NCBI GenBank assembly: GCA_964431545.1
Contig: CAYSLC010000009.1
Span: 1 to 53,428, forward strand
Direction of reading: 5' to 3'
Origin: an uncultured Desulfobacteraceae bacterium
GTDB taxonomy: Bacteria > Desulfobacterota > Desulfobacteria > Desulfobacterales > JAABSP01
DNA: 53,428 bases
Shown: positions 1 through 53,428 of the stretch, piece after piece
Position numbering within the stretch: the first letter of the stretch is position 1
How the letters are laid out: the number at the start of each line of letters is the position of its first letter
Made by a program: the position numbers and the translations under genes
Notes under the pieces: generated by a model
What the model was told of the DNA's origin: nothing
The model's database searches: none
Seen by the model: the letters and a program-made list of their open reading frames with translations, nothing else

Positions 1-66
1 GGGACGGAGGGGGGCTACAACCCGAAAAAGGTTTTCGAGAAGATTCGAGAAGAGAGGATATACACA

Positions 67-240
67 ATGGCAACAACGACCATGGACATCATCCGGATTC
101 TGCTGTCGGTGATCATCCCTCCCATAGGCGTTTTCCTGCAGGTGGGCATCGGTCTCCATTTCTGGCTCAACATCCTGCTTACACTTTTGGGATATGTGCC
201 GGGATTGATCCACGCCATCTGGGTCATCGTCAAAAAGTAG
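67..240 (+). CDS. Pmp3/YqaE (UPF0057) family small hydrophobic proteolipid, 57 aa
   Basis: ATG at 67, TAG at 238-240. Translation MATTTMDIIRILLSVIIPPIGVFLQVGIGLHFWLNILLTLLGYVPGLIHAIWVIVKK has two TM helices and the family-typical PPIGVF...GY.PG..HA motif. SD-like GAGAAGAGAGGA lies upstream. Absent from the ORF track only because it is shorter than 60 aa. Confidence 0.7.
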   Translation: MATTTMDIIRILLSVIIPPIGVFLQVGIGLHFWLNILLTLLGYVPGLIHAIWVIVKK

Positions 241-287
241 GATCCAAACAGCCCAGCGCCCCTCCCACGCCCGCCGCCCAACCGCTT

Positions 288-307
288 TGCCGGGGAGCCG
301 TCCCCGG
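288..307 (+). terminator. GC-rich hairpin downstream of the pmp3-like gene (weak intrinsic terminator candidate)
   Basis: gccgggga-gcc-gtccccggc forms a perfect 8-bp stem, but the following U-tract is poor (tctccatg). Confidence 0.25.
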
Positions 308-512
308 CTCTCCATGAGCTGAACATCGATGTCTTGACACACGGAAGCAAACGGTGTAACACCCCCACACAGGCATGGGGTATTTCCCCCATGTCTGGGT
401 GGGGTCTGCATGTCCTTCTACAGTGTTTACCCCATGAAGATTCGTTTTACCGTCTTCCCTTTTGGGGGAAACGCCGTGGGCCCCTTGGGACTCACGGGAA
501 TGAGGAGGACCC

Positions 513-1934
513 ATGCGGCGATCCGGTCCGGTTTTCCGCGCGCTTTTTTTTCTTTCCTCCATTCTGCTCCCGCTCCCCTGGTGTTTCATCGGAGGTACGC
601 CCTTGGGCCCCGAACCGGCGAGGGCGGAAAACCGTCTCCCGTCCCTTCCGGAGACCGATCCCTTCGGCCGAATCGAATCGATCCACCTCTATCGGGTTTT
701 GGACGGAAGGAATCAGAACCTGGTCCTTTCCGGACCGGACCTCGAAGCCGGGGATCCCCTGCGGGTGGAGGGCCATATCAGCGGCATCGTGGTCTTCTGC
801 GGCTCGGCGCTGACCGTGGAGGTGGGTCGGCGTCGGTTCGACCGCATCCGGATCAACCGGGACGGAAGCCTCTCGGCCCGCTACCACGGGACACTGGACC
901 CTTCGGAGATTCCCGGCGCCGGCGCCCAAAGCGGGTACTTCGAATCGGTGGATCCCGGGGAGGGGCCGAACGGCGGGGATAAACGGCCGCGCGGGCCGGG
1001 CTATTCCCTCTTTCCCAAGATCCGCGGCGACGCCATTCACCGGGGCCATCGGTTCGATATCCGGTTCGCCGCCTCCACGGGCGAACGGACCCTGGAAATC
1101 CGCCAGGAGGGCTACCGGCGGGTGGTGCTCCCCGACGCGGACGAGGACGGGCCGCGGTTCAATTACGTCGGCTCCCGCATGGGCGGCTTGACCGAGCGGG
1201 TGGAGGATCTGGGCCGTCGACTGCGGGCGATCTCCAGGGGCATCGCCCAGGTGGAAGAGGCCCTCGAGGGGGGGCTGGTCTCGGATGTCGACATCGTCGA
1301 CCGGGAGGAGATCGAAAACGCCCTCACCCTGGAAGAGAGCGACCACATCTGGATCTACATCGACACCCTTCGCGGGGAGCCCATCCCTGAGCTGGAGACC
1401 ATTGCGGCCCACGAAACCCTCCACAAGTTCGTCGACCGCCATGCCGTCACCCGGAACACGGAAATCCGGAGGCTCTTCGCGGACCTGCGGGGGTTTTCCC
1501 CCTTCTCGTGGGAGCGATTCCTCCTGGTGACCCAGGGGACACTGCCGGAGGAATCCCCCGAGCCGCCCCCCCAAACGGCGCTGTTCTTTTCGTTCATCAA
1601 TGAGAAGCACTATCTGGAAGACCGAAAAGGGGGCCACGCCCACGAGAATCTGGATGAGTTCTGCGCCTCATTCCTCCACACCACCCTCTATCCCCACCGG
1701 TTCCGCGGGAACCTCCGCCGCCCCCTGCGGACGGCCGAAGGACCCGAGGGCGGCCGGCGCCTCACCGATCAGGAACGGCAAAAGATCAAGGAGCTGTATG
1801 GCCGGAGCCTGCGGATCTTTACCGAAGCCCTCTGCGGTGAAGGCTCCGGAAAAGGATCCTCGGCGTTGTTGTCCGCCTGGCGAGAGACCCTTCGGATGAG
1901 GGGGGAGGGGCATCCGGCGGAGCAGGGGATCTGA
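513..1934 (+). CDS. hypothetical secreted protein with HEXXH motif (putative zincin-like metallopeptidase-like), 473 aa
   Basis: ATG preceded by GAGGAGGA SD. Hydrophobic N-terminal signal-like segment (LFFLSSILLPLPWCFIGG). Internal AAHETLHKFVDRH (HEXXH). No other family recognised. Confidence 0.5.
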   Translation: MRRSGPVFRALFFLSSILLPLPWCFIGGTPLGPEPARAENRLPSLPETDPFGRIESIHLYRVLDGRNQNLVLSGPDLEAGDPLRVEGHISGIVVFCGSALTVEVGRRRFDRIRINRDGSLSARYHGTLDPSEIPGAGAQSGYFESVDPGEGPNGGDKRPRGPGYSLFPKIRGDAIHRGHRFDIRFAASTGERTLEIRQEGYRRVVLPDADEDGPRFNYVGSRMGGLTERVEDLGRRLRAISRGIAQVEEALEGGLVSDVDIVDREEIENALTLEESDHIWIYIDTLRGEPIPELETIAAHETLHKFVDRHAVTRNTEIRRLFADLRGFSPFSWERFLLVTQGTLPEESPEPPPQTALFFSFINEKHYLEDRKGGHAHENLDEFCASFLHTTLYPHRFRGNLRRPLRTAEGPEGGRRLTDQERQKIKELYGRSLRIFTEALCGEGSGKGSSALLSAWRETLRMRGEGHPAEQGI

Positions 1935-1960
1935 AGCCCTTTCCGGAGGATTGACGGGGA

Positions 1961-4603
1961 TCAGGGGAGCACCGCCTCCACGGTCCGCTTGATCTCCGCC
2001 ACCTGCCGCCCGGCCTCCACCTTCTGGCCGTCGAAATCCCGCACGTAGAAGACATCCACCACCTGGTCCACTTGGGTGGCGATCTTGGCCAGCCAGACGT
2101 CGAGTCTGCACCGGAAGAGGGCGTCGGTCAGCAGGAAGAGCAGTCCCGGAAAATCCCAGGTGAAGACCTCGATGATGGTGAAGAAGGTGGAGGTCTCGTT
2201 GTCCACCTCCACCCGGTGGGGTTTTTTGAGGGTGGGCGGTTTTTCGTATCCGTACTCGGCGAGCCGCTCCCTGAGCTGGGCCCCCAGGTCGATCCTTCCC
2301 GCCAGGGCCTCCAGGACGTCCTCCCGGATCTTCTCCCATTTCTGAACCTCGTAGATCCGGTCCGGGGGCGGCTTCACCCGGAAGATGTCCAGCGCATGGC
2401 TGTTTCGCCAGGTGTAGATCTGAGCGTTGAGGATATCCACGCCGTTGAGGGTGAAGGCCCCGGAGATTTTGGAGAAGAGACCCGGGCAGTCCCCGGCGCA
2501 GACGGTCACCTTCCGGGCGCTGGCGTCGGGAATCCGCTCGATCTTCCAGGCGAACCGCCGGTCCCCCATGGAGCGGAACAATGCGATGTGGTCCACCATC
2601 GACTCGATGGGGGTCTGAAGCAGGTATCTCGGCGACATCACCTTGAGGACCGAATCCGCGGCCGCCCGCTCTCCATCGGCGCGGAAGGAGCGGCGCACCG
2701 CCTCCTTCTTTTTCTCCACCATCTCCACGGCCTCGCTGGTGGCGAGTTCACCGCGCTCCAGCGTGTTGAGGACATTGAGGTAGAGACCCTGCATCAGGGA
2801 GAGGGACCAGCTGTTCCAGGCCTTGGGGCCGGTGGCGATGGAGTCGGCGACCGTCAGGAGGTAGACCATCTTGAGCCGTTTGACCTCGCCGATCCGCCGG
2901 GCGCAGAGGATGGCGGTCTCCTCGTCCTGGATGTCCCTCCTGGCGGCGGTCTTGGCCAGGAGCAGGTGCTCCCTGACCAGAAAGGAGACGGTGTCGATCA
3001 TCCCCTCGTCGTAGCCCTTTTCGGCGAGGACGCCCCGGACCAGGTCCGCCCCCTTCTCGGAGTGGTTCCCGTCCGGCTCCCCCTTGCCGATGTCGTGGAG
3101 GAGGGCGGCCCAGAGGAGGGTCTTCCGGTCGTCGAGTTCCCGGTAGAGTTCTCCGCACAGGGCGTCCCGCGTGGGGTCTTCCCCGGTGCCGAAGGCCTTG
3201 AGGATCCGCACCGTGCGAAGGGAATGTTTGTCCACCGGGTAGAGGTGGTATTCATCGTACTGGATCCGGTGAACGATGGTCCGGAACCTGGGGATGAACC
3301 GGACCAGAAAGCCGGTGTTGAGCATCTCGTTGAGGACGTTGAAGGTTGCCGTGGGGGAGACCAGCACCCGCTCGAAGGCGGCCACCATCTCCGGGGAGGA
3401 GCGGAAATCGGTGTCCACCAGATGGAGGAAGCTGCGCACCAGCCGGCCGGCCTCCAGGCTCAAGGGGAGCCGGAGCCGCGCGCTCTCCTCGAAGATCCTG
3501 ATCAACAGCTCCCGATGGGCGAGGATCCGCTCCGGGGAGGTGAACCCGAGCATGTTCCCCTTCACCTCGATCCCCGCAACAGCCGTCTTCCCGGGGTGCG
3601 CCCCGTCGACGTTCCGGTGTTCCAGGGCGTAGACGAAGGTGTCGTGGAGATGCTTGATGAAGTTCATCTGCTCGTGGAGATCGCCGAGGAACCGCTCCAC
3701 CGGCTGCTGCCCGTCCTCCGCCTCGTAGCCGAGCCGTTTGGCCACCTGTTCCTGGTAATCGAAATGGAGCTGGTCGTACTTCCGCCCTGCCAGGTGGTGG
3801 AGGTGGTTCCGGACCCTCCAGATGAACGACAGGGCCCCGGACATCTCCCGGAACTCTTCGTAGGAGAGGTATCCGTAAAATTCGAGATCCCGGGGTCGAT
3901 GGATCTCCGACTGGATCCGCGCCACCCACATGATGGTGTGGTAATCCCTGAGGCCCCCGCGGCCTTCTTTGAGATTGGGTTCCAGCAGGAAGGAGGAATC
4001 CCCGAAGGCGATGTGGCGCTCCCGGTTGGTCCGAACCAGCCGGTCCACGAACGCCTCGGTGCGAAGCGCGATCACCTCCCGGCGGAATTTCTTCATCAAC
4101 TCGGCGAACAACGGGGACATGCCGCAGACGAACCGGGCGTCCAGCAGGGCGGTGAGCACCTGAACGTCCTCCTCCGGGATGGCGATGGGCTCCCGTAGGG
4201 TGCGGATGGTGTGGCTTACGTGGAGCCCGATGTCCCACAAGGGGTAGACGAGATCGGCGACGAGGCGCTCCGCCGCGTCGGGGATCCCGTTTCCGAAAAG
4301 GATCAGCAGGTCGACGTCCGAATGGATGCACTGCTCGCCCCGGCCGTACCCCCCCAGGGCCACGACGGCATAGGGGATCCGGTCCTCCCCCGGCCCGAAG
4401 CCGGCTTGAACGGTCTCGCACCGGTCGTTGAAGTAGGTGTCGAGGAGCAGGGTATGCTCCTTCAGAAAGTCGGGTTCCCGATCCTCCAGAAAGCCCTCCA
4501 TCAGATGACCGCGCCGCTGTTTAATTCGATCGACTGCGGCTGCCCCGGCGTGCTTCATCTCTTTTCGCTCCCCTCCGGCCCCGCTTCCAGATGGTGCCTC
4601 CAC
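1961..4603 (-). CDS. glnD: [protein-PII] uridylyltransferase / uridylyl-removing enzyme GlnD
   Basis: 880-aa ORF containing the nucleotidyltransferase motif GGYGRGE...SDVDLLILF, an HD domain (LLHDIGKG) and C-terminal ACT-like region. The ORF-track start is GTG at 4603; an alternative ATG (MKHAG) at ~4558 would give an ATGA overlap with the glnE stop. Confidence 0.9.
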   Translation of the reverse strand: MEAPSGSGAGGERKEMKHAGAAAVDRIKQRRGHLMEGFLEDREPDFLKEHTLLLDTYFNDRCETVQAGFGPGEDRIPYAVVALGGYGRGEQCIHSDVDLLILFGNGIPDAAERLVADLVYPLWDIGLHVSHTIRTLREPIAIPEEDVQVLTALLDARFVCGMSPLFAELMKKFRREVIALRTEAFVDRLVRTNRERHIAFGDSSFLLEPNLKEGRGGLRDYHTIMWVARIQSEIHRPRDLEFYGYLSYEEFREMSGALSFIWRVRNHLHHLAGRKYDQLHFDYQEQVAKRLGYEAEDGQQPVERFLGDLHEQMNFIKHLHDTFVYALEHRNVDGAHPGKTAVAGIEVKGNMLGFTSPERILAHRELLIRIFEESARLRLPLSLEAGRLVRSFLHLVDTDFRSSPEMVAAFERVLVSPTATFNVLNEMLNTGFLVRFIPRFRTIVHRIQYDEYHLYPVDKHSLRTVRILKAFGTGEDPTRDALCGELYRELDDRKTLLWAALLHDIGKGEPDGNHSEKGADLVRGVLAEKGYDEGMIDTVSFLVREHLLLAKTAARRDIQDEETAILCARRIGEVKRLKMVYLLTVADSIATGPKAWNSWSLSLMQGLYLNVLNTLERGELATSEAVEMVEKKKEAVRRSFRADGERAAADSVLKVMSPRYLLQTPIESMVDHIALFRSMGDRRFAWKIERIPDASARKVTVCAGDCPGLFSKISGAFTLNGVDILNAQIYTWRNSHALDIFRVKPPPDRIYEVQKWEKIREDVLEALAGRIDLGAQLRERLAEYGYEKPPTLKKPHRVEVDNETSTFFTIIEVFTWDFPGLLFLLTDALFRCRLDVWLAKIATQVDQVVDVFYVRDFDGQKVEAGRQVAEIKRTVEAVLP

Positions 4604-7482
4604 GCCCTCCCGACGGCCCTTCTCAACGGGCGGAACCAGATGTCCGGCACCTTCGCGGGCCGGTTCCGCAAGCTCATCCGGTGGCCGACGATCCGGTACG
4701 TCAGATAGGCCTTTCGGAGCAGGTAGGCGGTGACGTCATCGATGACCCCGGCCCCGGCCAGGGTGGCGATCTGGCGGACATTGTCGGTCCATCGCACCAG
4801 TTCGGGGCGGGCATGGGCGTGGCGGAGCACCAGGTACTGGACCAGGAACTCCACATCGACCATGCCGCCCGGCCCCTGTTTGAGGTCGAACTCCCCATCT
4901 CCCGGCTTGGCCAGCTCCCGGCGCATCCGTTCCCGCATCCGGAGCACCTCTTCCCGCAGCTGTTCCGGATCCCGCTTCTGGGTCAAAACTCGCCGCCGGA
5001 TCTCCCGGAACCGCTCCGCGAGCCCCGGATCGCCGCACACCGGCCGGGCCCGGATCAGGGCCTGCTTTTCCCAGGTCCACGCCTCCTCGGCCTGGTAGCC
5101 GCCGAACCCATCCACGTGGCAGACCAATACGCCGGCGCTGCCGCTGGGCCGGAGCCGCATGTCCGTCTCGTAGAGGGTTCCGGCGGAGGTGTGGGCCGTC
5201 AGCAGGTGGATCACCCGCTGGCCCAGCCGGGAGTAGAAAAAGCCGCTATCCGTGGGGCTGCGTCCCCCCCGGGTCTCCTCCGGGGTCCCGGCATGGAGGA
5301 AGACGAGGTCGAGATCGGAACCGTACCCCAGCTCCAGCCCGCCGAGTTTTCCGTAGGCGATGGCCACGAAGCCCCGGTCGCAGGTTCTCCCCTCGGTCCG
5401 GCAGACGGGGCGGCCGTGCTTTTCCACCAGATGGTCCCACGAGATGTCGAGAACCCGGTCGAGGACGACTTCGGCCAGATCCGACAGGTGGTCGCTGACC
5501 CGCATGAGGGGCAGGGCGCTGGTGATATCCGCCGCCGCCACCCGGAGGGTGTTGACCTGCTTGAAGACCCGGAGGACGTCCATCTGGGATTCCAGGTCCT
5601 CCGTGGGCAGACCGGCCATCCGCTGCCCGAGATCCTCAGCCAGGGCGGCCCGGTCCGGCGGCCGGTACAGAGTCCGGGGGTCGAGCAGCTCATCGAGCAG
5701 AACCGGATGGCGGCTCAAGAGCGAAAGGATCCAGGGGCTCAGCGTGGCGAACCGGGCCAGATGGGCGAGGGCGGCCGGGTTTTCCAGGAGCAGGGAGACA
5801 TAGCAGGTGCGCCGCTGCACGGTTCGGAGAAGATCGAGGATCCCCCGGAGGGTTTCGTCCGGGGATCGGGACCGGCTCGCCTCGGACAGGACCCGGGGCA
5901 TGAGCCGGTCGAGCCGCTCCCGGCCGTCCGGGCTCAGGCGCCGGGTGGAGGGGTCGAGCCGGTGTTCTTCCAGCAGCCCCATGGCCTCCTCGGGCTTCCG
6001 GAACCCTCCGGCGGCCAGCCGGTCCCGGATGGCGGCCCGGCCGGGCGGGTCGTCCAGGGGCGCCGCCCAGAGATTTTCCCACCCCTCGGCCGGATCATCG
6101 TCACGCGTCCCGTCCCCCTCCCCGCCCCCCTCCAGAAGGGTGGCGAAATGGCGGGTCACGGCGCTCCGATGTTGTCCCAGGGCCTCCTCGAAGGCCTCCG
6201 GTCGGTGGAACCCCATGCCGGCCGCCAGCCGCAGCCGTCCCATATCGTCCGAGGGCAGCCGGTGGGTCTGGCCGTCGGCGTACTCCTGGAGGCGGTGTTC
6301 CACGTTCCGCAGGAACCGATAGGCGGCATCCAGCTCCCGGCGGACCCCTGTTTCGATATACCCCTCCCGAGCCAGGATGGAGAGGACCCGGAGGATCCGA
6401 CGTTCCTGGAGGGGCCGGGAGACCCCGCCCCGGATGAGCTGGAACACCTGGCCGAAGAACTCGATCTCCCGGATCCCGCCGGGTCCGAGCTTGATGTCGT
6501 CCAGGAGATCCCGCCGCTTTACCTCCCGGGCGATCCGCCGCTTCATGTCCCGCAGCGACTCGAAGACCCCGAAATCGAGGTACCGCCGGTAGATGAAGGG
6601 GTTGAGCCGGGACAGGAGGCGGTCCCCGGCGTCGGTGTCCCCCGCCACGGGACGGGCCTTGATCCAGGCGTACCGCTCCCATTCCCGGCCCTCGATCTGG
6701 TAGTAGGACTCCATGGCGTCGAAGCTCATCACCAGGGGACCGTTCTCCCCGAAGGGCCTAAGATTCATGTCCACCCGGAAGACCTGCCCCGACGGCCGCT
6801 TCTCCCCCAGAACCTTCATCAGGCTCCGGGCCAGCCGGAGGAAGAACGCCTCGTTGGTGAGGTTCCGATCCCCGTCGGTCTCGCCGGAGCGGGGAAAGGC
6901 GAAGATCAGGTCCACATCCGAGGAGAAGTTGAGTTCCCGGGCCCCCAGCTTGCCCATGCCCATCACCACGAGCCGCTGCGGCTCTCCCTCCCGGCTCCGG
7001 GGGACCCCCCGTTTCCGGCACTCCTGTTCGTAGAGGGGCGTGAGGGCGCCGTCCACGGCGGCATCGGCAAAGGCGGAGAGGTCGGCCATGGTCTCCTCCA
7101 GGCCGGCCGCGCCGGAGAGATCCCGGAAGGCGATGCGGACCATCTCCCGCCGCCGAACCTCCCGGAGGGCGTCGGCAAGGGCCGATTCCTCGGTGATTCC
7201 GGAGAGCGCGTCCCCCACCCGGCGGAAGAATTCCCCCTCCGGGTAGCTGCGGTGGAGGTCGCCGGAGCGGAGCAGGTCCCGGGGCAGGTCCGGCCTCCGG
7301 ATACAGCCGCGGGAGACGAACTCGCTGAGGCCGAAGACCCGCCGCAGCACCGGGACCGTCCCGGGGTCGTCGATAGGGGGGATCTCCTGTTCCCGGGCCG
7401 CATCACAATAGTCCGACCACCTTCGACCGGCCTCCTCCGCCAGGGGGCCGGGAAGATCGGTGTTCCGCGCGGCCGTCCCCAT
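4555..7482 (-). CDS. glnE: bifunctional glutamine synthetase adenylyltransferase / adenylyl-removing enzyme GlnE
   Basis: 975-aa ORF with two nucleotidyltransferase halves (GMGKLGARELNFSSDVDLIFAF and YGKLGGLELGYGSDLDLVFLH), typical of GlnE. ATG at 7480-7482. Confidence 0.9.
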   Translation of the reverse strand: MGTAARNTDLPGPLAEEAGRRWSDYCDAAREQEIPPIDDPGTVPVLRRVFGLSEFVSRGCIRRPDLPRDLLRSGDLHRSYPEGEFFRRVGDALSGITEESALADALREVRRREMVRIAFRDLSGAAGLEETMADLSAFADAAVDGALTPLYEQECRKRGVPRSREGEPQRLVVMGMGKLGARELNFSSDVDLIFAFPRSGETDGDRNLTNEAFFLRLARSLMKVLGEKRPSGQVFRVDMNLRPFGENGPLVMSFDAMESYYQIEGREWERYAWIKARPVAGDTDAGDRLLSRLNPFIYRRYLDFGVFESLRDMKRRIAREVKRRDLLDDIKLGPGGIREIEFFGQVFQLIRGGVSRPLQERRILRVLSILAREGYIETGVRRELDAAYRFLRNVEHRLQEYADGQTHRLPSDDMGRLRLAAGMGFHRPEAFEEALGQHRSAVTRHFATLLEGGGEGDGTRDDDPAEGWENLWAAPLDDPPGRAAIRDRLAAGGFRKPEEAMGLLEEHRLDPSTRRLSPDGRERLDRLMPRVLSEASRSRSPDETLRGILDLLRTVQRRTCYVSLLLENPAALAHLARFATLSPWILSLLSRHPVLLDELLDPRTLYRPPDRAALAEDLGQRMAGLPTEDLESQMDVLRVFKQVNTLRVAAADITSALPLMRVSDHLSDLAEVVLDRVLDISWDHLVEKHGRPVCRTEGRTCDRGFVAIAYGKLGGLELGYGSDLDLVFLHAGTPEETRGGRSPTDSGFFYSRLGQRVIHLLTAHTSAGTLYETDMRLRPSGSAGVLVCHVDGFGGYQAEEAWTWEKQALIRARPVCGDPGLAERFREIRRRVLTQKRDPEQLREEVLRMRERMRRELAKPGDGEFDLKQGPGGMVDVEFLVQYLVLRHAHARPELVRWTDNVRQIATLAGAGVIDDVTAYLLRKAYLTYRIVGHRMSLRNRPAKVPDIWFRPLRRAVGRAWRHHLEAGPEGSEKR

Positions 7483-7487
7483 GCGCG

Positions 7488-9797
7488 CTACCGGACCACC
7501 GCCAGCTTCACCCGGGCGATCCCCATCTCGATCATGTCGATGACGCCGGCGGCATGTCTGGAGAGATCGATCACCCGGTTGTCCACATAGGGGCCTCGAT
7601 CGTTGATCCGCACCACCACGGCCTTTCCGTTCTCCAGATTGGTCACCTTCACCTTGGTACCGAAGGGCAGGGTCCGGTGGGCGGCGGTCAGCTCCCGGGC
7701 GGTGAAAATCTCGCCGTTGGCGGTCTTTCTCCCGATGAAAAATCCGCCGTACCAGGAGGCGACCCCCTGCTGAAAGACCGACGCGGGGCGGGCGGGCGTC
7801 TCCCCCGGCGATCCCCTTCCCGCGGCCGCGGCCATCCGGTCCTTGAGGTTCCCGATGCTCTCCCGGACCAGGGCGGTGTGGAGATGGCCCTCGGGCAGGG
7901 ACTCCCTGAAGATCCGGAGGGCGGTGTCATAGGCGGCCAGGGCCTCGACATCCTTCCCCAGATCCTCCAACGCCCCGGCGAGTCGATTGCCGATGGCCGC
8001 CGCCGCGAGGCTCCCCTTGCCCTGGACGGCTTCGGCGATGGCCAGGGCCTTCCGGTAGTTTTCCACCGCGGCCTCGTACTCCCCGAGAAAGTGCCAGGAG
8101 AGCCCCAGGTCGTTGTAGGCCTCGCCGGTGCGCGCGTGGGTCTCCCCGAAAACCTTTCGATCCACGGCCACGGCCTGGTTGTAATAATCGATGGCCTTCT
8201 CGAACTTCCCCTGGGCGCGCAGCACGCCGGCCAGGTGGGTCAGATCGGCGGCCACCCGGGGGTGCCGCCCCCCGAATGCCTCCCGATCGATGGAAAGGGC
8301 CTCTTCGAACCGCTCCTGTGCCCTGGCGTACGCCCCCATGTGGTGAAGGGCGAGGGCATGGTTGTTCAGATAGGCGGCCACTTCCGGATGATTCCCGCCG
8401 TAGACGTCCCTGGCGATCCCCACCGCCTCCTGGAACAATTCCTCGGCCTGGCGGAAGTTCTGGAGATCGTACCAGGCGAGTCCCAGCCGATTGAGATCCA
8501 CCGCCACGTCGAGGTGCCGGTTTCCATAGGCCTTTCGATCGATGGCCAGGGCCCGTTCATAGTGGCGGATCGCCGTTTCGTGCTCCTCGACCCCCTGCCA
8601 GGCCCGCCCCAGACGGTTCAAGGTGGCCGCCACCTTGGGATGGTCCCGCCCGTGGGCGGATTCCCGGACCTCCAGCACGCTCTCCAGAAGCGGGATCGCC
8701 CTGTCGTAGGCCTGGAGTCCGAGCCAGGCGACGGCCAGGTTGTCCCGGTCTTCGGTGACCCTCGGATGGGACTCTGGGTGGTGCTTTCGATCGATGGCCA
8801 GGGCGCGCTGGAACAGCGAGGCCGCCTTGCGGTATTCCCCGAGGCTGTTCCAGGTGAGGCCCAGGTTGCTCAGGTCGGCGGCCACCTTGGGATCCGAGTC
8901 CCCCAGGAGGGTTTCGTGGATGGAGAGGGCCCGCCGGAAGTGCTCGATGGCCCGCCCGTACTCCCCGAGGGTGTGCCAGGCCTGGCCCAGGGTGTTGAGA
9001 TCCTCGGCGACCCTCAAATGGCACTCCCCGTGACGGCGCTCATCGATGGCAAGGACCCGCTCGAAGTAGTCCACCGCCTTCCGGGTCTTCCCGAGCTGTT
9101 TCCAGGCCAGGCCGATGTTATTGAGGAGGACCACCACCTTCTCGTCCTCTTCGCCGAAGTTGGCCCGGTCCAGGACGAGGGCCGCTTCATACTGTTCGAT
9201 GGCCTCTTTGTATCGACCGGATTGTTGGAGGGCGCCGCCCAGGTGGTAGAGGTAGGTGGAGTTCTCCGGCGCAAGCTCCACGGCCCGCCGGTGGTAGGTT
9301 CCGGCGGCCTCGAAATCGGCCCGGAGTTCCTTGAAGACCCCGAGCTGGAAGGCTTCGGCGGCGGCGGCGCGTCTGACGCGGATCAGGGCATCCAGCCGGT
9401 CGGCCAGGGAGCGTTGGAGCAGGGTTTCAAAGCCCTCCACGTCCATGGCGGCCGGCGTCTCCTGGGCTTCGGCGCCCGGTTCCCGCCCTTCCGGCCGCCG
9501 GCCGAGGCGGACCACCAGCCGGCGGTACCACCGGAGCCACTTGTCCATCTCGGACCGGAGCCGGTCACCGGCCATGCCGCGCTCCTCCAACAGCCCCCTG
9601 AGGCCGTCCCGGAGCGCCCGCGGGATATCCGGCGCCGACGCTTCGTCCCCGCCGGTCTCCGGCGCCTGGCGTTCGGCCGGACCGGAAACCCGGGGCTCCC
9701 CGGACGCCTCCGTCGGCGCGGCGTCGGGAATTCCCCAGGCGGTTCCCCCCCAGGAGAGGAGAAGCAGGAGAATCGAACAGAGGAGGGGACGAGTCAT
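7488..9797 (-). CDS. secreted TPR-repeat protein with C-terminal RlpA-like double-psi beta-barrel (DPBB) domain, ~770 aa
   Basis: Start at [22 protein letters not shown] (signal peptide) inside the longer track ORF 7488..10286; its ATG overlaps the stop of the upstream ATPase gene (ATGA). About 10 tandem 42-residue TPR_10/12-like repeats (HP.VA..LNNLG.AW..LGEY.KA...). C-terminus [20 protein letters not shown]...[26 protein letters not shown] matches the RlpA DPBB fold. Confidence 0.75.
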
Positions 9798-11344
9798 GCT
9801 CCGCCTCCCCAGGCCCCGGCGCCGCCCCGGTCCAGGCTCCGATACTGGACGGCTTCGGAGACCTGGGCGACCCCGATCGACGCCTCTCCGTCCAGGTCGG
9901 TGATGGTCCGGCTGATCTTCAGAACCCGGTTGTAGGCCCGGGCCGAAAGCCCCAGCTTGTCCACGGCCGTCTCCAGGAGACGGCTCGACTCGGCATCCAC
10001 CTCGCAGTGCCGCTTGATGTGCCGGCTGGCCATCTGGGCGTTGCAGTGGATCTTGGACCGGGTGAACCGTCGGGCCTGGACCCGCCGGGCGGTCACCACC
10101 CGGCGCCGGATCTCCGAGGAGGCTTCCGCCGGCTTCTCCCCCACCAGGTCCCGATAGGGGACCGTCGGCACCTCCACGTGGATGTCGATGCGATCCATGA
10201 GGGGACCGGAGATCCTGGACCGGTACCGGCCCACCTGGACCCGGCTGCAGGTGCAGTCGTGGTGGGGATCCGAAAAGTAGCCGCATGGGCAGGGGTTCAT
10301 GGCGGCGATGAGCATCACGCTGGCGGGGTAGGTGATGGTGGAGGTGGCCCTGGAGATGGTCACCCGCATGTCCTCCAGCGGCTGCCGGAGGACCTCCAGC
10401 ACGTGCTTCTTGAACTCCGGCAGCTCGTCGAGGAAGAGAACCCCGTTGTGGGCCAGGCTCACCTCCCCCGGCCTGGGGAGATGGCCGCCGCCGATCAGCC
10501 CGGCGTCGGAGATGGTGTGGTGGGGGGAGCGGAACGGCCGGACCGTGACCAAGGCCTGATCCCGGTCGAGCAGCCCCACCACGCTGAAGATCTTGGTGGT
10601 CTCGATGGCCTCCTCGAAGGAGAGCGGCGGCAGGATCGAGGGGATCCGCTTGGCCAGCATGGTCTTTCCGGAGCCCGGAGGCCCCACCATGACGAGGTTG
10701 TGGCCGCCGGCCGCGGCGATCTCCAGGGCCCGTTTCACGTGTTCCTGGCCCATCACCTCGGAGAAGTCGGGGCCCCCCTCGCCGTCTCTGTCGAAGATGG
10801 CGACCAGATCGGTCCGTTCCGGTTCGATCTCGGTGAACCCACGAAAAAATTCCATGGCCTGGGAGAGCGTCCGGACCGGAAGGACCCGGATCCCCTCCAC
10901 CACGCTGGCTTCGGAGCTGTTCTCGGCCGGGACCAGGATCCCTTCGTATCCCGCCTCCCTGGCCGCGATGGCCATGGGCAGGGACCCCCTCACCGGCTTC
11001 ACCCGCCCGTCCAGGGAAAGTTCCCCCAGAACCAGATGATCGGCCAAAGCCTCCTTGGGGGCCAGCCCGGTGGCCGCCAGGATCCCCAGGGCCATGGGCA
11101 GGTCGAACCCCGTCCCCTCCTTTTTGATGTCGGCGGGGGCCAGATTGACGGTGATCCGATCGTCGGGAAAGGGGTATCCGGCGTTGTTGACCGCCGCCTT
11201 GACCCGCTCCTTGCTCTCCTTCACCGCCGCTTCGGGCAGGCCGACGATGGTGAACAGGGGGAGCCCCGGGGAGATGTCCACCTCCACTTCCACCAGGTAG
11301 GCATCGATGCCGATCACGGCGCTGCTCAGGACTTTCGCCAGCAA
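9794..11344 (-). CDS. YifB/ComM family Mg-chelatase-like AAA+ ATPase
   Basis: 516 aa with an N-terminal Lon-like substrate-binding region, Walker A ([12 protein letters not shown]), ChlI-type motifs ([12 protein letters not shown]) and a C-terminal Mg-chelatase helical domain. Its stop overlaps the start of the TPR-RlpA gene. Confidence 0.9.
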
Positions 11345-11706
11345 AAAAACCTCTCCCGGATTATGGACCGATCCCTGATCCCAAAACCTCTCCCGCCTGC
11401 TTCCGATGGTATTTCACAGAGCCGCCATATGAAGAAAGACGTGTCGCATAAAAAAGATTCCCTGGTGCTCGACCGCCCGTCGAGTCTTCGGTTTATACCC
11501 GATGCTCCGCGCCATTACAATCTTTTTATCTCCTGCAATCCGTACACAAGAGAGTGGCCGTCCGCTGTTCCCGTGGATGGGATCCCTCAGAATGGCATTG
11601 ACTTTATGGGTAAACGCGTTAGATAAATGCAATCGTTGACAACGACGTACCGCGATCCGGGGCCTTGCTCAGGAGACGCCGGACACCGACAAGATTCAGT
11701 TGGATG

Positions 11707-11736
11707 TTGCATAAATACAACAAAATGATCTATACT
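11707..11736 (+). promoter_or_regulatory. candidate sigma-70 promoter for lpxC (TTGCAT-N18-TATACT)
   Basis: -35 ttgcat at 11707-11712, 18-nt spacer, -10 tatact at 11731-11736, about 90 nt upstream of the lpxC ATG in an AT-rich patch of the divergent intergenic region. Confidence 0.3.
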
Positions 11737-11827
11737 TCAGGAAGAAAAGGATCAGCGCGGCCCCGGAGGCCGGGGCGTGTGGAAGCGGAATTTGAGGAAA
11801 CCTAACCAACGATGGGATTTTTCAACC

Positions 11828-12739
11828 ATGCTCTTTGATTTGCAGCAACGGACCCTGGCCGCGCCGGTATCCTGCCGGGGACGGGGGGTCCATTCCGGAA
11901 AACCGGTCCATCTCACCATCCGCCCCGCCCCCGTCAACCACGGCATCAAGTTCATCCGGACCGATCTTCCGGACTCTCCGGAGATCCCGGCACACTTCAA
12001 CGCGGTCGTGGATACGAGCCTCGCCACCGTGATCGGCCGCGACGGCTGCATCGTCTCCACCATAGAGCATCTGATGGCCACCTTTTCGGGATTGTCCATC
12101 GACAACGCCCTGGTGGAACTGGACGCCTATGAGGTCCCCATCATGGACGGCAGCGCCGGGCCCTTCACCGAGCTGATCCTCGCGGCCGGCATCCAAAGGC
12201 AGCCGGGCCCCCGCTGCTACTTCGTGGTCAAATCGCCCATCGAATACGGGGAGGGGGACCGGTCCGTGGCCGTCTACCCCGGCACCTCCTTCCAAATCAC
12301 CTGCGCCATCGACTTCGATCACCCCCTGGTGGGCCGGCAGACCTACACTGCGGACCTCTCCAACGGGGTCTTCGAAAAGGAGATCTGCCGGGCGCGGACC
12401 TTCGGATTCCTCCACGAGGTGGAATACCTGAAGCGGTTCGGGTTCGCCCGGGGAGGCTCCCTGGACAACGTGGTGGTGCTGGACCAGCGGACGGTGGTCA
12501 ACGAAGACGGGCTGCGGTATCGGGACGAGTTCGTCCGGCACAAGGTCCTCGACTGCATCGGGGACTTCTCCCTGCTGGGGATGCCGATCCTGGGGCACGT
12601 GGTGGCCCACCGCTCCGGACACGCCTTCAATCACGCATTCCTGGAGGCGTTTTTCTCCAACCGATCGGCCTGGGAGACCCTCACCCTACACGACACGAGC
12701 CACCTGTCCACCGGCCGGACGGAGGCGATGGCCATCTAA
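11828..12739 (+). CDS. lpxC: UDP-3-O-acyl-N-acetylglucosamine deacetylase LpxC
   Basis: ATG at 11828 (MLFDLQQRTLA...) inside track ORF 11777..12739. Conserved LpxC blocks TLAAPVSCRGRGVHSG, IMDGSAGPF, HEVEYLKRFGFARGGSLDN and HRSGHAFNHAF. Confidence 0.9.
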   Translation: MLFDLQQRTLAAPVSCRGRGVHSGKPVHLTIRPAPVNHGIKFIRTDLPDSPEIPAHFNAVVDTSLATVIGRDGCIVSTIEHLMATFSGLSIDNALVELDAYEVPIMDGSAGPFTELILAAGIQRQPGPRCYFVVKSPIEYGEGDRSVAVYPGTSFQITCAIDFDHPLVGRQTYTADLSNGVFEKEICRARTFGFLHEVEYLKRFGFARGGSLDNVVVLDQRTVVNEDGLRYRDEFVRHKVLDCIGDFSLLGMPILGHVVAHRSGHAFNHAFLEAFFSNRSAWETLTLHDTSHLSTGRTEAMAI

Positions 12740-12810
12740 CCGCACGCCATCCACAATCGAAGGATGGGCGCCGGGGACGACCTTTTGGGGGAAAGGAGAC
12801 GGGATCCGCG

Positions 12811-13392
12811 ATGACCGGGAAGAGCAAGGTTCTGCGACATCCCGGCGTGGTTCTGTCGGCCGTTCTGGCCGTTCTCATGGCAACGGCCTCCGCCCATGCC
12901 CAGGAGGCCCGTCTGAGTGAACTGCGGGTCAGCAACCGGAACAATGATTTCGTCCTCTACCTCAAAGTGGAGGGGGCCTTCACCGAGGAGATCAAGGAGG
13001 CGGTGCTGAGCGGCGTCTCCACCAGCTTCACCTTCTTCGTCATATTGAGCCGGGTCCGTTCCTACTGGTTCGACAAAAAGATCGCGGATATCACCATCAC
13101 CCACACCCTCAAATATAACAACATGAAGAAGGAATTCCTGATCCGGCGTTCCTGGGAGGGGGACCGGACCGTGGTGGTCAAAACCTTCTCGGAGGCCCGC
13201 CGGCTGATGACGGAGATCGACAACATGAGCATCATTTCCCTCAGCATGTTGAAAAAGGGGGAACAGTACCGGCTGATGACCAAGGCGGAACTCGGCAGGA
13301 TCACCCTGCCCCTTTACCTCCATTATGTCCTCTTTTTCGTCTCCCTCTGGGACTTTGAAACCGACTGGTACACCATCGATTTCATCTATTGA
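12811..13392 (+). CDS. DUF4390 domain-containing periplasmic protein (NtrY-associated)
   Basis: 193 aa with signal peptide (AVLAVLMATASAHA). Recalled DUF4390 pattern (FVLYLKVEGAF...KKIADITITHTLKYN). Sits immediately upstream of ntrY, as is typical for this family. Confidence 0.55.
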   Translation: MTGKSKVLRHPGVVLSAVLAVLMATASAHAQEARLSELRVSNRNNDFVLYLKVEGAFTEEIKEAVLSGVSTSFTFFVILSRVRSYWFDKKIADITITHTLKYNNMKKEFLIRRSWEGDRTVVVKTFSEARRLMTEIDNMSIISLSMLKKGEQYRLMTKAELGRITLPLYLHYVLFFVSLWDFETDWYTIDFIY

Positions 13393-13430
13393 TCCCCGAA
13401 CGCCGCCCACCGGACCCCGTACCGCCGCCC

Positions 13431-15686
13431 ATGAGAGCCAACCGCTTCGCCAACAAGCTCTCCCCCCACGGCCCGGCCATGGATCGAAAACGCCGCCGGC
13501 GGGAGATCCTTTTGATCCTCGTCATTCTCGGGCTGGTGGCCCTGCTCACCACCCTGGAGGTCCGGGTCATCCGGTTCGGCTCCGAGTTTCCCATCTCCAA
13601 CACCATCCTGATGTTCATCCTGATCAACATCAACCTGTTGCTGTTGATCCTCCTCATCTTCCTGGTCTTCCGGAACCTGGTGAAGCTTCTCTACGACCGG
13701 CGCCGAAGGATCATGGGGGCCGGGCTCCGGACCCGGCTGGTGGTGGCCTTCGTCTCCATCACGCTGATGCCGACGGTGGTGCTCTTCTTCTTTTCGATCC
13801 ACTTCATCACCAGCAGCATCGAGTTCTGGTTCAATGTTCCGGTGGAACAGGCCTTGGAGAATTCCCTCTCCGTGGGGGGAAGGCTCTACCAGTACTTCGA
13901 GGACCATAACCGGTTCTTTCTGAAACGGATCGCCTACCAGGTCCGGACCCGGAACCTTCTGGATCCGTCGAAGCGGGAGGAACTCGACCACTATGTGGAT
14001 GTGGCGCAGCGCGCGTTCAACCTGGAAGCGGTGGAGGTCTACGATACCCGGAGGGTGAGCGATCGGAAATCGAACCGCCTCTCGTCGGCGTTCAAGGACC
14101 TGTTCGGAGAGCACGGGCTCCGGGGGGTCTCCCCCCACGATCTCCGGGGAGAGCTGAACGCATCCGGGGTCCGCTCCTTTTCGGATCCGATCCCCATCGG
14201 GGAACTCGCACGGACCATCTCACGGATCCCCTACGGCGCCGCTCTCGAGGAGACCCGCGGGTTCGTGGTCCTCTCCTTTCTGATCCCCACCGCGCTTTCG
14301 GAGGATTTGGCCTCCATCTCCCGGGGATATGAGGAGTACCAGCAGATCAAGCTCCTCAAGGAGCCCATCCAGCTCACGTACTACATCACCATCTCCATCG
14401 TGGCCCTTCTGGTGCTCTTCTGCGCCGTCTGGTTCGGTTTCCATCTGGCCAAGACCATCAGCATCCCCATCAAGGACCTGGCCGACGGCACCCGGCGGGT
14501 GGCCGAAGGGGATCTCCAGTTCACCATCGCGCGGGGAGGCGACGACGAGATCGGCAGTCTGGTCGATTCCTTCAACAAGATGACCCGGGACCTGCGCACC
14601 AGCCGGGAGCAGCTGGAACTCTCGGCCCAGATGCTCCGGGAGCAGAACGTGGAGATCGAGGAGCGGCGCCGGTATATGGAGATCGTGTTGGAACACATCT
14701 CCACCGGGGTGATCACCCTCGACGCCCGCGGGGCGGTGGTCACGGTGAACAAGTCGGCGGAGCGGATGCTCAACCTCCCGGAGGAGCAACTTCTGGGCCG
14801 AAGCTACGAGGCCCTGCTGGGGGGGCAGCACGGGGATTTGGCCCGGCAGGTCCGGGAGGACCTCTCCCGCTCCCGGGAAGGGGCAGTGGAGTTCCCCCTC
14901 CGCCTGACCATCGGCGGAGCCCCCCGGATCTTTCGGATCCATGTCAATGCCCTCAGGGATGAATCCGGACGGCACATGGGGATCGTCATGGTCTTCGACG
15001 ACCTCACCGAACTGGAGAAGGCTCAGCGGATGGCGGCCTGGCGGGAGGTGGCCCGGCGGGTCGCCCATGAGGTCAAAAACCCCCTGACCCCCATCAAGCT
15101 GTCGGCCCAGCGGCTCAGCCGAAAGTATGCCGAACGGCTCAACGAGCCGGTCTTCGAGGAATGCACCCGGATGATCATCGATCACGTGGACCTGATCCGG
15201 AACCTGGTCAACGAGTTTTCCGCCTTTGCCCGGTTCCCGACCCCGGACCCCGGGCCGTGTGAACTGGCCGACCTGGTGGAGGAGACGGTGGCCCTCTACC
15301 GGGAGGGGCATCCCACCATCACCTTCCGCGTGGAGGCCCCGGAATCCCTGCCGACCCTTCACCTCGATCGTCAGCAGATCAAGCAGGCCCTGATCAATCT
15401 GGTCAACAACGCCGTGGGCGCCGTCAGGACCGGCGGGACCGTGGCCATCCGTCTCCGGGCCGAGCCCGAGGAAGGGGTCGTCCGGCTCGAGGTGGCCGAC
15501 GACGGACCGGGGATCGGAGACGAGGACAAGGCCCGCCTCTTCGAACCCTACTTCTCAACCAAAAAAAGCGGCATGGGTCTGGGGCTGACCATTGTCAGCT
15601 CCATCGTGGCGGACCATCATGGAAAGATCCGGGTCCGGGACAATACGCCCCACGGGGCCATGTTCATCATCGAACTGCCCGTCTGA
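13431..15686 (+). CDS. ntrY: nitrogen-regulation sensor histidine kinase NtrY (TM-HAMP-PAS-HisKA-HATPase)
   Basis: ATG at 13431 (MRANRFANKL) inside track ORF 13389..15686. Multiple TM helices, HAMP (KDLADGTRRVAEGDL), PAS, H-box (VAHEVKNPLTPIKLSAQRL) and G-boxes (DDGPGIG, GMGLGLTIV). Confidence 0.8.
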   Translation: MRANRFANKLSPHGPAMDRKRRRREILLILVILGLVALLTTLEVRVIRFGSEFPISNTILMFILININLLLLILLIFLVFRNLVKLLYDRRRRIMGAGLRTRLVVAFVSITLMPTVVLFFFSIHFITSSIEFWFNVPVEQALENSLSVGGRLYQYFEDHNRFFLKRIAYQVRTRNLLDPSKREELDHYVDVAQRAFNLEAVEVYDTRRVSDRKSNRLSSAFKDLFGEHGLRGVSPHDLRGELNASGVRSFSDPIPIGELARTISRIPYGAALEETRGFVVLSFLIPTALSEDLASISRGYEEYQQIKLLKEPIQLTYYITISIVALLVLFCAVWFGFHLAKTISIPIKDLADGTRRVAEGDLQFTIARGGDDEIGSLVDSFNKMTRDLRTSREQLELSAQMLREQNVEIEERRRYMEIVLEHISTGVITLDARGAVVTVNKSAERMLNLPEEQLLGRSYEALLGGQHGDLARQVREDLSRSREGAVEFPLRLTIGGAPRIFRIHVNALRDESGRHMGIVMVFDDLTELEKAQRMAAWREVARRVAHEVKNPLTPIKLSAQRLSRKYAERLNEPVFEECTRMIIDHVDLIRNLVNEFSAFARFPTPDPGPCELADLVEETVALYREGHPTITFRVEAPESLPTLHLDRQQIKQALINLVNNAVGAVRTGGTVAIRLRAEPEEGVVRLEVADDGPGIGDEDKARLFEPYFSTKKSGMGLGLTIVSSIVADHHGKIRVRDNTPHGAMFIIELPV

Positions 15687-15743
15687 CGGAAGGCGGATCT
15701 CTTTTTTCGACAGCGACCACGGAAAACAGCCGAAGGAGTTGCC

Positions 15744-17108
15744 ATGTTCCCCACCATTCTGATCGTCGACGACGAACCCTCCATCCTCCAATCCCTCAGC
15801 GGCCTGCTGTCGGACGAGGGGTTCGAGGTCATCACCGCCTCCAACGGGTACGAAGCCCTGAAGACCATCGACCGTGAATCCCCGGATCTGGTGCTGCTGG
15901 ACATCTGGATGCCGGGCATCGACGGCATCGAGACGCTCAAACAGATCAAGCAGGAGCATCCCTTCATCCAGGTCATCATCATCACCGGCCACGGAACCAT
16001 CGAGACCGCCGTGAAGGCCACCAAGCTGGGGGCGTTCGACCTCATCGAAAAGCCGCTTTCCATCGACAAGGTCATCGTGACCATCAACAACGCCCTCAAC
16101 TTCCGCCGGCTGGAGGAGGAGAACCGCTACCTGCGGAAAAAGACCATCGAGAAGAACGCGATCAGCGGCCACAGCCCCCCCATCATCGCCCTGAAAAAGG
16201 CGATCGCCGGGGCCGCTCCCACCGACACCTGGATCCTCATCACCGGGGAGAACGGCACGGGCAAGGAGCTGGTGGCCCGGACCATCCACCAGATGAGCCT
16301 CCGGGCCGAAATGCCGCTCATCGACGTCAACTGCGCCGCCATCGCCGACGGGATGATCGACAGTGAACTCTTCGGCCGCGAGAAGGGGGCCCTGCCCGAA
16401 AGCCCCGGCCGCCGGCGGGGAAAATTCGAGCTGGCGGACAAGGGGACCCTCTTTCTGGACGAGATCGCCGACATGAGCCTGGCCACCCAGGCCAAGATCC
16501 TTCGGGTCCTGCAGGAACAGCGGTTCCAGCGGGTCGGGGGGGACCGGGTCCTCCGGGTGGACGTACGGGTCATCGCCGCCACCAACCGGGAGATGACCAC
16601 GGAGATCGAACAGGGGCGGTTCCGGGAGGACCTCTACCACAGGCTCAATGTCTTCCCGGTCCGGGTGCCGCCCCTGCGGGAACGCAAGGAGGACATTCCG
16701 TCCTTGGTGGAGACCTTCATCCGGGAGTTCGCCCGGAAGAACCGGTGCGCCCCCAAGGGGATCTCGCCGGAGGCCCTCGCCAGGCTCCAGACCCACTCCT
16801 GGCCCGGGAACGTGCGGGAGCTGAAGAACCTCATCGAGCGGCTGATGATCCTTTCCGACGGCGAGGCCATCGAGGCCTCCGATCTGCCCCACCCGTTCCA
16901 TCCCGCCGTGCATCCCGAGGCCGATCCCGTCGACGTCCGCCTCTTCGATCAGGATCGTCTCAAGGACGCCCGCAGGCTGTTCGAAAAGGAGTTCATCCAT
17001 CGGAAGCTTCTGGAAAACGGGAACAACATCGCCCGGACGGCCGAGGCCATCGGGGTCGAGCGCAGCTACCTCTACCGGAAGCTGAAGGCCGTCGGGGAGG
17101 AGGGGTGA
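15744..17108 (+). CDS. ntrX: sigma-54-dependent response regulator NtrX (REC + AAA+ sigma-54 activator + HTH)
   Basis: REC domain (ILIVDDEPSI...DLVLLDIWMPGIDG), Walker A GENGTGKE, GAFDL-like sigma-54 contact region, ESELFGREKGA and a C-terminal Fis-type HTH. Confidence 0.8.
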   Translation: MFPTILIVDDEPSILQSLSGLLSDEGFEVITASNGYEALKTIDRESPDLVLLDIWMPGIDGIETLKQIKQEHPFIQVIIITGHGTIETAVKATKLGAFDLIEKPLSIDKVIVTINNALNFRRLEEENRYLRKKTIEKNAISGHSPPIIALKKAIAGAAPTDTWILITGENGTGKELVARTIHQMSLRAEMPLIDVNCAAIADGMIDSELFGREKGALPESPGRRRGKFELADKGTLFLDEIADMSLATQAKILRVLQEQRFQRVGGDRVLRVDVRVIAATNREMTTEIEQGRFREDLYHRLNVFPVRVPPLRERKEDIPSLVETFIREFARKNRCAPKGISPEALARLQTHSWPGNVRELKNLIERLMILSDGEAIEASDLPHPFHPAVHPEADPVDVRLFDQDRLKDARRLFEKEFIHRKLLENGNNIARTAEAIGVERSYLYRKLKAVGEEG

Positions 17109-17148
17109 TGGGGGGCCCGACCGGATCATCCGCCGGACCGGCGCTCCC

Positions 17149-17724
17149 ATGAGGATCATCGGGGGCCGGCTCGGGGGCCGCCGGCTCTTTTCGGTCAAGG
17201 GGACCGATACCCGCCCCACTTCAGATCCCCTCCGGGAGGCCGTCTTCAACATCCTTTCCGGGCTCGTCGAGGGTGCCGTGGTCCTCGATCTCTTCGCCGG
17301 CACGGGGGCCCTGGGCCTCGAAGCCCTGAGCCGGGGGGCCGATTCAGCCGTCTTTGTCGACCATGACCGCCGCGCGGCGGCGGTGATCCGCCGCAACCTG
17401 GAGGCCTGCGGCCTGACCGGGCGGTCCCGGGTCATCCGATGGGATGCGGCCCAAAGCCTCCGGCCGCTGGCATCCCAACCCGTCCCCTTCTCCCTGATCT
17501 TCATGGACCCTCCCTACGGCGGAGGGCTCGCGGCGCCGGCGCTGACCCACCTCCACCACGTGGGCAGGGTCGCCGACGGCGCCGTGGTGGTGGTGGAGCA
17601 CACCGCCGGGGAACCGATGGACGCCCCCCCCGTCTTTGTCGCCAAGGACCGCCGCCGGTACGGAAAAACCTTTGTTACCTTCTTCAGGTATGGTATGGAG
17701 GGGGGGCGCACAGAAAGGGGTTGA
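17149..17724 (+). CDS. rsmD: 16S rRNA (guanine966-N2)-methyltransferase RsmD
   Basis: 191 aa. SAM-binding VLDLFAGTGALGLEA and catalytic DPPY motif (IFMDPPYGGG). Confidence 0.85.
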   Translation: MRIIGGRLGGRRLFSVKGTDTRPTSDPLREAVFNILSGLVEGAVVLDLFAGTGALGLEALSRGADSAVFVDHDRRAAAVIRRNLEACGLTGRSRVIRWDAAQSLRPLASQPVPFSLIFMDPPYGGGLAAPALTHLHHVGRVADGAVVVVEHTAGEPMDAPPVFVAKDRRRYGKTFVTFFRYGMEGGRTERG

Positions 17725-17732
17725 TCTCAGCT

Positions 17733-18230
17733 ATGGAGAAAGTCGCCATCTATCCGGGTTCCTTCGATCCGGTCACCTTCGGCCACCTGGACATCATCGA
17801 ACGGGGGCTGAAGATTTTCGACCGGATCATCGTCACCATCCTGAACAACCCCACCAAACGGTATCTCTTCGACGTGGAAGAGCGCATGGAGATGCTCCAG
17901 GCGAGCCTCATGGACTTTCCGGACGTGGAGGTGGCCAAGTACGACGGCCTGCTGGTGGATTATGCGGCGCTGCGGAAGGTCCAGGCCATCCTCCGGGGCA
18001 TGCGGGCGGTCTCCGACTTCGAGTACGAGTTCCAGATGGCCCTCATGAACCGGAAGATGGACCGGGAGATCCAGACCGTCTTCCTCATGACCAGCCTCCG
18101 GTGGATCTACACCAGCTCCTCCATCATCAAGGAGGCGGCCCGCTTCGGCGGCGACGTGGCGGATATGGTACCGGATCGGGTCAACCGGAAGCTGATGGAC
18201 AAGTTCGGCCACACCGCGACCCCTCCCTGA
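17733..18230 (+). CDS. coaD: phosphopantetheine adenylyltransferase CoaD
   Basis: ATG at 17733 (MEKVAIYPGSFDPVTFGHLDII...) inside track ORF 17439..18230; canonical PPAT HxGH-type motif. Conserved rsmD-coaD pairing. Confidence 0.9.
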   Translation: MEKVAIYPGSFDPVTFGHLDIIERGLKIFDRIIVTILNNPTKRYLFDVEERMEMLQASLMDFPDVEVAKYDGLLVDYAALRKVQAILRGMRAVSDFEYEFQMALMNRKMDREIQTVFLMTSLRWIYTSSSIIKEAARFGGDVADMVPDRVNRKLMDKFGHTATPP

Positions 18231-18231
18231 C

Positions 18232-19158
18232 ATGGATCTCTGGCAGCTCCACGTATTCTGCAAGGTGGTGGAGTATAAAAGCTTCTCCAGCGCCGGCCGG
18301 GCCGTCCACCTCTCCCAGCCCACGGTGAGCAGCCATATCAAGGACCTGGAGAACCACTTCCACTGCCGCCTCATCGACCGCCTCTCCAAGGAGGCGGTCC
18401 CCACCCGGGCGGGGGAGCTGCTCTACGACTACGCCGTCCGCCTGATCGCCCTCAGGGACGAGGCCGAAGCGGCCATCTCCGAGTTCCACGGCACCATCAA
18501 AGGGCGCCTCCTCATCGGCGGCAGCACCATCCCCGGCGTCTACCTCCTGCCCCCCATCATCGCCGCGTTCATGGAAGAGAACCCCGAAGTCACCCTTTCC
18601 CTGCGGATCGGGGACACGGAGGCGGTGGTGGCGGAGGTGGTCTCCGGCGCCCTGGAGGTGGCGATCGTCGGCGCGGCCAGCCCCCTGGGGCCCATCTCCC
18701 AGGAGAAGATCGCCGAGGACGAGATGTGCCTGGTGGTCCCCACCGGCCACCGTTGGGCCGCCGAGGTTCCGCCGGTCCGGATCGAGGATCTGCCGACCGA
18801 GCCCTTCATCCTGCGGGAGGACGGCTCCGGCACCCGGAAATCCTTCGAAGAGCGACTGGCCCAATCGGGCCGCGGTCTGGACGACCTCAACGTCGTGGCG
18901 GAGATGGGCAGCACCCAGGCGGTGATCCAGGGGATCCGCAACAACCTGGGGGTGTCGATCCTCTCCCGGGTAGCGGTTTCGGAGGCCGCGTCCGCCGGCG
19001 ACCTGGCGATCCTCCCCGTCCAAGGGCTCGACCTGAAACGGAGCTTCTATCTCACCCGCCACCGGCACCGGACCCCGTCGCCCCTCTGCCGGGCCTTCCT
19101 GGAATTCCTCAAAGGCAAAACTCCCACCGGAGGCCCCGCCGCCGAACCCGCCACATGA
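18232..19158 (+). CDS. LysR family transcriptional regulator
   Basis: N-terminal wHTH (SFSSAGRAVHLSQPTVSSHIKDLE) followed by a LysR substrate-binding domain. The ATG begins 1 nt after the coaD stop (tgaCatg). Confidence 0.85.
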   Translation: MDLWQLHVFCKVVEYKSFSSAGRAVHLSQPTVSSHIKDLENHFHCRLIDRLSKEAVPTRAGELLYDYAVRLIALRDEAEAAISEFHGTIKGRLLIGGSTIPGVYLLPPIIAAFMEENPEVTLSLRIGDTEAVVAEVVSGALEVAIVGAASPLGPISQEKIAEDEMCLVVPTGHRWAAEVPPVRIEDLPTEPFILREDGSGTRKSFEERLAQSGRGLDDLNVVAEMGSTQAVIQGIRNNLGVSILSRVAVSEAASAGDLAILPVQGLDLKRSFYLTRHRHRTPSPLCRAFLEFLKGKTPTGGPAAEPAT

Positions 19159-19257
19159 GCCCTCGTCTGTCCATAAACGCGCCCGGATCGTTCCCGAACG
19201 CCGTTTCCTGAAGAGGGAGTCGGTCCCGCGGTTGCTCCAAATGCGGATGGGCCGGCC

Positions 19258-20754
19258 CTATACCCGGCCGTAGATCTCGGTCCACTCCGCCAGGCGACGG
19301 GCGAAGCCCCCGGTCAGATGGTCCGGAGAGACCCGCCACCGCCAGTTGCCCCGGGCATGGGCCGGCCGGTTCATCCGGGCCTCCTCCCCCAAGCCGAGCA
19401 GGTCCTGGATGGGCAGCACAGCCAGGTTGGCCGGGGAGCGCATGGCCATGCGGACCATCTCCCCGGGCACCTCCTCCGGCGTCAGGACGCGGCCCACATA
19501 TCGGCGGAGCCGCCGCCGGTCTTCGGGGTCCGCCTCGTTCTCGTACCACCCCCTGGCGGTGTTGTTGTCGTGGGTGCCGGTGTAGACCACACAGTTGCGG
19601 ATGTGGTTGTGCGGCGCGTACGGGTTCTCGGGAAGATCCTCGCCGAAGGCGAAAAGGAGCAGCCGCATGCCGGGCAGGTCGAACCGGCGGATCACCTCCC
19701 GGACGTCCGGGGTAATGTAGCCGAGGTCCTCGGCGATGATGGGCAGGGCCGAGAACCGGCGCAGGAGGCTGTTGAGAAAATCGACGGCCGGGGCCTCCAC
19801 CCAGCGGCCGTTCATGGCGGTGGTCTCCCCGGCCGGCACCTCCCAGTAGGCCACCAGTCCCCGGAAATGGTCGACCCGGACCCAGTCGAAGAGATCGAGG
19901 TTCCGCTCCATGCGCCGGATCCACCAGTCGTACCCCCGCTCCTTCAGGGCGTCCCACCGGTAGACCGGGTGACCCCAGAGCTGGCCGGTGGCGCTGAAGT
20001 AGTCGGGGGGGACCCCGGAGACCACCGACGGGCGTCCGTCCCGGCCGAGGTCGAAAAGCTCCCGGTGGGCCCAGACGTCGGCGCTGTCGTGGTTGACATA
20101 GATGGGGATATCCCCGATCAACTGGATGCCGTTGCGGTTGCAGTCCCATCTGAGGGCCCGCCACTGCTCCTGGAACAGGAACTGGAAAAACCGCAGCCGC
20201 TCCATCCCCTCCCGATGATCCCGGTCGACCTTCTCCAACGCCTCGGGGTCCCGGTCCCGGAGTTCGTCGGGCCACCGATCCCAGGAGGCGCCCCCGTGGA
20301 CCTCCTTCAGGACGGAGAACCGGACAAAATCCTCCAGCCAGTCGCTGTTCTCCCGGCGGAACCGCTCAAAGGAAGGGGATGGGGTCCGGGATCGGAACCG
20401 CCGGTAGGCCGTTTCCAGGATCTTCGATTTGTGATCCGAGACCGGTTCGTAGTCGACCCGGTCCGGGGGAAACCCGGGCGGCTCCGGAAGGTCCTCCGGC
20501 TCCAGGTACCCGTCCTCCACCAGTCGTTCCGGGCTGACCAGCATCGGATTTCCCCCGAAGGCCGAGAAGGAATAGTACGGCGAATAATCCCCCTGGGGAT
20601 CGGTGGGATTGAGGGGAAGGATCTGCCAGAAGCTCTGCCGGGCCTCGGCGAGCAGCCTGACGAAGTTACCGCCCGCCGGGCCGAGATCCCCGATGCCGTG
20701 GGCCGAGGGCAGGGAGGTGATGTGCATCAGGACGCCGCTTGCTCGTTTTTTCAT
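19258..20754 (-). CDS. malQ: 4-alpha-glucanotransferase (amylomaltase, GH77) MalQ
   Basis: 498 aa; GVLMHITSLPS..YGIGDLG N-terminus and GH77 catalytic-region conservation. Confidence 0.9.
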   Translation of the reverse strand: MKKRASGVLMHITSLPSAHGIGDLGPAGGNFVRLLAEARQSFWQILPLNPTDPQGDYSPYYSFSAFGGNPMLVSPERLVEDGYLEPEDLPEPPGFPPDRVDYEPVSDHKSKILETAYRRFRSRTPSPSFERFRRENSDWLEDFVRFSVLKEVHGGASWDRWPDELRDRDPEALEKVDRDHREGMERLRFFQFLFQEQWRALRWDCNRNGIQLIGDIPIYVNHDSADVWAHRELFDLGRDGRPSVVSGVPPDYFSATGQLWGHPVYRWDALKERGYDWWIRRMERNLDLFDWVRVDHFRGLVAYWEVPAGETTAMNGRWVEAPAVDFLNSLLRRFSALPIIAEDLGYITPDVREVIRRFDLPGMRLLLFAFGEDLPENPYAPHNHIRNCVVYTGTHDNNTARGWYENEADPEDRRRLRRYVGRVLTPEEVPGEMVRMAMRSPANLAVLPIQDLLGLGEEARMNRPAHARGNWRWRVSPDHLTGGFARRLAEWTEIYGRV

Positions 20755-20952
20755 GATACCGTAACCCTCCTGTCACGCATTGAACAACGGTATAAGGTTT
20801 TCTCCCATCCGGATTTATGGTATCGATAAGCTTGAATCCGGAGATTGTCAATCGGAGCCCCCCGGGACCGATATGGGATCGACACAGAGGATCGACACCG
20901 GCCGGAGTGGCGACGGGGCCCCGCCTCCGGCCCCGGAATAAAAAGGCGCGCC

Positions 20953-23055
20953 ATGGAAATACGGCCCGGCAGCCCCCATCCGCTGGGGGCGATCCACGAC
21001 GGCATGGGGACCAATTTCTCCGTCCACTCCTCCGCGGCGGACCGGGTCCGGCTGTGCCTCTTCGACGACCGGGGAAAAGAGACCCGCGTCGACCTTCCGG
21101 GACGCTCCGGGGATGTGTGGCACGGGTACCTGGCCGACGCGGGACCCGGTCTGCGGTACGGCTATCGGATCCACGGCCCGTGGGACCCCGGCCGGGGGTT
21201 CCGGTGCCTTCCCGGAAAACTGCTCCTCGATCCCTACGCCCGGGCGGTGGAGGGGATGCCCCGCTGGACGCCGGCCATGTTCGACGGGACCGGGGACGCG
21301 GGACCCAACACCGAGGACAGCGCGCCCCACACCGCCCGCTCGGTGGTGGTCAGCCCGTTCTTCGACTGGAAAGGGGATGTACGGCCCCGCACCCCCATGG
21401 ACCGGACCGTCATCTATGAGGTCCACGTCAAGGGGTTCACGGCCCGCCACCCGAAGATCCCGCCGGAAATCCGGGGGACCTACGCGGCCCTGGGCCATCC
21501 GGCCGCCGTGGGCCACCTGACCGATCTGGGGATCACCGCCGTGGAGCTGTTGCCGGTCCACCAGTTCATCCAGGATCCCCGCCTGGTCCGGATGGGACTG
21601 AGAAACTACTGGGGATACAACACCATCGGCTTCTTCGCCCCCCACAACGCCTATGCGGCCGCCCCCTCGCCGGAAGGGGCGGTGGCCGAGTTCAAGGAGA
21701 TGGTCCGGCGCCTCCACCGGGCCGGCCTGGAGGTGATTCTCGACGTGGTCTTCAACCACACCGCCGAGAGCGACCGCAAGGGTCCGATCCTCGCCTTCAA
21801 GGGGCTCGACAACCCGATCTACTACCGGCTGGAAGAGGCGGACCGGTCCAGGTACGTGAACCTCACCGGCACCGGCAACACCGTCGACGCCCGAAACCCC
21901 GCGGTCCTTCAACTCATCGCCGATTCCCTGCGGTACTGGATCACGGAGATGCACGTGGACGGTTTCCGTTTCGACCTGGCCCCCATCCTGGCCCGGAATG
22001 ATCCCGACTTCGATCCCCGATCGGCGTTCCTCTCCATCCTCCGTCAGGATCCTGTGATCCGGGGGGTCAAGCTGATCGCCGAGGCGTGGGACCTCGGCCC
22101 GGGCGGGTACCAGGTGGGTCGGTTCCCCCATCCCTGGTCCGAATGGAACGACCGGTTCCGGGACGGGATCCGGGATTTCTGGCGGGGGACCCCCGTCCCC
22201 TTCGGGGAGCTGGACGCCAGGTTGGCGGGCAGCCCCGATCTCTTCCGCGCCTCCCGCCGCCCGCCCCAGGCCTCGATCAATTACATCACCTGCCACGACG
22301 GGTTCACCCTTCGGGACCTGGTCTCCTATGAGCGAAAATACAATGCCGCCAACGGCGAGGAGAACCGGGACGGCCACGACGACAACCGTGCCTGGAACTG
22401 CGGGGTCGAGGGGGAGACGGACGATCCGGAGGTATCCGCTCTCCGGGACCGCCAGCGGCGCAACTTTCTCGCCACCCTCCTCCTCTCCCGGGGGGTCCCC
22501 ATGATCCTGGGGGGCGACGAACTGGGACGGACCCAGAAGGGAAACAACAACGCCTACTGCCAGGACAACGAGCTGACCTGGTTCGACTGGGAGAACGGGG
22601 ACCCGCGGATCTTCCGTTTCCTCAAACGGTTGATCGCCCTGCGCCGGGGCCACCCCGTCCTCCGGGCGGTCGGGTGGTTCCGGGAGGATGCGCCGGGCGG
22701 GCCTTCTGCCCCGGAGATCGCCTGGTTCCGGCCCGACGGCCGGCGGATCCATGCCTCCGGGGCGGCCGAAACCGGTTCGGCCCTCCAGGCGCTTCTCTCC
22801 GGCCCGGTTGCCGAAGCCGGCGATTGCAAAAGCCCCGTCCGGGGTTCTGATTTCCGCCTTCTTCTCAACGCCGGACCCAAGGCGGTCACCTTTGCCCCGA
22901 CCGATGGTACCGCCGGAACCGGCTGGCGCAGGGTGATCGACACCGCGGGCCGGGAACCGGCCGATCCGGAGCGGATCCTCCATCGCCCCGGCGCTCGCCT
23001 ATCCGTGCCCCCCCACGCGCTGATGGTTCTCCAGTCGGCGCCGAATGAGGAGTGA
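20953..23055 (+). CDS. glgX: glycogen debranching enzyme GlgX (GH13)
   Basis: ATG at 20953 (MEIRPGSPHPLGA) inside track ORF 20845..23055. GH13 motifs DVVFNHT, GFRFDLA, EAWDLGPGGYQVG and a CBM48 N-terminal region. Confidence 0.9.
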   Translation: MEIRPGSPHPLGAIHDGMGTNFSVHSSAADRVRLCLFDDRGKETRVDLPGRSGDVWHGYLADAGPGLRYGYRIHGPWDPGRGFRCLPGKLLLDPYARAVEGMPRWTPAMFDGTGDAGPNTEDSAPHTARSVVVSPFFDWKGDVRPRTPMDRTVIYEVHVKGFTARHPKIPPEIRGTYAALGHPAAVGHLTDLGITAVELLPVHQFIQDPRLVRMGLRNYWGYNTIGFFAPHNAYAAAPSPEGAVAEFKEMVRRLHRAGLEVILDVVFNHTAESDRKGPILAFKGLDNPIYYRLEEADRSRYVNLTGTGNTVDARNPAVLQLIADSLRYWITEMHVDGFRFDLAPILARNDPDFDPRSAFLSILRQDPVIRGVKLIAEAWDLGPGGYQVGRFPHPWSEWNDRFRDGIRDFWRGTPVPFGELDARLAGSPDLFRASRRPPQASINYITCHDGFTLRDLVSYERKYNAANGEENRDGHDDNRAWNCGVEGETDDPEVSALRDRQRRNFLATLLLSRGVPMILGGDELGRTQKGNNNAYCQDNELTWFDWENGDPRIFRFLKRLIALRRGHPVLRAVGWFREDAPGGPSAPEIAWFRPDGRRIHASGAAETGSALQALLSGPVAEAGDCKSPVRGSDFRLLLNAGPKAVTFAPTDGTAGTGWRRVIDTAGREPADPERILHRPGARLSVPPHALMVLQSAPNEE

Positions 23056-23089
23056 CGATCGGAAGGGGCGTCGGTTTCCCGGCTGGGAT

Positions 23090-24019
23090 TCAGACCCGGC
23101 CGGTATCCCGGGTGGCCCGGTCGAGGAGATAGACCAGACCGAAGCCGATCAGGGCCAGGGCCACGGCGGCCAGGAGATGGGGATCCCGGCCGGTGGCCGC
23201 CAGGTAGTCCACGGGCCAAAGATTCCGGGTGACCACGGCGTGGCCCGCGCCCTCCGCGTCGGCGACGGTCTCCACCATCCACTTCCAGGGCCAGACCTTG
23301 TTCAAGGACCCCAGCATCAGCCCGGTGAGGGCGGCGATGGTGATGTCGTGGTACCGGCGAAGGAGCCAGTTGAGCAGGTGGGAGAAGGAGAGCAGCCCAA
23401 CGGCGGCGCCCAGGGAAAAGGCGATCATCACCGTGATCCGGAAATCCCGCAGGGCACCGAGCACATACTCGTACTTGGACAGGAGCACCAGGATGAAGCT
23501 GCCGGAGATTCCGGGCAGGATCATGGCGCAGATGGCGATCATACCGGAGAAGAAGACGAAGCTCAAGGTATCCGGGGTGACGGCCGGTGTGGCCACGGTG
23601 ATCCAGTACCCCGTCGCCCCCCCCAGGAGGAACCCGGCGATCACCGGAACCGGCCACCCTTCGATCTTCCGGCCCACCACCAGGGCGGAGGCGATGATCA
23701 GCCCGAAGAAGAAGGCCCAGAGGAGTTCGGGATAGACGGCCAGCCAGTGGAGGATGATCCGGGAAAGCAGCATCAGGGAAGTGACGATGCCCGCCAGGAG
23801 CACGGCCAGGAACCGGCCGTTGACGTGGGACCAGAAGGGGCGTATCCGGAACCTCGCCAGGAGCTTCAGGGCCCCGGCGTCAAAGGAACGGATGGAGCGG
23901 ACAAGCTCCTCGTAGATACCGGAAATGAAGGCGATGGTTCCGCCGGACACGCCGGGCACGGCGTCGGCGGCCCCCATGGCGATCCCCTTGAAGTAGAGGG
24001 CGATTCCCGCTTTCAACAC
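23090..24019 (-). CDS. DUF368 family polytopic membrane protein
   Basis: Family motif KGIAMGAADAVPGVSGGTIAFISGIYEEL plus about 8 TM helices. Probable start is GTG/TTG (VLKAGIALYFKG) near 24016-24019, overlapping the pcm stop; the long track ORF 23090..24250 is an over-extension. Confidence 0.65.
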   Translation of the reverse strand: MLKAGIALYFKGIAMGAADAVPGVSGGTIAFISGIYEELVRSIRSFDAGALKLLARFRIRPFWSHVNGRFLAVLLAGIVTSLMLLSRIILHWLAVYPELLWAFFFGLIIASALVVGRKIEGWPVPVIAGFLLGGATGYWITVATPAVTPDTLSFVFFSGMIAICAMILPGISGSFILVLLSKYEYVLGALRDFRITVMIAFSLGAAVGLLSFSHLLNWLLRRYHDITIAALTGLMLGSLNKVWPWKWMVETVADAEGAGHAVVTRNLWPVDYLAATGRDPHLLAAVALALIGFGLVYLLDRATRDTGRV

Positions 24020-24678
24020 TCCTCCTTCCAGCCGTCCTCGCCGATGAGCCGGACGAAACGGCATCCCCCCAGACTGGTCTGGCGGATCCCCTGTTGGTCC
24101 TTGTAGAGCTTCACCAGATCCTGGGAATATCGATCCCCCACCGGGATCACCATCCGCCCGCCGTCGGCCAGCTGGCCCACCAGATGGACCGGGATCCGGG
24201 GGGCTCCGGCGGTGACCATGATGGCGTCGAAGGGGCTCTCCTCCTTCCACCCGGAGGTGCCGTCGGAGTATCGGGTGACGATGTTGTGGTACCGGAGCCG
24301 GTCGAAGAGCCTCCTGGCCCGGATGTAGAGGGCGTGGATCCTCTCGATGGTATAGACCCGGTAGGCGATCTCGCCCAGAACGGCGGCCTGGTATCCCGAA
24401 CCGGTGCCGATCTCCAACACCCGGTCCTCCCCGGTAATCTGGAGAGCCTGGGTCATCTCGGCCACGATATAGGGCTGGGAGATGGTCTGCTGTTCGCCGA
24501 TGGGCAGGGGGAAATCTCCATAGGCCTGTTCCATCAGCGCCTCGCTGACGAACCGGTGGCGGGGAACGGCCCGCATGGCGTCCAGGACCTTCGGGTCGGT
24601 GATGCCGCGCGCCTCGATCTGCTTTTTGACCATCTCCTCGCGCTGGCGTTCAAATTTCAGAGGTTCTCTTTCCATCAT
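24013..24678 (-). CDS. pcm: protein-L-isoaspartate O-methyltransferase
   Basis: 221 aa; VLEIGTGSGYQAAVL SAM motif and PIMT family blocks (QTISQPYIVA, GGRMVIPVG). Confidence 0.9.
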   Translation of the reverse strand: MMEREPLKFERQREEMVKKQIEARGITDPKVLDAMRAVPRHRFVSEALMEQAYGDFPLPIGEQQTISQPYIVAEMTQALQITGEDRVLEIGTGSGYQAAVLGEIAYRVYTIERIHALYIRARRLFDRLRYHNIVTRYSDGTSGWKEESPFDAIMVTAGAPRIPVHLVGQLADGGRMVIPVGDRYSQDLVKLYKDQQGIRQTSLGGCRFVRLIGEDGWKEEC

Positions 24679-24827
24679 CCGTTCGATCTATCAGTGGAAG
24701 GGGCGTCCGTCAATAAACCATCCGCGCATTAAACTAAAATTGACTTGATCTTTCAACAGAATATTCCATAGTAGGGATTTCTCGGTTCCGCGCCCGCGCA
24801 CTTGCGATCGAACCACCCGGATCGGAA

Positions 24828-25826
24828 ATGGACAGCACCAAACACCTCGTCATCGCCATCGCCCTGTCGGTGGGCATCATCATCTTCGGCACCTTCGGGT
24901 ACATGCTCATCGAAGGGTGGGGGTTCCTCGACGCCCTGTACATGACCATCATCACCCTGACCACGGTGGGCTATTCCGAGGTGCAGGCCCTGAGCCGCCC
25001 GGGCCGGATCTACACCATGGTGCTGATCTTCTCCGGCTTCGGCTTCTTCGTCTACGCCGCCGGAGCGGTGGTCCAGTTCATGGTGGAGGGGCAGATCAGA
25101 ACCATATTGGGGAGAAGAAGATTGGACAGAAAAATCGACCGGATGAAAGCGCACTACATCATCTGCGGATACGGCCGGATCGGCCGGGTCATCTGCAGAA
25201 AGCTGAGAAGCAAGCCCCTGGACATCGTGGTGATCGAGCACAACCCGGAACTGATCCCCCGGATGGAAAAAGACGGCATCCTCTTCATCCACGGCGAGGC
25301 CGCGGACGAATCGAACCTTCTCAGGGCCCGGATCGAGCAAGCCACGGGGCTGGTGGCGGCCCTGGCCACCGACGCGGACAACGTCTTTTTGGTGCTCACG
25401 GCCCGGCAGCTCAACCCGGATCTGACCATCATCGCCCGGGCCGGAGACGAGCGGGCCAACTCCAAGCTCAAGGCGGCCGGCGCCAACCGGGTGGAGTCCC
25501 CCTATGAAATGGGCGCTGCCGGAATGGCCCAGCGGATCCTCAGGCCCACGGTCACCAACTTCCTCGACCTGGCCCTGTCGGACAAGCCCACCGATATCCA
25601 GATGGAGGAGATCCCGGTTTCGGCCGCATCGGACATGGTGGGCGTGATGCTGAAGGACTCCGGGATCCGCCAGCGGTTCCACCTGATCATCATCGCCATC
25701 AAGAAGCCGGACGGGAGCATGCTCTTCAACCCCTCCTTCGAGGCGACCATCAACATCGGGGACACGGTCATCGCGGTGGGGGAGGACACCAATCTCCAGC
25801 AGTTGGAGCGGATTTTGAATCCCTGA
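24828..25826 (+). CDS. 2TM potassium channel with RCK/TrkA-N and TrkA-C domains (MthK/Kch-like)
   Basis: Two TM helices flank a pore region MTIITLTTVGYSE, followed by a Rossmann RCK N domain (IICGYGRIGRVI) and TrkA-C. The filter reads TVGYS rather than the canonical TVGYG. Confidence 0.8.
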   Translation: MDSTKHLVIAIALSVGIIIFGTFGYMLIEGWGFLDALYMTIITLTTVGYSEVQALSRPGRIYTMVLIFSGFGFFVYAAGAVVQFMVEGQIRTILGRRRLDRKIDRMKAHYIICGYGRIGRVICRKLRSKPLDIVVIEHNPELIPRMEKDGILFIHGEAADESNLLRARIEQATGLVAALATDADNVFLVLTARQLNPDLTIIARAGDERANSKLKAAGANRVESPYEMGAAGMAQRILRPTVTNFLDLALSDKPTDIQMEEIPVSAASDMVGVMLKDSGIRQRFHLIIIAIKKPDGSMLFNPSFEATINIGDTVIAVGEDTNLQQLERILNP

Positions 25827-25877
25827 AGGGCGGTGGGGGCCGGATCGAAGGGCGGACCGGACGGCCGATCCCGTTCG

Positions 25878-26465
25878 TCAGATTTTATAGATGATCCGCT
25901 CGTCGGTGATCACGATGTCGACGTACTTGTCGTGGGACTCCATGGGGATCTGGGGGATGACCTGTCCCTCCAGGGCGAGGGTCACCTTCCGGGTGGTGAT
26001 GGGCAGTTTGGGGATCAGCCGGTCGTAGTAGCCGTCCCCCGATCCGATGCGCCCCCCCTTCTCGTCCACGGCCAAACTGGGGACCACGGCGATGTCGATG
26101 CATTCGATGGGCACCACCTTGCACTTCTGGGGGTCGGGCTCGGCGATCCCCCTCGGCCCGACCTTGAGGTCGGTCTCCAGGTTGTCCACCTTCATGAGGG
26201 TCACCTTGTACCGATCCTTTCCGAAGGCGGGCAGGACCAGGATCTTCTGGAGGCGGAAGCAGTTCTTCAGGATCGTTTCGGTGGCGATCTCAATTCCCGA
26301 ATCCACATAGAGCAGGGGGATCCGCGCCTCCTGGAAATTGGCGAAGTCGAAGAGCCGATTCTCGATTCGCCGGGTCTTCTCCGCCAGATCATTTTCGGAA
26401 AGCCCCTCCACCCACTTGGTCATATCCTGCCGGATCTGACGTTTCGCTTCTCGAATCTCCTCCAT
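25878..26465 (-). CDS. 5-formyltetrahydrofolate cyclo-ligase
   Basis: 5-FCL family signature GGRIGSGDGYYDRL near the C-terminus. Probable start at MEEIREAKR (~26465), or at the track start 26486. Confidence 0.7.
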   Translation of the reverse strand: MEEIREAKRQIRQDMTKWVEGLSENDLAEKTRRIENRLFDFANFQEARIPLLYVDSGIEIATETILKNCFRLQKILVLPAFGKDRYKVTLMKVDNLETDLKVGPRGIAEPDPQKCKVVPIECIDIAVVPSLAVDEKGGRIGSGDGYYDRLIPKLPITTRKVTLALEGQVIPQIPMESHDKYVDIVITDERIIYKI

Positions 26466-26668
26466 AGGTGCTCCCCCGATAGGCATTTTCGTATTTCGAT
26501 TACAGGCTCCCTAAAAAATACACAAAATTGCACGATAAAGTCAACTTATAATAATCATTGACTAAACAGGTCCCCCGTGGTACCAGGCATTTTCGGTCTC
26601 CACCGGCCTCGGGACCCTGTGGAGGCCCGCCGAGAACAACCCCGACGACAGCCCCATTAGGAACGATC

Positions 26669-27946
26669 ATGCTGGACATCAAATTTGTGAGGGAGCACCT
26701 GGACAGCGTCCGGGAGGCGCTGGAAGCCCGGGGCGGAGATGCCGACCTCCGGGGGTTCAAGGCCCATGACGACCGGCGCCGGGAGATCCTGCTGGAGATC
26801 GAGGACCTCCGCCACCGCCGGAACGTGGTCTCCGAGCGGATCGCGGAGATGAAGAAGAACCGGGAGGACGCCGAGGAGCTGATCCTGGAGATGCGGGAGG
26901 TCTCCTCCCGGGTCAAGGCAATGGAGAAGGATCTCGCCGAACATGAAGCGGGGGTCGCGCAGATCCTCATGGGGCTCCCCAACCTGCCCCATGCATCCGT
27001 TCCGGTGGGCCGGGACGAAACCGAGAACCGGCTCCTCAAGGAGGTGGGGGATCCCCCCACATTCGACTTCGAGCCGAGATCCCACTGGGACATCGGCGAG
27101 GCCCTGGGGATCCTCGACTTCGACCGGGCGGCCAAGATCACCGGCGCGCGGTTTCCCCTCTACCTGGGGATGGGGGCCCTGATGGAGCGCGCCCTCATCA
27201 ACTTCATGCTCGACATCCACACCACGGAACACGGGTACACCGAGGTGCTGCCCCCCTTCATGGTCAACCGCCAGACCATGACCGGCACCGGACAGCTCCC
27301 CAAGTTCGGGGCCGACCTCTTCAAGCTGGAGGGGTGGGACTATTTTCTCATCCCCACCGCCGAGGTGCCGGTGACCAACATCTACCAGGGGGAGATCCTC
27401 AACGAGGAGCGGTTGCCCATCTACCACACCGCCCATACGCCCTGTTTCCGCTCAGAGGCCGGCTCCTACGGCAAGGATACCCGGGGCCTGATCCGGCAGC
27501 ACCAGTTCAACAAGGTGGAGCTGGTGAAGTTCTCCCTTCCGGAGACCTCCTATGAGGAACTGGAGAGCCTGCTGGACAACGCCGAGGTGATCCTCCGCCG
27601 CCTGGGGCTCCCCTACCGCGTGGTGACCCTGTGCACCGGGGATCTCGGTTTTTCCGCGGCCAAGACCTACGACATCGAGGTCTGGATGCCGGCCCAGGGC
27701 GTCTACCGGGAGATCTCCTCGTGCAGCAACTTCGAGGATTTTCAGGCCCGCCGGGCCGACATCCGACTGAAACGGAAGGGCAGGAAGGGGACGGAACTGA
27801 TCCACACCCTGAACGGCTCCGGACTGGCCGTGGGCCGGACCGTGGCCGCGATCCTGGAAAACAACCAGGAAACGGACGGCGGCGTGGTCATCCCCGAGGC
27901 GCTCCGGCCCTACATGCGGGGCATGGAGCGGATCGACCCCGCCTGA
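26669..27946 (+). CDS. serS: serine--tRNA ligase
   Basis: ATG at 26669 ([12 protein letters not shown]). N-terminal coiled-coil arm and class II motifs ([30 protein letters not shown]). Confidence 0.95.
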
Positions 27947-27998
27947 TCCAGCCGCGGCTCCGATGGAGCCCCCTATCTTCTTAAGAACGAGGCGCCCC

Positions 27999-29510
27999 AT
28001 GGTCAATTCAGAAGACATCCCCAAGGACCTCCGCCCCCTGCTCGTTCCGAGCCCCAACGGCCATATGATCTACCGCTGCCTGGGGTGCGGGGGGGCCTAC
28101 GGCATCGAAAGACTCCTGTATACCTGCCCCGACTGCGGCGCGGTGCTGCTGATCCAGGATCGGGATTTCGATCGGCTCAAGGAGATCCCGGGCAGCCGGT
28201 GGCGGCGGCTCTTCGATTTCCGGAGAATGCTCAAAACCCCGGCGCTCCAGGGAATCTACCGGTACCACGAGTTCATCGGCCCCGTCATCCCCCTTTCGGC
28301 GGTGATCTACCTGGGGGAGGGCCACACCCCGATGGTGGAATCGAACGCCGAGATGCGGGAGAAGGTGGGGATGCGGTTCTTTTTCAAAAACGACGGCCAG
28401 AACCCCAGCGCCTCCTTCAAGGACCGAGGGATGGCCAGCGCCATGAGCTACATCCGGTTCCTCCTCCAGGAGGGCCACCTCTCCGAAGTGCTCGCCGTGT
28501 GCGCCTCCACCGGGGATACCTCGGCCGCGGCGGCCCTCTATGGGAGCTATCTCGGCCCCCGGGTCAAATCGGCGGTGCTCCTGCCCCACAAGAAGGTCAC
28601 CCCCCAGCAGCTCTCCCAGCCCCTGGGCAGCGGAGCCGCCGTCTTCGAGATCCCCGGCGTCTTCGACGACTGCATGAAGGTGGTGGAGGCCCTGGCCGAA
28701 GGGTACAACGTAGCGTTGCTCAACTCCAAGAACGCCTGGCGGATTCTCGGCCAGGAATCCTACTCCTACGAGATCGCACAGGAGTTCGACTACCGGATGG
28801 CCGACAAGGTGGTGGTGGTCCCCGTCGGAAACGCCGGCAACATCACCGCGGTGATGAGCGGGTTTTTGAAGTTCTTCGAGGCGGGGATCGTCGACGCCCT
28901 GCCCAAGATCGTGGGGGTGCAGTCGACCCATGCCAATCCGGTCTACCGCTATTACCGGGAGCCGGACCCGGAAAAACGGACCTTCGTCCCGGTGGACGTC
29001 CGCCCCAGCGTGGCCCAGGCCGCCATGATCGGAAACCCCGTCTCCATGCCGAGGGTGATCCATCTGGTGGAACGCTACGACCGCCTCTTTGGGGAGCGCC
29101 GGGTCTTCTTCGTGGAGGTGGAGGAGCAGCAGATCATGGACTGGGAGCTTCTCGCCAATCACAACGGCCACATCGCCTGCACCCATGGGGGGGAATCCCT
29201 GGCCGGTCTCCGGTCCGCCCTGGAAGAGGGGTATGTGGCGGCGGACGAGGTGGCGGTCATCGATTCCACCGCCCACGCCCTGAAGTTTTCCGGTTTTCAG
29301 GAGATGTACTTCGAAGATCGTTTCCCGCCGGAGTTCGAGGTGGAGCCCGACCCGGCGATCATCAATCGGCCCACCCTGGTCCACCCGCCGGATCTGACGG
29401 CGGTGCCGACCCCGGGCCATCCCCTCAAGGGGGAGGCACTGGACCGGTTCGTCCGTCGGATTTCCCAGGAGATCGCCGAAAGCCTGGCGCTCCGGCGAAT
29501 CGACGGATAG
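27999..29510 (+). CDS. thrC: threonine synthase-like PLP enzyme with N-terminal zinc-ribbon
   Basis: ATG at 27999 (MVNSEDIP) inside track ORF 27963..29510. CLGCGG...CPDCG zinc ribbon, PLP-lysine motif SFKDRGMA, and PLP-fold type II architecture. Confidence 0.8.
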   Translation: MVNSEDIPKDLRPLLVPSPNGHMIYRCLGCGGAYGIERLLYTCPDCGAVLLIQDRDFDRLKEIPGSRWRRLFDFRRMLKTPALQGIYRYHEFIGPVIPLSAVIYLGEGHTPMVESNAEMREKVGMRFFFKNDGQNPSASFKDRGMASAMSYIRFLLQEGHLSEVLAVCASTGDTSAAAALYGSYLGPRVKSAVLLPHKKVTPQQLSQPLGSGAAVFEIPGVFDDCMKVVEALAEGYNVALLNSKNAWRILGQESYSYEIAQEFDYRMADKVVVVPVGNAGNITAVMSGFLKFFEAGIVDALPKIVGVQSTHANPVYRYYREPDPEKRTFVPVDVRPSVAQAAMIGNPVSMPRVIHLVERYDRLFGERRVFFVEVEEQQIMDWELLANHNGHIACTHGGESLAGLRSALEEGYVAADEVAVIDSTAHALKFSGFQEMYFEDRFPPEFEVEPDPAIINRPTLVHPPDLTAVPTPGHPLKGEALDRFVRRISQEIAESLALRRIDG

Positions 29511-29529
29511 CGGCCCACTCCTCCACTCC

Positions 29530-30216
29530 TCAAGGGGTCCAGTGGATGACCCCCCGGGCGAAATCGATGCGGTAGTCGAGCCCCTTCAAAAAGTTCATCC
29601 CCAGCAGCCCGGCGTACCCCTCGCCTTCGCCCTGATGGTCGAGAATGCCCGCCACCATGTCGGCTCTCTTGACGGGCCCCACCTCCACGAAGTCGAGCTT
29701 CACCAGATCCGCGTCGACCACCTTCCCGTCCGCCATCCGCGCCTTGATCTTCCTGTGGGTGGGAAGGAAAAGCTGCTTGGCCACGCTCCGGTGAAGGGCG
29801 ATGATGGAGGCCCCGGTATCCAGAAGCAGGGGGACGGTGACAGTCCGGGCCCCGTATTCCAGCCGGACGGGCACCAGGATCTGGTTGCCCCGGATCTCCA
29901 CCTCGGTCCGGAGCCGGGCGAGCCGCTCCTCCCGCTCCTTCCGGGCCGCCGCCTCCCTGCGCGCCTCCCGCAGGTCCTCGGCCCGCCGCCGGTCGGCCTT
30001 TTCGGCGGCGGCCCGCTGCGCCTCGGGAAGATGATCGTACTTCTCCTTGTAGACGGTGGCCTCCTCCTGGTACGGCTCCGGGATCCGGCTCTTGTCGTCC
30101 ACGAAGATCAGGTTCCCGTCTTCGTCCACATACTTGTAAAACTCCGCACGGGGAGCGCCTTGGAAGGCGAGGGCCGCCCAGAGGGCGAGGACGACGGGAA
30201 GAACGGTGTTTCGCAT
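29530..30216 (-). CDS. secreted retropepsin-like (clan AA) aspartic protease with N-terminal DUF4124-like segment
   Basis: Signal peptide (VLPVVLALWAALAFQGAPRA), FYKYVDEDGNLIFVDDKS (DUF4124-like), a charged linker, and the aspartyl protease active-site motif LLLDTGAS. Confidence 0.7.
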   Translation of the reverse strand: MRNTVLPVVLALWAALAFQGAPRAEFYKYVDEDGNLIFVDDKSRIPEPYQEEATVYKEKYDHLPEAQRAAAEKADRRRAEDLREARREAAARKEREERLARLRTEVEIRGNQILVPVRLEYGARTVTVPLLLDTGASIIALHRSVAKQLFLPTHRKIKARMADGKVVDADLVKLDFVEVGPVKRADMVAGILDHQGEGEGYAGLLGMNFLKGLDYRIDFARGVIHWTP

Positions 30217-30226
30217 CCCATTTCTC

Positions 30227-31141
30227 CTATTGGGTCCGTCGGTACTGACCGTACTTCTCCTCGGCCAATCCGTCCCGGACCAGCAGTTCGAGGTTCTTCC
30301 GGATCATCGGCTCCTCGAAGATCCGCTGAAGGACCTTGTCGGGCATCCGGTTCCGGTAGAAGGGCGAGAGGGCCACCATCTCCCGGAGGCTCCGGGGGGG
30401 CGCGCAGAGGCTCAGCACCGTCCGCCGCTGCCGCTCGAATGCCGCCAGGTAGGCTTCGAAAGCCGAATGGGCCTCCCCGGCCTCCATGGGACGGCCGTGG
30501 GAGGAGCAGACCCGAACGTAGGGGTAGCCGGCAAGCCTGCGGACGCTCTCCTGGAACCGCTCGATATCGCCCTCGGGGTTCCCGTACCAGGGCCCGAACG
30601 CGGAGAAGTCGATGTCGGTGGTCAGCAAGGTACCACTTTCCCGGTGGAAGAAGCCGTAATGGTCCTCCAGGTGGCCCGGACAGTGGACGGCCTCCAGATG
30701 GACGTCCCCGGCCTTGATCCGCTGCCGGTCCTTGAACCGGCCGTCGGGCTCCCGCAGGGCCGCGAGGCCCAGGCCCTTGGCCACCACTTCGGCCCAGTAG
30801 GCCCCCTTGTCCGGGGCTCCGGTGAACCGCTCTCCCAGCCGGAGGAGATCCGACACCGACGCCGGGGTCTGCCGGGGCGTCAGGATCCGGCGATCCTTGA
30901 GCACGTGCCAGGCAAGGAGGTGGTCCGGATGGGTGTGGCTGAGGATCAGCACGTCGATCCGCCGCCGGGCATCGATCTCCCGGATCCGCTCCTCTCCGAT
31001 GCCCGCGTCGATGAGCACCGTGACCCCGCCGGTGAGCAGAAACCCGTTGGAGAACGGAAACCGGGAACGGTTCGGCCCCTCGATGAGCAGAATCTCCCCG
31101 GACAAGGGGACCACGCCGTCACGATCCTCCAGACTCACCAT
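30227..31141 (-). CDS. MBL-fold metallo-hydrolase
   Basis: 304 aa; metallo-beta-lactamase motif ILSHTHPDH and downstream His/Asp ligands. Confidence 0.75.
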   Translation of the reverse strand: MVSLEDRDGVVPLSGEILLIEGPNRSRFPFSNGFLLTGGVTVLIDAGIGEERIREIDARRRIDVLILSHTHPDHLLAWHVLKDRRILTPRQTPASVSDLLRLGERFTGAPDKGAYWAEVVAKGLGLAALREPDGRFKDRQRIKAGDVHLEAVHCPGHLEDHYGFFHRESGTLLTTDIDFSAFGPWYGNPEGDIERFQESVRRLAGYPYVRVCSSHGRPMEAGEAHSAFEAYLAAFERQRRTVLSLCAPPRSLREMVALSPFYRNRMPDKVLQRIFEEPMIRKNLELLVRDGLAEEKYGQYRRTQ

Positions 31142-31151
31142 GGCCGGCGCT

Positions 31152-32762
31152 TCACACCAGCACGGGCTTCGACTGTGGAGGGGCGGCCGGGGGCTTCGTG
31201 GCGGGCAGGTAGATCCGAAAGGCGGTCTTCGCCTTGGACTTGGGCTTGGACTCCGCCCAGACGGTGCCCTGGTGTTGCCGGACGGCCGCCTGGACCAGGG
31301 CGAGACCCAGACCGCGCCTTCCGGAGCCGGCTTTGGTGGTGTAGTAGGGATCGAAGACCCGCTCCAGATCGGCCTGGGGGATGCCCGTCCCGCTGTCCTC
31401 GATGGAGAGCAGAACGTAGTTCCCCGGGGTCAGGACCTCCGCCAGGGGGTCCTCCTCGCCGGAGACCACGGCGTTGACGGCGGTGATCCGGATCCGTCCC
31501 CCCTGGTCCATGGCCTCCCGGGCGTTCTTGAGGAGGTGGGAAACGGCCGCATGGATCTTCGAGACATCCAGGGGGACCGGCCAGAGGCCGTCCGCGTATT
31601 CGTGGATCATCCGGATGTTCGGATCGGTGATCGTTCGCTCCGCGATGGCCCGGATCAACTTTGCCAGGGAGACCGTCTTTTTCTGGAGCGGTCTCCCATC
31701 GGAGACCGCCTCCAGGCTCCGGGTGAGTTCCTGAACCCGCGCGCAGGCATCCTTGGCCATCCCCAGACGCTGGTGGATGGAGCCCCCCGGCGTTGCATCC
31801 CCCTGGGCCACGTCGATGTTGCCCACGATCCGGGCCGACAGGTCCTTGAGGTCCGCCAGGAGCCCCTGGGCCATGGTGACCACCGACGCCCGCTTCTCCC
31901 CCCGGATGATCTCCCGGTCCCGCCGGAGCCGGTCGGTCAGATCTCTTCCCACGATCACCATCTCCGGCTCCCGGCCGGGTGCCCGGATCCAGGTGACCGC
32001 CGTGTCCAGGGGCACCAGGTCGAGCCGGCGGTTGATGAAGTCGATCCGCCTGGGCGGGCCGTCCGGACTCCGACCCGGTTCCTCCCCGCCCGCCTGTTCC
32101 TGGATCTTCTTCAGCTGGTCCGGAGGCAGAATATCGGCCAGGTTCATCTCCCGGAGTTCCTCCTCGAAGTAGCCGAGCCCCTCCAGACCCCATTCGTTCA
32201 TGTAGATGATCCGACCTTGACCGTCGCAGGTGAGGATCATCTCCCGGACCCCCTCCACGATGGATCGATGGCGCCCCCCATCGGCCGCCGTTCCCGGCCG
32301 GTGAAGGGAACCGCCGTCCCGGCGGAGATCTCCGGGGATATCGACGGCCAAAGAGACAAAGCCGGTCACCTGCCCCTGCTCGTTGCGCATGCAGTTCCAG
32401 TTGAGTTTCAATTCCACCGGTTCGCCGTCCTTCCGGACGAATCGGCCCGACCAGGTGTACCGGTCCACCGTCTCGTTGGAAAGCCGCATCAGGTGGTCGG
32501 TCAGTCGTTTCCGGTCACCGTCGGTGGCCAGAAGTTCCCAGACGTTCCGCCCCTCCAGCTCCTTGGCATGGTACCCCAGGGCCTGGCACTGGGTGGTGTT
32601 GACATAGGTGATCCCCCCCTGATTGTCGATGACCTGGATGCCGTAGAGATTGGTCTCCACGAGGGTCTGGTACCGGCGTTCACAGTCGTTGACCCGCTGG
32701 CGAAGCCGCTCGAAATCATCTGCGATGTTGTATTCCTGGGTTTTGTCCTGGTCACGGGTCAT
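31152..32762 (-). CDS. cytoplasmic tandem-PAS sensor histidine kinase
   Basis: 536 aa; two PAS domains, H-box (MAQGLLADLKD), HATPase_c (DSGTGI, GLGLALV). No TM segments. Confidence 0.8.
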   Translation of the reverse strand: MTRDQDKTQEYNIADDFERLRQRVNDCERRYQTLVETNLYGIQVIDNQGGITYVNTTQCQALGYHAKELEGRNVWELLATDGDRKRLTDHLMRLSNETVDRYTWSGRFVRKDGEPVELKLNWNCMRNEQGQVTGFVSLAVDIPGDLRRDGGSLHRPGTAADGGRHRSIVEGVREMILTCDGQGRIIYMNEWGLEGLGYFEEELREMNLADILPPDQLKKIQEQAGGEEPGRSPDGPPRRIDFINRRLDLVPLDTAVTWIRAPGREPEMVIVGRDLTDRLRRDREIIRGEKRASVVTMAQGLLADLKDLSARIVGNIDVAQGDATPGGSIHQRLGMAKDACARVQELTRSLEAVSDGRPLQKKTVSLAKLIRAIAERTITDPNIRMIHEYADGLWPVPLDVSKIHAAVSHLLKNAREAMDQGGRIRITAVNAVVSGEEDPLAEVLTPGNYVLLSIEDSGTGIPQADLERVFDPYYTTKAGSGRRGLGLALVQAAVRQHQGTVWAESKPKSKAKTAFRIYLPATKPPAAPPQSKPVLV

Positions 32763-33057
32763 GGAAAGCGGTCCTCGGCCGACGCCTCAAGCGGAACGGG
32801 AAAGCCTCCGCGCCGAACACGGCGAAAGAGCGGTGGGGCCTTGCGGGCTTGAGGAGGAAAAATCTTTGAAAACATTTTAGAAAATGGCAAAGTGCTTGAC
32901 TGGAGGCAGCTGGATACGCTATCAAATAGTCAGTCACTGGAAAAACCGTTAAAAATTCGATTATAGCGGTTTTCCCCGCTTGGTGCACGCAAAAAATCGG
33001 CCCCGCGGAAGGACCGGATGTTCCGGATACCGAGGGGCCAAGCCAAGGGAGGAATGG

Positions 33058-33840
33058 ATGGCATTCAAAGACAATCTGCTGAAAAAGATAGAAATCGACC
33101 GATTGACCGATCGGGTTCTCGACTCCCTGGGCTCCCCCGGAACCACCCGGAAACTCGACAAGGAGGCCATGCGATCGCTCCTGGACAACTCCCCCTATGT
33201 GCCTCGGAAAGAGCGGGACCTGGAGCTGTGGGCCGATCCCGCCCGGTCCGGCGAAGAGCGGATCCTGGTCCTCGACAACGAACTGCCCCTCTACCGGACC
33301 ACCGCCGAGGACGTGGCCCTGCGCAAGAGTCCCACGGTCAAGGAGATGATCAACATCGGCAACGTGGTCAAGATCCTGAGCGACAAGGACGTAAAGCTCA
33401 GCAAGGGGGAGGATACGGTCCGGACGATCCGCTCCGAGGCGATCGGCGGGCTCGACCTCTCCTTCGAGGCGTCGGACATCGCCCAGATCCGGGACGAGGG
33501 CAAAGCGGCCCTGGCCGCGGGGCAGCGAAACGGCGTCCACGAGGCCCTCACCCTGTTTTCCGAACTCCTGTCCTGGCCGCCCGGCCCCAGGGCCTTCAAA
33601 CTCCCCGACTTTCGGGTGCTCTGCGCCCAGCATCCGGGGGACGAGGGGGAGACCATCTGCGGCCCCATCGTGCTCTACCACCCGGAACAGAACCGGCTCC
33701 GGCTCATCGATGACCGGATCGGCACCATGGACGGCCGGAAGATGGAGTTCGTCCGCCAGGTGGCCGTGGGCAAGGAGAAGCCCGACCTGGAGGGAGAGGA
33801 GGTCTTCGGATTCCTCCACAAGGCGGTGATGGCGGCCTGA
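33058..33840 (+). CDS. hypothetical protein (260 aa), upstream of and co-oriented with hybrid kinase
   Basis: ATG at 33058 with SD AAGGGAGG 6 nt upstream (MAFKDNLLKKIEIDRL...). No recognisable domain and no signal peptide. The track ORF 32980..33840 is over-extended. Confidence 0.5.
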   Translation: MAFKDNLLKKIEIDRLTDRVLDSLGSPGTTRKLDKEAMRSLLDNSPYVPRKERDLELWADPARSGEERILVLDNELPLYRTTAEDVALRKSPTVKEMINIGNVVKILSDKDVKLSKGEDTVRTIRSEAIGGLDLSFEASDIAQIRDEGKAALAAGQRNGVHEALTLFSELLSWPPGPRAFKLPDFRVLCAQHPGDEGETICGPIVLYHPEQNRLRLIDDRIGTMDGRKMEFVRQVAVGKEKPDLEGEEVFGFLHKAVMAA

Positions 33841-33928
33841 TCCCCGACGGTTCGCCGGCCTCTTCCACCCCTCCCCCATGCGCCCTTCCGCCGGTTCCCC
33901 CAAAAAGCCCCTCCTCCCCCGGTTCGGC

Positions 33929-36703
33929 ATGACGGCGAAGCTGTTTCTTCTCAATCTGGTCACTTTCCTCGTCTTCGGCGCCATCGCCGGGGTCATGTTC
34001 TGGACCTTCGCCGCCATCATGGAGCAGACCACCGCCGTGATCGAGCGGGATGTTCCCAAAGTCATCGGCACCTCCCGGCTGGGGCGGGACCTCTCCGAGG
34101 TCTTCAGCGGTACCCATCTGCTGGCGAGCACCTTCTACGGAAACCATGCGGTGCTCCGGCGGGAGGAGGTCCGGCTGAAAAAAACCATGGACCGGCTCCT
34201 GACCCAAGAGGAGGGGGAAGGGATCCATGCGGCCCTCTCGGACTTCGGGGCGGAACTGGACCATCTGTTCGCCCGATGCCGCGCCATCAACGGAACCGCG
34301 GACCGGATCCACGCCATCGATGCCGCCCTCCGGGGGAACATCGACGGCACGGAGGCGCTGCTTCTGGAAAAGAAGATCGCCCGGGTGACGGATCCATCGG
34401 CCGCCGCCGTCTTCGACCAGATGAGCGCCATGATGTCGGTCTACCGGGAGACCCTCCTCGAGATCAGCCTCCGCTTTGCACGGCTGAATCCGGCGGTTCC
34501 GGGCGCCATGGCGTCCGGGGAGATCCTCTCCGGGCTCAAGCGGCTCCGTCTCCAGGCCGAGACCCTCCTGGCATCGGAGATGGAGATCCGGGCGCGGATC
34601 GAGGCCCTCCTTGATGGGATTTCGGCGTATCGACGGCGGGTGGTCGAGTTCCAGGCCGCGCTTATCGGTTTCAGAGACCGCCTGGGGGCCCTGGAGGCGG
34701 CCAAGGGCCGGATCGAGACGGCCATGGCCCGGGTGGACCAAAATGTGGTGGACGCCACCCAGCGGATGGTGGCGCGCCACCGGGAGACCCTGGGGGGCGC
34801 CCTCGGCTTCGTTCTCCTGGTCTCCCTTGCGGTGATCGGCCTTCTGGGGATCTCCACCTATCTCTTTTTCAATCTCAATATCCGGGGGCCCATGGAGGCC
34901 ATCGGCAACGCCCTCCGCAATGTGGGCGACGGGGACTTCGACACCCGGATCACCTTGAACCGAACGGATGAATGGAGCGCCCTCGAGGCGGCCCTCAACG
35001 AGATGGTCTCGGAGGTCTGGCACTCCTACTCCGAACTCTACCGGAAAAACGAAGCGCTCCACCGGGCCCAGCTGGCCCTCCGTTCGAACATGGCCCGACT
35101 GGAGGAGGAGGTGGGCCACCGGCGGCAGGCCGAGCAGGAACTCAAGCAGGAACGTGACCTCATGGAGCTGATCATGAGGACGAGCCCGGTGGGGATCATG
35201 GCCGTGGGGCGCCGGGGGGAGATCTCCTTTGCCAATCCCCGTTCCGTGGAACTCCTGGATCTCCATGCGGGCGAAACGGGATCGGACCCCCCGGCGTCCG
35301 CCGCCGGGACGCCGCCGACGCCCATCCCCCCGATCCGGACCGCGCTGGAGAGCGGGACCGCCGTCATGGAGGCCCAGATGGCGGTGGAGCCCGGCGGGGA
35401 TCGGGAAACCCGGCAGGTCTCCGTCAACGCCGCCCCTTTCTTCGACGGAGAGGGCCGGGTGGAGGGCGTGGTGGCCACCATCGAGGACATCTCCCGGAGG
35501 ATCCGCGCCGAAGCCGAGAAGGACCAGCTCTACAAGCAGCTTCTCCAGGCCCAGAAAATGGAGGCCGTGGGCACCCTGGCCGGCGGCATCGCCCACGATT
35601 TCAACAACCTCCTCCAGGGGATTCAGGGATACGCCGAACTCCTCCGGATGGCCCCGTCCCTGGCGGAGCCCGCCGGGGCGAAGCTGAACGCCATCCAGCA
35701 GGCGGTGGAGCGGGGCAGCGACCTGGTCCGCCGGCTGCTCACCTTCGCCCGAAAGGTGGAGGGGACCCCCCGTCCCTTGGACCTCAACCGGGAGATCCGC
35801 CACATCCAGAAGCTTCTGGAACGGACCATCCCGAAGATGGTGGAGATCGAGGTCCGGGCCGGGGAGGACCTGTGGACCGTCATGGCCGATCCCATGCAGA
35901 TGGAACAGGTGCTCCTGAATCTCGCGGTCAACGCCAACGACGCCATGCCCGACGGCGGAAGCATCGTTATCCGGACCGAAAACATCGACCTGGATCAGGC
36001 CCACTGCAACGGCCACCCGGACGCGATCCCCGGACCCCATGTCCTGTTGACCCTGAGCGACACCGGACACGGCATGTCCCCAGCGACCCTGGAGAACATC
36101 TTCACGCCCTTCTTCACCACCAAGGAGGTGGGCAGGGGAACCGGGCTGGGGTTGGCCATGGTGTTCGGCATCGTCAAGGACCACGGCGGCCACCTGACCT
36201 GCGCCAGCGAGCCGGGCCGGGGAACCGTCTTCCGGCTTTACCTGCCGGCGGTCCCGACCCGGGACGCACCGGCCCCTTTGCCGAAGCCGGCCTCCCTTCG
36301 GGGAGCCGAAACCGTGCTCGTGGTGGATGACGAGGCGGTGATCCTCGATTTCGCCTCCCAGGTGCTTTCCGATTTCGGATACACCCCGATGACCGCCGCA
36401 AGCGGAGAGGAGGCGCTCGCCCTCTATCAGGGGAGCCGGGGAACCATCGATCTGGTGATCCTCGACCTCAACATGCCGGGGATGGGCGGCTGGCGATGTC
36501 TGAAGCGGCTCCTTGAGGTGGATCCCGGCGTCAAGGTCCTCCTGGCCAGCGGATTTCCGGAAGATGCCGGGGGCCGGCGGGTGGAGACGGAACGGGCCAA
36601 GGGGTTCCTCTCCAAGCCGTACCGCCTGGCCCAGCTGATCGAAACCATCCGGCGGGTCCTCGACGCCGACGCGCCGGAGACGGATGCCGGTTCCGCGGAG
36701 TAA
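33929..36703 (+). CDS. hybrid sensor histidine kinase / response regulator (TM-HAMP-PAS-HisKA-HATPase-REC)
   Basis: Start MTAKLF at ~33929 inside track ORF 33878..36703. Two TM segments flank a ~290-aa periplasmic/helical region. HAMP, PAS, H-box ([19 protein letters not shown]), HATPase ([13 protein letters not shown]) and C-terminal REC ([10 protein letters not shown]...[14 protein letters not shown]). Confidence 0.85.
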
Positions 36704-36784
36704 GATCCCGCCCCCGCGGAGGGGGTCCGTGGTCACAAATGTCTTGTCACGGAGACGTTTCCGTGTTATCGGAGAGCCGGTCGT

Positions 36785-36801
36785 CCCGTTTCGGGTTTTT
36801 T
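36785..36801 (+). terminator. weak intrinsic terminator candidate after the hybrid kinase gene
   Basis: cccg-ttt-cggg hairpin followed by tttttt. A stronger GC hairpin (cccccgcggaggggg, 36711-36725) sits just after the stop but has no U-tract. Confidence 0.3.
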
Positions 36802-36885
36802 CACCGGCCGGCGCGAACATTTCCCCGGCTGAAAACCGACCGGCGGCAACTTTTTCCAAAAAGGGCTGAAAGGAGAGAGACGCAA

Positions 36886-37359
36886 ATGACGCAGACCAAC
36901 AAACTCATCACCCTACTACTCGTGGTCGTCCTCGCGGTCTTCCTGCAAGTGCTGTTCGTCTTCGCGGACACCCAGGACTCGCCGAGAAAGGCGGCGATCG
37001 AATTCGCCGAAGCCTATGTCGGATATGACGGGGAGACCCTCGACAAACTGTTGTGCGAGGAAGCGAAGGTGGTCGATGATGTCAACGTGATCAACGCCTA
37101 CCTCTACCGCCAGCGTCAGCGCGCCGAAAACCTGGGGTACAGCATGAACTACATGAGGGACTGCCTCTACCACGTGGACGCGGAAACCCTGGAGGCCGAC
37201 GCCACCCAGGCGAAAGTCCACCTCGCGGCCGAGCGGAAATCGAACCTCCGCAACTTTTTCGGCGGGCAGACCCACCACCTGGAGGAGACCTTCGAGCTGA
37301 TCCGGGAGGACGGCCGCTGGAAGGTCTGCGGCGCCCCCTTGACCCTCCAGGGGACCTAA
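36886..37359 (+). CDS. hypothetical N-terminally membrane-anchored protein (157 aa)
   Basis: ATG at 36886 with SD AAAGGAGAGAGA upstream. Single N-terminal TM (LITLLLVVVLAVFLQVLFVF) and a soluble domain without recognised motifs. Confidence 0.5.
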   Translation: MTQTNKLITLLLVVVLAVFLQVLFVFADTQDSPRKAAIEFAEAYVGYDGETLDKLLCEEAKVVDDVNVINAYLYRQRQRAENLGYSMNYMRDCLYHVDAETLEADATQAKVHLAAERKSNLRNFFGGQTHHLEETFELIREDGRWKVCGAPLTLQGT

Positions 37360-37637
37360 AGGGGATCGGACCGGCGCCCATCCTCCACCCCGAACGGCCG
37401 CGGGCGGGCGCCGGCCAACGGCTCAATGGCGGTTGAGAACCCGTGCCCGCGGGGGATCTCCTCCGGCGGGACCGAGTCCGTCGCCAGGCCCACCGGACTA
37501 TCCAGCGATACCCCCGCTTCCATTTTGCCGACATCCATCGGGCCGGCGCGCGCGCAGGCCGTTGCGCGGTTCCGGCGGATGGACGCCCCATCGGAGGACC
37601 TCCCTGTCGAAATTTGTTGACTTTTATCCGCCGGGTA

Positions 37638-37783
37638 TGAAAAAGTTGAAAAAAATCAAGGCAACCTTTCGACCCCGCACCGGAAGAGCGTACGGCCTCC
37701 AGTTCATCGACCGGCTCGCCATCGGAGACGAGCTTTACACCTTTCATCAAGACAGAATTCGCTCCGCGCCCATGAGCGTTTGA
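37638..37783 (+). CDS. possible small ORF (48 aa) in a 445-bp intergenic region
   Basis: ATG..TGA in the frame of track ORF 37433..37783 (MKKLKKIKATFRPRTGRAYGLQFIDRLAIGDELYTFHQDRIRSAPMSV), preceded by a TTGACT -35-like hexamer but no clear SD. Coding status uncertain. Confidence 0.2.
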
Positions 37784-37804
37784 CCGAAGCCCCGCCGACC
37801 AGGG

Positions 37805-38239
37805 ATGAAGACATTTCTCATTGTTTTGGCGCTGTTTTACACCCTGCTGCCACGGGATCTGATGCCCGATTTCGCCCCGGTGGTCGGATGGGTGGACGAC
37901 CTCGTGGTATGGGTCTTCGTGGTCCGATACCTCTATATCCGAAGCCGGAAAGAGGCCGAGAGACGGCACTACCAGGAGAGACAGCGGCGGACCGCCCAGG
38001 AAGAGAACCGACACGCCGACACCGAATCCCGGCAAGCCCGGCCGCCCGATGATCCCTACCAGGTGCTCGGCATCCCGAGGGGGGCGACGCCCGAAGAGAT
38101 CAAGTCCGCTTACCGGACCCTGGCCAACCAGTACCATCCAGACAAGGTCGCCCACCTGGGCGAGGAGTTCAAATCCCTTGCGGAGAAGCGCTTCAAGGAG
38201 ATCCACGGCGCGTACCGGAAGCTGATGTCGGTCCGATAA
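37805..38239 (+). CDS. DUF1232 (YkvA-like) membrane domain fused to C-terminal J-domain (DnaJ-like)
   Basis: N-terminus LLPRDLMPDFAPVVGWVDDLVV matches the DUF1232 signature. C-terminus DPYQVLGIPRGATPEEIKSAYRTLANQYHPDK is a J-domain with an HPD motif. Confidence 0.7.
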   Translation: MKTFLIVLALFYTLLPRDLMPDFAPVVGWVDDLVVWVFVVRYLYIRSRKEAERRHYQERQRRTAQEENRHADTESRQARPPDDPYQVLGIPRGATPEEIKSAYRTLANQYHPDKVAHLGEEFKSLAEKRFKEIHGAYRKLMSVR

Positions 38240-38269
38240 CCCCCATATATAAGCGCTTCAGGAGTTTCC

Positions 38270-38905
38270 ATGCCGACCATCATCGCCATCTACGGAAGTC
38301 CACGCCGCCGGGGCAATACGGCCTCGCTTTTGGATCGGGCGATCCAGGGAGCCGAGGAGGGCGGGGCCCGGGTGGAACCGGTGGTCCTCCGGGACCTCAA
38401 GCTCTCGCCGTGCCTGGAGATCTACGGCTGTAAAAAGACGGGAAAATGCACCATCCAGGACGATTTTCAGCCCCTTGCGGACCAACTGGCGGCGGCGGAC
38501 GGGGTGATGCTGGCCTCCCCCATCTTTTTCTACACCGTCAGCGCCCACACCAAGATCCTCATGGACCGGTGTCAGTCGTTCTGGGTCAAGCGGCACTGGA
38601 TCGAAAAGGCCCCCTTCTCCGCCGGACCGGATCCAAGCCGAAAGGGCCTCTTCATCTCGGTGGGGGCGACCCGGGGCCAAAAGCTCTTCGACGGGGCCGG
38701 GCTGACCGTGAAGTACTTTTTCGACGCGCTGGACATCACCCTGTGGCGATCTCTGCTCTATCGGGGCATCGACTTCGAAGGGGATATCCAGAAACACCCC
38801 GAACACCTGGAAGAGGCCCGGAGAACCGGCAGGGCCTTAGCGGAGGACTTGGCGGAGGAGATGAAGGATGACGGACCCCCGGCCGGGTTCGAAGAAAGGA
38901 GATGA
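38270..38905 (+). CDS. flavodoxin-fold NADPH-dependent FMN reductase / iron-sulfur-flavoprotein-like protein
   Basis: IIAIYGSPRRRGNT flavodoxin-like N-terminus; Cys cluster CLEIYGCKKTGKC; LASPIFFYTVSA FMN-binding region. Confidence 0.7.
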   Translation: MPTIIAIYGSPRRRGNTASLLDRAIQGAEEGGARVEPVVLRDLKLSPCLEIYGCKKTGKCTIQDDFQPLADQLAAADGVMLASPIFFYTVSAHTKILMDRCQSFWVKRHWIEKAPFSAGPDPSRKGLFISVGATRGQKLFDGAGLTVKYFFDALDITLWRSLLYRGIDFEGDIQKHPEHLEEARRTGRALAEDLAEEMKDDGPPAGFEERR

Positions 38906-38957
38906 AGATGGACGGAGTGGATTCGAAACGATGGAAAAACAGCGGGTGAGGTAACCA

Positions 38958-39128
38958 ATGGACAATGACAAGATAAGACAACTCGAAGCCAAGCTTCGGG
39001 AGATGCTGGACGCCGATACCGACGGACACGCACCGGCCATGGAAGAGACCGCCAAGGCGTCCCCGCCCCGGAAGGTGGTGATCCGGCGTCGGAAGGGCCA
39101 GCAGGACAAACGGATCTCGCTGGGCTGA
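38958..39128 (+). CDS. small hypothetical basic protein (56 aa)
   Basis: ATG with strong SD GGTGAGG 6 nt upstream. MDNDKIRQLEAKLREMLDADTDGHAPAMEETAKASPPRKVVIRRRKGQQDKRISLG: acidic helical N-terminus, Lys/Arg-rich C-terminus. Fits precisely between flanking genes. Confidence 0.35.
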   Translation: MDNDKIRQLEAKLREMLDADTDGHAPAMEETAKASPPRKVVIRRRKGQQDKRISLG

Positions 39129-39176
39129 TCGCATCCGCGGAACACTTCGGAGACCGTTTCAACAACAGAGGAAGAG

Positions 39177-40109
39177 ATGGAGGGAGCGATGAGATTACTG
39201 ACCCGATCTGACTTCGACGGCTTGGCCTGCGCGGTGCTGCTGGTGGAAAAGGGGCTCGTCGACGATTATAAGTTCGTCCATCCCAAGGATGTCCAGGACG
39301 GCAAGATCGACATCACCCAAAACGATGTACTGGCCAACGTCCCCTTCGCGGACGGGTGCGGCATGTGGTTCGACCACCACGCCAGCGAAGATGAACGACT
39401 GGATCTGGACAAACTCACCTTCGATGGGGACAGCCGGCCGGCTCCCAGCGCCGCCCAGGTCATTTGGGACTACTACGGCGGAGAGAAGACCTTCGGCGCC
39501 CATCTGCTGCCCATGCTGGAGGCGGTCAACCGGAGCGATTCGGGCAACCTGACCCGGGATGAGATCCTCCATCCCAAGGGGTGGATCCTCCTCTCCTTCG
39601 TCATGGACCCGCGGACCGGGCTGGGGCGCTTCAGGGACTACCGGATCAGCAACTACCAGTTGATGCTCGACATGATCCAGTACTGCCGGACCAAGTCGGT
39701 GGAGGAGATCCTCCGGGTTTCCGACGTCCGGGAGCGGGTGGACCGGTATCTCGACCAGCAGGACCTCTTCGAGGAGATGCTGCGACGGTGTTGCGAGGTC
39801 CACAACAACGTCATCGTCACCAACCTCCTGAACGAGGAGACCATCTACGCGGGGAACCGGTTTCTGGTCTACGCCCTCTTCCCCGACCAGAACATCGAGG
39901 TCCGGGTCATGTGGGGCAAGGACAAGCAGAACGTGGTCTTCACCTGCGGCCACAGCATCCTCAACCGGACCAGCAACACCGATGTGGGAAGCCTGATGCT
40001 CCATTACGGCGGCGGCGGACATCGGAAGGTGGGGACCTGTCAGGTGCCGGTGGCCGACTGGGAGAGGATCCTCGGAGAGATCGTGGGCCGGATGGAGAAG
40101 GACGGGTGA
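39177..40109 (+). CDS. DHH-superfamily phosphoesterase-like protein
   Basis: 310 aa; N-terminal LTRSDFDGLACAVLL and a WFDHH (DHH) motif, as in NrnA/exopolyphosphatase-related DHH proteins. SD AGAGGAAGAG upstream. Confidence 0.6.
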   Translation: MEGAMRLLTRSDFDGLACAVLLVEKGLVDDYKFVHPKDVQDGKIDITQNDVLANVPFADGCGMWFDHHASEDERLDLDKLTFDGDSRPAPSAAQVIWDYYGGEKTFGAHLLPMLEAVNRSDSGNLTRDEILHPKGWILLSFVMDPRTGLGRFRDYRISNYQLMLDMIQYCRTKSVEEILRVSDVRERVDRYLDQQDLFEEMLRRCCEVHNNVIVTNLLNEETIYAGNRFLVYALFPDQNIEVRVMWGKDKQNVVFTCGHSILNRTSNTDVGSLMLHYGGGGHRKVGTCQVPVADWERILGEIVGRMEKDG

Positions 40110-40133
40110 GCCGGTTCTTCTCCTCCGCCGGCC

Positions 40134-41273
40134 TCACAGCGTCTGGATGAAGGGCAGGTGAAGGGTGAAGGTCGAACCCTTTCCCACCTCGGAGGTCACC
40201 CGGATCTCCCCGCCGTAGGATTCGATCATCTCTTTGCAGTAGGCCAGCCCGAGCCCCGTCCCCGTGGGGCGTCCGTCTCCGGCCGTCAGGGGCTTGGTGG
40301 TGTAAAACGGGTTGAAGATCCGGTCGATCTTCTCGCGGGCGATCCCATGGCCCGTGTCGGAGATCCGGATGGAGATGCGAAGATCCTCCTTCAGCGTCGA
40401 CACGGCCAGCTGTTTCTCCTCGCTCCCATGCATGGATTCCACGGCGTTTTTCAAGATATTGGACAAGGTCTGGCTGAAATGGGCATGGATCCCCTTGACC
40501 GGCGGAAGGGGCCCCAGGTCGAGATCGATTCGGACCTGTTGGTTGAAGAAGGGGGTTGCCCGCAATAGATCCAGCTGGGCCCGGATCACCTCGTTCAGGT
40601 CGATGGCCGTCTCTTCAGTGAGGGTCTCCCTGGAGCCGGCGGTCAACACCGATCCGATGATCTTCTTCATCTGGGCCGCGGCCAAGCGCAGGTTCAGGAC
40701 GTGGCGATTGTCGGGATGCTTGCCGACCATCAGTTCGGCGATGCCCATGATCGCCTGCAGCGGATTGTTCAGGTTGTGGACGATCCCGGCCGCATGGCGT
40801 CCGATGGCCGCCATCTTCTCGGAGTCGATGAGCTGCTGGGTCCGGAGCCGAACCTGCTCGTTGAGCTGTTCGTTGAGGGTCTGAAGCTGATCCTCGGCAC
40901 GCTTGAGCCGCAGAAACACACGGACCTTGGACCGGAGTTCCTCTTCGTTGAAGGGCTTGCCGATATAGTCGTCCGCCCCGGCCTCATACCCCAGAAGCCG
41001 CTCCTTCAGATCGGCCTGGCTGGAGACCATGAGGATCTTGATGAACTCCGGGCCCGGCCCGTCCTTCAGGTGCTTGCAGACCGCGTAGCCGTCCATCCCG
41101 TCCATCATGACATCCAACAGGATCAGATCCGGGCCGAACTCGTCGACCTTTCCGATGGCCTCCTCCCCGCTGGAGGCGGTCTCCACGATATAGTCGGCCT
41201 CCAGGATCTCCTGGATGGCGGTGCGGACCGATTTGGAATCATCCACGACCAGGATTCTATCCGTCTGTGCCAT
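40134..41273 (-). CDS. hybrid response-regulator/histidine kinase (REC-HisKA-HATPase, cytoplasmic)
   Basis: N-terminal REC (ILVVDDSKSV...DLILLDVMMDGMDG), H-box (IVHNLNNPLQAIMGIAEL), HATPase (DTGHGI, GTGLGLAYCKEM). Confidence 0.85.
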   Translation of the reverse strand: MAQTDRILVVDDSKSVRTAIQEILEADYIVETASSGEEAIGKVDEFGPDLILLDVMMDGMDGYAVCKHLKDGPGPEFIKILMVSSQADLKERLLGYEAGADDYIGKPFNEEELRSKVRVFLRLKRAEDQLQTLNEQLNEQVRLRTQQLIDSEKMAAIGRHAAGIVHNLNNPLQAIMGIAELMVGKHPDNRHVLNLRLAAAQMKKIIGSVLTAGSRETLTEETAIDLNEVIRAQLDLLRATPFFNQQVRIDLDLGPLPPVKGIHAHFSQTLSNILKNAVESMHGSEEKQLAVSTLKEDLRISIRISDTGHGIAREKIDRIFNPFYTTKPLTAGDGRPTGTGLGLAYCKEMIESYGGEIRVTSEVGKGSTFTLHLPFIQTL

Positions 41274-41313
41274 ATTCCCCTCGATCGACCGAAACTGAAT
41301 GGATGTGACCGGC

Positions 41314-41895
41314 TCACTCCAGGTCGGTCACCGGGATGTTGATGATGGGCAGGCCGATTTCATCCTTCCGGATGACCGATTTGATCATGCCGCCCTTGGC
41401 CAGCAGCCGGCGATCCCCGTCGAGAATATAGTAGTACCCTTCGGAGATGCCGTGGTACATGTCCAGGGTCAGCAGGTCGATGCTGACGGCGCTGTACCCC
41501 GGAATGAGCAGCTCCGGCGTCTTGAAGCCGGCCTTGTCCGCGTCGGTCCCCATGGAGGTGAAAAAGAGGTGGACCGTCCGGTCGGCAGCGGAGGGATCGT
41601 CGGCGATGGTGCACCCGAACCGTTCGATCAGCTCCATCTCCAGGCGCTCCCGGGCATAGTCGAGCATGGCGCCCTTCTCGATGAAATGGCAGATCACCGA
41701 AACGTTCCGGTCCGCCAGGAGGGAGAAATCCACCTCGGGCAGCTTCTTCATCAGATCGTCGATGCTGTGGGTGGTGAGCCGCTGACCCGTGGCTCCGGCG
41801 AACTCATCCACCACCTGCCGGGTTGCGCAGCTGAAGTTCGTCGCAAATACCATCAGGGCCGCCAGGCCGATCATCAGGTTGGTTCTCTTTGCCAT
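41314..41895 (-). CDS. hypothetical secreted/periplasmic protein (193 aa)
   Basis: N-terminal signal peptide (MIGLAALMVFATNFSCATRQ). No recognised domain. Confidence 0.5.
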   Translation of the reverse strand: MAKRTNLMIGLAALMVFATNFSCATRQVVDEFAGATGQRLTTHSIDDLMKKLPEVDFSLLADRNVSVICHFIEKGAMLDYARERLEMELIERFGCTIADDPSAADRTVHLFFTSMGTDADKAGFKTPELLIPGYSAVSIDLLTLDMYHGISEGYYYILDGDRRLLAKGGMIKSVIRKDEIGLPIINIPVTDLE

Positions 41896-41941
41896 GGATA
41901 TCCTCCTTCCCAGGGAATCGTTCTGTTTGGAAATGTCACCG

Positions 41942-42691
41942 TCATGTCAGGCCGATGGCCGCGGCGAACCGGCCCGTGGTCCCCTCCCCCCGGTAGGAGA
42001 AGAAGAGGTGCCGGTTGCAGCGGGTGCAGATATTGCTGCAATGGATGTTCCGGTCCCGAAGCCCGGCGTTGCGGAGCTGATCGCGACTGAGGGCCCAAAA
42101 ATCGAAATGGACCGGCGCAACCCGGTATCCCCAGTACGCCCCGGGGATCTCCCGCCGGTAGTTGACGAACTCCGCGCAGCACGGGCCGAGAGACGGCCCC
42201 ACGGCGGCGAGCATCGACGGCGGATCCGCGCCGAACTCGGCGACCATCCGGGAGACGGTCCGGCCGATGATGTCGGCGATGCTCCCCCGCCAGCCCGAAT
42301 GGATGTTGGCGACCGCCCGGCGCCCCGGATCACAGAGGAGGATCGCCTGGCAGTCGGCCACCTGGATGACCAGGTGGATTCCCGGCACTTCGGTGATCAG
42401 GGCGTCCGCCGCGTCCTCCTGGACGCCCCCCGCCTCCACCACCAGGGCGTCGGCGCCGTGGACCTGCCGGACAAAAGCGAGTTCGCCGCCGTCCAGGACC
42501 CGCACCACCGAGTCCCGGTTTCGATCCACGGTCTCCCGCCGGTCCCCGGTGCTGTAGGCGGTGTTGAGGCTGTCAAAGGGCGCTTCGCCCGCCCCGCCCT
42601 GTCGGGTGAAGACGGCGTGCCGGACGCCGGAGACCCCGGCCAGGGCGGGAAACTGAAAATAGACGACCCCGCCGGTCCGCCGCAGCATCAT
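41942..42691 (-). CDS. pgeF: peptidoglycan editing factor PgeF / YfiH (polyphenol-oxidase-like laccase-domain protein)
   Basis: 249 aa; conserved YfiH blocks (VRQVHGADALVV, IQVADCQAILLCDP, HSGWRGSIADII, GPCCAEF). Confidence 0.85.
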   Translation of the reverse strand: MMLRRTGGVVYFQFPALAGVSGVRHAVFTRQGGAGEAPFDSLNTAYSTGDRRETVDRNRDSVVRVLDGGELAFVRQVHGADALVVEAGGVQEDAADALITEVPGIHLVIQVADCQAILLCDPGRRAVANIHSGWRGSIADIIGRTVSRMVAEFGADPPSMLAAVGPSLGPCCAEFVNYRREIPGAYWGYRVAPVHFDFWALSRDQLRNAGLRDRNIHCSNICTRCNRHLFFSYRGEGTTGRFAAAIGLT

Positions 42692-43218
42692 CCCCCGGCC
42701 TCCGGCCGGGTTTTATAAATCCCGATGATCCGCTCGATGAGCCGGGTGGTGGAGATCGACGGCACCACCGCCACCCGTGCCACCCGGCCGCCGATCGATT
42801 TGACGAACCCGGCGCCCACGATGCGGTCCTCGGGCCAGTCGGCCCCCTTGACCAGGATCTCGGGCCGGACCGCTTCGATGAGCGCCAGGGGATCCGGCTC
42901 CCCGAAAATGGTGATGGAATCGACGCAGGTCAGGGCCGAGAGCACCTCGGCCCGCTCCCCCTCGGGGACGACGGGCCGGCGGTCCCCCTTGATGCGCCGG
43001 ACCGACGCATCGGAATTGAGGCCTACGACCAGAAGGTCCCCCATCGCCCGGGCGGCCGTCAAATACCGCACATGGCCCACATGGAGGAGATCGAAACAGC
43101 CGTTGGTGAAGACCACCCGCCGGCCGGCGCTCCGGGCCTCCCGGCACCGATCCGCCAGGGCCTGCCGGGGCAGGATCTTTTCCCGGGAAGCCGCTTCGGA
43201 GGAAGCCGTCTCCGCCAT
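42688..43218 (-). CDS. D-glycero-beta-D-manno-heptose 1-phosphate adenylyltransferase (RfaE domain II-like cytidylyltransferase)
   Basis: 176 aa; VVFTNGCFDLLHVGHVRYL nucleotidyltransferase motif and RfaE-II-like tail. Its stop overlaps the pgeF start (ATGA). Confidence 0.8.
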   Translation of the reverse strand: MAETASSEAASREKILPRQALADRCREARSAGRRVVFTNGCFDLLHVGHVRYLTAARAMGDLLVVGLNSDASVRRIKGDRRPVVPEGERAEVLSALTCVDSITIFGEPDPLALIEAVRPEILVKGADWPEDRIVGAGFVKSIGGRVARVAVVPSISTTRLIERIIGIYKTRPEAGG

Positions 43219-43268
43219 GGGTCAGGCCCGGGAAAACCGTAAAGGAAAGGGCCCGGAGCGCGCCCCCA

Positions 43269-44489
43269 TCACAGATGGTCCACCACGGCGTCGGCGAAGA
43301 CCGAGCACGGGACCTCCTTTGCGCCCTCGATCTGTCGGGCCAGATCATAGGTGACCCTGCCGGCCTTGATCGCCCCGGCCACTCCCCATCGGACCCTTTC
43401 GGCGGCCTCCCCCCATCCCATGTGATCGAGCATCATGGCCCCGGAGAGGATCAGGGAACTGGGGTTGACCTTGTCCATGCCCGCGTACTTGGGAGCGGTC
43501 CCGTGGGTCGCCTCGAAGACGGCGCACTGATCCCCGATGTTGGCCCCGGGCGCCATGCCGAGCCCCCCCACCTGGGCGGCCAGGGCATCGGAGATATAGT
43601 CGCCGTTGAGGTTGGGGGTGGCGATGACGTGGTACTCGTCGGGTCGCAGCAGGACCTGCTGGAAGAGCATGTCGGCGATCCGGTCCTTGATCACCACCTT
43701 CCCCTGGGGTCGTTCTCCGTCGTGCTCCTCCCAGAGGGTCTGCTCGGTGAGGGTCCGGTCCCCGAACCGCTCCCGCGCCACCTCATACCCCCAGGTGCTG
43801 AAGGCCCCCTCGGTGAACTTCATGATGTTCCCCTTGTGCATCAGGGTCACGCTGGGCAGGTCCATGTCGATGGCGTACTCGATGGCCCGGGCCACCAGCC
43901 GCTTGCTGTTCCGGGCGCTGATGGGTTTGATGCCGATGCCGGCGCCGGCCGGGACGGCGGCCCCCATCTCCTTTTCGAGAAAGGCGGTCAACCGGTCGGC
44001 CTCCTCGGACCCGGCCCGCCACTCGATGCCCGCGTAGACGTCCTCGGTGTTCTCCCGGAAGACCACCATGTCGATCTTCTGGGGGGACTTCATGGGACTG
44101 GGCACCGGGTCGATGTACTTCACCGGCCGCACGCACGCATAGAGATCGAGCTTCTGCCGGATGGCGACGTTGAGGCTCCGGATCCCCTTGCCCACGGGAG
44201 TGGTCAGCGGTCCTTTGATGGCCACCACATGATCCCGGATGGCGTCGAGGGTCCCTTCCGGAAGCCACTCTCCGGTCTCCTGGAACCCCGATTCGCCCGC
44301 CGGCACGGCCAGCCACGATATCCTCCGCTCGCCGGAGTAGGCCCGCTGCACGGCGCCTTCGACGACCTTCCGGGCGGCCCGCCAGATGTCGGGGCCGATG
44401 CCGTCCCCCTCGATGTAGGGGATGATGGGCACATGGGGCGTCTTGAGCCCGCCGTCCGGGCCTCGGGTGATCTTGGCTTCGTTTTCCAT
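43269..44489 (-). CDS. icd: NADP-dependent isocitrate dehydrogenase
   Basis: 406 aa; homodimeric IDH blocks ([40 protein letters not shown]). Confidence 0.95.
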
Positions 44490-44508
44490 GGGTACCGTCC
44501 TTTGGTTT

Positions 44509-45273
44509 TCACATTATTTGCCGATCTTTTTCGGCGTCGGGCCGGAGCCCCGCCCGCTGGCGGAAGGCCTCGTAGAGGGCCACCGCCCCGGCCGCCGATG
44601 CGTTGAGGGAATCGAGGGGCCCCCGCTGGGGGATGGAGATCCGGAAGTCACATGTTTTCAGCACCAAGGGCCGGATCCCCCGCTCCTCCCCCCCGATGAC
44701 CAATCCCAGGGGACCGGTGAGTTCGGTCCGGAACAGGTTTTCCCCGTTCTCCCGGTCGAGCCCGGCGATCCAAAGCCCCATCTCCTTGAGCCGATCCACC
44801 GCCCTGGCCAGATTGGTCACCCGGACCATGGGGATATGCTCCATGGCGCCGGCCGAGGCCCGGGAGACGGCGGGGATCGGCTGGGCGCAGCGGTCCCGGG
44901 GAAAAATCACGGCCGTCACGCCGGCGCACAGGGCCGTCCGGAGCAAGGCCCCGAGGTTCTGGACATCCATGACGGAATCGAGGAGCATCAGCAGTGGCGG
45001 CTCCGCCCCGGTCGAGATCTCCTCCAGGGAGGCCGGCGGGTAGGGCCCCACCTCCGCGGCCACTCCCTGATGGCGGGCATCCCCCGAGAGGGCGGAGAGC
45101 CGGTCGGCCGGGGACCGCTCCACGGGAATCTTCCGGGATCGGGCCAGCGCGGCCACCGCCTCGGGTCGGCGGGACCGATCGCCATCGACGAGGTGGATCC
45201 TGTGAAACCGCCGTCTCCCCGCGCGGATCGCCTCCGTCACGGGGTGGATCCCGGAGAGGACCTCCCCCTTCAT
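44509..45273 (-). CDS. rlmB: 23S rRNA (guanosine-2'-O)-methyltransferase RlmB (SpoU/TrmH family)
   Basis: Start [12 protein letters not shown] at ~45273 (254 aa) inside the over-extended track ORF 44509..45801. SpoU substrate-binding N-terminus and SPOUT motifs ([24 protein letters not shown]). ATGA overlap with the gmk stop. Confidence 0.85.
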
Positions 45274-45875
45274 GATTCCGGGTTCCCGAAGGGTTCCTCG
45301 CCCCGCCGATAGGCGCCGATGAGGCCGGTGAGGGCCGATACCGCCTCGGAAAGCCGGTCGTTGACGATGATATGCCGGTACCGGTGGCGACGGGCCATCT
45401 CCCCCTCGGCCACCGCCAACCGCCGGGCGATGGTCTCCGGATCCTCGGTCCCCCGGCCCCGGAGGCGCTCCCGGAGGACCTCCATGGAGGGGGGCATGAT
45501 AAAGATGGTGACGCTGTCCGGATACCGCTTCACGATCTGCATCGCCCCCTGGACGTCGATATCGAGGAGAAGGTCGTGCCCCTTTCCCAGGTGGCGGTCG
45601 AGGTATTCCGCCGAGGTTCCGTAATAATTGCCGTGGACCTTGGCCCACTCGGCCCACCGGCCCTGCTCGATCCCCCTGCGAAACGCCTCCTCGGAGATGA
45701 AGAAGTAGTCGATCCCGGCCCGCTCTCCGGGGCGGGGGGGGCGGGTGGTGGTGGAGACCGAATAATGGAGGTCGGGATAGCTCTTTCGGGCGGCCCGGCA
45801 CAGGGTGGACTTTCCGGCGCCCGAGGGGGCCGAGAGGATGAAGAGGATCCCGGATCTCTTGGTCGGGCTACTCAC
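45270..45875 (-). CDS. gmk: guanylate kinase
   Basis: 201 aa; P-loop SAPSGAGKSTL and GMP-binding STTTRPPR.GE..G.DY.F. Confidence 0.9.
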   Translation of the reverse strand: MSSPTKRSGILFILSAPSGAGKSTLCRAARKSYPDLHYSVSTTTRPPRPGERAGIDYFFISEEAFRRGIEQGRWAEWAKVHGNYYGTSAEYLDRHLGKGHDLLLDIDVQGAMQIVKRYPDSVTIFIMPPSMEVLRERLRGRGTEDPETIARRLAVAEGEMARRHRYRHIIVNDRLSEAVSALTGLIGAYRRGEEPFGNPES

Positions 45876-46170
45876 TGTCGGCGGAGGGGATCTTGGCGGA
45901 TTCTTTCAAGGCGGCCAGCCGCTGGGAGACCGTCTCCGCCTGGATGGCGGAGAGCACGATGTGGTTGCTGTCCATGATGATGATGGACCGGGTCTTCCGG
46001 CCGTAGGTGGCGTCCACCAGCCGTCTCTCCTCCTTGGCTTCGTCTTTGAGGCGTTTCATGGGGGCCGAATTGGGCGGCATGATGGCGATGATCCGCTCGG
46101 CCACCACCGTGCTGCCGAACCCCACGTTCAACAAGGCCTTTTCCATGCTCCGCTTTTCCGTCGATCGCAC
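45868..46170 (-). CDS. DUF370 domain-containing protein
   Basis: LLNVGFGSTVVAERIIAIMPPNSAPMKRL matches the DUF370 family commonly found between yicC and gmk. Start may be at the internal MEKALLN (~46146). Confidence 0.65.
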   Translation of the reverse strand: MRSTEKRSMEKALLNVGFGSTVVAERIIAIMPPNSAPMKRLKDEAKEERRLVDATYGRKTRSIIIMDSNHIVLSAIQAETVSQRLAALKESAKIPSADSE

Positions 46171-46183
46171 GGCCGTCCTCTCC

Positions 46184-47065
46184 CTACTCGATGTTCTGGA
46201 CCTGCTCCCGCATCTTTTCGAGTTCCGACTTGATGTCGACCACCCGGTGGGAGACGTCCGTATGGTTGGTTTTGGCCCCCATGGTGTTGAACTCCCGGTT
46301 GAACTCCTGGAGGAGAAAATTGAGTTTCCTTCCCGCCGCCTCTCCGCCCGCCATGAGGGCCCTGAACTGATTGAGGTGGCTGCGGGCCCGGACGATCTCC
46401 TCGGAGATGTCGCTTCGGTCGGCCAGGAAAGCCGCCTCCTGGGCGATCCGCCCTTCGTCGATCTCCACCATCCCCTGGGTCAGGGCGGTGACCCGCTCCT
46501 TGAGCCGGTCCCGATAGTGATCGAGCAGCCCCCCGGACGAGGCCTCGATGTCGTCGAGCCACGACGCGATGAGGGCGAGCCGCTCTCCGAAATCCGTCTC
46601 GATATGGGCCCCCTCCCGCTCCCGCATGGCCAACAGGCCCGTCAGGGCATCGGCCACGGCATCCCGGATCAGGGGCCAGGCCGCCTCCAGATCGTTCTCC
46701 GTCTCCGCCGGCTTGATGACCCCGCTGGCCCCGGCCACCATGGCCAGGGAGACGGGTTCGTCGATGTCGAGCATCCCCTTGAGGTCGAGCAGTGCCCGGT
46801 GGTAGGCGCCGGCCTTGATCTCGTCCACCTCGAAGGCGCACGCCTCCGCCGACTGGTTCCGGACCTGGAGTTTGAGTTCCACCCGGCCCCGGGTCACGCG
46901 CTCCGACACCAGGGACTTGATCCGCTCCTCCAGGGCCATATACCCCTGGGGGATCCGGAGCATCAGGTCGAGATGGCGGTTGTTGTAGGACCGGATCTCC
47001 ACGGCCACGGTCAAGCCGTTTTCGATCCGCTCGGCATTGGCGAAGGCGGTCATGCTGTGGATCAT
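46184..47065 (-). CDS. yicC: YicC/YloC family stress-induced protein (endoribonuclease YicC)
   Basis: 293 aa; N-terminal MIHSMTAFA and a YicC N-terminal domain plus DUF1732 C-terminal region. Confidence 0.85.
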   Translation of the reverse strand: MIHSMTAFANAERIENGLTVAVEIRSYNNRHLDLMLRIPQGYMALEERIKSLVSERVTRGRVELKLQVRNQSAEACAFEVDEIKAGAYHRALLDLKGMLDIDEPVSLAMVAGASGVIKPAETENDLEAAWPLIRDAVADALTGLLAMREREGAHIETDFGERLALIASWLDDIEASSGGLLDHYRDRLKERVTALTQGMVEIDEGRIAQEAAFLADRSDISEEIVRARSHLNQFRALMAGGEAAGRKLNFLLQEFNREFNTMGAKTNHTDVSHRVVDIKSELEKMREQVQNIE

Positions 47066-47601
47066 GGCGTTGGGTCCGTCCGTTTGAGGTCGATCAAATA
47101 CCGGTTCCGCACCGTCTCAAGGAGCGTCCGCATCCGCTCGGCGCCGTAATCGGGATAGGTCCACGGCAGGGTCCGGAAGCCGCCCCGCTCATAGATCAAA
47201 GTCAGATCTGCATAGATGCCGTCACCCACATAGATCCGGTGGGTGAAGTTCTTGCCCGTAGCCAGGACCAGGCGTTCCCGGGTCAGATAGCCGGGATCGA
47301 TGTTGACGGTCCGCCGGCCGCCCTCCATCAACCGCGACTCCACCTCGTTGGTGAACCGCTTGATCCGGGGCAGATCCCCCGGATCGACCAGCTGTTGGAA
47401 GCTTACGACCCGGCGAAAAAGCGGCCCCCCCATCTCCCCGGCATAGTAGTCGGTGTAGTCGAAGGCAAGCCACGGGGAGACCATGTCCGCCGGTCCGAAC
47501 CGCTGGGCCAGCTGTCGCGCCGCCTCGGAGATCCGATTTTTCCGGGCCGTGAAGATGCCCACCACCAGCTTGGCGGGATCCGGTGCCGCCGGGGTGCTCA
47601 C
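47062..47601 (-). CDS. DUF4416-like conserved hypothetical protein (179 aa)
   Basis: The ORF's stop overlaps the yicC start. Family assignment is from memory (KLVVGIF...IDPGYLT); homology not verified. Confidence 0.45.
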   Translation of the reverse strand: MSTPAAPDPAKLVVGIFTARKNRISEAARQLAQRFGPADMVSPWLAFDYTDYYAGEMGGPLFRRVVSFQQLVDPGDLPRIKRFTNEVESRLMEGGRRTVNIDPGYLTRERLVLATGKNFTHRIYVGDGIYADLTLIYERGGFRTLPWTYPDYGAERMRTLLETVRNRYLIDLKRTDPTP

Positions 47602-47733
47602 CGCCGTCTATCCCGGCCGGAATCGACCCGCCGAACCCTCATGCGCCGGGGCCGTCATCCGCTGGGAATCATGAGGGTGGCATCGAACGGCGGACGCATC
47701 GGGTGGATTCAGTCGGACACCGCGGCGGCACGC

Positions 47734-47913
47734 TTACGCGGATGCATCCAGCGGCTTCGCCTCGTCGATGAGCATGATGGGGATATCGTCCCGGATCTCA
47801 TAGACAAGGCGGCACTGTTCGCAGATGAGCCCGTCCTCCGACGGGGTAAGGTGGATATCCCCCTTGCACTTGGGGCACGCGAGTATCTCCAGTAACTCCT
47901 TGCTGATGGCCAT
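47734..47913 (-). CDS. Trm112 family protein (UPF0434/YcaR-like), 59 aa
   Basis: MAISKELLEILACPKCKGDIHLTPSEDGLICEQCRLVYEIRDDIPIMLIDEAKPLDASA carries the CPxC...C.xC zinc-ribbon signature of Trm112/YcaR. SD GAGGA 7 nt upstream. Not in the ORF track (<60 aa). Confidence 0.65.
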   Translation of the reverse strand: MAISKELLEILACPKCKGDIHLTPSEDGLICEQCRLVYEIRDDIPIMLIDEAKPLDASA

Positions 47914-48159
47914 TTCGTATCCTCAAGTTCCGATTCCTGGTCCCGCCCGACGGACGGCAACCGCATATTCCGGTTTTTATAACAGACAACCGGGAAGGTT
48001 GCCAAACAAAAAATCCGAGGATTTCCTGAAACTAAGGGTTTATTTTTTTCCCAAAATGGCGTACAGGAAATTTGCCTTGCATACCCCAGACCGGACCTTC
48101 GGGTTTCACACCCGATCCGTGCTCGAACCCCAAATGTCCATCCATGCCAAGGAGGTGCC

Positions 48160-48762
48160 GTGGTCGACTTTCTGGAAGCCTGCATCTCACCCATCACCCT
48201 CCCCTTCACTGCGCTGCTGGTGCTGGTGGTCCTCTACTGGTTGACCTTTATCCTGGGGGCCGTCGACATCGAGATGTTCGACGCCCTCGCCCCCGATGTG
48301 GACGGGGCCGAGGGGGGCTGCCTCCTCTCCCCGGTTCTCCAGCTGCTCAATATCGGCGATGTGCCGGTGATGGTCGTCCTCAGCGTCCTGGTGGTGAGCG
48401 GATGGTGGTTCTCCCTCATGGCCAACCACTACCTCAACCCGGACCAGGGGCTCGTTCTCGGGGTTCTGCTGCTTCTGCCGAACCTGGTCTTCTCCGTGGT
48501 GGTGACCAACTTGGTCACCCGTCCCCTGCGGCGGGTGTTCGCCCCGGAACGGCACGAGAAGGTCATGTTCCGGGTGGGCGAAGTGATCACCAGCCGGGTG
48601 ACCCCGGAGTTCGGCCAAATCCGGATCGACACCGACGGGGCCCCCATCGTCCTCAACGCGCGGACCCAGGGGGAGGTCCGCCTGGAGAAGGGGGACCGCG
48701 CGCTGATCTACGAGGAGGACCGGGACAAGGGGATCTACTTCGTGGAAAAGTACCAGGAATAA
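48160..48762 (+). CDS. NfeD/YqiJ-like membrane protein with C-terminal OB-fold (DUF1449-like)
   Basis: 200 aa; four predicted TM helices followed by a soluble beta-rich tail (MFRVGEVITSRV...IRIDTDGAPIVLNARTQGEVRLEKGDRALIYEE), typical of NfeD short homologues that partner SPFH proteins. Sits immediately upstream of flotillin. Confidence 0.6.
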   Translation: MVDFLEACISPITLPFTALLVLVVLYWLTFILGAVDIEMFDALAPDVDGAEGGCLLSPVLQLLNIGDVPVMVVLSVLVVSGWWFSLMANHYLNPDQGLVLGVLLLLPNLVFSVVVTNLVTRPLRRVFAPERHEKVMFRVGEVITSRVTPEFGQIRIDTDGAPIVLNARTQGEVRLEKGDRALIYEEDRDKGIYFVEKYQE

Positions 48763-48795
48763 TCTTCGGATAACGCCAATGTTAAGGAGGGGACC

Positions 48796-50922
48796 ATGTT
48801 CGGCTATTCAGTAGGGGCGGTGGTGGCCATCATCATCATCGCGGGTATCGGCTTTCTGGCCATGCTGGCCAAGTTCTACCGGAAGGTGGAGCAGGGGACG
48901 GCCCTGATCCGCAACGGCCTGGGCAAGACCCGGGTCGCCTTCACCGGCATCTTCGTCATCCCCATCGTCCACCGGATGGAGCTGATGGACATCACGGTGA
49001 AGCACCTCACCATCGACCGGCGGGGGTCCGAGGGGCTCATCTGCAAGGACAACATGCGGGCCGACATCAAGGTCGCCTTCTTCGTCCGGGTCAACAAGAC
49101 CCCCGAGGATGTCCTCAAGGTGGCCCAGTCCATCGGGTGCGTGCGGGCCTCCCACAACGAGGCCCTGCGGGAGCTGTTCGAGGCGAAGTTCTCCGAGGCC
49201 TTAAAGACCGTGGGCAAGCACTTCGACTTCGTGGATCTCTACAACTCCCGGGAGCAGTTCAAGGAACAGATCCTCCGGGTCATCGGCACCGATCTCAACG
49301 GGTTCGTGCTCGACGACGCGGCCATCGACTTCCTGGAACAGACGCCGGTGGAGAAGCTCGACGCCGACAACATCCTCGATTCCGAGGGGATCAAGAAGAT
49401 CACCGAACTGACGGCCAAGCAGCAGATCCTGGCCAACCAGCTCCGGCGGGAGCGGGAGAAGGTGATCACCCAGCAGGACGTGGACGGCAAGGAAGCGATC
49501 CTGGAACTCAACCGCCAGCTCACCGAGACCGAGGCCCGGCAGAAGCGGGAGGTGGAATCGGTCCAGGCGAGGGAGGAGGCCGAGACCGAGAAGATCCGCC
49601 AGGAGGAGCGCCTCAAGGCGGAAAACGCCAAGATCACCACCGACGAAGAGCTGAGCATCGCCTCGGAGAACCGGGACCGCCAGGTGGTGGTGGCCAAGAA
49701 GAACAAGGAGCGCACCGAGGCCATCGAGACCGAACGGGTCGAAAAGGACCGGCTCATCGAGGCGACCGAGCGGGAGCGGATCGTGGAGCTGGCCCGGATC
49801 GAGAAGGACAAGGCCCTGGAGGTGGAGCGGAAGAACATCCAGAACGTCATCCGGGACCGGGTGATGGTGGAAAAGACGGTGGTGGAGGAGCAGGAACGGA
49901 TCAAGGACACCCAGGCCTTCGCCGAGGCCGACCGGGAGAAGCGGGTGGCCCTGACCCAGGCGGAAAAAGAGGGCGAGGAGGCCATGACCCGGCAGTCCAA
50001 GGTGGCCGATGCCGCCCGGAAAGCGGCCGAGATCAAGGCCGAAGAGGAGATGTTCACAAGGCTCAAGGCGGCGGAGGCCTCCCGGAAGGCGGCCGAACTC
50101 AAGGCCGAGGAGACGGTGGTGGAGGCCGAGGCCTTCCAGAAGTCGGCGGTCCAGAAATCCGAGGGGCAGAAGCTGCTGGCCGAGGGCGAGGCCGCCGAGC
50201 TGGCCGCCGCCGGCATCGCCGAGGCCCGGGTGGAGCGGGAGAAGAACGAACTGATCGAACAGAAAGGGACCGCCGAGATCAAGGTCCTGGAACTCCGGCT
50301 GACGGCCGAAGCCAAGGGCATCGACAACAAAGGGGCGGCCGAGGCCAAGGCCATGGAACTCAAACTCATGTCCGAGGCCAAGGGGATCGAAAGCAAGGCC
50401 AACGCCATGAAGCTCCTGGACGCCGTGGGCCGGGAGCACGAGGAGTTCAAGCTGGAGCTGGAGAAGGAAAAGGAGGTGGCCCTGGCCCGCATGGGCATGG
50501 ACCGGGATGTGGCCAAGAGCCAGGCCGAGATCCTGGGCAGCTTCCTGCGCTACGCCAAGATCGACATCGTGGGCGGGGAATCGGCCTTCTTCGACCGGGT
50601 GATGAACGCCGTCTCCACCGGCAAGACCGTGGACCGGTACATGGACAGCAGCCGAACCCTCAAGGACGTGAAGGAGACCTTCTTCAACGCCGATCCGGAG
50701 TATTTCCAGTCCCAGCTCAAACGGTTCATGACCCAGTTCGGCGTCGGCATCGAGGATGTGAAGAACCTCACGGTCTCCGCGGCCCTGGCCAAGATGATCG
50801 CCCTGGCCCAAAGTTCCGAACAGCGGGGGGACCTCTACGGCCTCATGGCCGTGGCCGAGCGGGCCGGCATCGCCGACCGGCTCCTCAACCTCAAAGGCGC
50901 GGACGCCGGGGAAAAGGAGTAG
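48796..50922 (+). CDS. flotillin-family SPFH/band-7 protein (YqiK/FloT-like)
   Basis: 708 aa; N-terminal membrane hairpin, SPFH domain (GTALIRNGLGKTRVAFTGIFVIPIVHRMELMDITVKHLTI), and a long Glu/Ala/Lys/Arg-rich coiled-coil flotillin domain. Confidence 0.85.
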   Translation: MFGYSVGAVVAIIIIAGIGFLAMLAKFYRKVEQGTALIRNGLGKTRVAFTGIFVIPIVHRMELMDITVKHLTIDRRGSEGLICKDNMRADIKVAFFVRVNKTPEDVLKVAQSIGCVRASHNEALRELFEAKFSEALKTVGKHFDFVDLYNSREQFKEQILRVIGTDLNGFVLDDAAIDFLEQTPVEKLDADNILDSEGIKKITELTAKQQILANQLRREREKVITQQDVDGKEAILELNRQLTETEARQKREVESVQAREEAETEKIRQEERLKAENAKITTDEELSIASENRDRQVVVAKKNKERTEAIETERVEKDRLIEATERERIVELARIEKDKALEVERKNIQNVIRDRVMVEKTVVEEQERIKDTQAFAEADREKRVALTQAEKEGEEAMTRQSKVADAARKAAEIKAEEEMFTRLKAAEASRKAAELKAEETVVEAEAFQKSAVQKSEGQKLLAEGEAAELAAAGIAEARVEREKNELIEQKGTAEIKVLELRLTAEAKGIDNKGAAEAKAMELKLMSEAKGIESKANAMKLLDAVGREHEEFKLELEKEKEVALARMGMDRDVAKSQAEILGSFLRYAKIDIVGGESAFFDRVMNAVSTGKTVDRYMDSSRTLKDVKETFFNADPEYFQSQLKRFMTQFGVGIEDVKNLTVSAALAKMIALAQSSEQRGDLYGLMAVAERAGIADRLLNLKGADAGEKE

Positions 50923-50928
50923 GATCCC

Positions 50929-53428
50929 ATGGCCCATCCGGAAGAGACGCAAAGCCCCGAACGGGGCGAGGTGGCCCTGGAGGGGGGGACCTACGAGATC
51001 ATCCGGAACCGCCTCACGGCAAAGGGCCGGGAGCTGCGGTCCCGGATGGACCGGCTCAACGAGAACCGGAAGGCGGTCTTCGGTTCCGTCGACTTCGGCC
51101 TCCGGAGCACCGATCGAATCTCCACCCAAAACAACTGCATGCCCCGGGACATGGTCTCCCTGGACGGGTCCCGGTTCCTCTTCGGGTACAACGTCCACAT
51201 GGGTCTCAAATCGGAGACCGGGCTGTCGGACGTCTTTTCCGCCTACGAGTACCGGGAGGAGACCTTCCACGAGATCCCCGCCGAGATGTTGGCGGACGAG
51301 CGGTTCCGGAAGGACTTCCAGAGCCTCTACAAGTACTACCGGGAGACCCGGTTCGTCAAGTTCTCGGTGATCGGACCCCATCTGTTCATGGTCTTCCGGG
51401 TGGGCAAATCGGCCGCCGACATCAAGACGTTCAAGTGGCGCCTGGAGGACGGGGTCCTCCGGTACGTGGACAACCGGAGCGACCACGAATACACGTTCCC
51501 GCCCCAGCACGGGTACACCTGGACCCGGACCCACCGGGACCTCCACCGGTTCGGGAAGTTCCCCCACATCTCCATCGAGGACCGCCTCTTCGTGGAGGCG
51601 GTGGGCGGCGACATCACCTTCAAGGTGGAAGACAACACGGACAGCGGCCACGGCATCTACGCCGAGCCGGTGGACAATCCGGACCAGACCCTCGACGACG
51701 CCGAGATCTTCTACGCGGCCCTGGGCCACATCATCCTGGTACGGATCAAGCCCTACCTGGAGGAATCCTTCCGGTACTTCATCTTCAACGAGAAGACCCG
51801 GGAGGTCCACCGGGTGGACGCCATCGCCGACGCCTGCGTGCGGCTGCCGGATGATCAGGGATTGATCTTCTCCAACGGCTACTACCTGGCCTCGGGCGAA
51901 CTCAAGCAGTACGAGTCGGGCCTCACCGGCATGGTCTTTGAGAACAAGGTCCCCTCGGCCAACGGGGAGGACTTCCTCTACGCCTTCCACCAGCCCGAAT
52001 CGGGGGACTACGTGCTCTTCTCCTACAACATCGTGGAACAAAAGGTGGACAACCCGGTGCCCTGCAACGGGTATTCGCTGTTCGACAGCGGGGAGATGCT
52101 CCTGTTCAAGGCCAGCTACGAGCCGGCCCGCCACCACGTGGTCCAGGTCTGGGAGACCCCCTACATGTCCACCGACTACGCCCTGTCGACCAAGACCGAC
52201 CACGGCGACTCGTTCCTCTACAAGATCGGCAACCCGCCCATCGTCCGGTGCATGGCCGAGTGCAACGAACTCCTCAAGCTCATCGGCCGGGAGGAGGTCT
52301 ACGCCGGGCTCTACGTGGATCTGGCCAAGAAGGCCGGAAACATCGCCGACGCCTACTTCTGGATCGACCGGCCCGAGACGGGAAATCTCAAGGAGGTGCT
52401 CCTGGAGATCCGGGCGGCCGCCGTGGGGGCGGTGGACGAGTTCGAGAAGGTGGTCCGGCTCAAAAAACATACCGCCGCCGAAGTGGCCCGGGTCCGGGAC
52501 CGGAGCGGGGAGATCCTGGAGGCGGCCCGGACCCGGACCATGGACCGCATCGACCGGTTCGTGGAGACCCTCTCCGAGCTGCGGGGGGTCCGGGGCGAGA
52601 TCATCTCCCTGAAGGAGCTGCGGTATGTGGATTTGGAGGCCGTGGCGGCGCTGGAAGAGGAGGTGGTCTCGGCCACCGAGGACCTCTCCGAGCGGTGCGT
52701 CCGTTTCCTGCTCACCCCCGAGGCCCTGGACCCATACGAGGCCCGGGTCTCGGAGATCCAGGAGCGGATCGACGACCTGACCAAGACGGCCGATGCCGAC
52801 CGGCTGGGGGAGGAGGTGGACGCGGCCTCCGCCGGTCTGGAGATGCTCATCGACATCGTCTCCAATCTCAGAATCGAGGATCCCACCCAGACCACGCGGA
52901 TCATCGACGCCGTCTCGGAGATCTACTCCCGGATCAACACCGTCAAGGCGGCTCTGAAGACCAAACGGAAGAATCTCCAGAGCACCGAGGGGATCGCCGA
53001 GTTCAACGCCCAGATGAAGCTCCTCAACCAGAGCGTGGTCAATTACCTGGACATCGCCGACACCCCGGAGAAGTGCGAGGAGTATCTCACCAAGGTCATG
53101 GTGGCGGTGGAGGAGCTGGAGGGGCGGTTCTCCGACTTCGATGAATTCATCGTGGAACTTTCGGAAAAGCGGGACGAACTCTACAACGCCTTCGAGACCC
53201 GGAAGCTCGCCCTGGTGGAGGCCCGGAACCGGCGGGCCACCGCCCTGATGAGCGCGGCGGAGCGGATCCTGAAAGGGGTGCGGAACCGGGCATCGGCCAT
53301 GGCCGACGTGGACGCCATCAACGCCTACTTCGCCTCGGACCTGATGATCGAGAAGATCCGGAACATCGTGGAACAGCTCCTGGAACTGGACGACACGGTG
53401 AAGGCCGATGACATCCAGTCCCGGCTCA
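50929..53428 (+). CDS. large uncharacterised protein (>833 aa, 3' truncated by the window edge), co-operonic with flotillin
   Basis: ATG at 50929, 6 nt after the flotillin stop, with SD AAAAGGAG. Continuous ORF to the window end, hidden in the track by a longer GC shadow ORF. N-terminal ~470 aa is beta-rich (FKVEDNTDSGHGIYAEP, LFSYNIVEQKVDNPVPCNGYSLFDSGEMLLF); C-terminal >350 aa is helical/coiled-coil. No Walker motifs or other signatures found. Confidence 0.6.
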   Translation, partial: MAHPEETQSPERGEVALEGGTYEIIRNRLTAKGRELRSRMDRLNENRKAVFGSVDFGLRSTDRISTQNNCMPRDMVSLDGSRFLFGYNVHMGLKSETGLSDVFSAYEYREETFHEIPAEMLADERFRKDFQSLYKYYRETRFVKFSVIGPHLFMVFRVGKSAADIKTFKWRLEDGVLRYVDNRSDHEYTFPPQHGYTWTRTHRDLHRFGKFPHISIEDRLFVEAVGGDITFKVEDNTDSGHGIYAEPVDNPDQTLDDAEIFYAALGHIILVRIKPYLEESFRYFIFNEKTREVHRVDAIADACVRLPDDQGLIFSNGYYLASGELKQYESGLTGMVFENKVPSANGEDFLYAFHQPESGDYVLFSYNIVEQKVDNPVPCNGYSLFDSGEMLLFKASYEPARHHVVQVWETPYMSTDYALSTKTDHGDSFLYKIGNPPIVRCMAECNELLKLIGREEVYAGLYVDLAKKAGNIADAYFWIDRPETGNLKEVLLEIRAAAVGAVDEFEKVVRLKKHTAAEVARVRDRSGEILEAARTRTMDRIDRFVETLSELRGVRGEIISLKELRYVDLEAVAALEEEVVSATEDLSERCVRFLLTPEALDPYEARVSEIQERIDDLTKTADADRLGEEVDAASAGLEMLIDIVSNLRIEDPTQTTRIIDAVSEIYSRINTVKAALKTKRKNLQSTEGIAEFNAQMKLLNQSVVNYLDIADTPEKCEEYLTKVMVAVEELEGRFSDFDEFIVELSEKRDELYNAFETRKLALVEARNRRATALMSAAERILKGVRNRASAMADVDAINAYFASDLMIEKIRNIVEQLLELDDTVKADDIQSRL

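Follow-up and report, generated by a model that had tools for sequence, protein, structure and literature searches.

A predicted exported protein that joins a TPR array to an RlpA-type double-psi beta-barrel, encoded next to comM in a Desulfobacterales-like genome

RlpA proteins of the ordinary kind owe their positioning to a lipid anchor and a SPOR domain. In the characterised members of the family the barrel is a lytic transglycosylase, which cuts peptide-free ('denuded') glycan strands; in Vibrio cholerae RlpA the predicted active-site Asp is needed for growth support and the SPOR domain is dispensable, and Escherichia coli RlpA has the same fold with no detectable transglycosylase activity. 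Proteins with TPRs are associated with these enzymes in trans. The periplasmic TPR hubs LbcA (Pseudomonas aeruginosa) and WthA (Acinetobacter baumannii) co-purify with RlpA-like enzymes; in P. aeruginosa the contact between LbcA and RlpA is indirect, with no direct binding, and is dispensable for RlpA function. Exported TPR arrays are also found in a set of uncharacterised TPR-CHAT and TPR-DUF900 proteins (for example P0001, P0007 and P0032), to which the TPR array described below is most closely related. ComM, the product of the adjacent gene at the locus considered here, is a cytoplasmic branch-migration helicase that acts on recombination intermediates (PMC6158740).

The window, a stretch of 53,428 nucleotides, contains a minus-strand run of four genes, comM-tprRlpA-glnE-glnD, of which the second encodes a fusion of a TPR array and an RlpA-family double-psi beta-barrel (DPBB; Table 1). 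The first-pass annotation described a ComM TGA overlapping the ATG of a gene for a protein of about 770 aa, and this ATGA is present as described. The fusion-gene ATG is preceded by a GGAGG motif (minus-strand letters GGGGAGGCGGAGCATGA), and the NCBI gene call on the source contig yields the identical 769-aa product. Upstream of position 9797 the GC3 is 0.52 in the fusion-gene frame and 0.90 in the ComM frame, whereas from 9797 onwards it is 0.78-0.93 in the fusion-gene frame; because GC3 becomes coding-like at this point, no start earlier than 9797 is credible. A longer ORF of 932 aa that would begin upstream, at 10286, was rejected on the same values. Starts further downstream, at residues 70, 75 and 84, were also rejected, since each loses a textbook signal peptide, leaves an extracytoplasmic-type domain in the cytoplasm, and disagrees with the coding-like GC3 of 0.78 across codons 1-60. 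The start at 9797, from which the ORF opens with a classical signal peptide, is thus upheld by GC3, by the signal peptide and by the NCBI gene call. The GC3 of the whole gene is 0.86, similar to the neighbouring genes and uniform along its length, and no DNA-level tandem repeat was found within it; this argues for an old, resident gene, and a recent repeat expansion or a foreign origin was rejected for these reasons.

Table 1. Features of the comM-tprRlpA-glnE-glnD run; residue numbers are those of the fusion protein.
Feature	Coordinates	Strand	Description and basis
glnD (context)	1961..4558	(-)	ATG overlaps glnE TGA, a second ATGA at 4555-4558
glnE (context)	4555..7482	(-)	Begins 5 bp past fusion-gene stop codon; Pfam GlnE/GlnD_UR_UTase
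TPR-array/RlpA-DPBB fusion gene	7488..9797	(-)	769 aa; stop codon 7488-7490; ORF and start analysis
RlpA-family double-psi beta-barrel, residues 676-769	7491..7772	(-)	DPBB_1, TIGR00413 and PDB match
Flexible linker, residues 661-675	7773..7817	(-)	pLDDT <50 for 661-673
TPR superhelix, residues 155-660	7818..9335	(-)	12 helix pairs; TPR_12/TPR_10 and structure model
N-terminal region, residues 23-154	9336..9731	(-)	Disordered acidic/Pro-rich 23-54, then three helices within 60-151
Predicted signal peptide, residues 1-22	9732..9797	(-)	Sec type; small residues at -3 and -1 (A-W-G); no lipobox
ATGA overlap of ComM TGA (9796-9794) and fusion-gene ATG (9797-9795)	9794..9797	(-)	Read from sequence
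GGAGG Shine-Dalgarno-like motif	9804..9808	(-)	6 nt upstream of fusion-gene ATG, within comM 3' end
comM/yifB, Mg-chelatase-like AAA+ ATPase	9794..11344	(-)	516 aa, TTG start; TIGR00368 and Pfam

Comparison with the septal ring lytic transglycosylase RlpA (P. aeruginosa PA4000 and V. cholerae RlpA) and with the DPBB-only protein PA4485 shows that the C-terminal 95 residues of the fusion protein are a canonical RlpA barrel. The DPBB_1 profile (PF03330) matches residues 676-764 with an E-value of 4.5e-26 and 91.4 bits (cut-off 28.8), the solved structure of PA4485 (PDB 4avr) matches with an E-value of 1e-26, and TIGR00413 (rlpA) scores 145.3 bits against a cut-off of 82.15, placing the protein in the RlpA family. 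The RlpA-like C-terminal domain proposed in the first-pass annotation is therefore confirmed, as are its TPR_10 and TPR_12 calls, so that all three profiles named there are matched. An alignment of 131 homologous RlpA domains has 42 positions with a conservation of 90% or more, and at every one of them the fusion barrel has the identical residue, E696, H707, D733 (in NDRGP) and D744 (in IDLS) among them; the motifs G-x-ASWYG, TANGE, TAAH-x-x-LPF, NDRGP and IDLS are present with both conserved Asp residues. D733 and D744 are the two candidates for the counterpart of the mutated Asp (D157 in P. aeruginosa, D145 in V. cholerae), on the strength of conservation rather than of a residue-to-residue mapping. 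The closest homologues of the barrel (54-74% identical) are ordinary RlpA-family proteins.

The remainder of the protein departs from RlpA. The E. coli equivalog profile for classical RlpA (NF007953) scores 99.3 bits, below its cut-off of 201, there is no PF05036 (SPOR) match anywhere in the protein, and the chain ends two residues past the barrel; by our own count SPOR is present in about a third of the 120 nearest DPBB homologues. Classical RlpA has a lipobox and a SPOR domain, whereas the fusion protein has neither and instead carries a 650-residue N-terminal extension with 12 TPR pairs. Because V. cholerae RlpA supports growth when its SPOR domain is removed, a barrel of this type can work without one. 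The conserved residues are nevertheless no proof of catalysis, since the E. coli protein shows no detectable activity despite the shared fold.

The fusion protein is very probably exported via Sec, as its description as a secreted protein in the first-pass annotation supposed. The leader was inspected by eye and by hydropathy: its n-region contains an Arg, its hydrophobic core spans 13 residues, and its hydropathy over 10 residues peaks at 3.28. Its sole Cys is at position 7, ahead of the hydrophobic core and with a Leu at -1, and does not form a lipobox. The barrel is presumably extracytoplasmic, as in RlpA. In the structure model (mean pLDDT 81 for the whole protein) a signal helix at residues 4-16 gives way to disorder, the 12 TPR pairs follow, and a second disordered segment, the linker, leads to a barrel of six strands. 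Confidence is low to intermediate in the N-terminal part (pLDDT 31-57 for residues 17-54 and 43-84 for 60-151), and a search of 5.8 billion proteins with residues 1-180 gave no homologue, the first 150 residues having no relatives of any kind.

Two thirds of the protein consist of the TPR array, which is modelled mostly with pLDDT >90. TPR_12 matches in eight stretches (E-value 2e-86) and TPR_10 in nine (E-value 9e-62), and the 42-residue units form a continuous superhelix of the kinesin-light-chain (KLC) type. About ten KLC-type repeats had been proposed from the sequence; the type is correct and the count close, the structure model giving 12 helix pairs, of which 11 are on a strict 42-residue period as judged from the model and the sequence register. 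The best solved relatives of the array are KLC1/2, a bacterial KLC-like protein, consensus TPRs and OGT, with KLC1/2 the best natural ones, and a PDB fold search yields generic TPR superhelices only.

The combination of TPRs with a DPBB had been called atypical, and database comparisons bear this out. TPRs are absent from all 120 of the nearest DPBB proteins, which are 111-326 aa long, and there is no DPBB domain among the 270 nearest TPR proteins listed. When the C-terminal 198 residues spanning the junction are used as query the matches listed are ordinary short RlpA proteins, none with TPRs, and a full-length word-indexed search is dominated by TPR-only proteins, with no PF03330 match and no self-match. 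An exhaustive phmmer search of 1.84 billion protein representatives returned giant TPR proteins as its best 150 matches and no orthologue at scores of at least 344 bits, a range below which a diverged orthologue could score; a local phmmer search found a DPBB in none of these 150. The full protein has six weak TPR-only matches (23-28% identity) and no orthologue in JGI metagenomes, and a tblastn search of 72,556 plasmids with the junction region gives DPBB-only matches, none spanning 80% of the query. We found no description of a TPR and DPBB/RlpA fusion in the literature. The fusion gene thus appears to be confined to one lineage; one metagenome-assembled genome is its only source, and as no orthologue was found there is no comparison by which purifying selection on the whole fusion could be demonstrated.

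A broader context is provided by the TPR-CHAT and TPR-DUF900 proteins, which are 31-39% identical to the fusion protein across about 55-65% of the query. These proteins and the fusion share a common layout, with a signal or lipoprotein leader, a KLC-type 42-residue TPR array and a single C-terminal hydrolase domain; three of four relatives inspected (P0001, P0007 and P0038) have the order leader-TPR-CHAT and the fourth (P0032) has leader-TPR-DUF900. The fusion protein follows the leader-TPR_12-enzymatic domain order of this class, which is an architectural class and not a curated family. Among the best 120 TPR relatives about 69 have CHAT by our own count, and of 268 TPR relatives, 79 begin with a leader that is hydrophobic or resembles that of a lipoprotein. 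The C-termini differ, in that the relatives have a CHAT peptidase or a DUF900 alpha/beta hydrolase where the fusion has the RlpA DPBB, and neither CHAT (PF12770) nor DUF900 is present in the fusion protein. Because the nearest TPR arrays come mostly from exported proteins of the signal peptide-TPR-hydrolase type, the gene looks like an effector swap on a widespread exported TPR-array/hydrolase chassis, whose usual C-terminus is CHAT or DUF900.

The relationship to the periplasmic hubs is of a different kind. For LbcA and WthA the association with RlpA-type enzymes is in trans, whereas in the fusion it is covalent, and the TPRs of the fusion differ from those of the hubs in being KLC-type. The E. 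coli NlpI profile (NF008391) scores 24 bits against a cut-off of 250, and no LbcA chain is present among the PDB matches at E <= 1e-10. The analogy to the hubs is functional only, there being no specific sequence relationship by the NlpI profile or the PDB matches.

A plausible scenario, which on balance we favour, is that the gene encodes a Sec-exported, soluble periplasmic RlpA-family cell-wall enzyme, in which the TPR array replaces the lipid anchor and the SPOR domain for positioning or regulation. After export the canonical barrel would be tethered by the flexible linker of about 15 residues to the C-terminal end of the 12-repeat superhelix, and would act as an RlpA-type lytic transglycosylase. 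The TPR array may take over positioning, as both the lipid anchor and SPOR are absent, or may act in regulation, in either case through an envelope partner, protein or peptide, to which it binds; this role is modelled on the free-standing periplasmic hubs LbcA, WthA and NlpI, which serve wall hydrolases in trans. We infer the export, the catalytic activity and the role of the array.

The overlap with comM raises the question of whether the two products work together, and the first-pass annotation called the coupling to ComM an unexplained association. The ComM protein is itself ordinary. It scores 645 bits with TIGR00368 (cut-off 362.4) over residues 5-502, contains the Pfam domains ChlI, Mg_chelatase and Mg_chelatase_C, and is a full-length YifB/ComM member with a Lon-like N-domain, an AAA+ core and a C-terminal domain, an N-terminus that agrees with its homologues, and 77% identity to a Desulfonema magnum protein. 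Only its downstream neighbour is unusual, and that neighbour is not conserved. A functional module could be imagined, such as a wall-opening enzyme for DNA uptake that is co-produced with a recombination helicase, since DNA-uptake machines need passage through the cell wall; the ATGA overlap, the good Shine-Dalgarno motif and the lack of any terminator-like or promoter-like site on the minus strand between the two genes agree with it. The overlap probably allows co-transcription and perhaps permits coupled translation. However, profiling of the ComM neighbourhood in 80 genomes with related ComM proteins (53-77% identical, up to 7 kb of flank on each side) reveals no orthologue of the fusion gene, no DPBB protein and no counterpart of this TPR protein in any of them, including those with ComM 71-77% identical, and each of the 13 closest loci examined has a different gene after comM. 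Lack of conservation of the adjacency in related genomes is what the first-pass annotation had named as one ground for refutation. Moreover, ComM acts in the cytoplasm, and there are no pilus or competence genes within the 53-kb window. The overlap is also not unusual, because of the ten junctions between co-directional genes on the surrounding contig, two have an ATGA (comM/fusion and glnE/glnD). A partnership with ComM, already disfavoured, is thus very improbable, and a meaningful association of the two is not supported. Since glnE and glnD are joined by the same overlap in the same run, the arrangement looks like compact packing of genes of unrelated functions and not a ComM-dependent function.

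Other interpretations differ on what the barrel does, or on whether the fusion exists. The barrel could be a non-catalytic anchor that merely binds glycan strands, as E. coli RlpA may, pinning a working TPR hub that recruits envelope proteins. The size of the TPR array and the organisation of several wall enzymes by LbcA and WthA are in keeping with this, but retention of every strongly conserved RlpA-DPBB position, both Asp residues included, and the ordinary RlpA-family identity of the closest homologues make it unlikely. We consider it rather less probable still that the protein is a secreted weapon or conflict effector, released or deployed against other cells, with the DPBB as a wall-degrading warhead and the TPR array as a sensor or regulator. 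Such a role would fit the exported TPR-hydrolase relatives, a phage hub protein (PDB 8kea) whose wall-piercing module is a DPBB domain, and the lineage-specific occurrence of the gene in a variable slot between comM and glnE; against it, there are no secretion-system, immunity or toxin genes nearby, the window consists of housekeeping genes, and the composition of the gene is native. PADLOC yields generic TPR matches only, and assignment of the gene to a defence system was rejected on this basis. Lastly, a fault of assembly or of sequencing could have joined a TPR gene to a separate rlpA in the metagenome-assembled genome, a concern arising from the single source contig (JBUDRK010000003.1 of GCA_054920695.1) and the failure to find an orthologue among protein representatives, JGI metagenomes or plasmids. 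The frame is nonetheless continuous, with uniform GC3 across the TPR/barrel junction, and the flanks are syntenic with relatives (lpxC-comM and comM...glnE). Ahead of the barrel there is neither a signal peptide nor any relic of a start site, and the linker has no hydrophobic stretch that could be the remains of one, so a separate rlpA beginning at this point would not be exportable. An artefact is therefore hardly to be expected.

Returning to the favoured reading of an exported RlpA-family enzyme, a more specific and rather doubtful extension of it is that a Desulfobacterales-like lineage swapped the glycan-sensing SPOR domain of RlpA for a protein-binding TPR superhelix, such that a ligand, protein or peptide, and not the state of the wall, would steer or switch its septal or denuded-glycan transglycosylase. 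If so, the TPR-hub/RlpA association that is seen in trans in Pseudomonas and Acinetobacter would here exist in nature in covalent form, and the widespread exported 'TPR array + hydrolase' chassis would for the first time have a recognisable substrate, peptidoglycan. The fusion gene has no bearing on the biology of ComM, and gene packing best accounts for the apparent link to competence or recombination. Because its enzymatic end has a known substrate class, the fusion could offer a way into the function of the large and uncharacterised class of TPR-CHAT and TPR-DUF900 proteins that are exported. Provided that it is real and active, the fusion would act as a natural 'Rosetta stone' in support of the still unexplained association between periplasmic TPR hubs and RlpA-type enzymes, and would indicate that exchanging accessory modules can re-target the catalytic barrel of RlpA, with TPRs substituting for the lipid anchor and SPOR.

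The gene encoding the 769-aa TPR-DPBB fusion protein is the second of four genes arranged head to tail on the reverse strand, preceded by comM/yifB and followed by glnE and glnD, and lpxC is transcribed divergently upstream of comM. The TGA of comM and the ATG of the TPR-DPBB gene overlap as ATGA, with a GGAGG motif 6 bases upstream of the ATG. The open reading frame formally extends up to 10286; third-position GC upstream of 9797 is 0.52 in this frame versus 0.90 in the ComM frame, and is 0.78-0.93 in the TPR-DPBB frame from 9797 on, so the start codon is ATG 9797, as also used in the NCBI annotation. The overlap, start and domains in the first-pass annotation were all correctly described. 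The four genes form one very tight run of mixed functions. Between comM and the TPR-DPBB gene the reverse strand has no promoter-like or terminator-like site; co-transcription is plausible and translational coupling possible. The comM/TPR-DPBB pair lies between nitrogen-regulation genes, with glnE and glnD on one side and ntrYX-like genes on the other.

Features of the window and segments of the fusion protein (segments are given as residues)
Feature	Position	Strand	Basis or remark
473-aa ORF adjoining glnD	513-1934	+	GC3 0.81 (coding-like); also called as a gene on the surrounding contig; no Pfam match in either case
glnD	1961-4558	-	ATGA stop/start overlap with glnE at 4555-4558
glnE	4555-7482	-	Starts 5 bp past the TPR-DPBB stop codon
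TPR-DPBB fusion gene, 769 aa	7488-9797	-	ORF and NCBI annotation
comM/yifB	9794-11344	-	TIGR00368 645 bits (cut-off 362); full-length YifB/ComM ATPase
Antisense ORF, 793 aa	7554-9935	+	Opposite TPR-DPBB gene; shadow ORF usual in high-GC DNA, not a gene
Antisense ORF, 539 aa	10007-11626	+	Opposite comM; shadow ORF usual in high-GC DNA, not a gene
lpxC-comM intergenic region, ~430 bp	11344-11777		Conserved pair, unlike anything downstream of comM
DUF4390 protein, NtrY-like PAS/HAMP histidine kinase, NtrX-like sigma-54 response regulator	12811-17108	+	After lpxC
Three ORFs	32980-33840, 36739-37359, 39177-40109	+	Coding-like composition; no Pfam family at E <= 1e-5
Leader helix	4-16		AlphaFold model
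Disordered acidic and Pro-rich stretch	17-54		AlphaFold model
Three helices, lower confidence	60-151		AlphaFold model
N-terminal region, acidic Pro-rich disorder then three helices	23-154 (window 9336-9731)	-
Twelve TPR helix pairs	155-660		pLDDT mostly >90
Disordered linker	661-673		AlphaFold model
Six-stranded barrel	676-767		AlphaFold model

The predicted protein has a putative export leader and a long protein-binding repeat array, which a modelled flexible tether joins to an intact RlpA barrel. Judged from their sequence, residues 1-22 look like a Sec-type signal peptide without a lipobox: small residues occupy -3 and -1, and hydropathy peaks at 3.28. The AlphaFold model was built from a 50-sequence alignment and has a mean pLDDT of 81. 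The N-terminal 180 residues have no detectable homologue among 5.8 billion proteins. Eleven TPR repeats keep a strict 42-residue register, and the array is of the kinesin-light-chain type (TPR_12 2e-86, TPR_10 9e-62), with KLC1/2 as its best natural solved matches. The C-terminal domain is a canonical double-psi beta-barrel of the RlpA family (DPBB_1 4.5e-26; TIGR00413 145 bits, cut-off 82; match to PA4485, a solved DPBB protein, at E 1e-26). Both domain calls of the earlier annotation hold. Of the positions conserved to 90% or more among 131 homologous domains, all 42 are identical in the fusion barrel, including E696, H707, D733 (NDRGP) and D744 (IDLS). The protein lacks a SPOR domain and scores 99 bits with the E. 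coli RlpA equivalog model, under the cut-off of 201. A barrel of this kind also serves phages as a wall-piercing module, since a solved 899-aa phage 'hub' protein (PDB 8kea chain A) includes an RlpA-like DPBB domain that matches the fusion barrel at E 2e-15.

The TPR half has apparently exported relatives. About 69 of the 120 best matches in the first search, counted by hand, carry a CHAT peptidase domain, and 79 of the 268 TPR relatives retrieved have an N-terminal leader that is hydrophobic or resembles that of a lipoprotein. Domain scans gave a leader, a TPR_12 array and a C-terminal CHAT domain in the homologues P0001, P0007 and P0038, and the same order ending in a DUF900 alpha/beta hydrolase in P0032. 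These proteins share their layout with the fusion protein but end in CHAT or DUF900 where it has an RlpA barrel, and in evolutionary terms this is most simply read as an effector swap on an exported chassis that combines a TPR array with a hydrolase. With P0008, P0010, P0014, P0017 and P0023 they belong to a large, apparently exported class with signal or lipoprotein leaders, KLC-type TPR arrays and C-terminal CHAT or DUF900 hydrolase domains. In several members the lipoprotein leader is nearly the same and the motif 'TPKRP..D.PPP.SSEKANEL' recurs; we found no characterisation of this class.

Within the reach of our searches the fusion is a singleton, and the architecture is atypical, as first proposed. 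The best 120 barrel homologues are all <330 aa and contain no TPRs, having the barrel alone, with SPOR (about a third, counted by hand), with LysM, or in tandem; the top-scoring ones (P0121-P0131) are, unexpectedly, metagenomic proteins of 190-313 aa with two tandem RlpA-type DPBB domains. No barrel occurs in the best TPR relatives listed, of which a word-indexed search supplied 120 and an exhaustive HMMER search of 1.84 billion cluster representatives 150; in the latter a diverged orthologue scoring <344 bits would be masked by the many TPR proteins. JGI metagenomes scanned by peptide pattern gave only weak TPR matches, 72,556 plasmids searched with the junction gave matches covering the barrel only, and the full-text literature searched describes no TPR-RlpA fusion. 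The 769-aa protein has no exact-sequence match in the collection, yet the contig record lists a 769-residue gene without a Pfam entry; apparently its product was neither indexed nor scanned, which may explain the missing self-hit in the word-indexed search.

That the fusion is an assembly artefact is very improbable. Third-position GC is uniform along the gene (0.86, versus 0.85-0.91 in its neighbours), and there is no DNA-level repeat, as in a resident gene of long standing. No relic signal peptide precedes the barrel; a separate rlpA at that spot would therefore not be exportable, which speaks against a trivial artefact of assembly or of a stop codon. A true ComM module, suggested by the overlap and by the association originally drawn from it, we regard as equally improbable. 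ComM is a cytoplasmic hexameric helicase acting in branch migration during transformation (PMC6158740), and there are no competence, pilus, division or wall-synthesis genes elsewhere in the 53-kb window. Among 80 comM loci from one-per-species genomes (ComM 53-77% identical, the closest in Desulfonema magnum and Desulfobacterales MAGs), tblastn with the barrel, TPR and N-terminal regions matched only the source contig, so that the adjacency recurs in 0/80. In the 13 closest loci examined comM is followed by a different gene each time, and the divergent lpxC-comM pair is conserved in seven Desulfobacterales-like loci (L002, L003, L004, L005, L013, L038 and L056). At L003 (ComM 77% identical) three unrelated genes, a small cytochrome-c-like gene, a 500-aa porin-like gene and a methyl-accepting chemoreceptor, separate comM from glnE (3747-7449); judging by this single relative, the interval seems to be a variable slot. 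On the surrounding contig (JBUDRK010000003.1, metagenome-assembled genome GCA_054920695.1) ATGA overlaps occur at 2 of 10 co-directional junctions, the other being glnE/glnD. The comM coupling is best read as ordinary packing of genes, and of the earlier interpretation the architecture stands and the ComM association is unsupported.

RlpA enzymes cut glycan strands stripped of peptides by amidases and in this way assist daughter-cell separation (Jorgenson et al. 2014, cited in PMC8820737 and PMC12772221); in the V. cholerae enzyme the predicted active-site Asp is required and the SPOR domain is dispensable (PMC8820737). The fusion protein is probably a soluble periplasmic lytic transglycosylase of the RlpA type, in which the TPR array would stand in for lipid anchor and SPOR domain, positioning or regulating the enzyme through a bound protein or peptide partner. 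RlpA-like enzymes co-purify with LbcA and WthA, two TPR hubs of the periplasm, although the contact between LbcA and RlpA is indirect (bioRxiv 2021.07.29.454410, PMC12772221); the array does not specifically resemble NlpI or LbcA, so the likeness to these hubs is functional only. It is unlikely, given a barrel with all its conserved positions, that this domain is instead a non-catalytic wall anchor for a TPR hub, and less likely still that the protein is a secreted wall-degrading effector like its TPR-CHAT cousins. On the transglycosylase reading, the protein carries an accessory module unprecedented on an RlpA-family enzyme and found so far in one uncultured lineage; its significance would grow if the TPR array gates or steers the enzyme, or if the architecture recurs.

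Follow-up and report, generated by a model that had tools for sequence, protein, structure and literature searches.

Bacterial flotillins are widely invoked as scaffolds of membrane microdomains, with a mechanism that is unclear. Elsewhere, as in the HflK/C–FtsH and prohibitin–m-AAA protease systems, an SPFH assembly is coupled genetically or physically to an AAA+ hexamer at the membrane. The closest described gene pairs, yqiJ–yqiK of E. coli and yuaF–floT of B. subtilis, are NfeD–flotillin operons of the SPFH2 type (Hinderhofer et al. 2009, PMC2636767). Ravi et al. 2024 (mSystems, PMC11237479) reported a longer operon, in which genes for a YqiJ/YuaF protein and a band-7/flotillin protein are joined by a third for a protein with a β-propeller, a coiled coil and an AAA+ domain; the authors also describe an abbreviated form and give the neighbourhood of ANH61663.1 from Dokdonia donghaensis as an example. 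They place the operon in phage-shock (PSP) neighbourhoods and propose a role in ATP-dependent remodelling of membranes, assigning the ATPase no Pfam name or clade and giving no linkage statistics. Theirs was the sole description of the operon that our literature search found; it is absent from a survey of ESCRT systems, in which SPFH proteins appear only in archaeal adaptin-like systems (PMC10936438).

Here we analyse a three-gene locus at the end of the window, the 53,428-nucleotide stretch of DNA under study, whose products have the same three domain architectures, in the same order, as the operon of Ravi et al. The operon is real, widely conserved and was noted by comparative genomics in 2024. 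The initial annotation of this locus had called the third protein an undescribed partner of flotillin, a claim that falls because both the operon and its abbreviated form are explicit in that work (PMC11237479). The window itself adds little, as it cuts its ATPase gene short and operons of this type have already been published.

Operon layout and the first two genes

The operon consists of three co-directional genes (Table 1), all found where the initial annotation had placed them. Each is preceded by a Shine–Dalgarno (SD) sequence. The spacing is tight: 33 nt separate the first two genes, and the third begins 6 nt after the flotillin stop codon with an SD of its own, as had been noted before, located within the 3′ end of the flotillin gene. 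No terminator-like site was found on the plus strand between the operon genes in a sequence scan. All three genes show GC3 values of 0.90–0.93 versus GC2 values of 0.34–0.37, a coding contrast that marks the long minus-strand open reading frames over the operon as shadow ORFs. Upstream, the Trm112p, DUF4416 and YicC genes all lie on the minus strand (ORF map and Pfam), and because the Trm112-like neighbour is oriented in this way, the intergenic region next to it is taken as the presumed promoter region. A promoter scan upstream of the operon gave no sigma-70 consensus match and was uninformative, so the promoter is a putative one.

Table 1. Coordinates of the operon, its signals and the domains of its third protein within the window
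Feature	Position	Strand	Remarks
Trm112-like gene	47734–47913	−	ORF map and Pfam Trm112p
Intergenic region upstream of operon	47914–48159	+	Presumed promoter region
SD of yqiJ-like gene	48149–48155	+	AAGGAGG
yqiJ-like gene	48160–48762	+	GTG start; 200 aa; short NfeD-type (DUF1449)
SD of flotillin gene	48784–48790	+	AAGGAGG
Flotillin gene	48796–50922	+	ATG start, TAG at 50920–50922; 708 aa; YqiK/FloT-type SPFH
SD of ATPase gene	50914–50919	+	AAGGAG
Giant ATPase gene, 5′ 45%	50929–53428	+	ATG start; 833 of ~1,850 codons; cut by window end
N-terminal long helix (residues 19–51)	50983–51081	+	Precedes propeller; AF2 pLDDT ~90–98
β-propeller (residues 57–409)	51097–52155	+	AF2: ~27–28 strands, roughly seven blades; DUF3686 core
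Helical arm (residues 423–833)	52195–53427	+	AF2: long antiparallel helices
DUF7902 (residues 598–682), in helical arm	52720–52974	+	Pfam

The product of the first gene has three to four transmembrane (TM)-like segments at its N terminus by hydropathy, forming the multi-pass membrane domain characteristic of the DUF1449 family, and a soluble C-terminal domain; its gene lies directly upstream of an SPFH gene, as in the YqiJ–YuaF family. Its own match to Pfam YqiJ_N is weak (E = 8e-4, below cutoff), and the same model matches 23 of 28 orthologues, with a best E value of 3.6e-8. When the family was aligned with E. coli YqiJ (hhalign, 97.1%, E = 6.9e-11), the alignment ran through the C-terminal domain. 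As for the C-terminal OB-fold NfeD domain of the family, Pfam NfeD matched only 5 of the 28 orthologues, weakly, and the match of the family profile to the YuaF structure 2k14 was likewise weak (E = 0.079). We identify this gene product as a predicted short NfeD membrane protein of the YqiJ/YuaF type.

The second gene product has an N-terminal TM segment (the only one by hydropathy, residues 1–29) followed by an SPFH domain; a long helical region rich in Glu and Ala then leads to a C-terminal region that is conserved. In Pfam and NCBIfam searches, neither the window flotillin nor any of 29 orthologues matched Band_7; the orthologue from a distant relative does carry a recorded Band_7 annotation. 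A PDB sequence search with the single flotillin returned no match, and the family profile returned only a weak one, to the helical region of QmcA. Because the Band_7 and PDB searches were uninformative, the identity of the protein was set through E. coli YqiK, with which it shares 27% identity over 462 aa (BLASTP, E = 1e-39) and a profile match of 99.95% probability (hhalign, E = 1.7e-38). Residues 3–190 align with the SPFH region of YqiK, and the alignment extends across the coiled-coil-forming EA-rich helices to residue ~430–460; the window flotillin exceeds YqiK in length by 155 aa, and its residues beyond ~460 are not aligned. We assign the protein, at the level of sequence, to a distinct subfamily of YqiK/FloT-type flotillins.

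These profile matches bear out the earlier reading of the first two genes as an NfeD–flotillin pair of the YqiJ–YqiK type: they are homologous to yqiJ–yqiK and yuaF–floT and stand in the same order. In E. coli, yqiJ–yqiK is followed by sibD/ibsD and no ATPase gene, whereas the window operon continues into one.

The third protein and its full-length homologues

The third reading frame runs for 833 codons without a stop until the window ends, as expected from the initial description of a truncated product of more than 830 residues. It matches residues 1–833 of homologues of 1,620–1,906 aa, with up to 65% identity, and is identified on this basis as the N-terminal 833 residues of a predicted soluble protein of ~1,800–1,850 aa. 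The initial annotation had found no described family for the protein. It carries Pfam DUF3686 (residues 35–477, E = 7.2e-183, full model length) and DUF7902 (PF25472, E = 1.5e-28), and NCBI names it ‘DNA repair ATPase’. As regards experiment, the description of the protein as uncharacterised holds: a literature search found no paper mentioning DUF3686 or PF12458.

An AlphaFold2 (AF2) model of the 833 residues encoded in the window (pLDDT 90.7) agrees with the previously proposed division into a β-rich N-terminal part and a helical C-terminal part, the latter being all-helical from residue 423. Foldseek searches of the PDB with the N-terminal model returned propellers and propeller–solenoids of a generic kind (DCAF1 WD40, IFT-A, clathrin; E ~1e-6) with low TM-scores, and hence no functional lead. 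The motif scan and hydropathy analysis confirmed that Walker A and HExxH motifs and TM segments are absent from the visible part; the accompanying claim that DxD is absent fails on three trivial DxD strings. The lack of a P-loop is not a property of the protein but an artefact of the truncation of its gene at the window end, since the full-length homologues all carry an AAA+ domain ~450 residues further on.

In these homologues, the N-terminal helix and DUF3686 propeller are followed by the helical arm with DUF7902, which is ~800 residues long and extends to ~residue 1200, then by one AAA+ module and a variable tail of TPR or ankyrin repeats. PF00004/AAA_5 matches were found in all four full-length homologues scanned, and the module is also present in an alignment of 70 homologous sequences. 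Its mean column identity across phyla is 77%, with an invariant Walker A motif (SPPGYGKTT), Walker B-like motif (LDDIQH) and sensor/arginine region (AGNP...NRAD). The expected pore-loop site reads NGPAIGHxVTSLDP and contains no aromatic residue, making classical substrate threading uncertain. By extrapolation from these homologues, the window’s ATPase would carry the same domain beyond the window end.

The database name raises the possibility that the protein is a DNA repair ATPase whose conserved adjacency to flotillin has no functional meaning. The Pfam text for DUF3686 reads ‘ATPase involved in DNA repair’, the NCBI product name says the same, and weak Pfam RuvB_N matches and the presence of RuvB among the Foldseek matches point in that direction. 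Our analysis shows that the name is without support, and we regard a role in DNA repair as extremely improbable.

The class of the motor is indicated by structure. The best structural matches of the homologue AAA+ domain are NorQ and CbbQ, its fold is closest to MoxR members, and JGI annotates fragments as ‘MoxR-like ATPase’; no classical-clade AAA protein (Cdc48, FtsH or Vps4) was its best whole-domain match. MoxR ATPases known so far work with VWA partners. CbbQ (with CbbO) and NorQ (with NorD) are stand-alone rings of ~260 aa that need a separate VWA/MIDAS adaptor, whereas the MoxR-class module of the homologues is fused behind ~1,250 residues of propeller and arm with no VWA gene linked, and sequence similarity between the two is confined to the P-loop region. 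Clustering of 982 ORFs from 80 loci revealed neither a VWA partner nor a conserved fourth gene. Because no VWA/MIDAS partner lies nearby, we do not file the ATPase as a canonical MoxR system. The same observations bear on whether it could be a MoxR-type maturation chaperone, acting in cofactor insertion or membrane enzyme assembly in the manner of NorQ/NorD and CbbQ/CbbO while flotillin concentrates the client. The structural matches and the JGI name favour such a role; the missing VWA/MIDAS partner, the lack of any conserved gene nearby for a candidate client enzyme and the restriction of invariant partners to YqiJ and flotillin make it decidedly unlikely.

Linkage across phyla and stress context

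Several lines of evidence place the three genes together. First, starting from the ATPase, 57 of 61 informative genome loci have the flotillin gene upstream on the same strand, 56 of them with yqiJ as well. Second, starting from the flotillin, the ATPase gene lies downstream in 58 of 60 informative metagenome loci, and in the reciprocal scan yqiJ lies upstream in 66 of 69 loci. Third, the gene order is kept in two relatives of 28–29% identity, and in the 80 clustered loci no gene family other than those of YqiJ, flotillin and the ATPase is conserved. The reciprocal linkage of ATPase and flotillin is thus 93–97% over about ten phyla, an arrangement far beyond chance, and the adjacency of the three genes is near-obligate. 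In the remaining 4 of the 61 genome loci, including that of the closest homologue, no flotillin lies within 10 kb of the ATPase gene. The initial annotation had proposed a tight coupling of the third protein to flotillin, to be given up if the adjacency proved confined to one lineage; as it holds across phyla, the proposal stands. The module is present in cultured strains, among them Sulfidibacter corallicola, Hymenobacter, Rufibacter, Pontibacter and Gimesia.

In Bacteroidota, a divergent HTH gene accompanies the operon, along with genes for CesT_Tir_1 (E = 3.5e-51) and PspA_IM30 (E = 3.5e-36), so that these loci correspond to the full version of Ravi et al.: divergent cHTH, CesT/Tir, PspA, YqiJ, flotillin, ATPase. 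There is no PspA-like gene anywhere in the window and the operon lacks the CesT/Tir–PspA dyad of that version, which makes it an example of the abbreviated form. In a distant branch, TelA adjoins the ATPase gene.

The Bacteroidota arrangement, in which the CesT/Tir–PspA dyad directly precedes the three genes, suggests a Vps4-like role, with the ATPase disassembling PspA/ESCRT-III polymers as a branch of the phage-shock response and flotillin and YqiJ serving only to recruit it. The PSP framing and ATP-dependent membrane remodelling of Ravi et al. (PMC11237479) fit this role, as does the recruitment of PspA by the SPFH protein YdjI in B. subtilis, reported elsewhere (PMC8581546). However, PspA adjoins the operon in only ~12 of 80 loci, all from Bacteroidota, and is missing from the window; the invariably linked partner is flotillin, not PspA; and the motor is of the MoxR class rather than the classical clade that contains Vps4, with no MIT domain. 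We therefore consider a dedicated PspA disassembly factor rather unlikely.

Conservation and context also bear on whether the operon has a role in defence. Some defence systems include SPFH proteins and large ATPases with many domains, and, along the lines suggested in the initial annotation, the operon could act against phages or in abortive infection, with the ATPase as an effector held by an SPFH scaffold. PADLOC matched none of the three operon proteins, the window neighbourhood is one of housekeeping genes (isocitrate dehydrogenase, guanylate kinase, YicC and Trm112), no nuclease or toxin domain was found, and the 77% column identity of the ATPase domain is unlike that of fast-evolving defence genes. 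On the negative PADLOC result and the housekeeping context, we reject this very improbable reading.

A proposed flotillin-coupled remodeller

We favour the identification and architecture given above together with a general reading of the third protein as a flotillin-coupled AAA+ remodeller for envelope stress, to which we assign a probability of about 0.7. In this mechanism, YqiJ and flotillin would build an SPFH scaffold at the inner membrane, on its cytoplasmic side. The ATPase, probably co-expressed from the same transcript given the 6-nt gap and the SD inside the flotillin gene, may dock on the scaffold through its propeller and helical arm, as the gene order suggests, and its AAA+ ring would spend ATP on remodelling a client. 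Any specific client can be named only tentatively; the likeliest are the flotillin assembly itself, membrane-repair or stress complexes of the PspA/ESCRT-III type, or damaged membrane proteins of the microdomain. The motor would be of the MoxR type with its adaptor fused in cis, not supplied by a VWA partner.

Such a system would parallel other SPFH–AAA+ pairings, sharing its coupling logic with HflK/C–FtsH and the prohibitin–m-AAA protease. FtsH is a membrane-anchored, classical-clade AAA protein with an M41 protease domain, whereas the operon ATPase is predicted to be soluble and MoxR-class, with no detectable protease domain. It is possible, if doubtful at present, that this flotillin subfamily and the giant MoxR-type ATPase form one obligate machine, in which the motor drives assembly, opening or cargo of the SPFH cage.

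Beyond the description of Ravi et al. 2024, our analysis contributes the DUF3686/DUF7902 identity of the ATPase, the MoxR class of its motor and the two-way linkage figures. A flotillin subfamily that almost never occurs without an AAA+ protein of 1,600–1,900 residues offers a tractable handle on flotillin mechanism, with simple three-gene genetics, obvious Walker mutants and cultured carriers. If the two do form one machine, this would be the first flotillin to have an energy-consuming remodeller of its own. The molecular function of flotillins is still under debate, and such a machine would give them a biochemical activity open to direct test.

Gene identity and conserved order

An ORF map and translation placed the three genes exactly where the initial annotation had put them (see table). 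The SD of gene 3 lies within the 3′ end of the flotillin gene, whose TAG is separated from the gene 3 ATG by 6 nt, and a scan of the window found no terminator-like hairpin on the plus strand between the three genes. Codon-position GC (GC3 0.90–0.93 and GC2 0.34–0.37 across all three) shows them to be real coding sequences and identifies the long antisense ORFs as shadows. Two very long ORFs, one of them antisense, overlap genes 2 and 3 in other frames; since GC3 points to the annotated frames, both are high-GC shadows and not genes. By hydropathy, gene 1 has 3–4 TM-like segments, gene 2 has a single one and gene 3 lacks any. Upstream, the opposite strand carries genes for a YicC-like endoribonuclease, DUF4416 and a Trm112-like protein, followed farther upstream by guanylate kinase and isocitrate dehydrogenase, an ordinary housekeeping context without mobile-element or defence signatures. 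An anti-phage system, for which PADLOC returned 0 matches, is a very improbable reading.

Coordinates of the operon, its predicted gene 3 segments and features of homologous loci
Feature	Sequence	Position	Strand	Remarks
Upstream neighbours	window	46184–47913	−	
Gene 1 (yqiJ-like)	window	48160–48762	+	GTG start, 200 aa, SD AAGGAGG 48149–48155
Gene 2 (flotillin)	window	48796–50922	+	ATG start, TAG stop, 708 aa, SD AAGGAGG 48784–48790
Gene 3 (ATPase)	window	50929 to window end	+	ATG start, open over 833 codons, SD AAGGAG 50914–50919
Shadow ORF	window	49201–52470	−	1,089 aa
Shadow ORF	window	49137–51854	+	905 aa
N-terminal helix	gene 3	residues 19–51		AF2 model
Beta-propeller	gene 3	residues 57–409		AF2 model, ~27–28 strands, roughly seven blades
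Long helices	gene 3	residues 423–833		AF2 model
Solo ATPase locus	L001	3450–9607		
Flotillin fragment	L025	2451–3044		
Flotillin fragment	L079	6987–7538		
Inserted ORFs	L058	7658–9952		also in L066, L072, L078
Inserted ORFs	L061	8219–9997		
Inserted ORFs	L063	7623–9982		
Inserted ORFs	L003	7956–9442		
ATPase tail	L003	residues 1758–1817		also P0125
Genes before yqiJ (extended form)	L063 (Bacteroidota)	1965–4455		also L033, L041, L050, L058, L061, L069, L072, L073, L078
TelA	L162	11502–12608	−	
TelA	L164	11001–12221	+	

Pfam is nearly blind to the first two genes: YqiJ_N matches gene 1 weakly (E 8e-4) and 23 of 28 orthologues, gene 2 has no credible match, and Band_7 was detected at E<1 in 0 of 30 sequences (the window flotillin and 29 orthologues, alignment A2). 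We therefore used the actual E. coli yqiJ–yqiK locus as reference. BLASTP aligned gene 2 with YqiK across 462 residues, SPFH domain included (E 1e-39), and hhalign gave 99.95% (E 1.7e-38) for the gene 2 orthologue profile against YqiK and 97.1% (E 6.9e-11) for the gene 1 profile against YqiJ. The proposed pairing of an NfeD/YqiJ protein with a flotillin is thus correct, and gene 2 belongs to a divergent flotillin subfamily. As Band_7 does not see this subfamily despite its clear homology to YqiK, domain-based SPFH surveys could miss it. Two loci, L025 and L079, carry an additional N-terminal flotillin fragment of 183–197 aa just upstream of the full-length gene, either a partial duplication or a pseudogene.

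The three-gene module is real and conserved. Of 61 genome loci that extend 3.3 kb or more upstream of the ATPase gene, 57 have a flotillin gene before it on the same strand, and 56 have yqiJ as well. In the reverse direction, from metagenomic members of the flotillin subfamily, a DUF3686 gene (the gene 3 family) lies downstream in 58 of the 60 loci with enough downstream sequence, and yqiJ is present in 66/69. These loci come from Desulfobacterota, Planctomycetota, Verrucomicrobiota, Bacteroidota, Acidobacteriota, Gemmatimonadota, Calditrichia, Omnitrophota and Hydrogenedentota, and homologue names extend the range to Myxococcota and Thermodesulfovibrionia. Two distant ATPase relatives (28–29% identity to the window protein) keep the order of a ~205–212-aa gene, a 647–673-aa flotillin homologue (annotated Band_7 in one case) and the ATPase. 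Clustering of 982 ORFs from 80 loci left yqiJ, flotillin and ATPase as the only broadly conserved genes and returned no conserved VWA partner. The exceptions are solo ATPase genes in L001, L017, L039 and L062. In L001, from a Desulfobacteraceae MAG, the ATPase is the nearest relative of the window protein among the genomes (65% identity), and neither flotillin nor yqiJ occurs within 10 kb; the region upstream holds small unrelated ORFs and so looks rearranged. In some loci, 1–2.4 kb of lineage-specific small ORFs separate the flotillin and ATPase genes, so tight coupling is not universal; the N-termini of some of these ORFs are hydrophobic and resemble signal peptides or TM segments, and those of L003 are unrelated small genes.

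A MoxR-class motor in gene 3 homologues

Gene 3, which had been placed in no described family, matches Pfam DUF3686 end to end over residues 35–477 (E 7.2e-183) and DUF7902 at residues 598–682 (E 1.5e-28). Searching 185,579 species genomes brought up >568 relatives; the family is of modest size, with 366 clusters at 50% identity among 1.84 billion representatives (E<=1e-30). Of 80 loci kept from the genome scan, 70 hold complete ATPase genes, encoding 1,620–1,906 residues with a single AAA+ module at about residues 1290–1440. Mean column identity of this module is 77% across phyla, and Walker A SPPGYGKTT, LDDIQH and AGNP...NRAD are invariant. The apparent lack of a P-loop was a truncation artefact, because homologues carry the module past the window-end position; the window protein's own motor would begin ~450 residues beyond it. 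In public records, homologues go by 'DNA repair ATPase' or 'AAA family ATPase'; a literal DNA-repair ATPase, with no domain or context in support, is scarcely credible.

Modelled with AF2 (121-sequence alignment, pLDDT 90.7), the 833 residues inside the window form a helix, a propeller and long helices, and Foldseek with the N-terminal model returned only generic propellers and propeller–solenoid proteins. We also modelled P0123, a 686-residue C-terminal fragment of a Desulfobacterales homologue (pLDDT 77.9 overall, >90 across most of the ATPase core), for which Foldseek against the PDB returned RuvB, NorQ, CbbQ and Clp proteins. The motor of homologues is MoxR-class, not Cdc48-like. Early PDB sequence matches to p97 span only ~40 residues around the P-loop. 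A MoxR-style maturation chaperone serving some membrane enzyme is an improbable reading. The pore-loop-equivalent segment reads NGPAIGHxVTSLDP and is non-canonical. The extreme C-terminus varies by lineage (TPR in Desulfobacterales, ankyrin in one metagenomic homologue, neither in Bacteroidota), which suggests lineage-specific adaptor modules.

Stress-gene context and a proposed remodelling machine

In Bacteroidota loci, a divergent HTH gene, CesT_Tir_1 (E 3.5e-51) and PspA_IM30 (E 3.5e-36) precede yqiJ, reproducing the extended operon of Ravi et al. 2024 (mSystems, PMC11237479; preprint 2020), a computational work that described an operon of CesT/Tir-PspA plus three further genes, tabulated a Dokdonia context in matching gene order and reported abbreviated operons without PspA as widespread. 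The window holds the abbreviated form, with the Trm112-like, DUF4416 and YicC genes upstream on the other strand and no PspA-like gene within 53 kb. A Vps4-like remodeller of PspA is accordingly an unlikely reading. In both distant relatives, a TelA gene (PF05816, toxic-anion resistance) adjoins the ATPase gene, possibly an additional stress-related partner in that branch. The module thus recurs near envelope-stress genes, PspA in Bacteroidota and TelA in the distant branch.

We found no literature containing 'DUF3686' or 'PF12458' and no experimental study of the operon. The third partner is therefore experimentally uncharacterised, as proposed, but hardly undescribed: its Pfam families are named, and the window operon belongs to a known, computationally described type (Ravi et al. 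2024).

Linkage of the ATPase to its dedicated flotillin subfamily and to YqiJ is near-obligate and translationally close. We propose that YqiJ and flotillin would form an SPFH scaffold facing the cytoplasm, on which the soluble ATPase may dock by means of its propeller and helical arm; powered by ATP hydrolysis, an AAA+ ring would remodel either the flotillin assembly or stress/repair complexes or damaged proteins held there. SPFH proteins also pair with AAA+ proteins in HflK/C–FtsH and prohibitin–m-AAA; here, however, the motor would be MoxR-type, with the adaptor fused in cis rather than supplied by a VWA partner. The non-canonical pore-loop segment, the absence of a VWA partner and the few solo ATPase genes count against the specifics of this proposed mechanism. 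The module would be an attractive handle on flotillin function.
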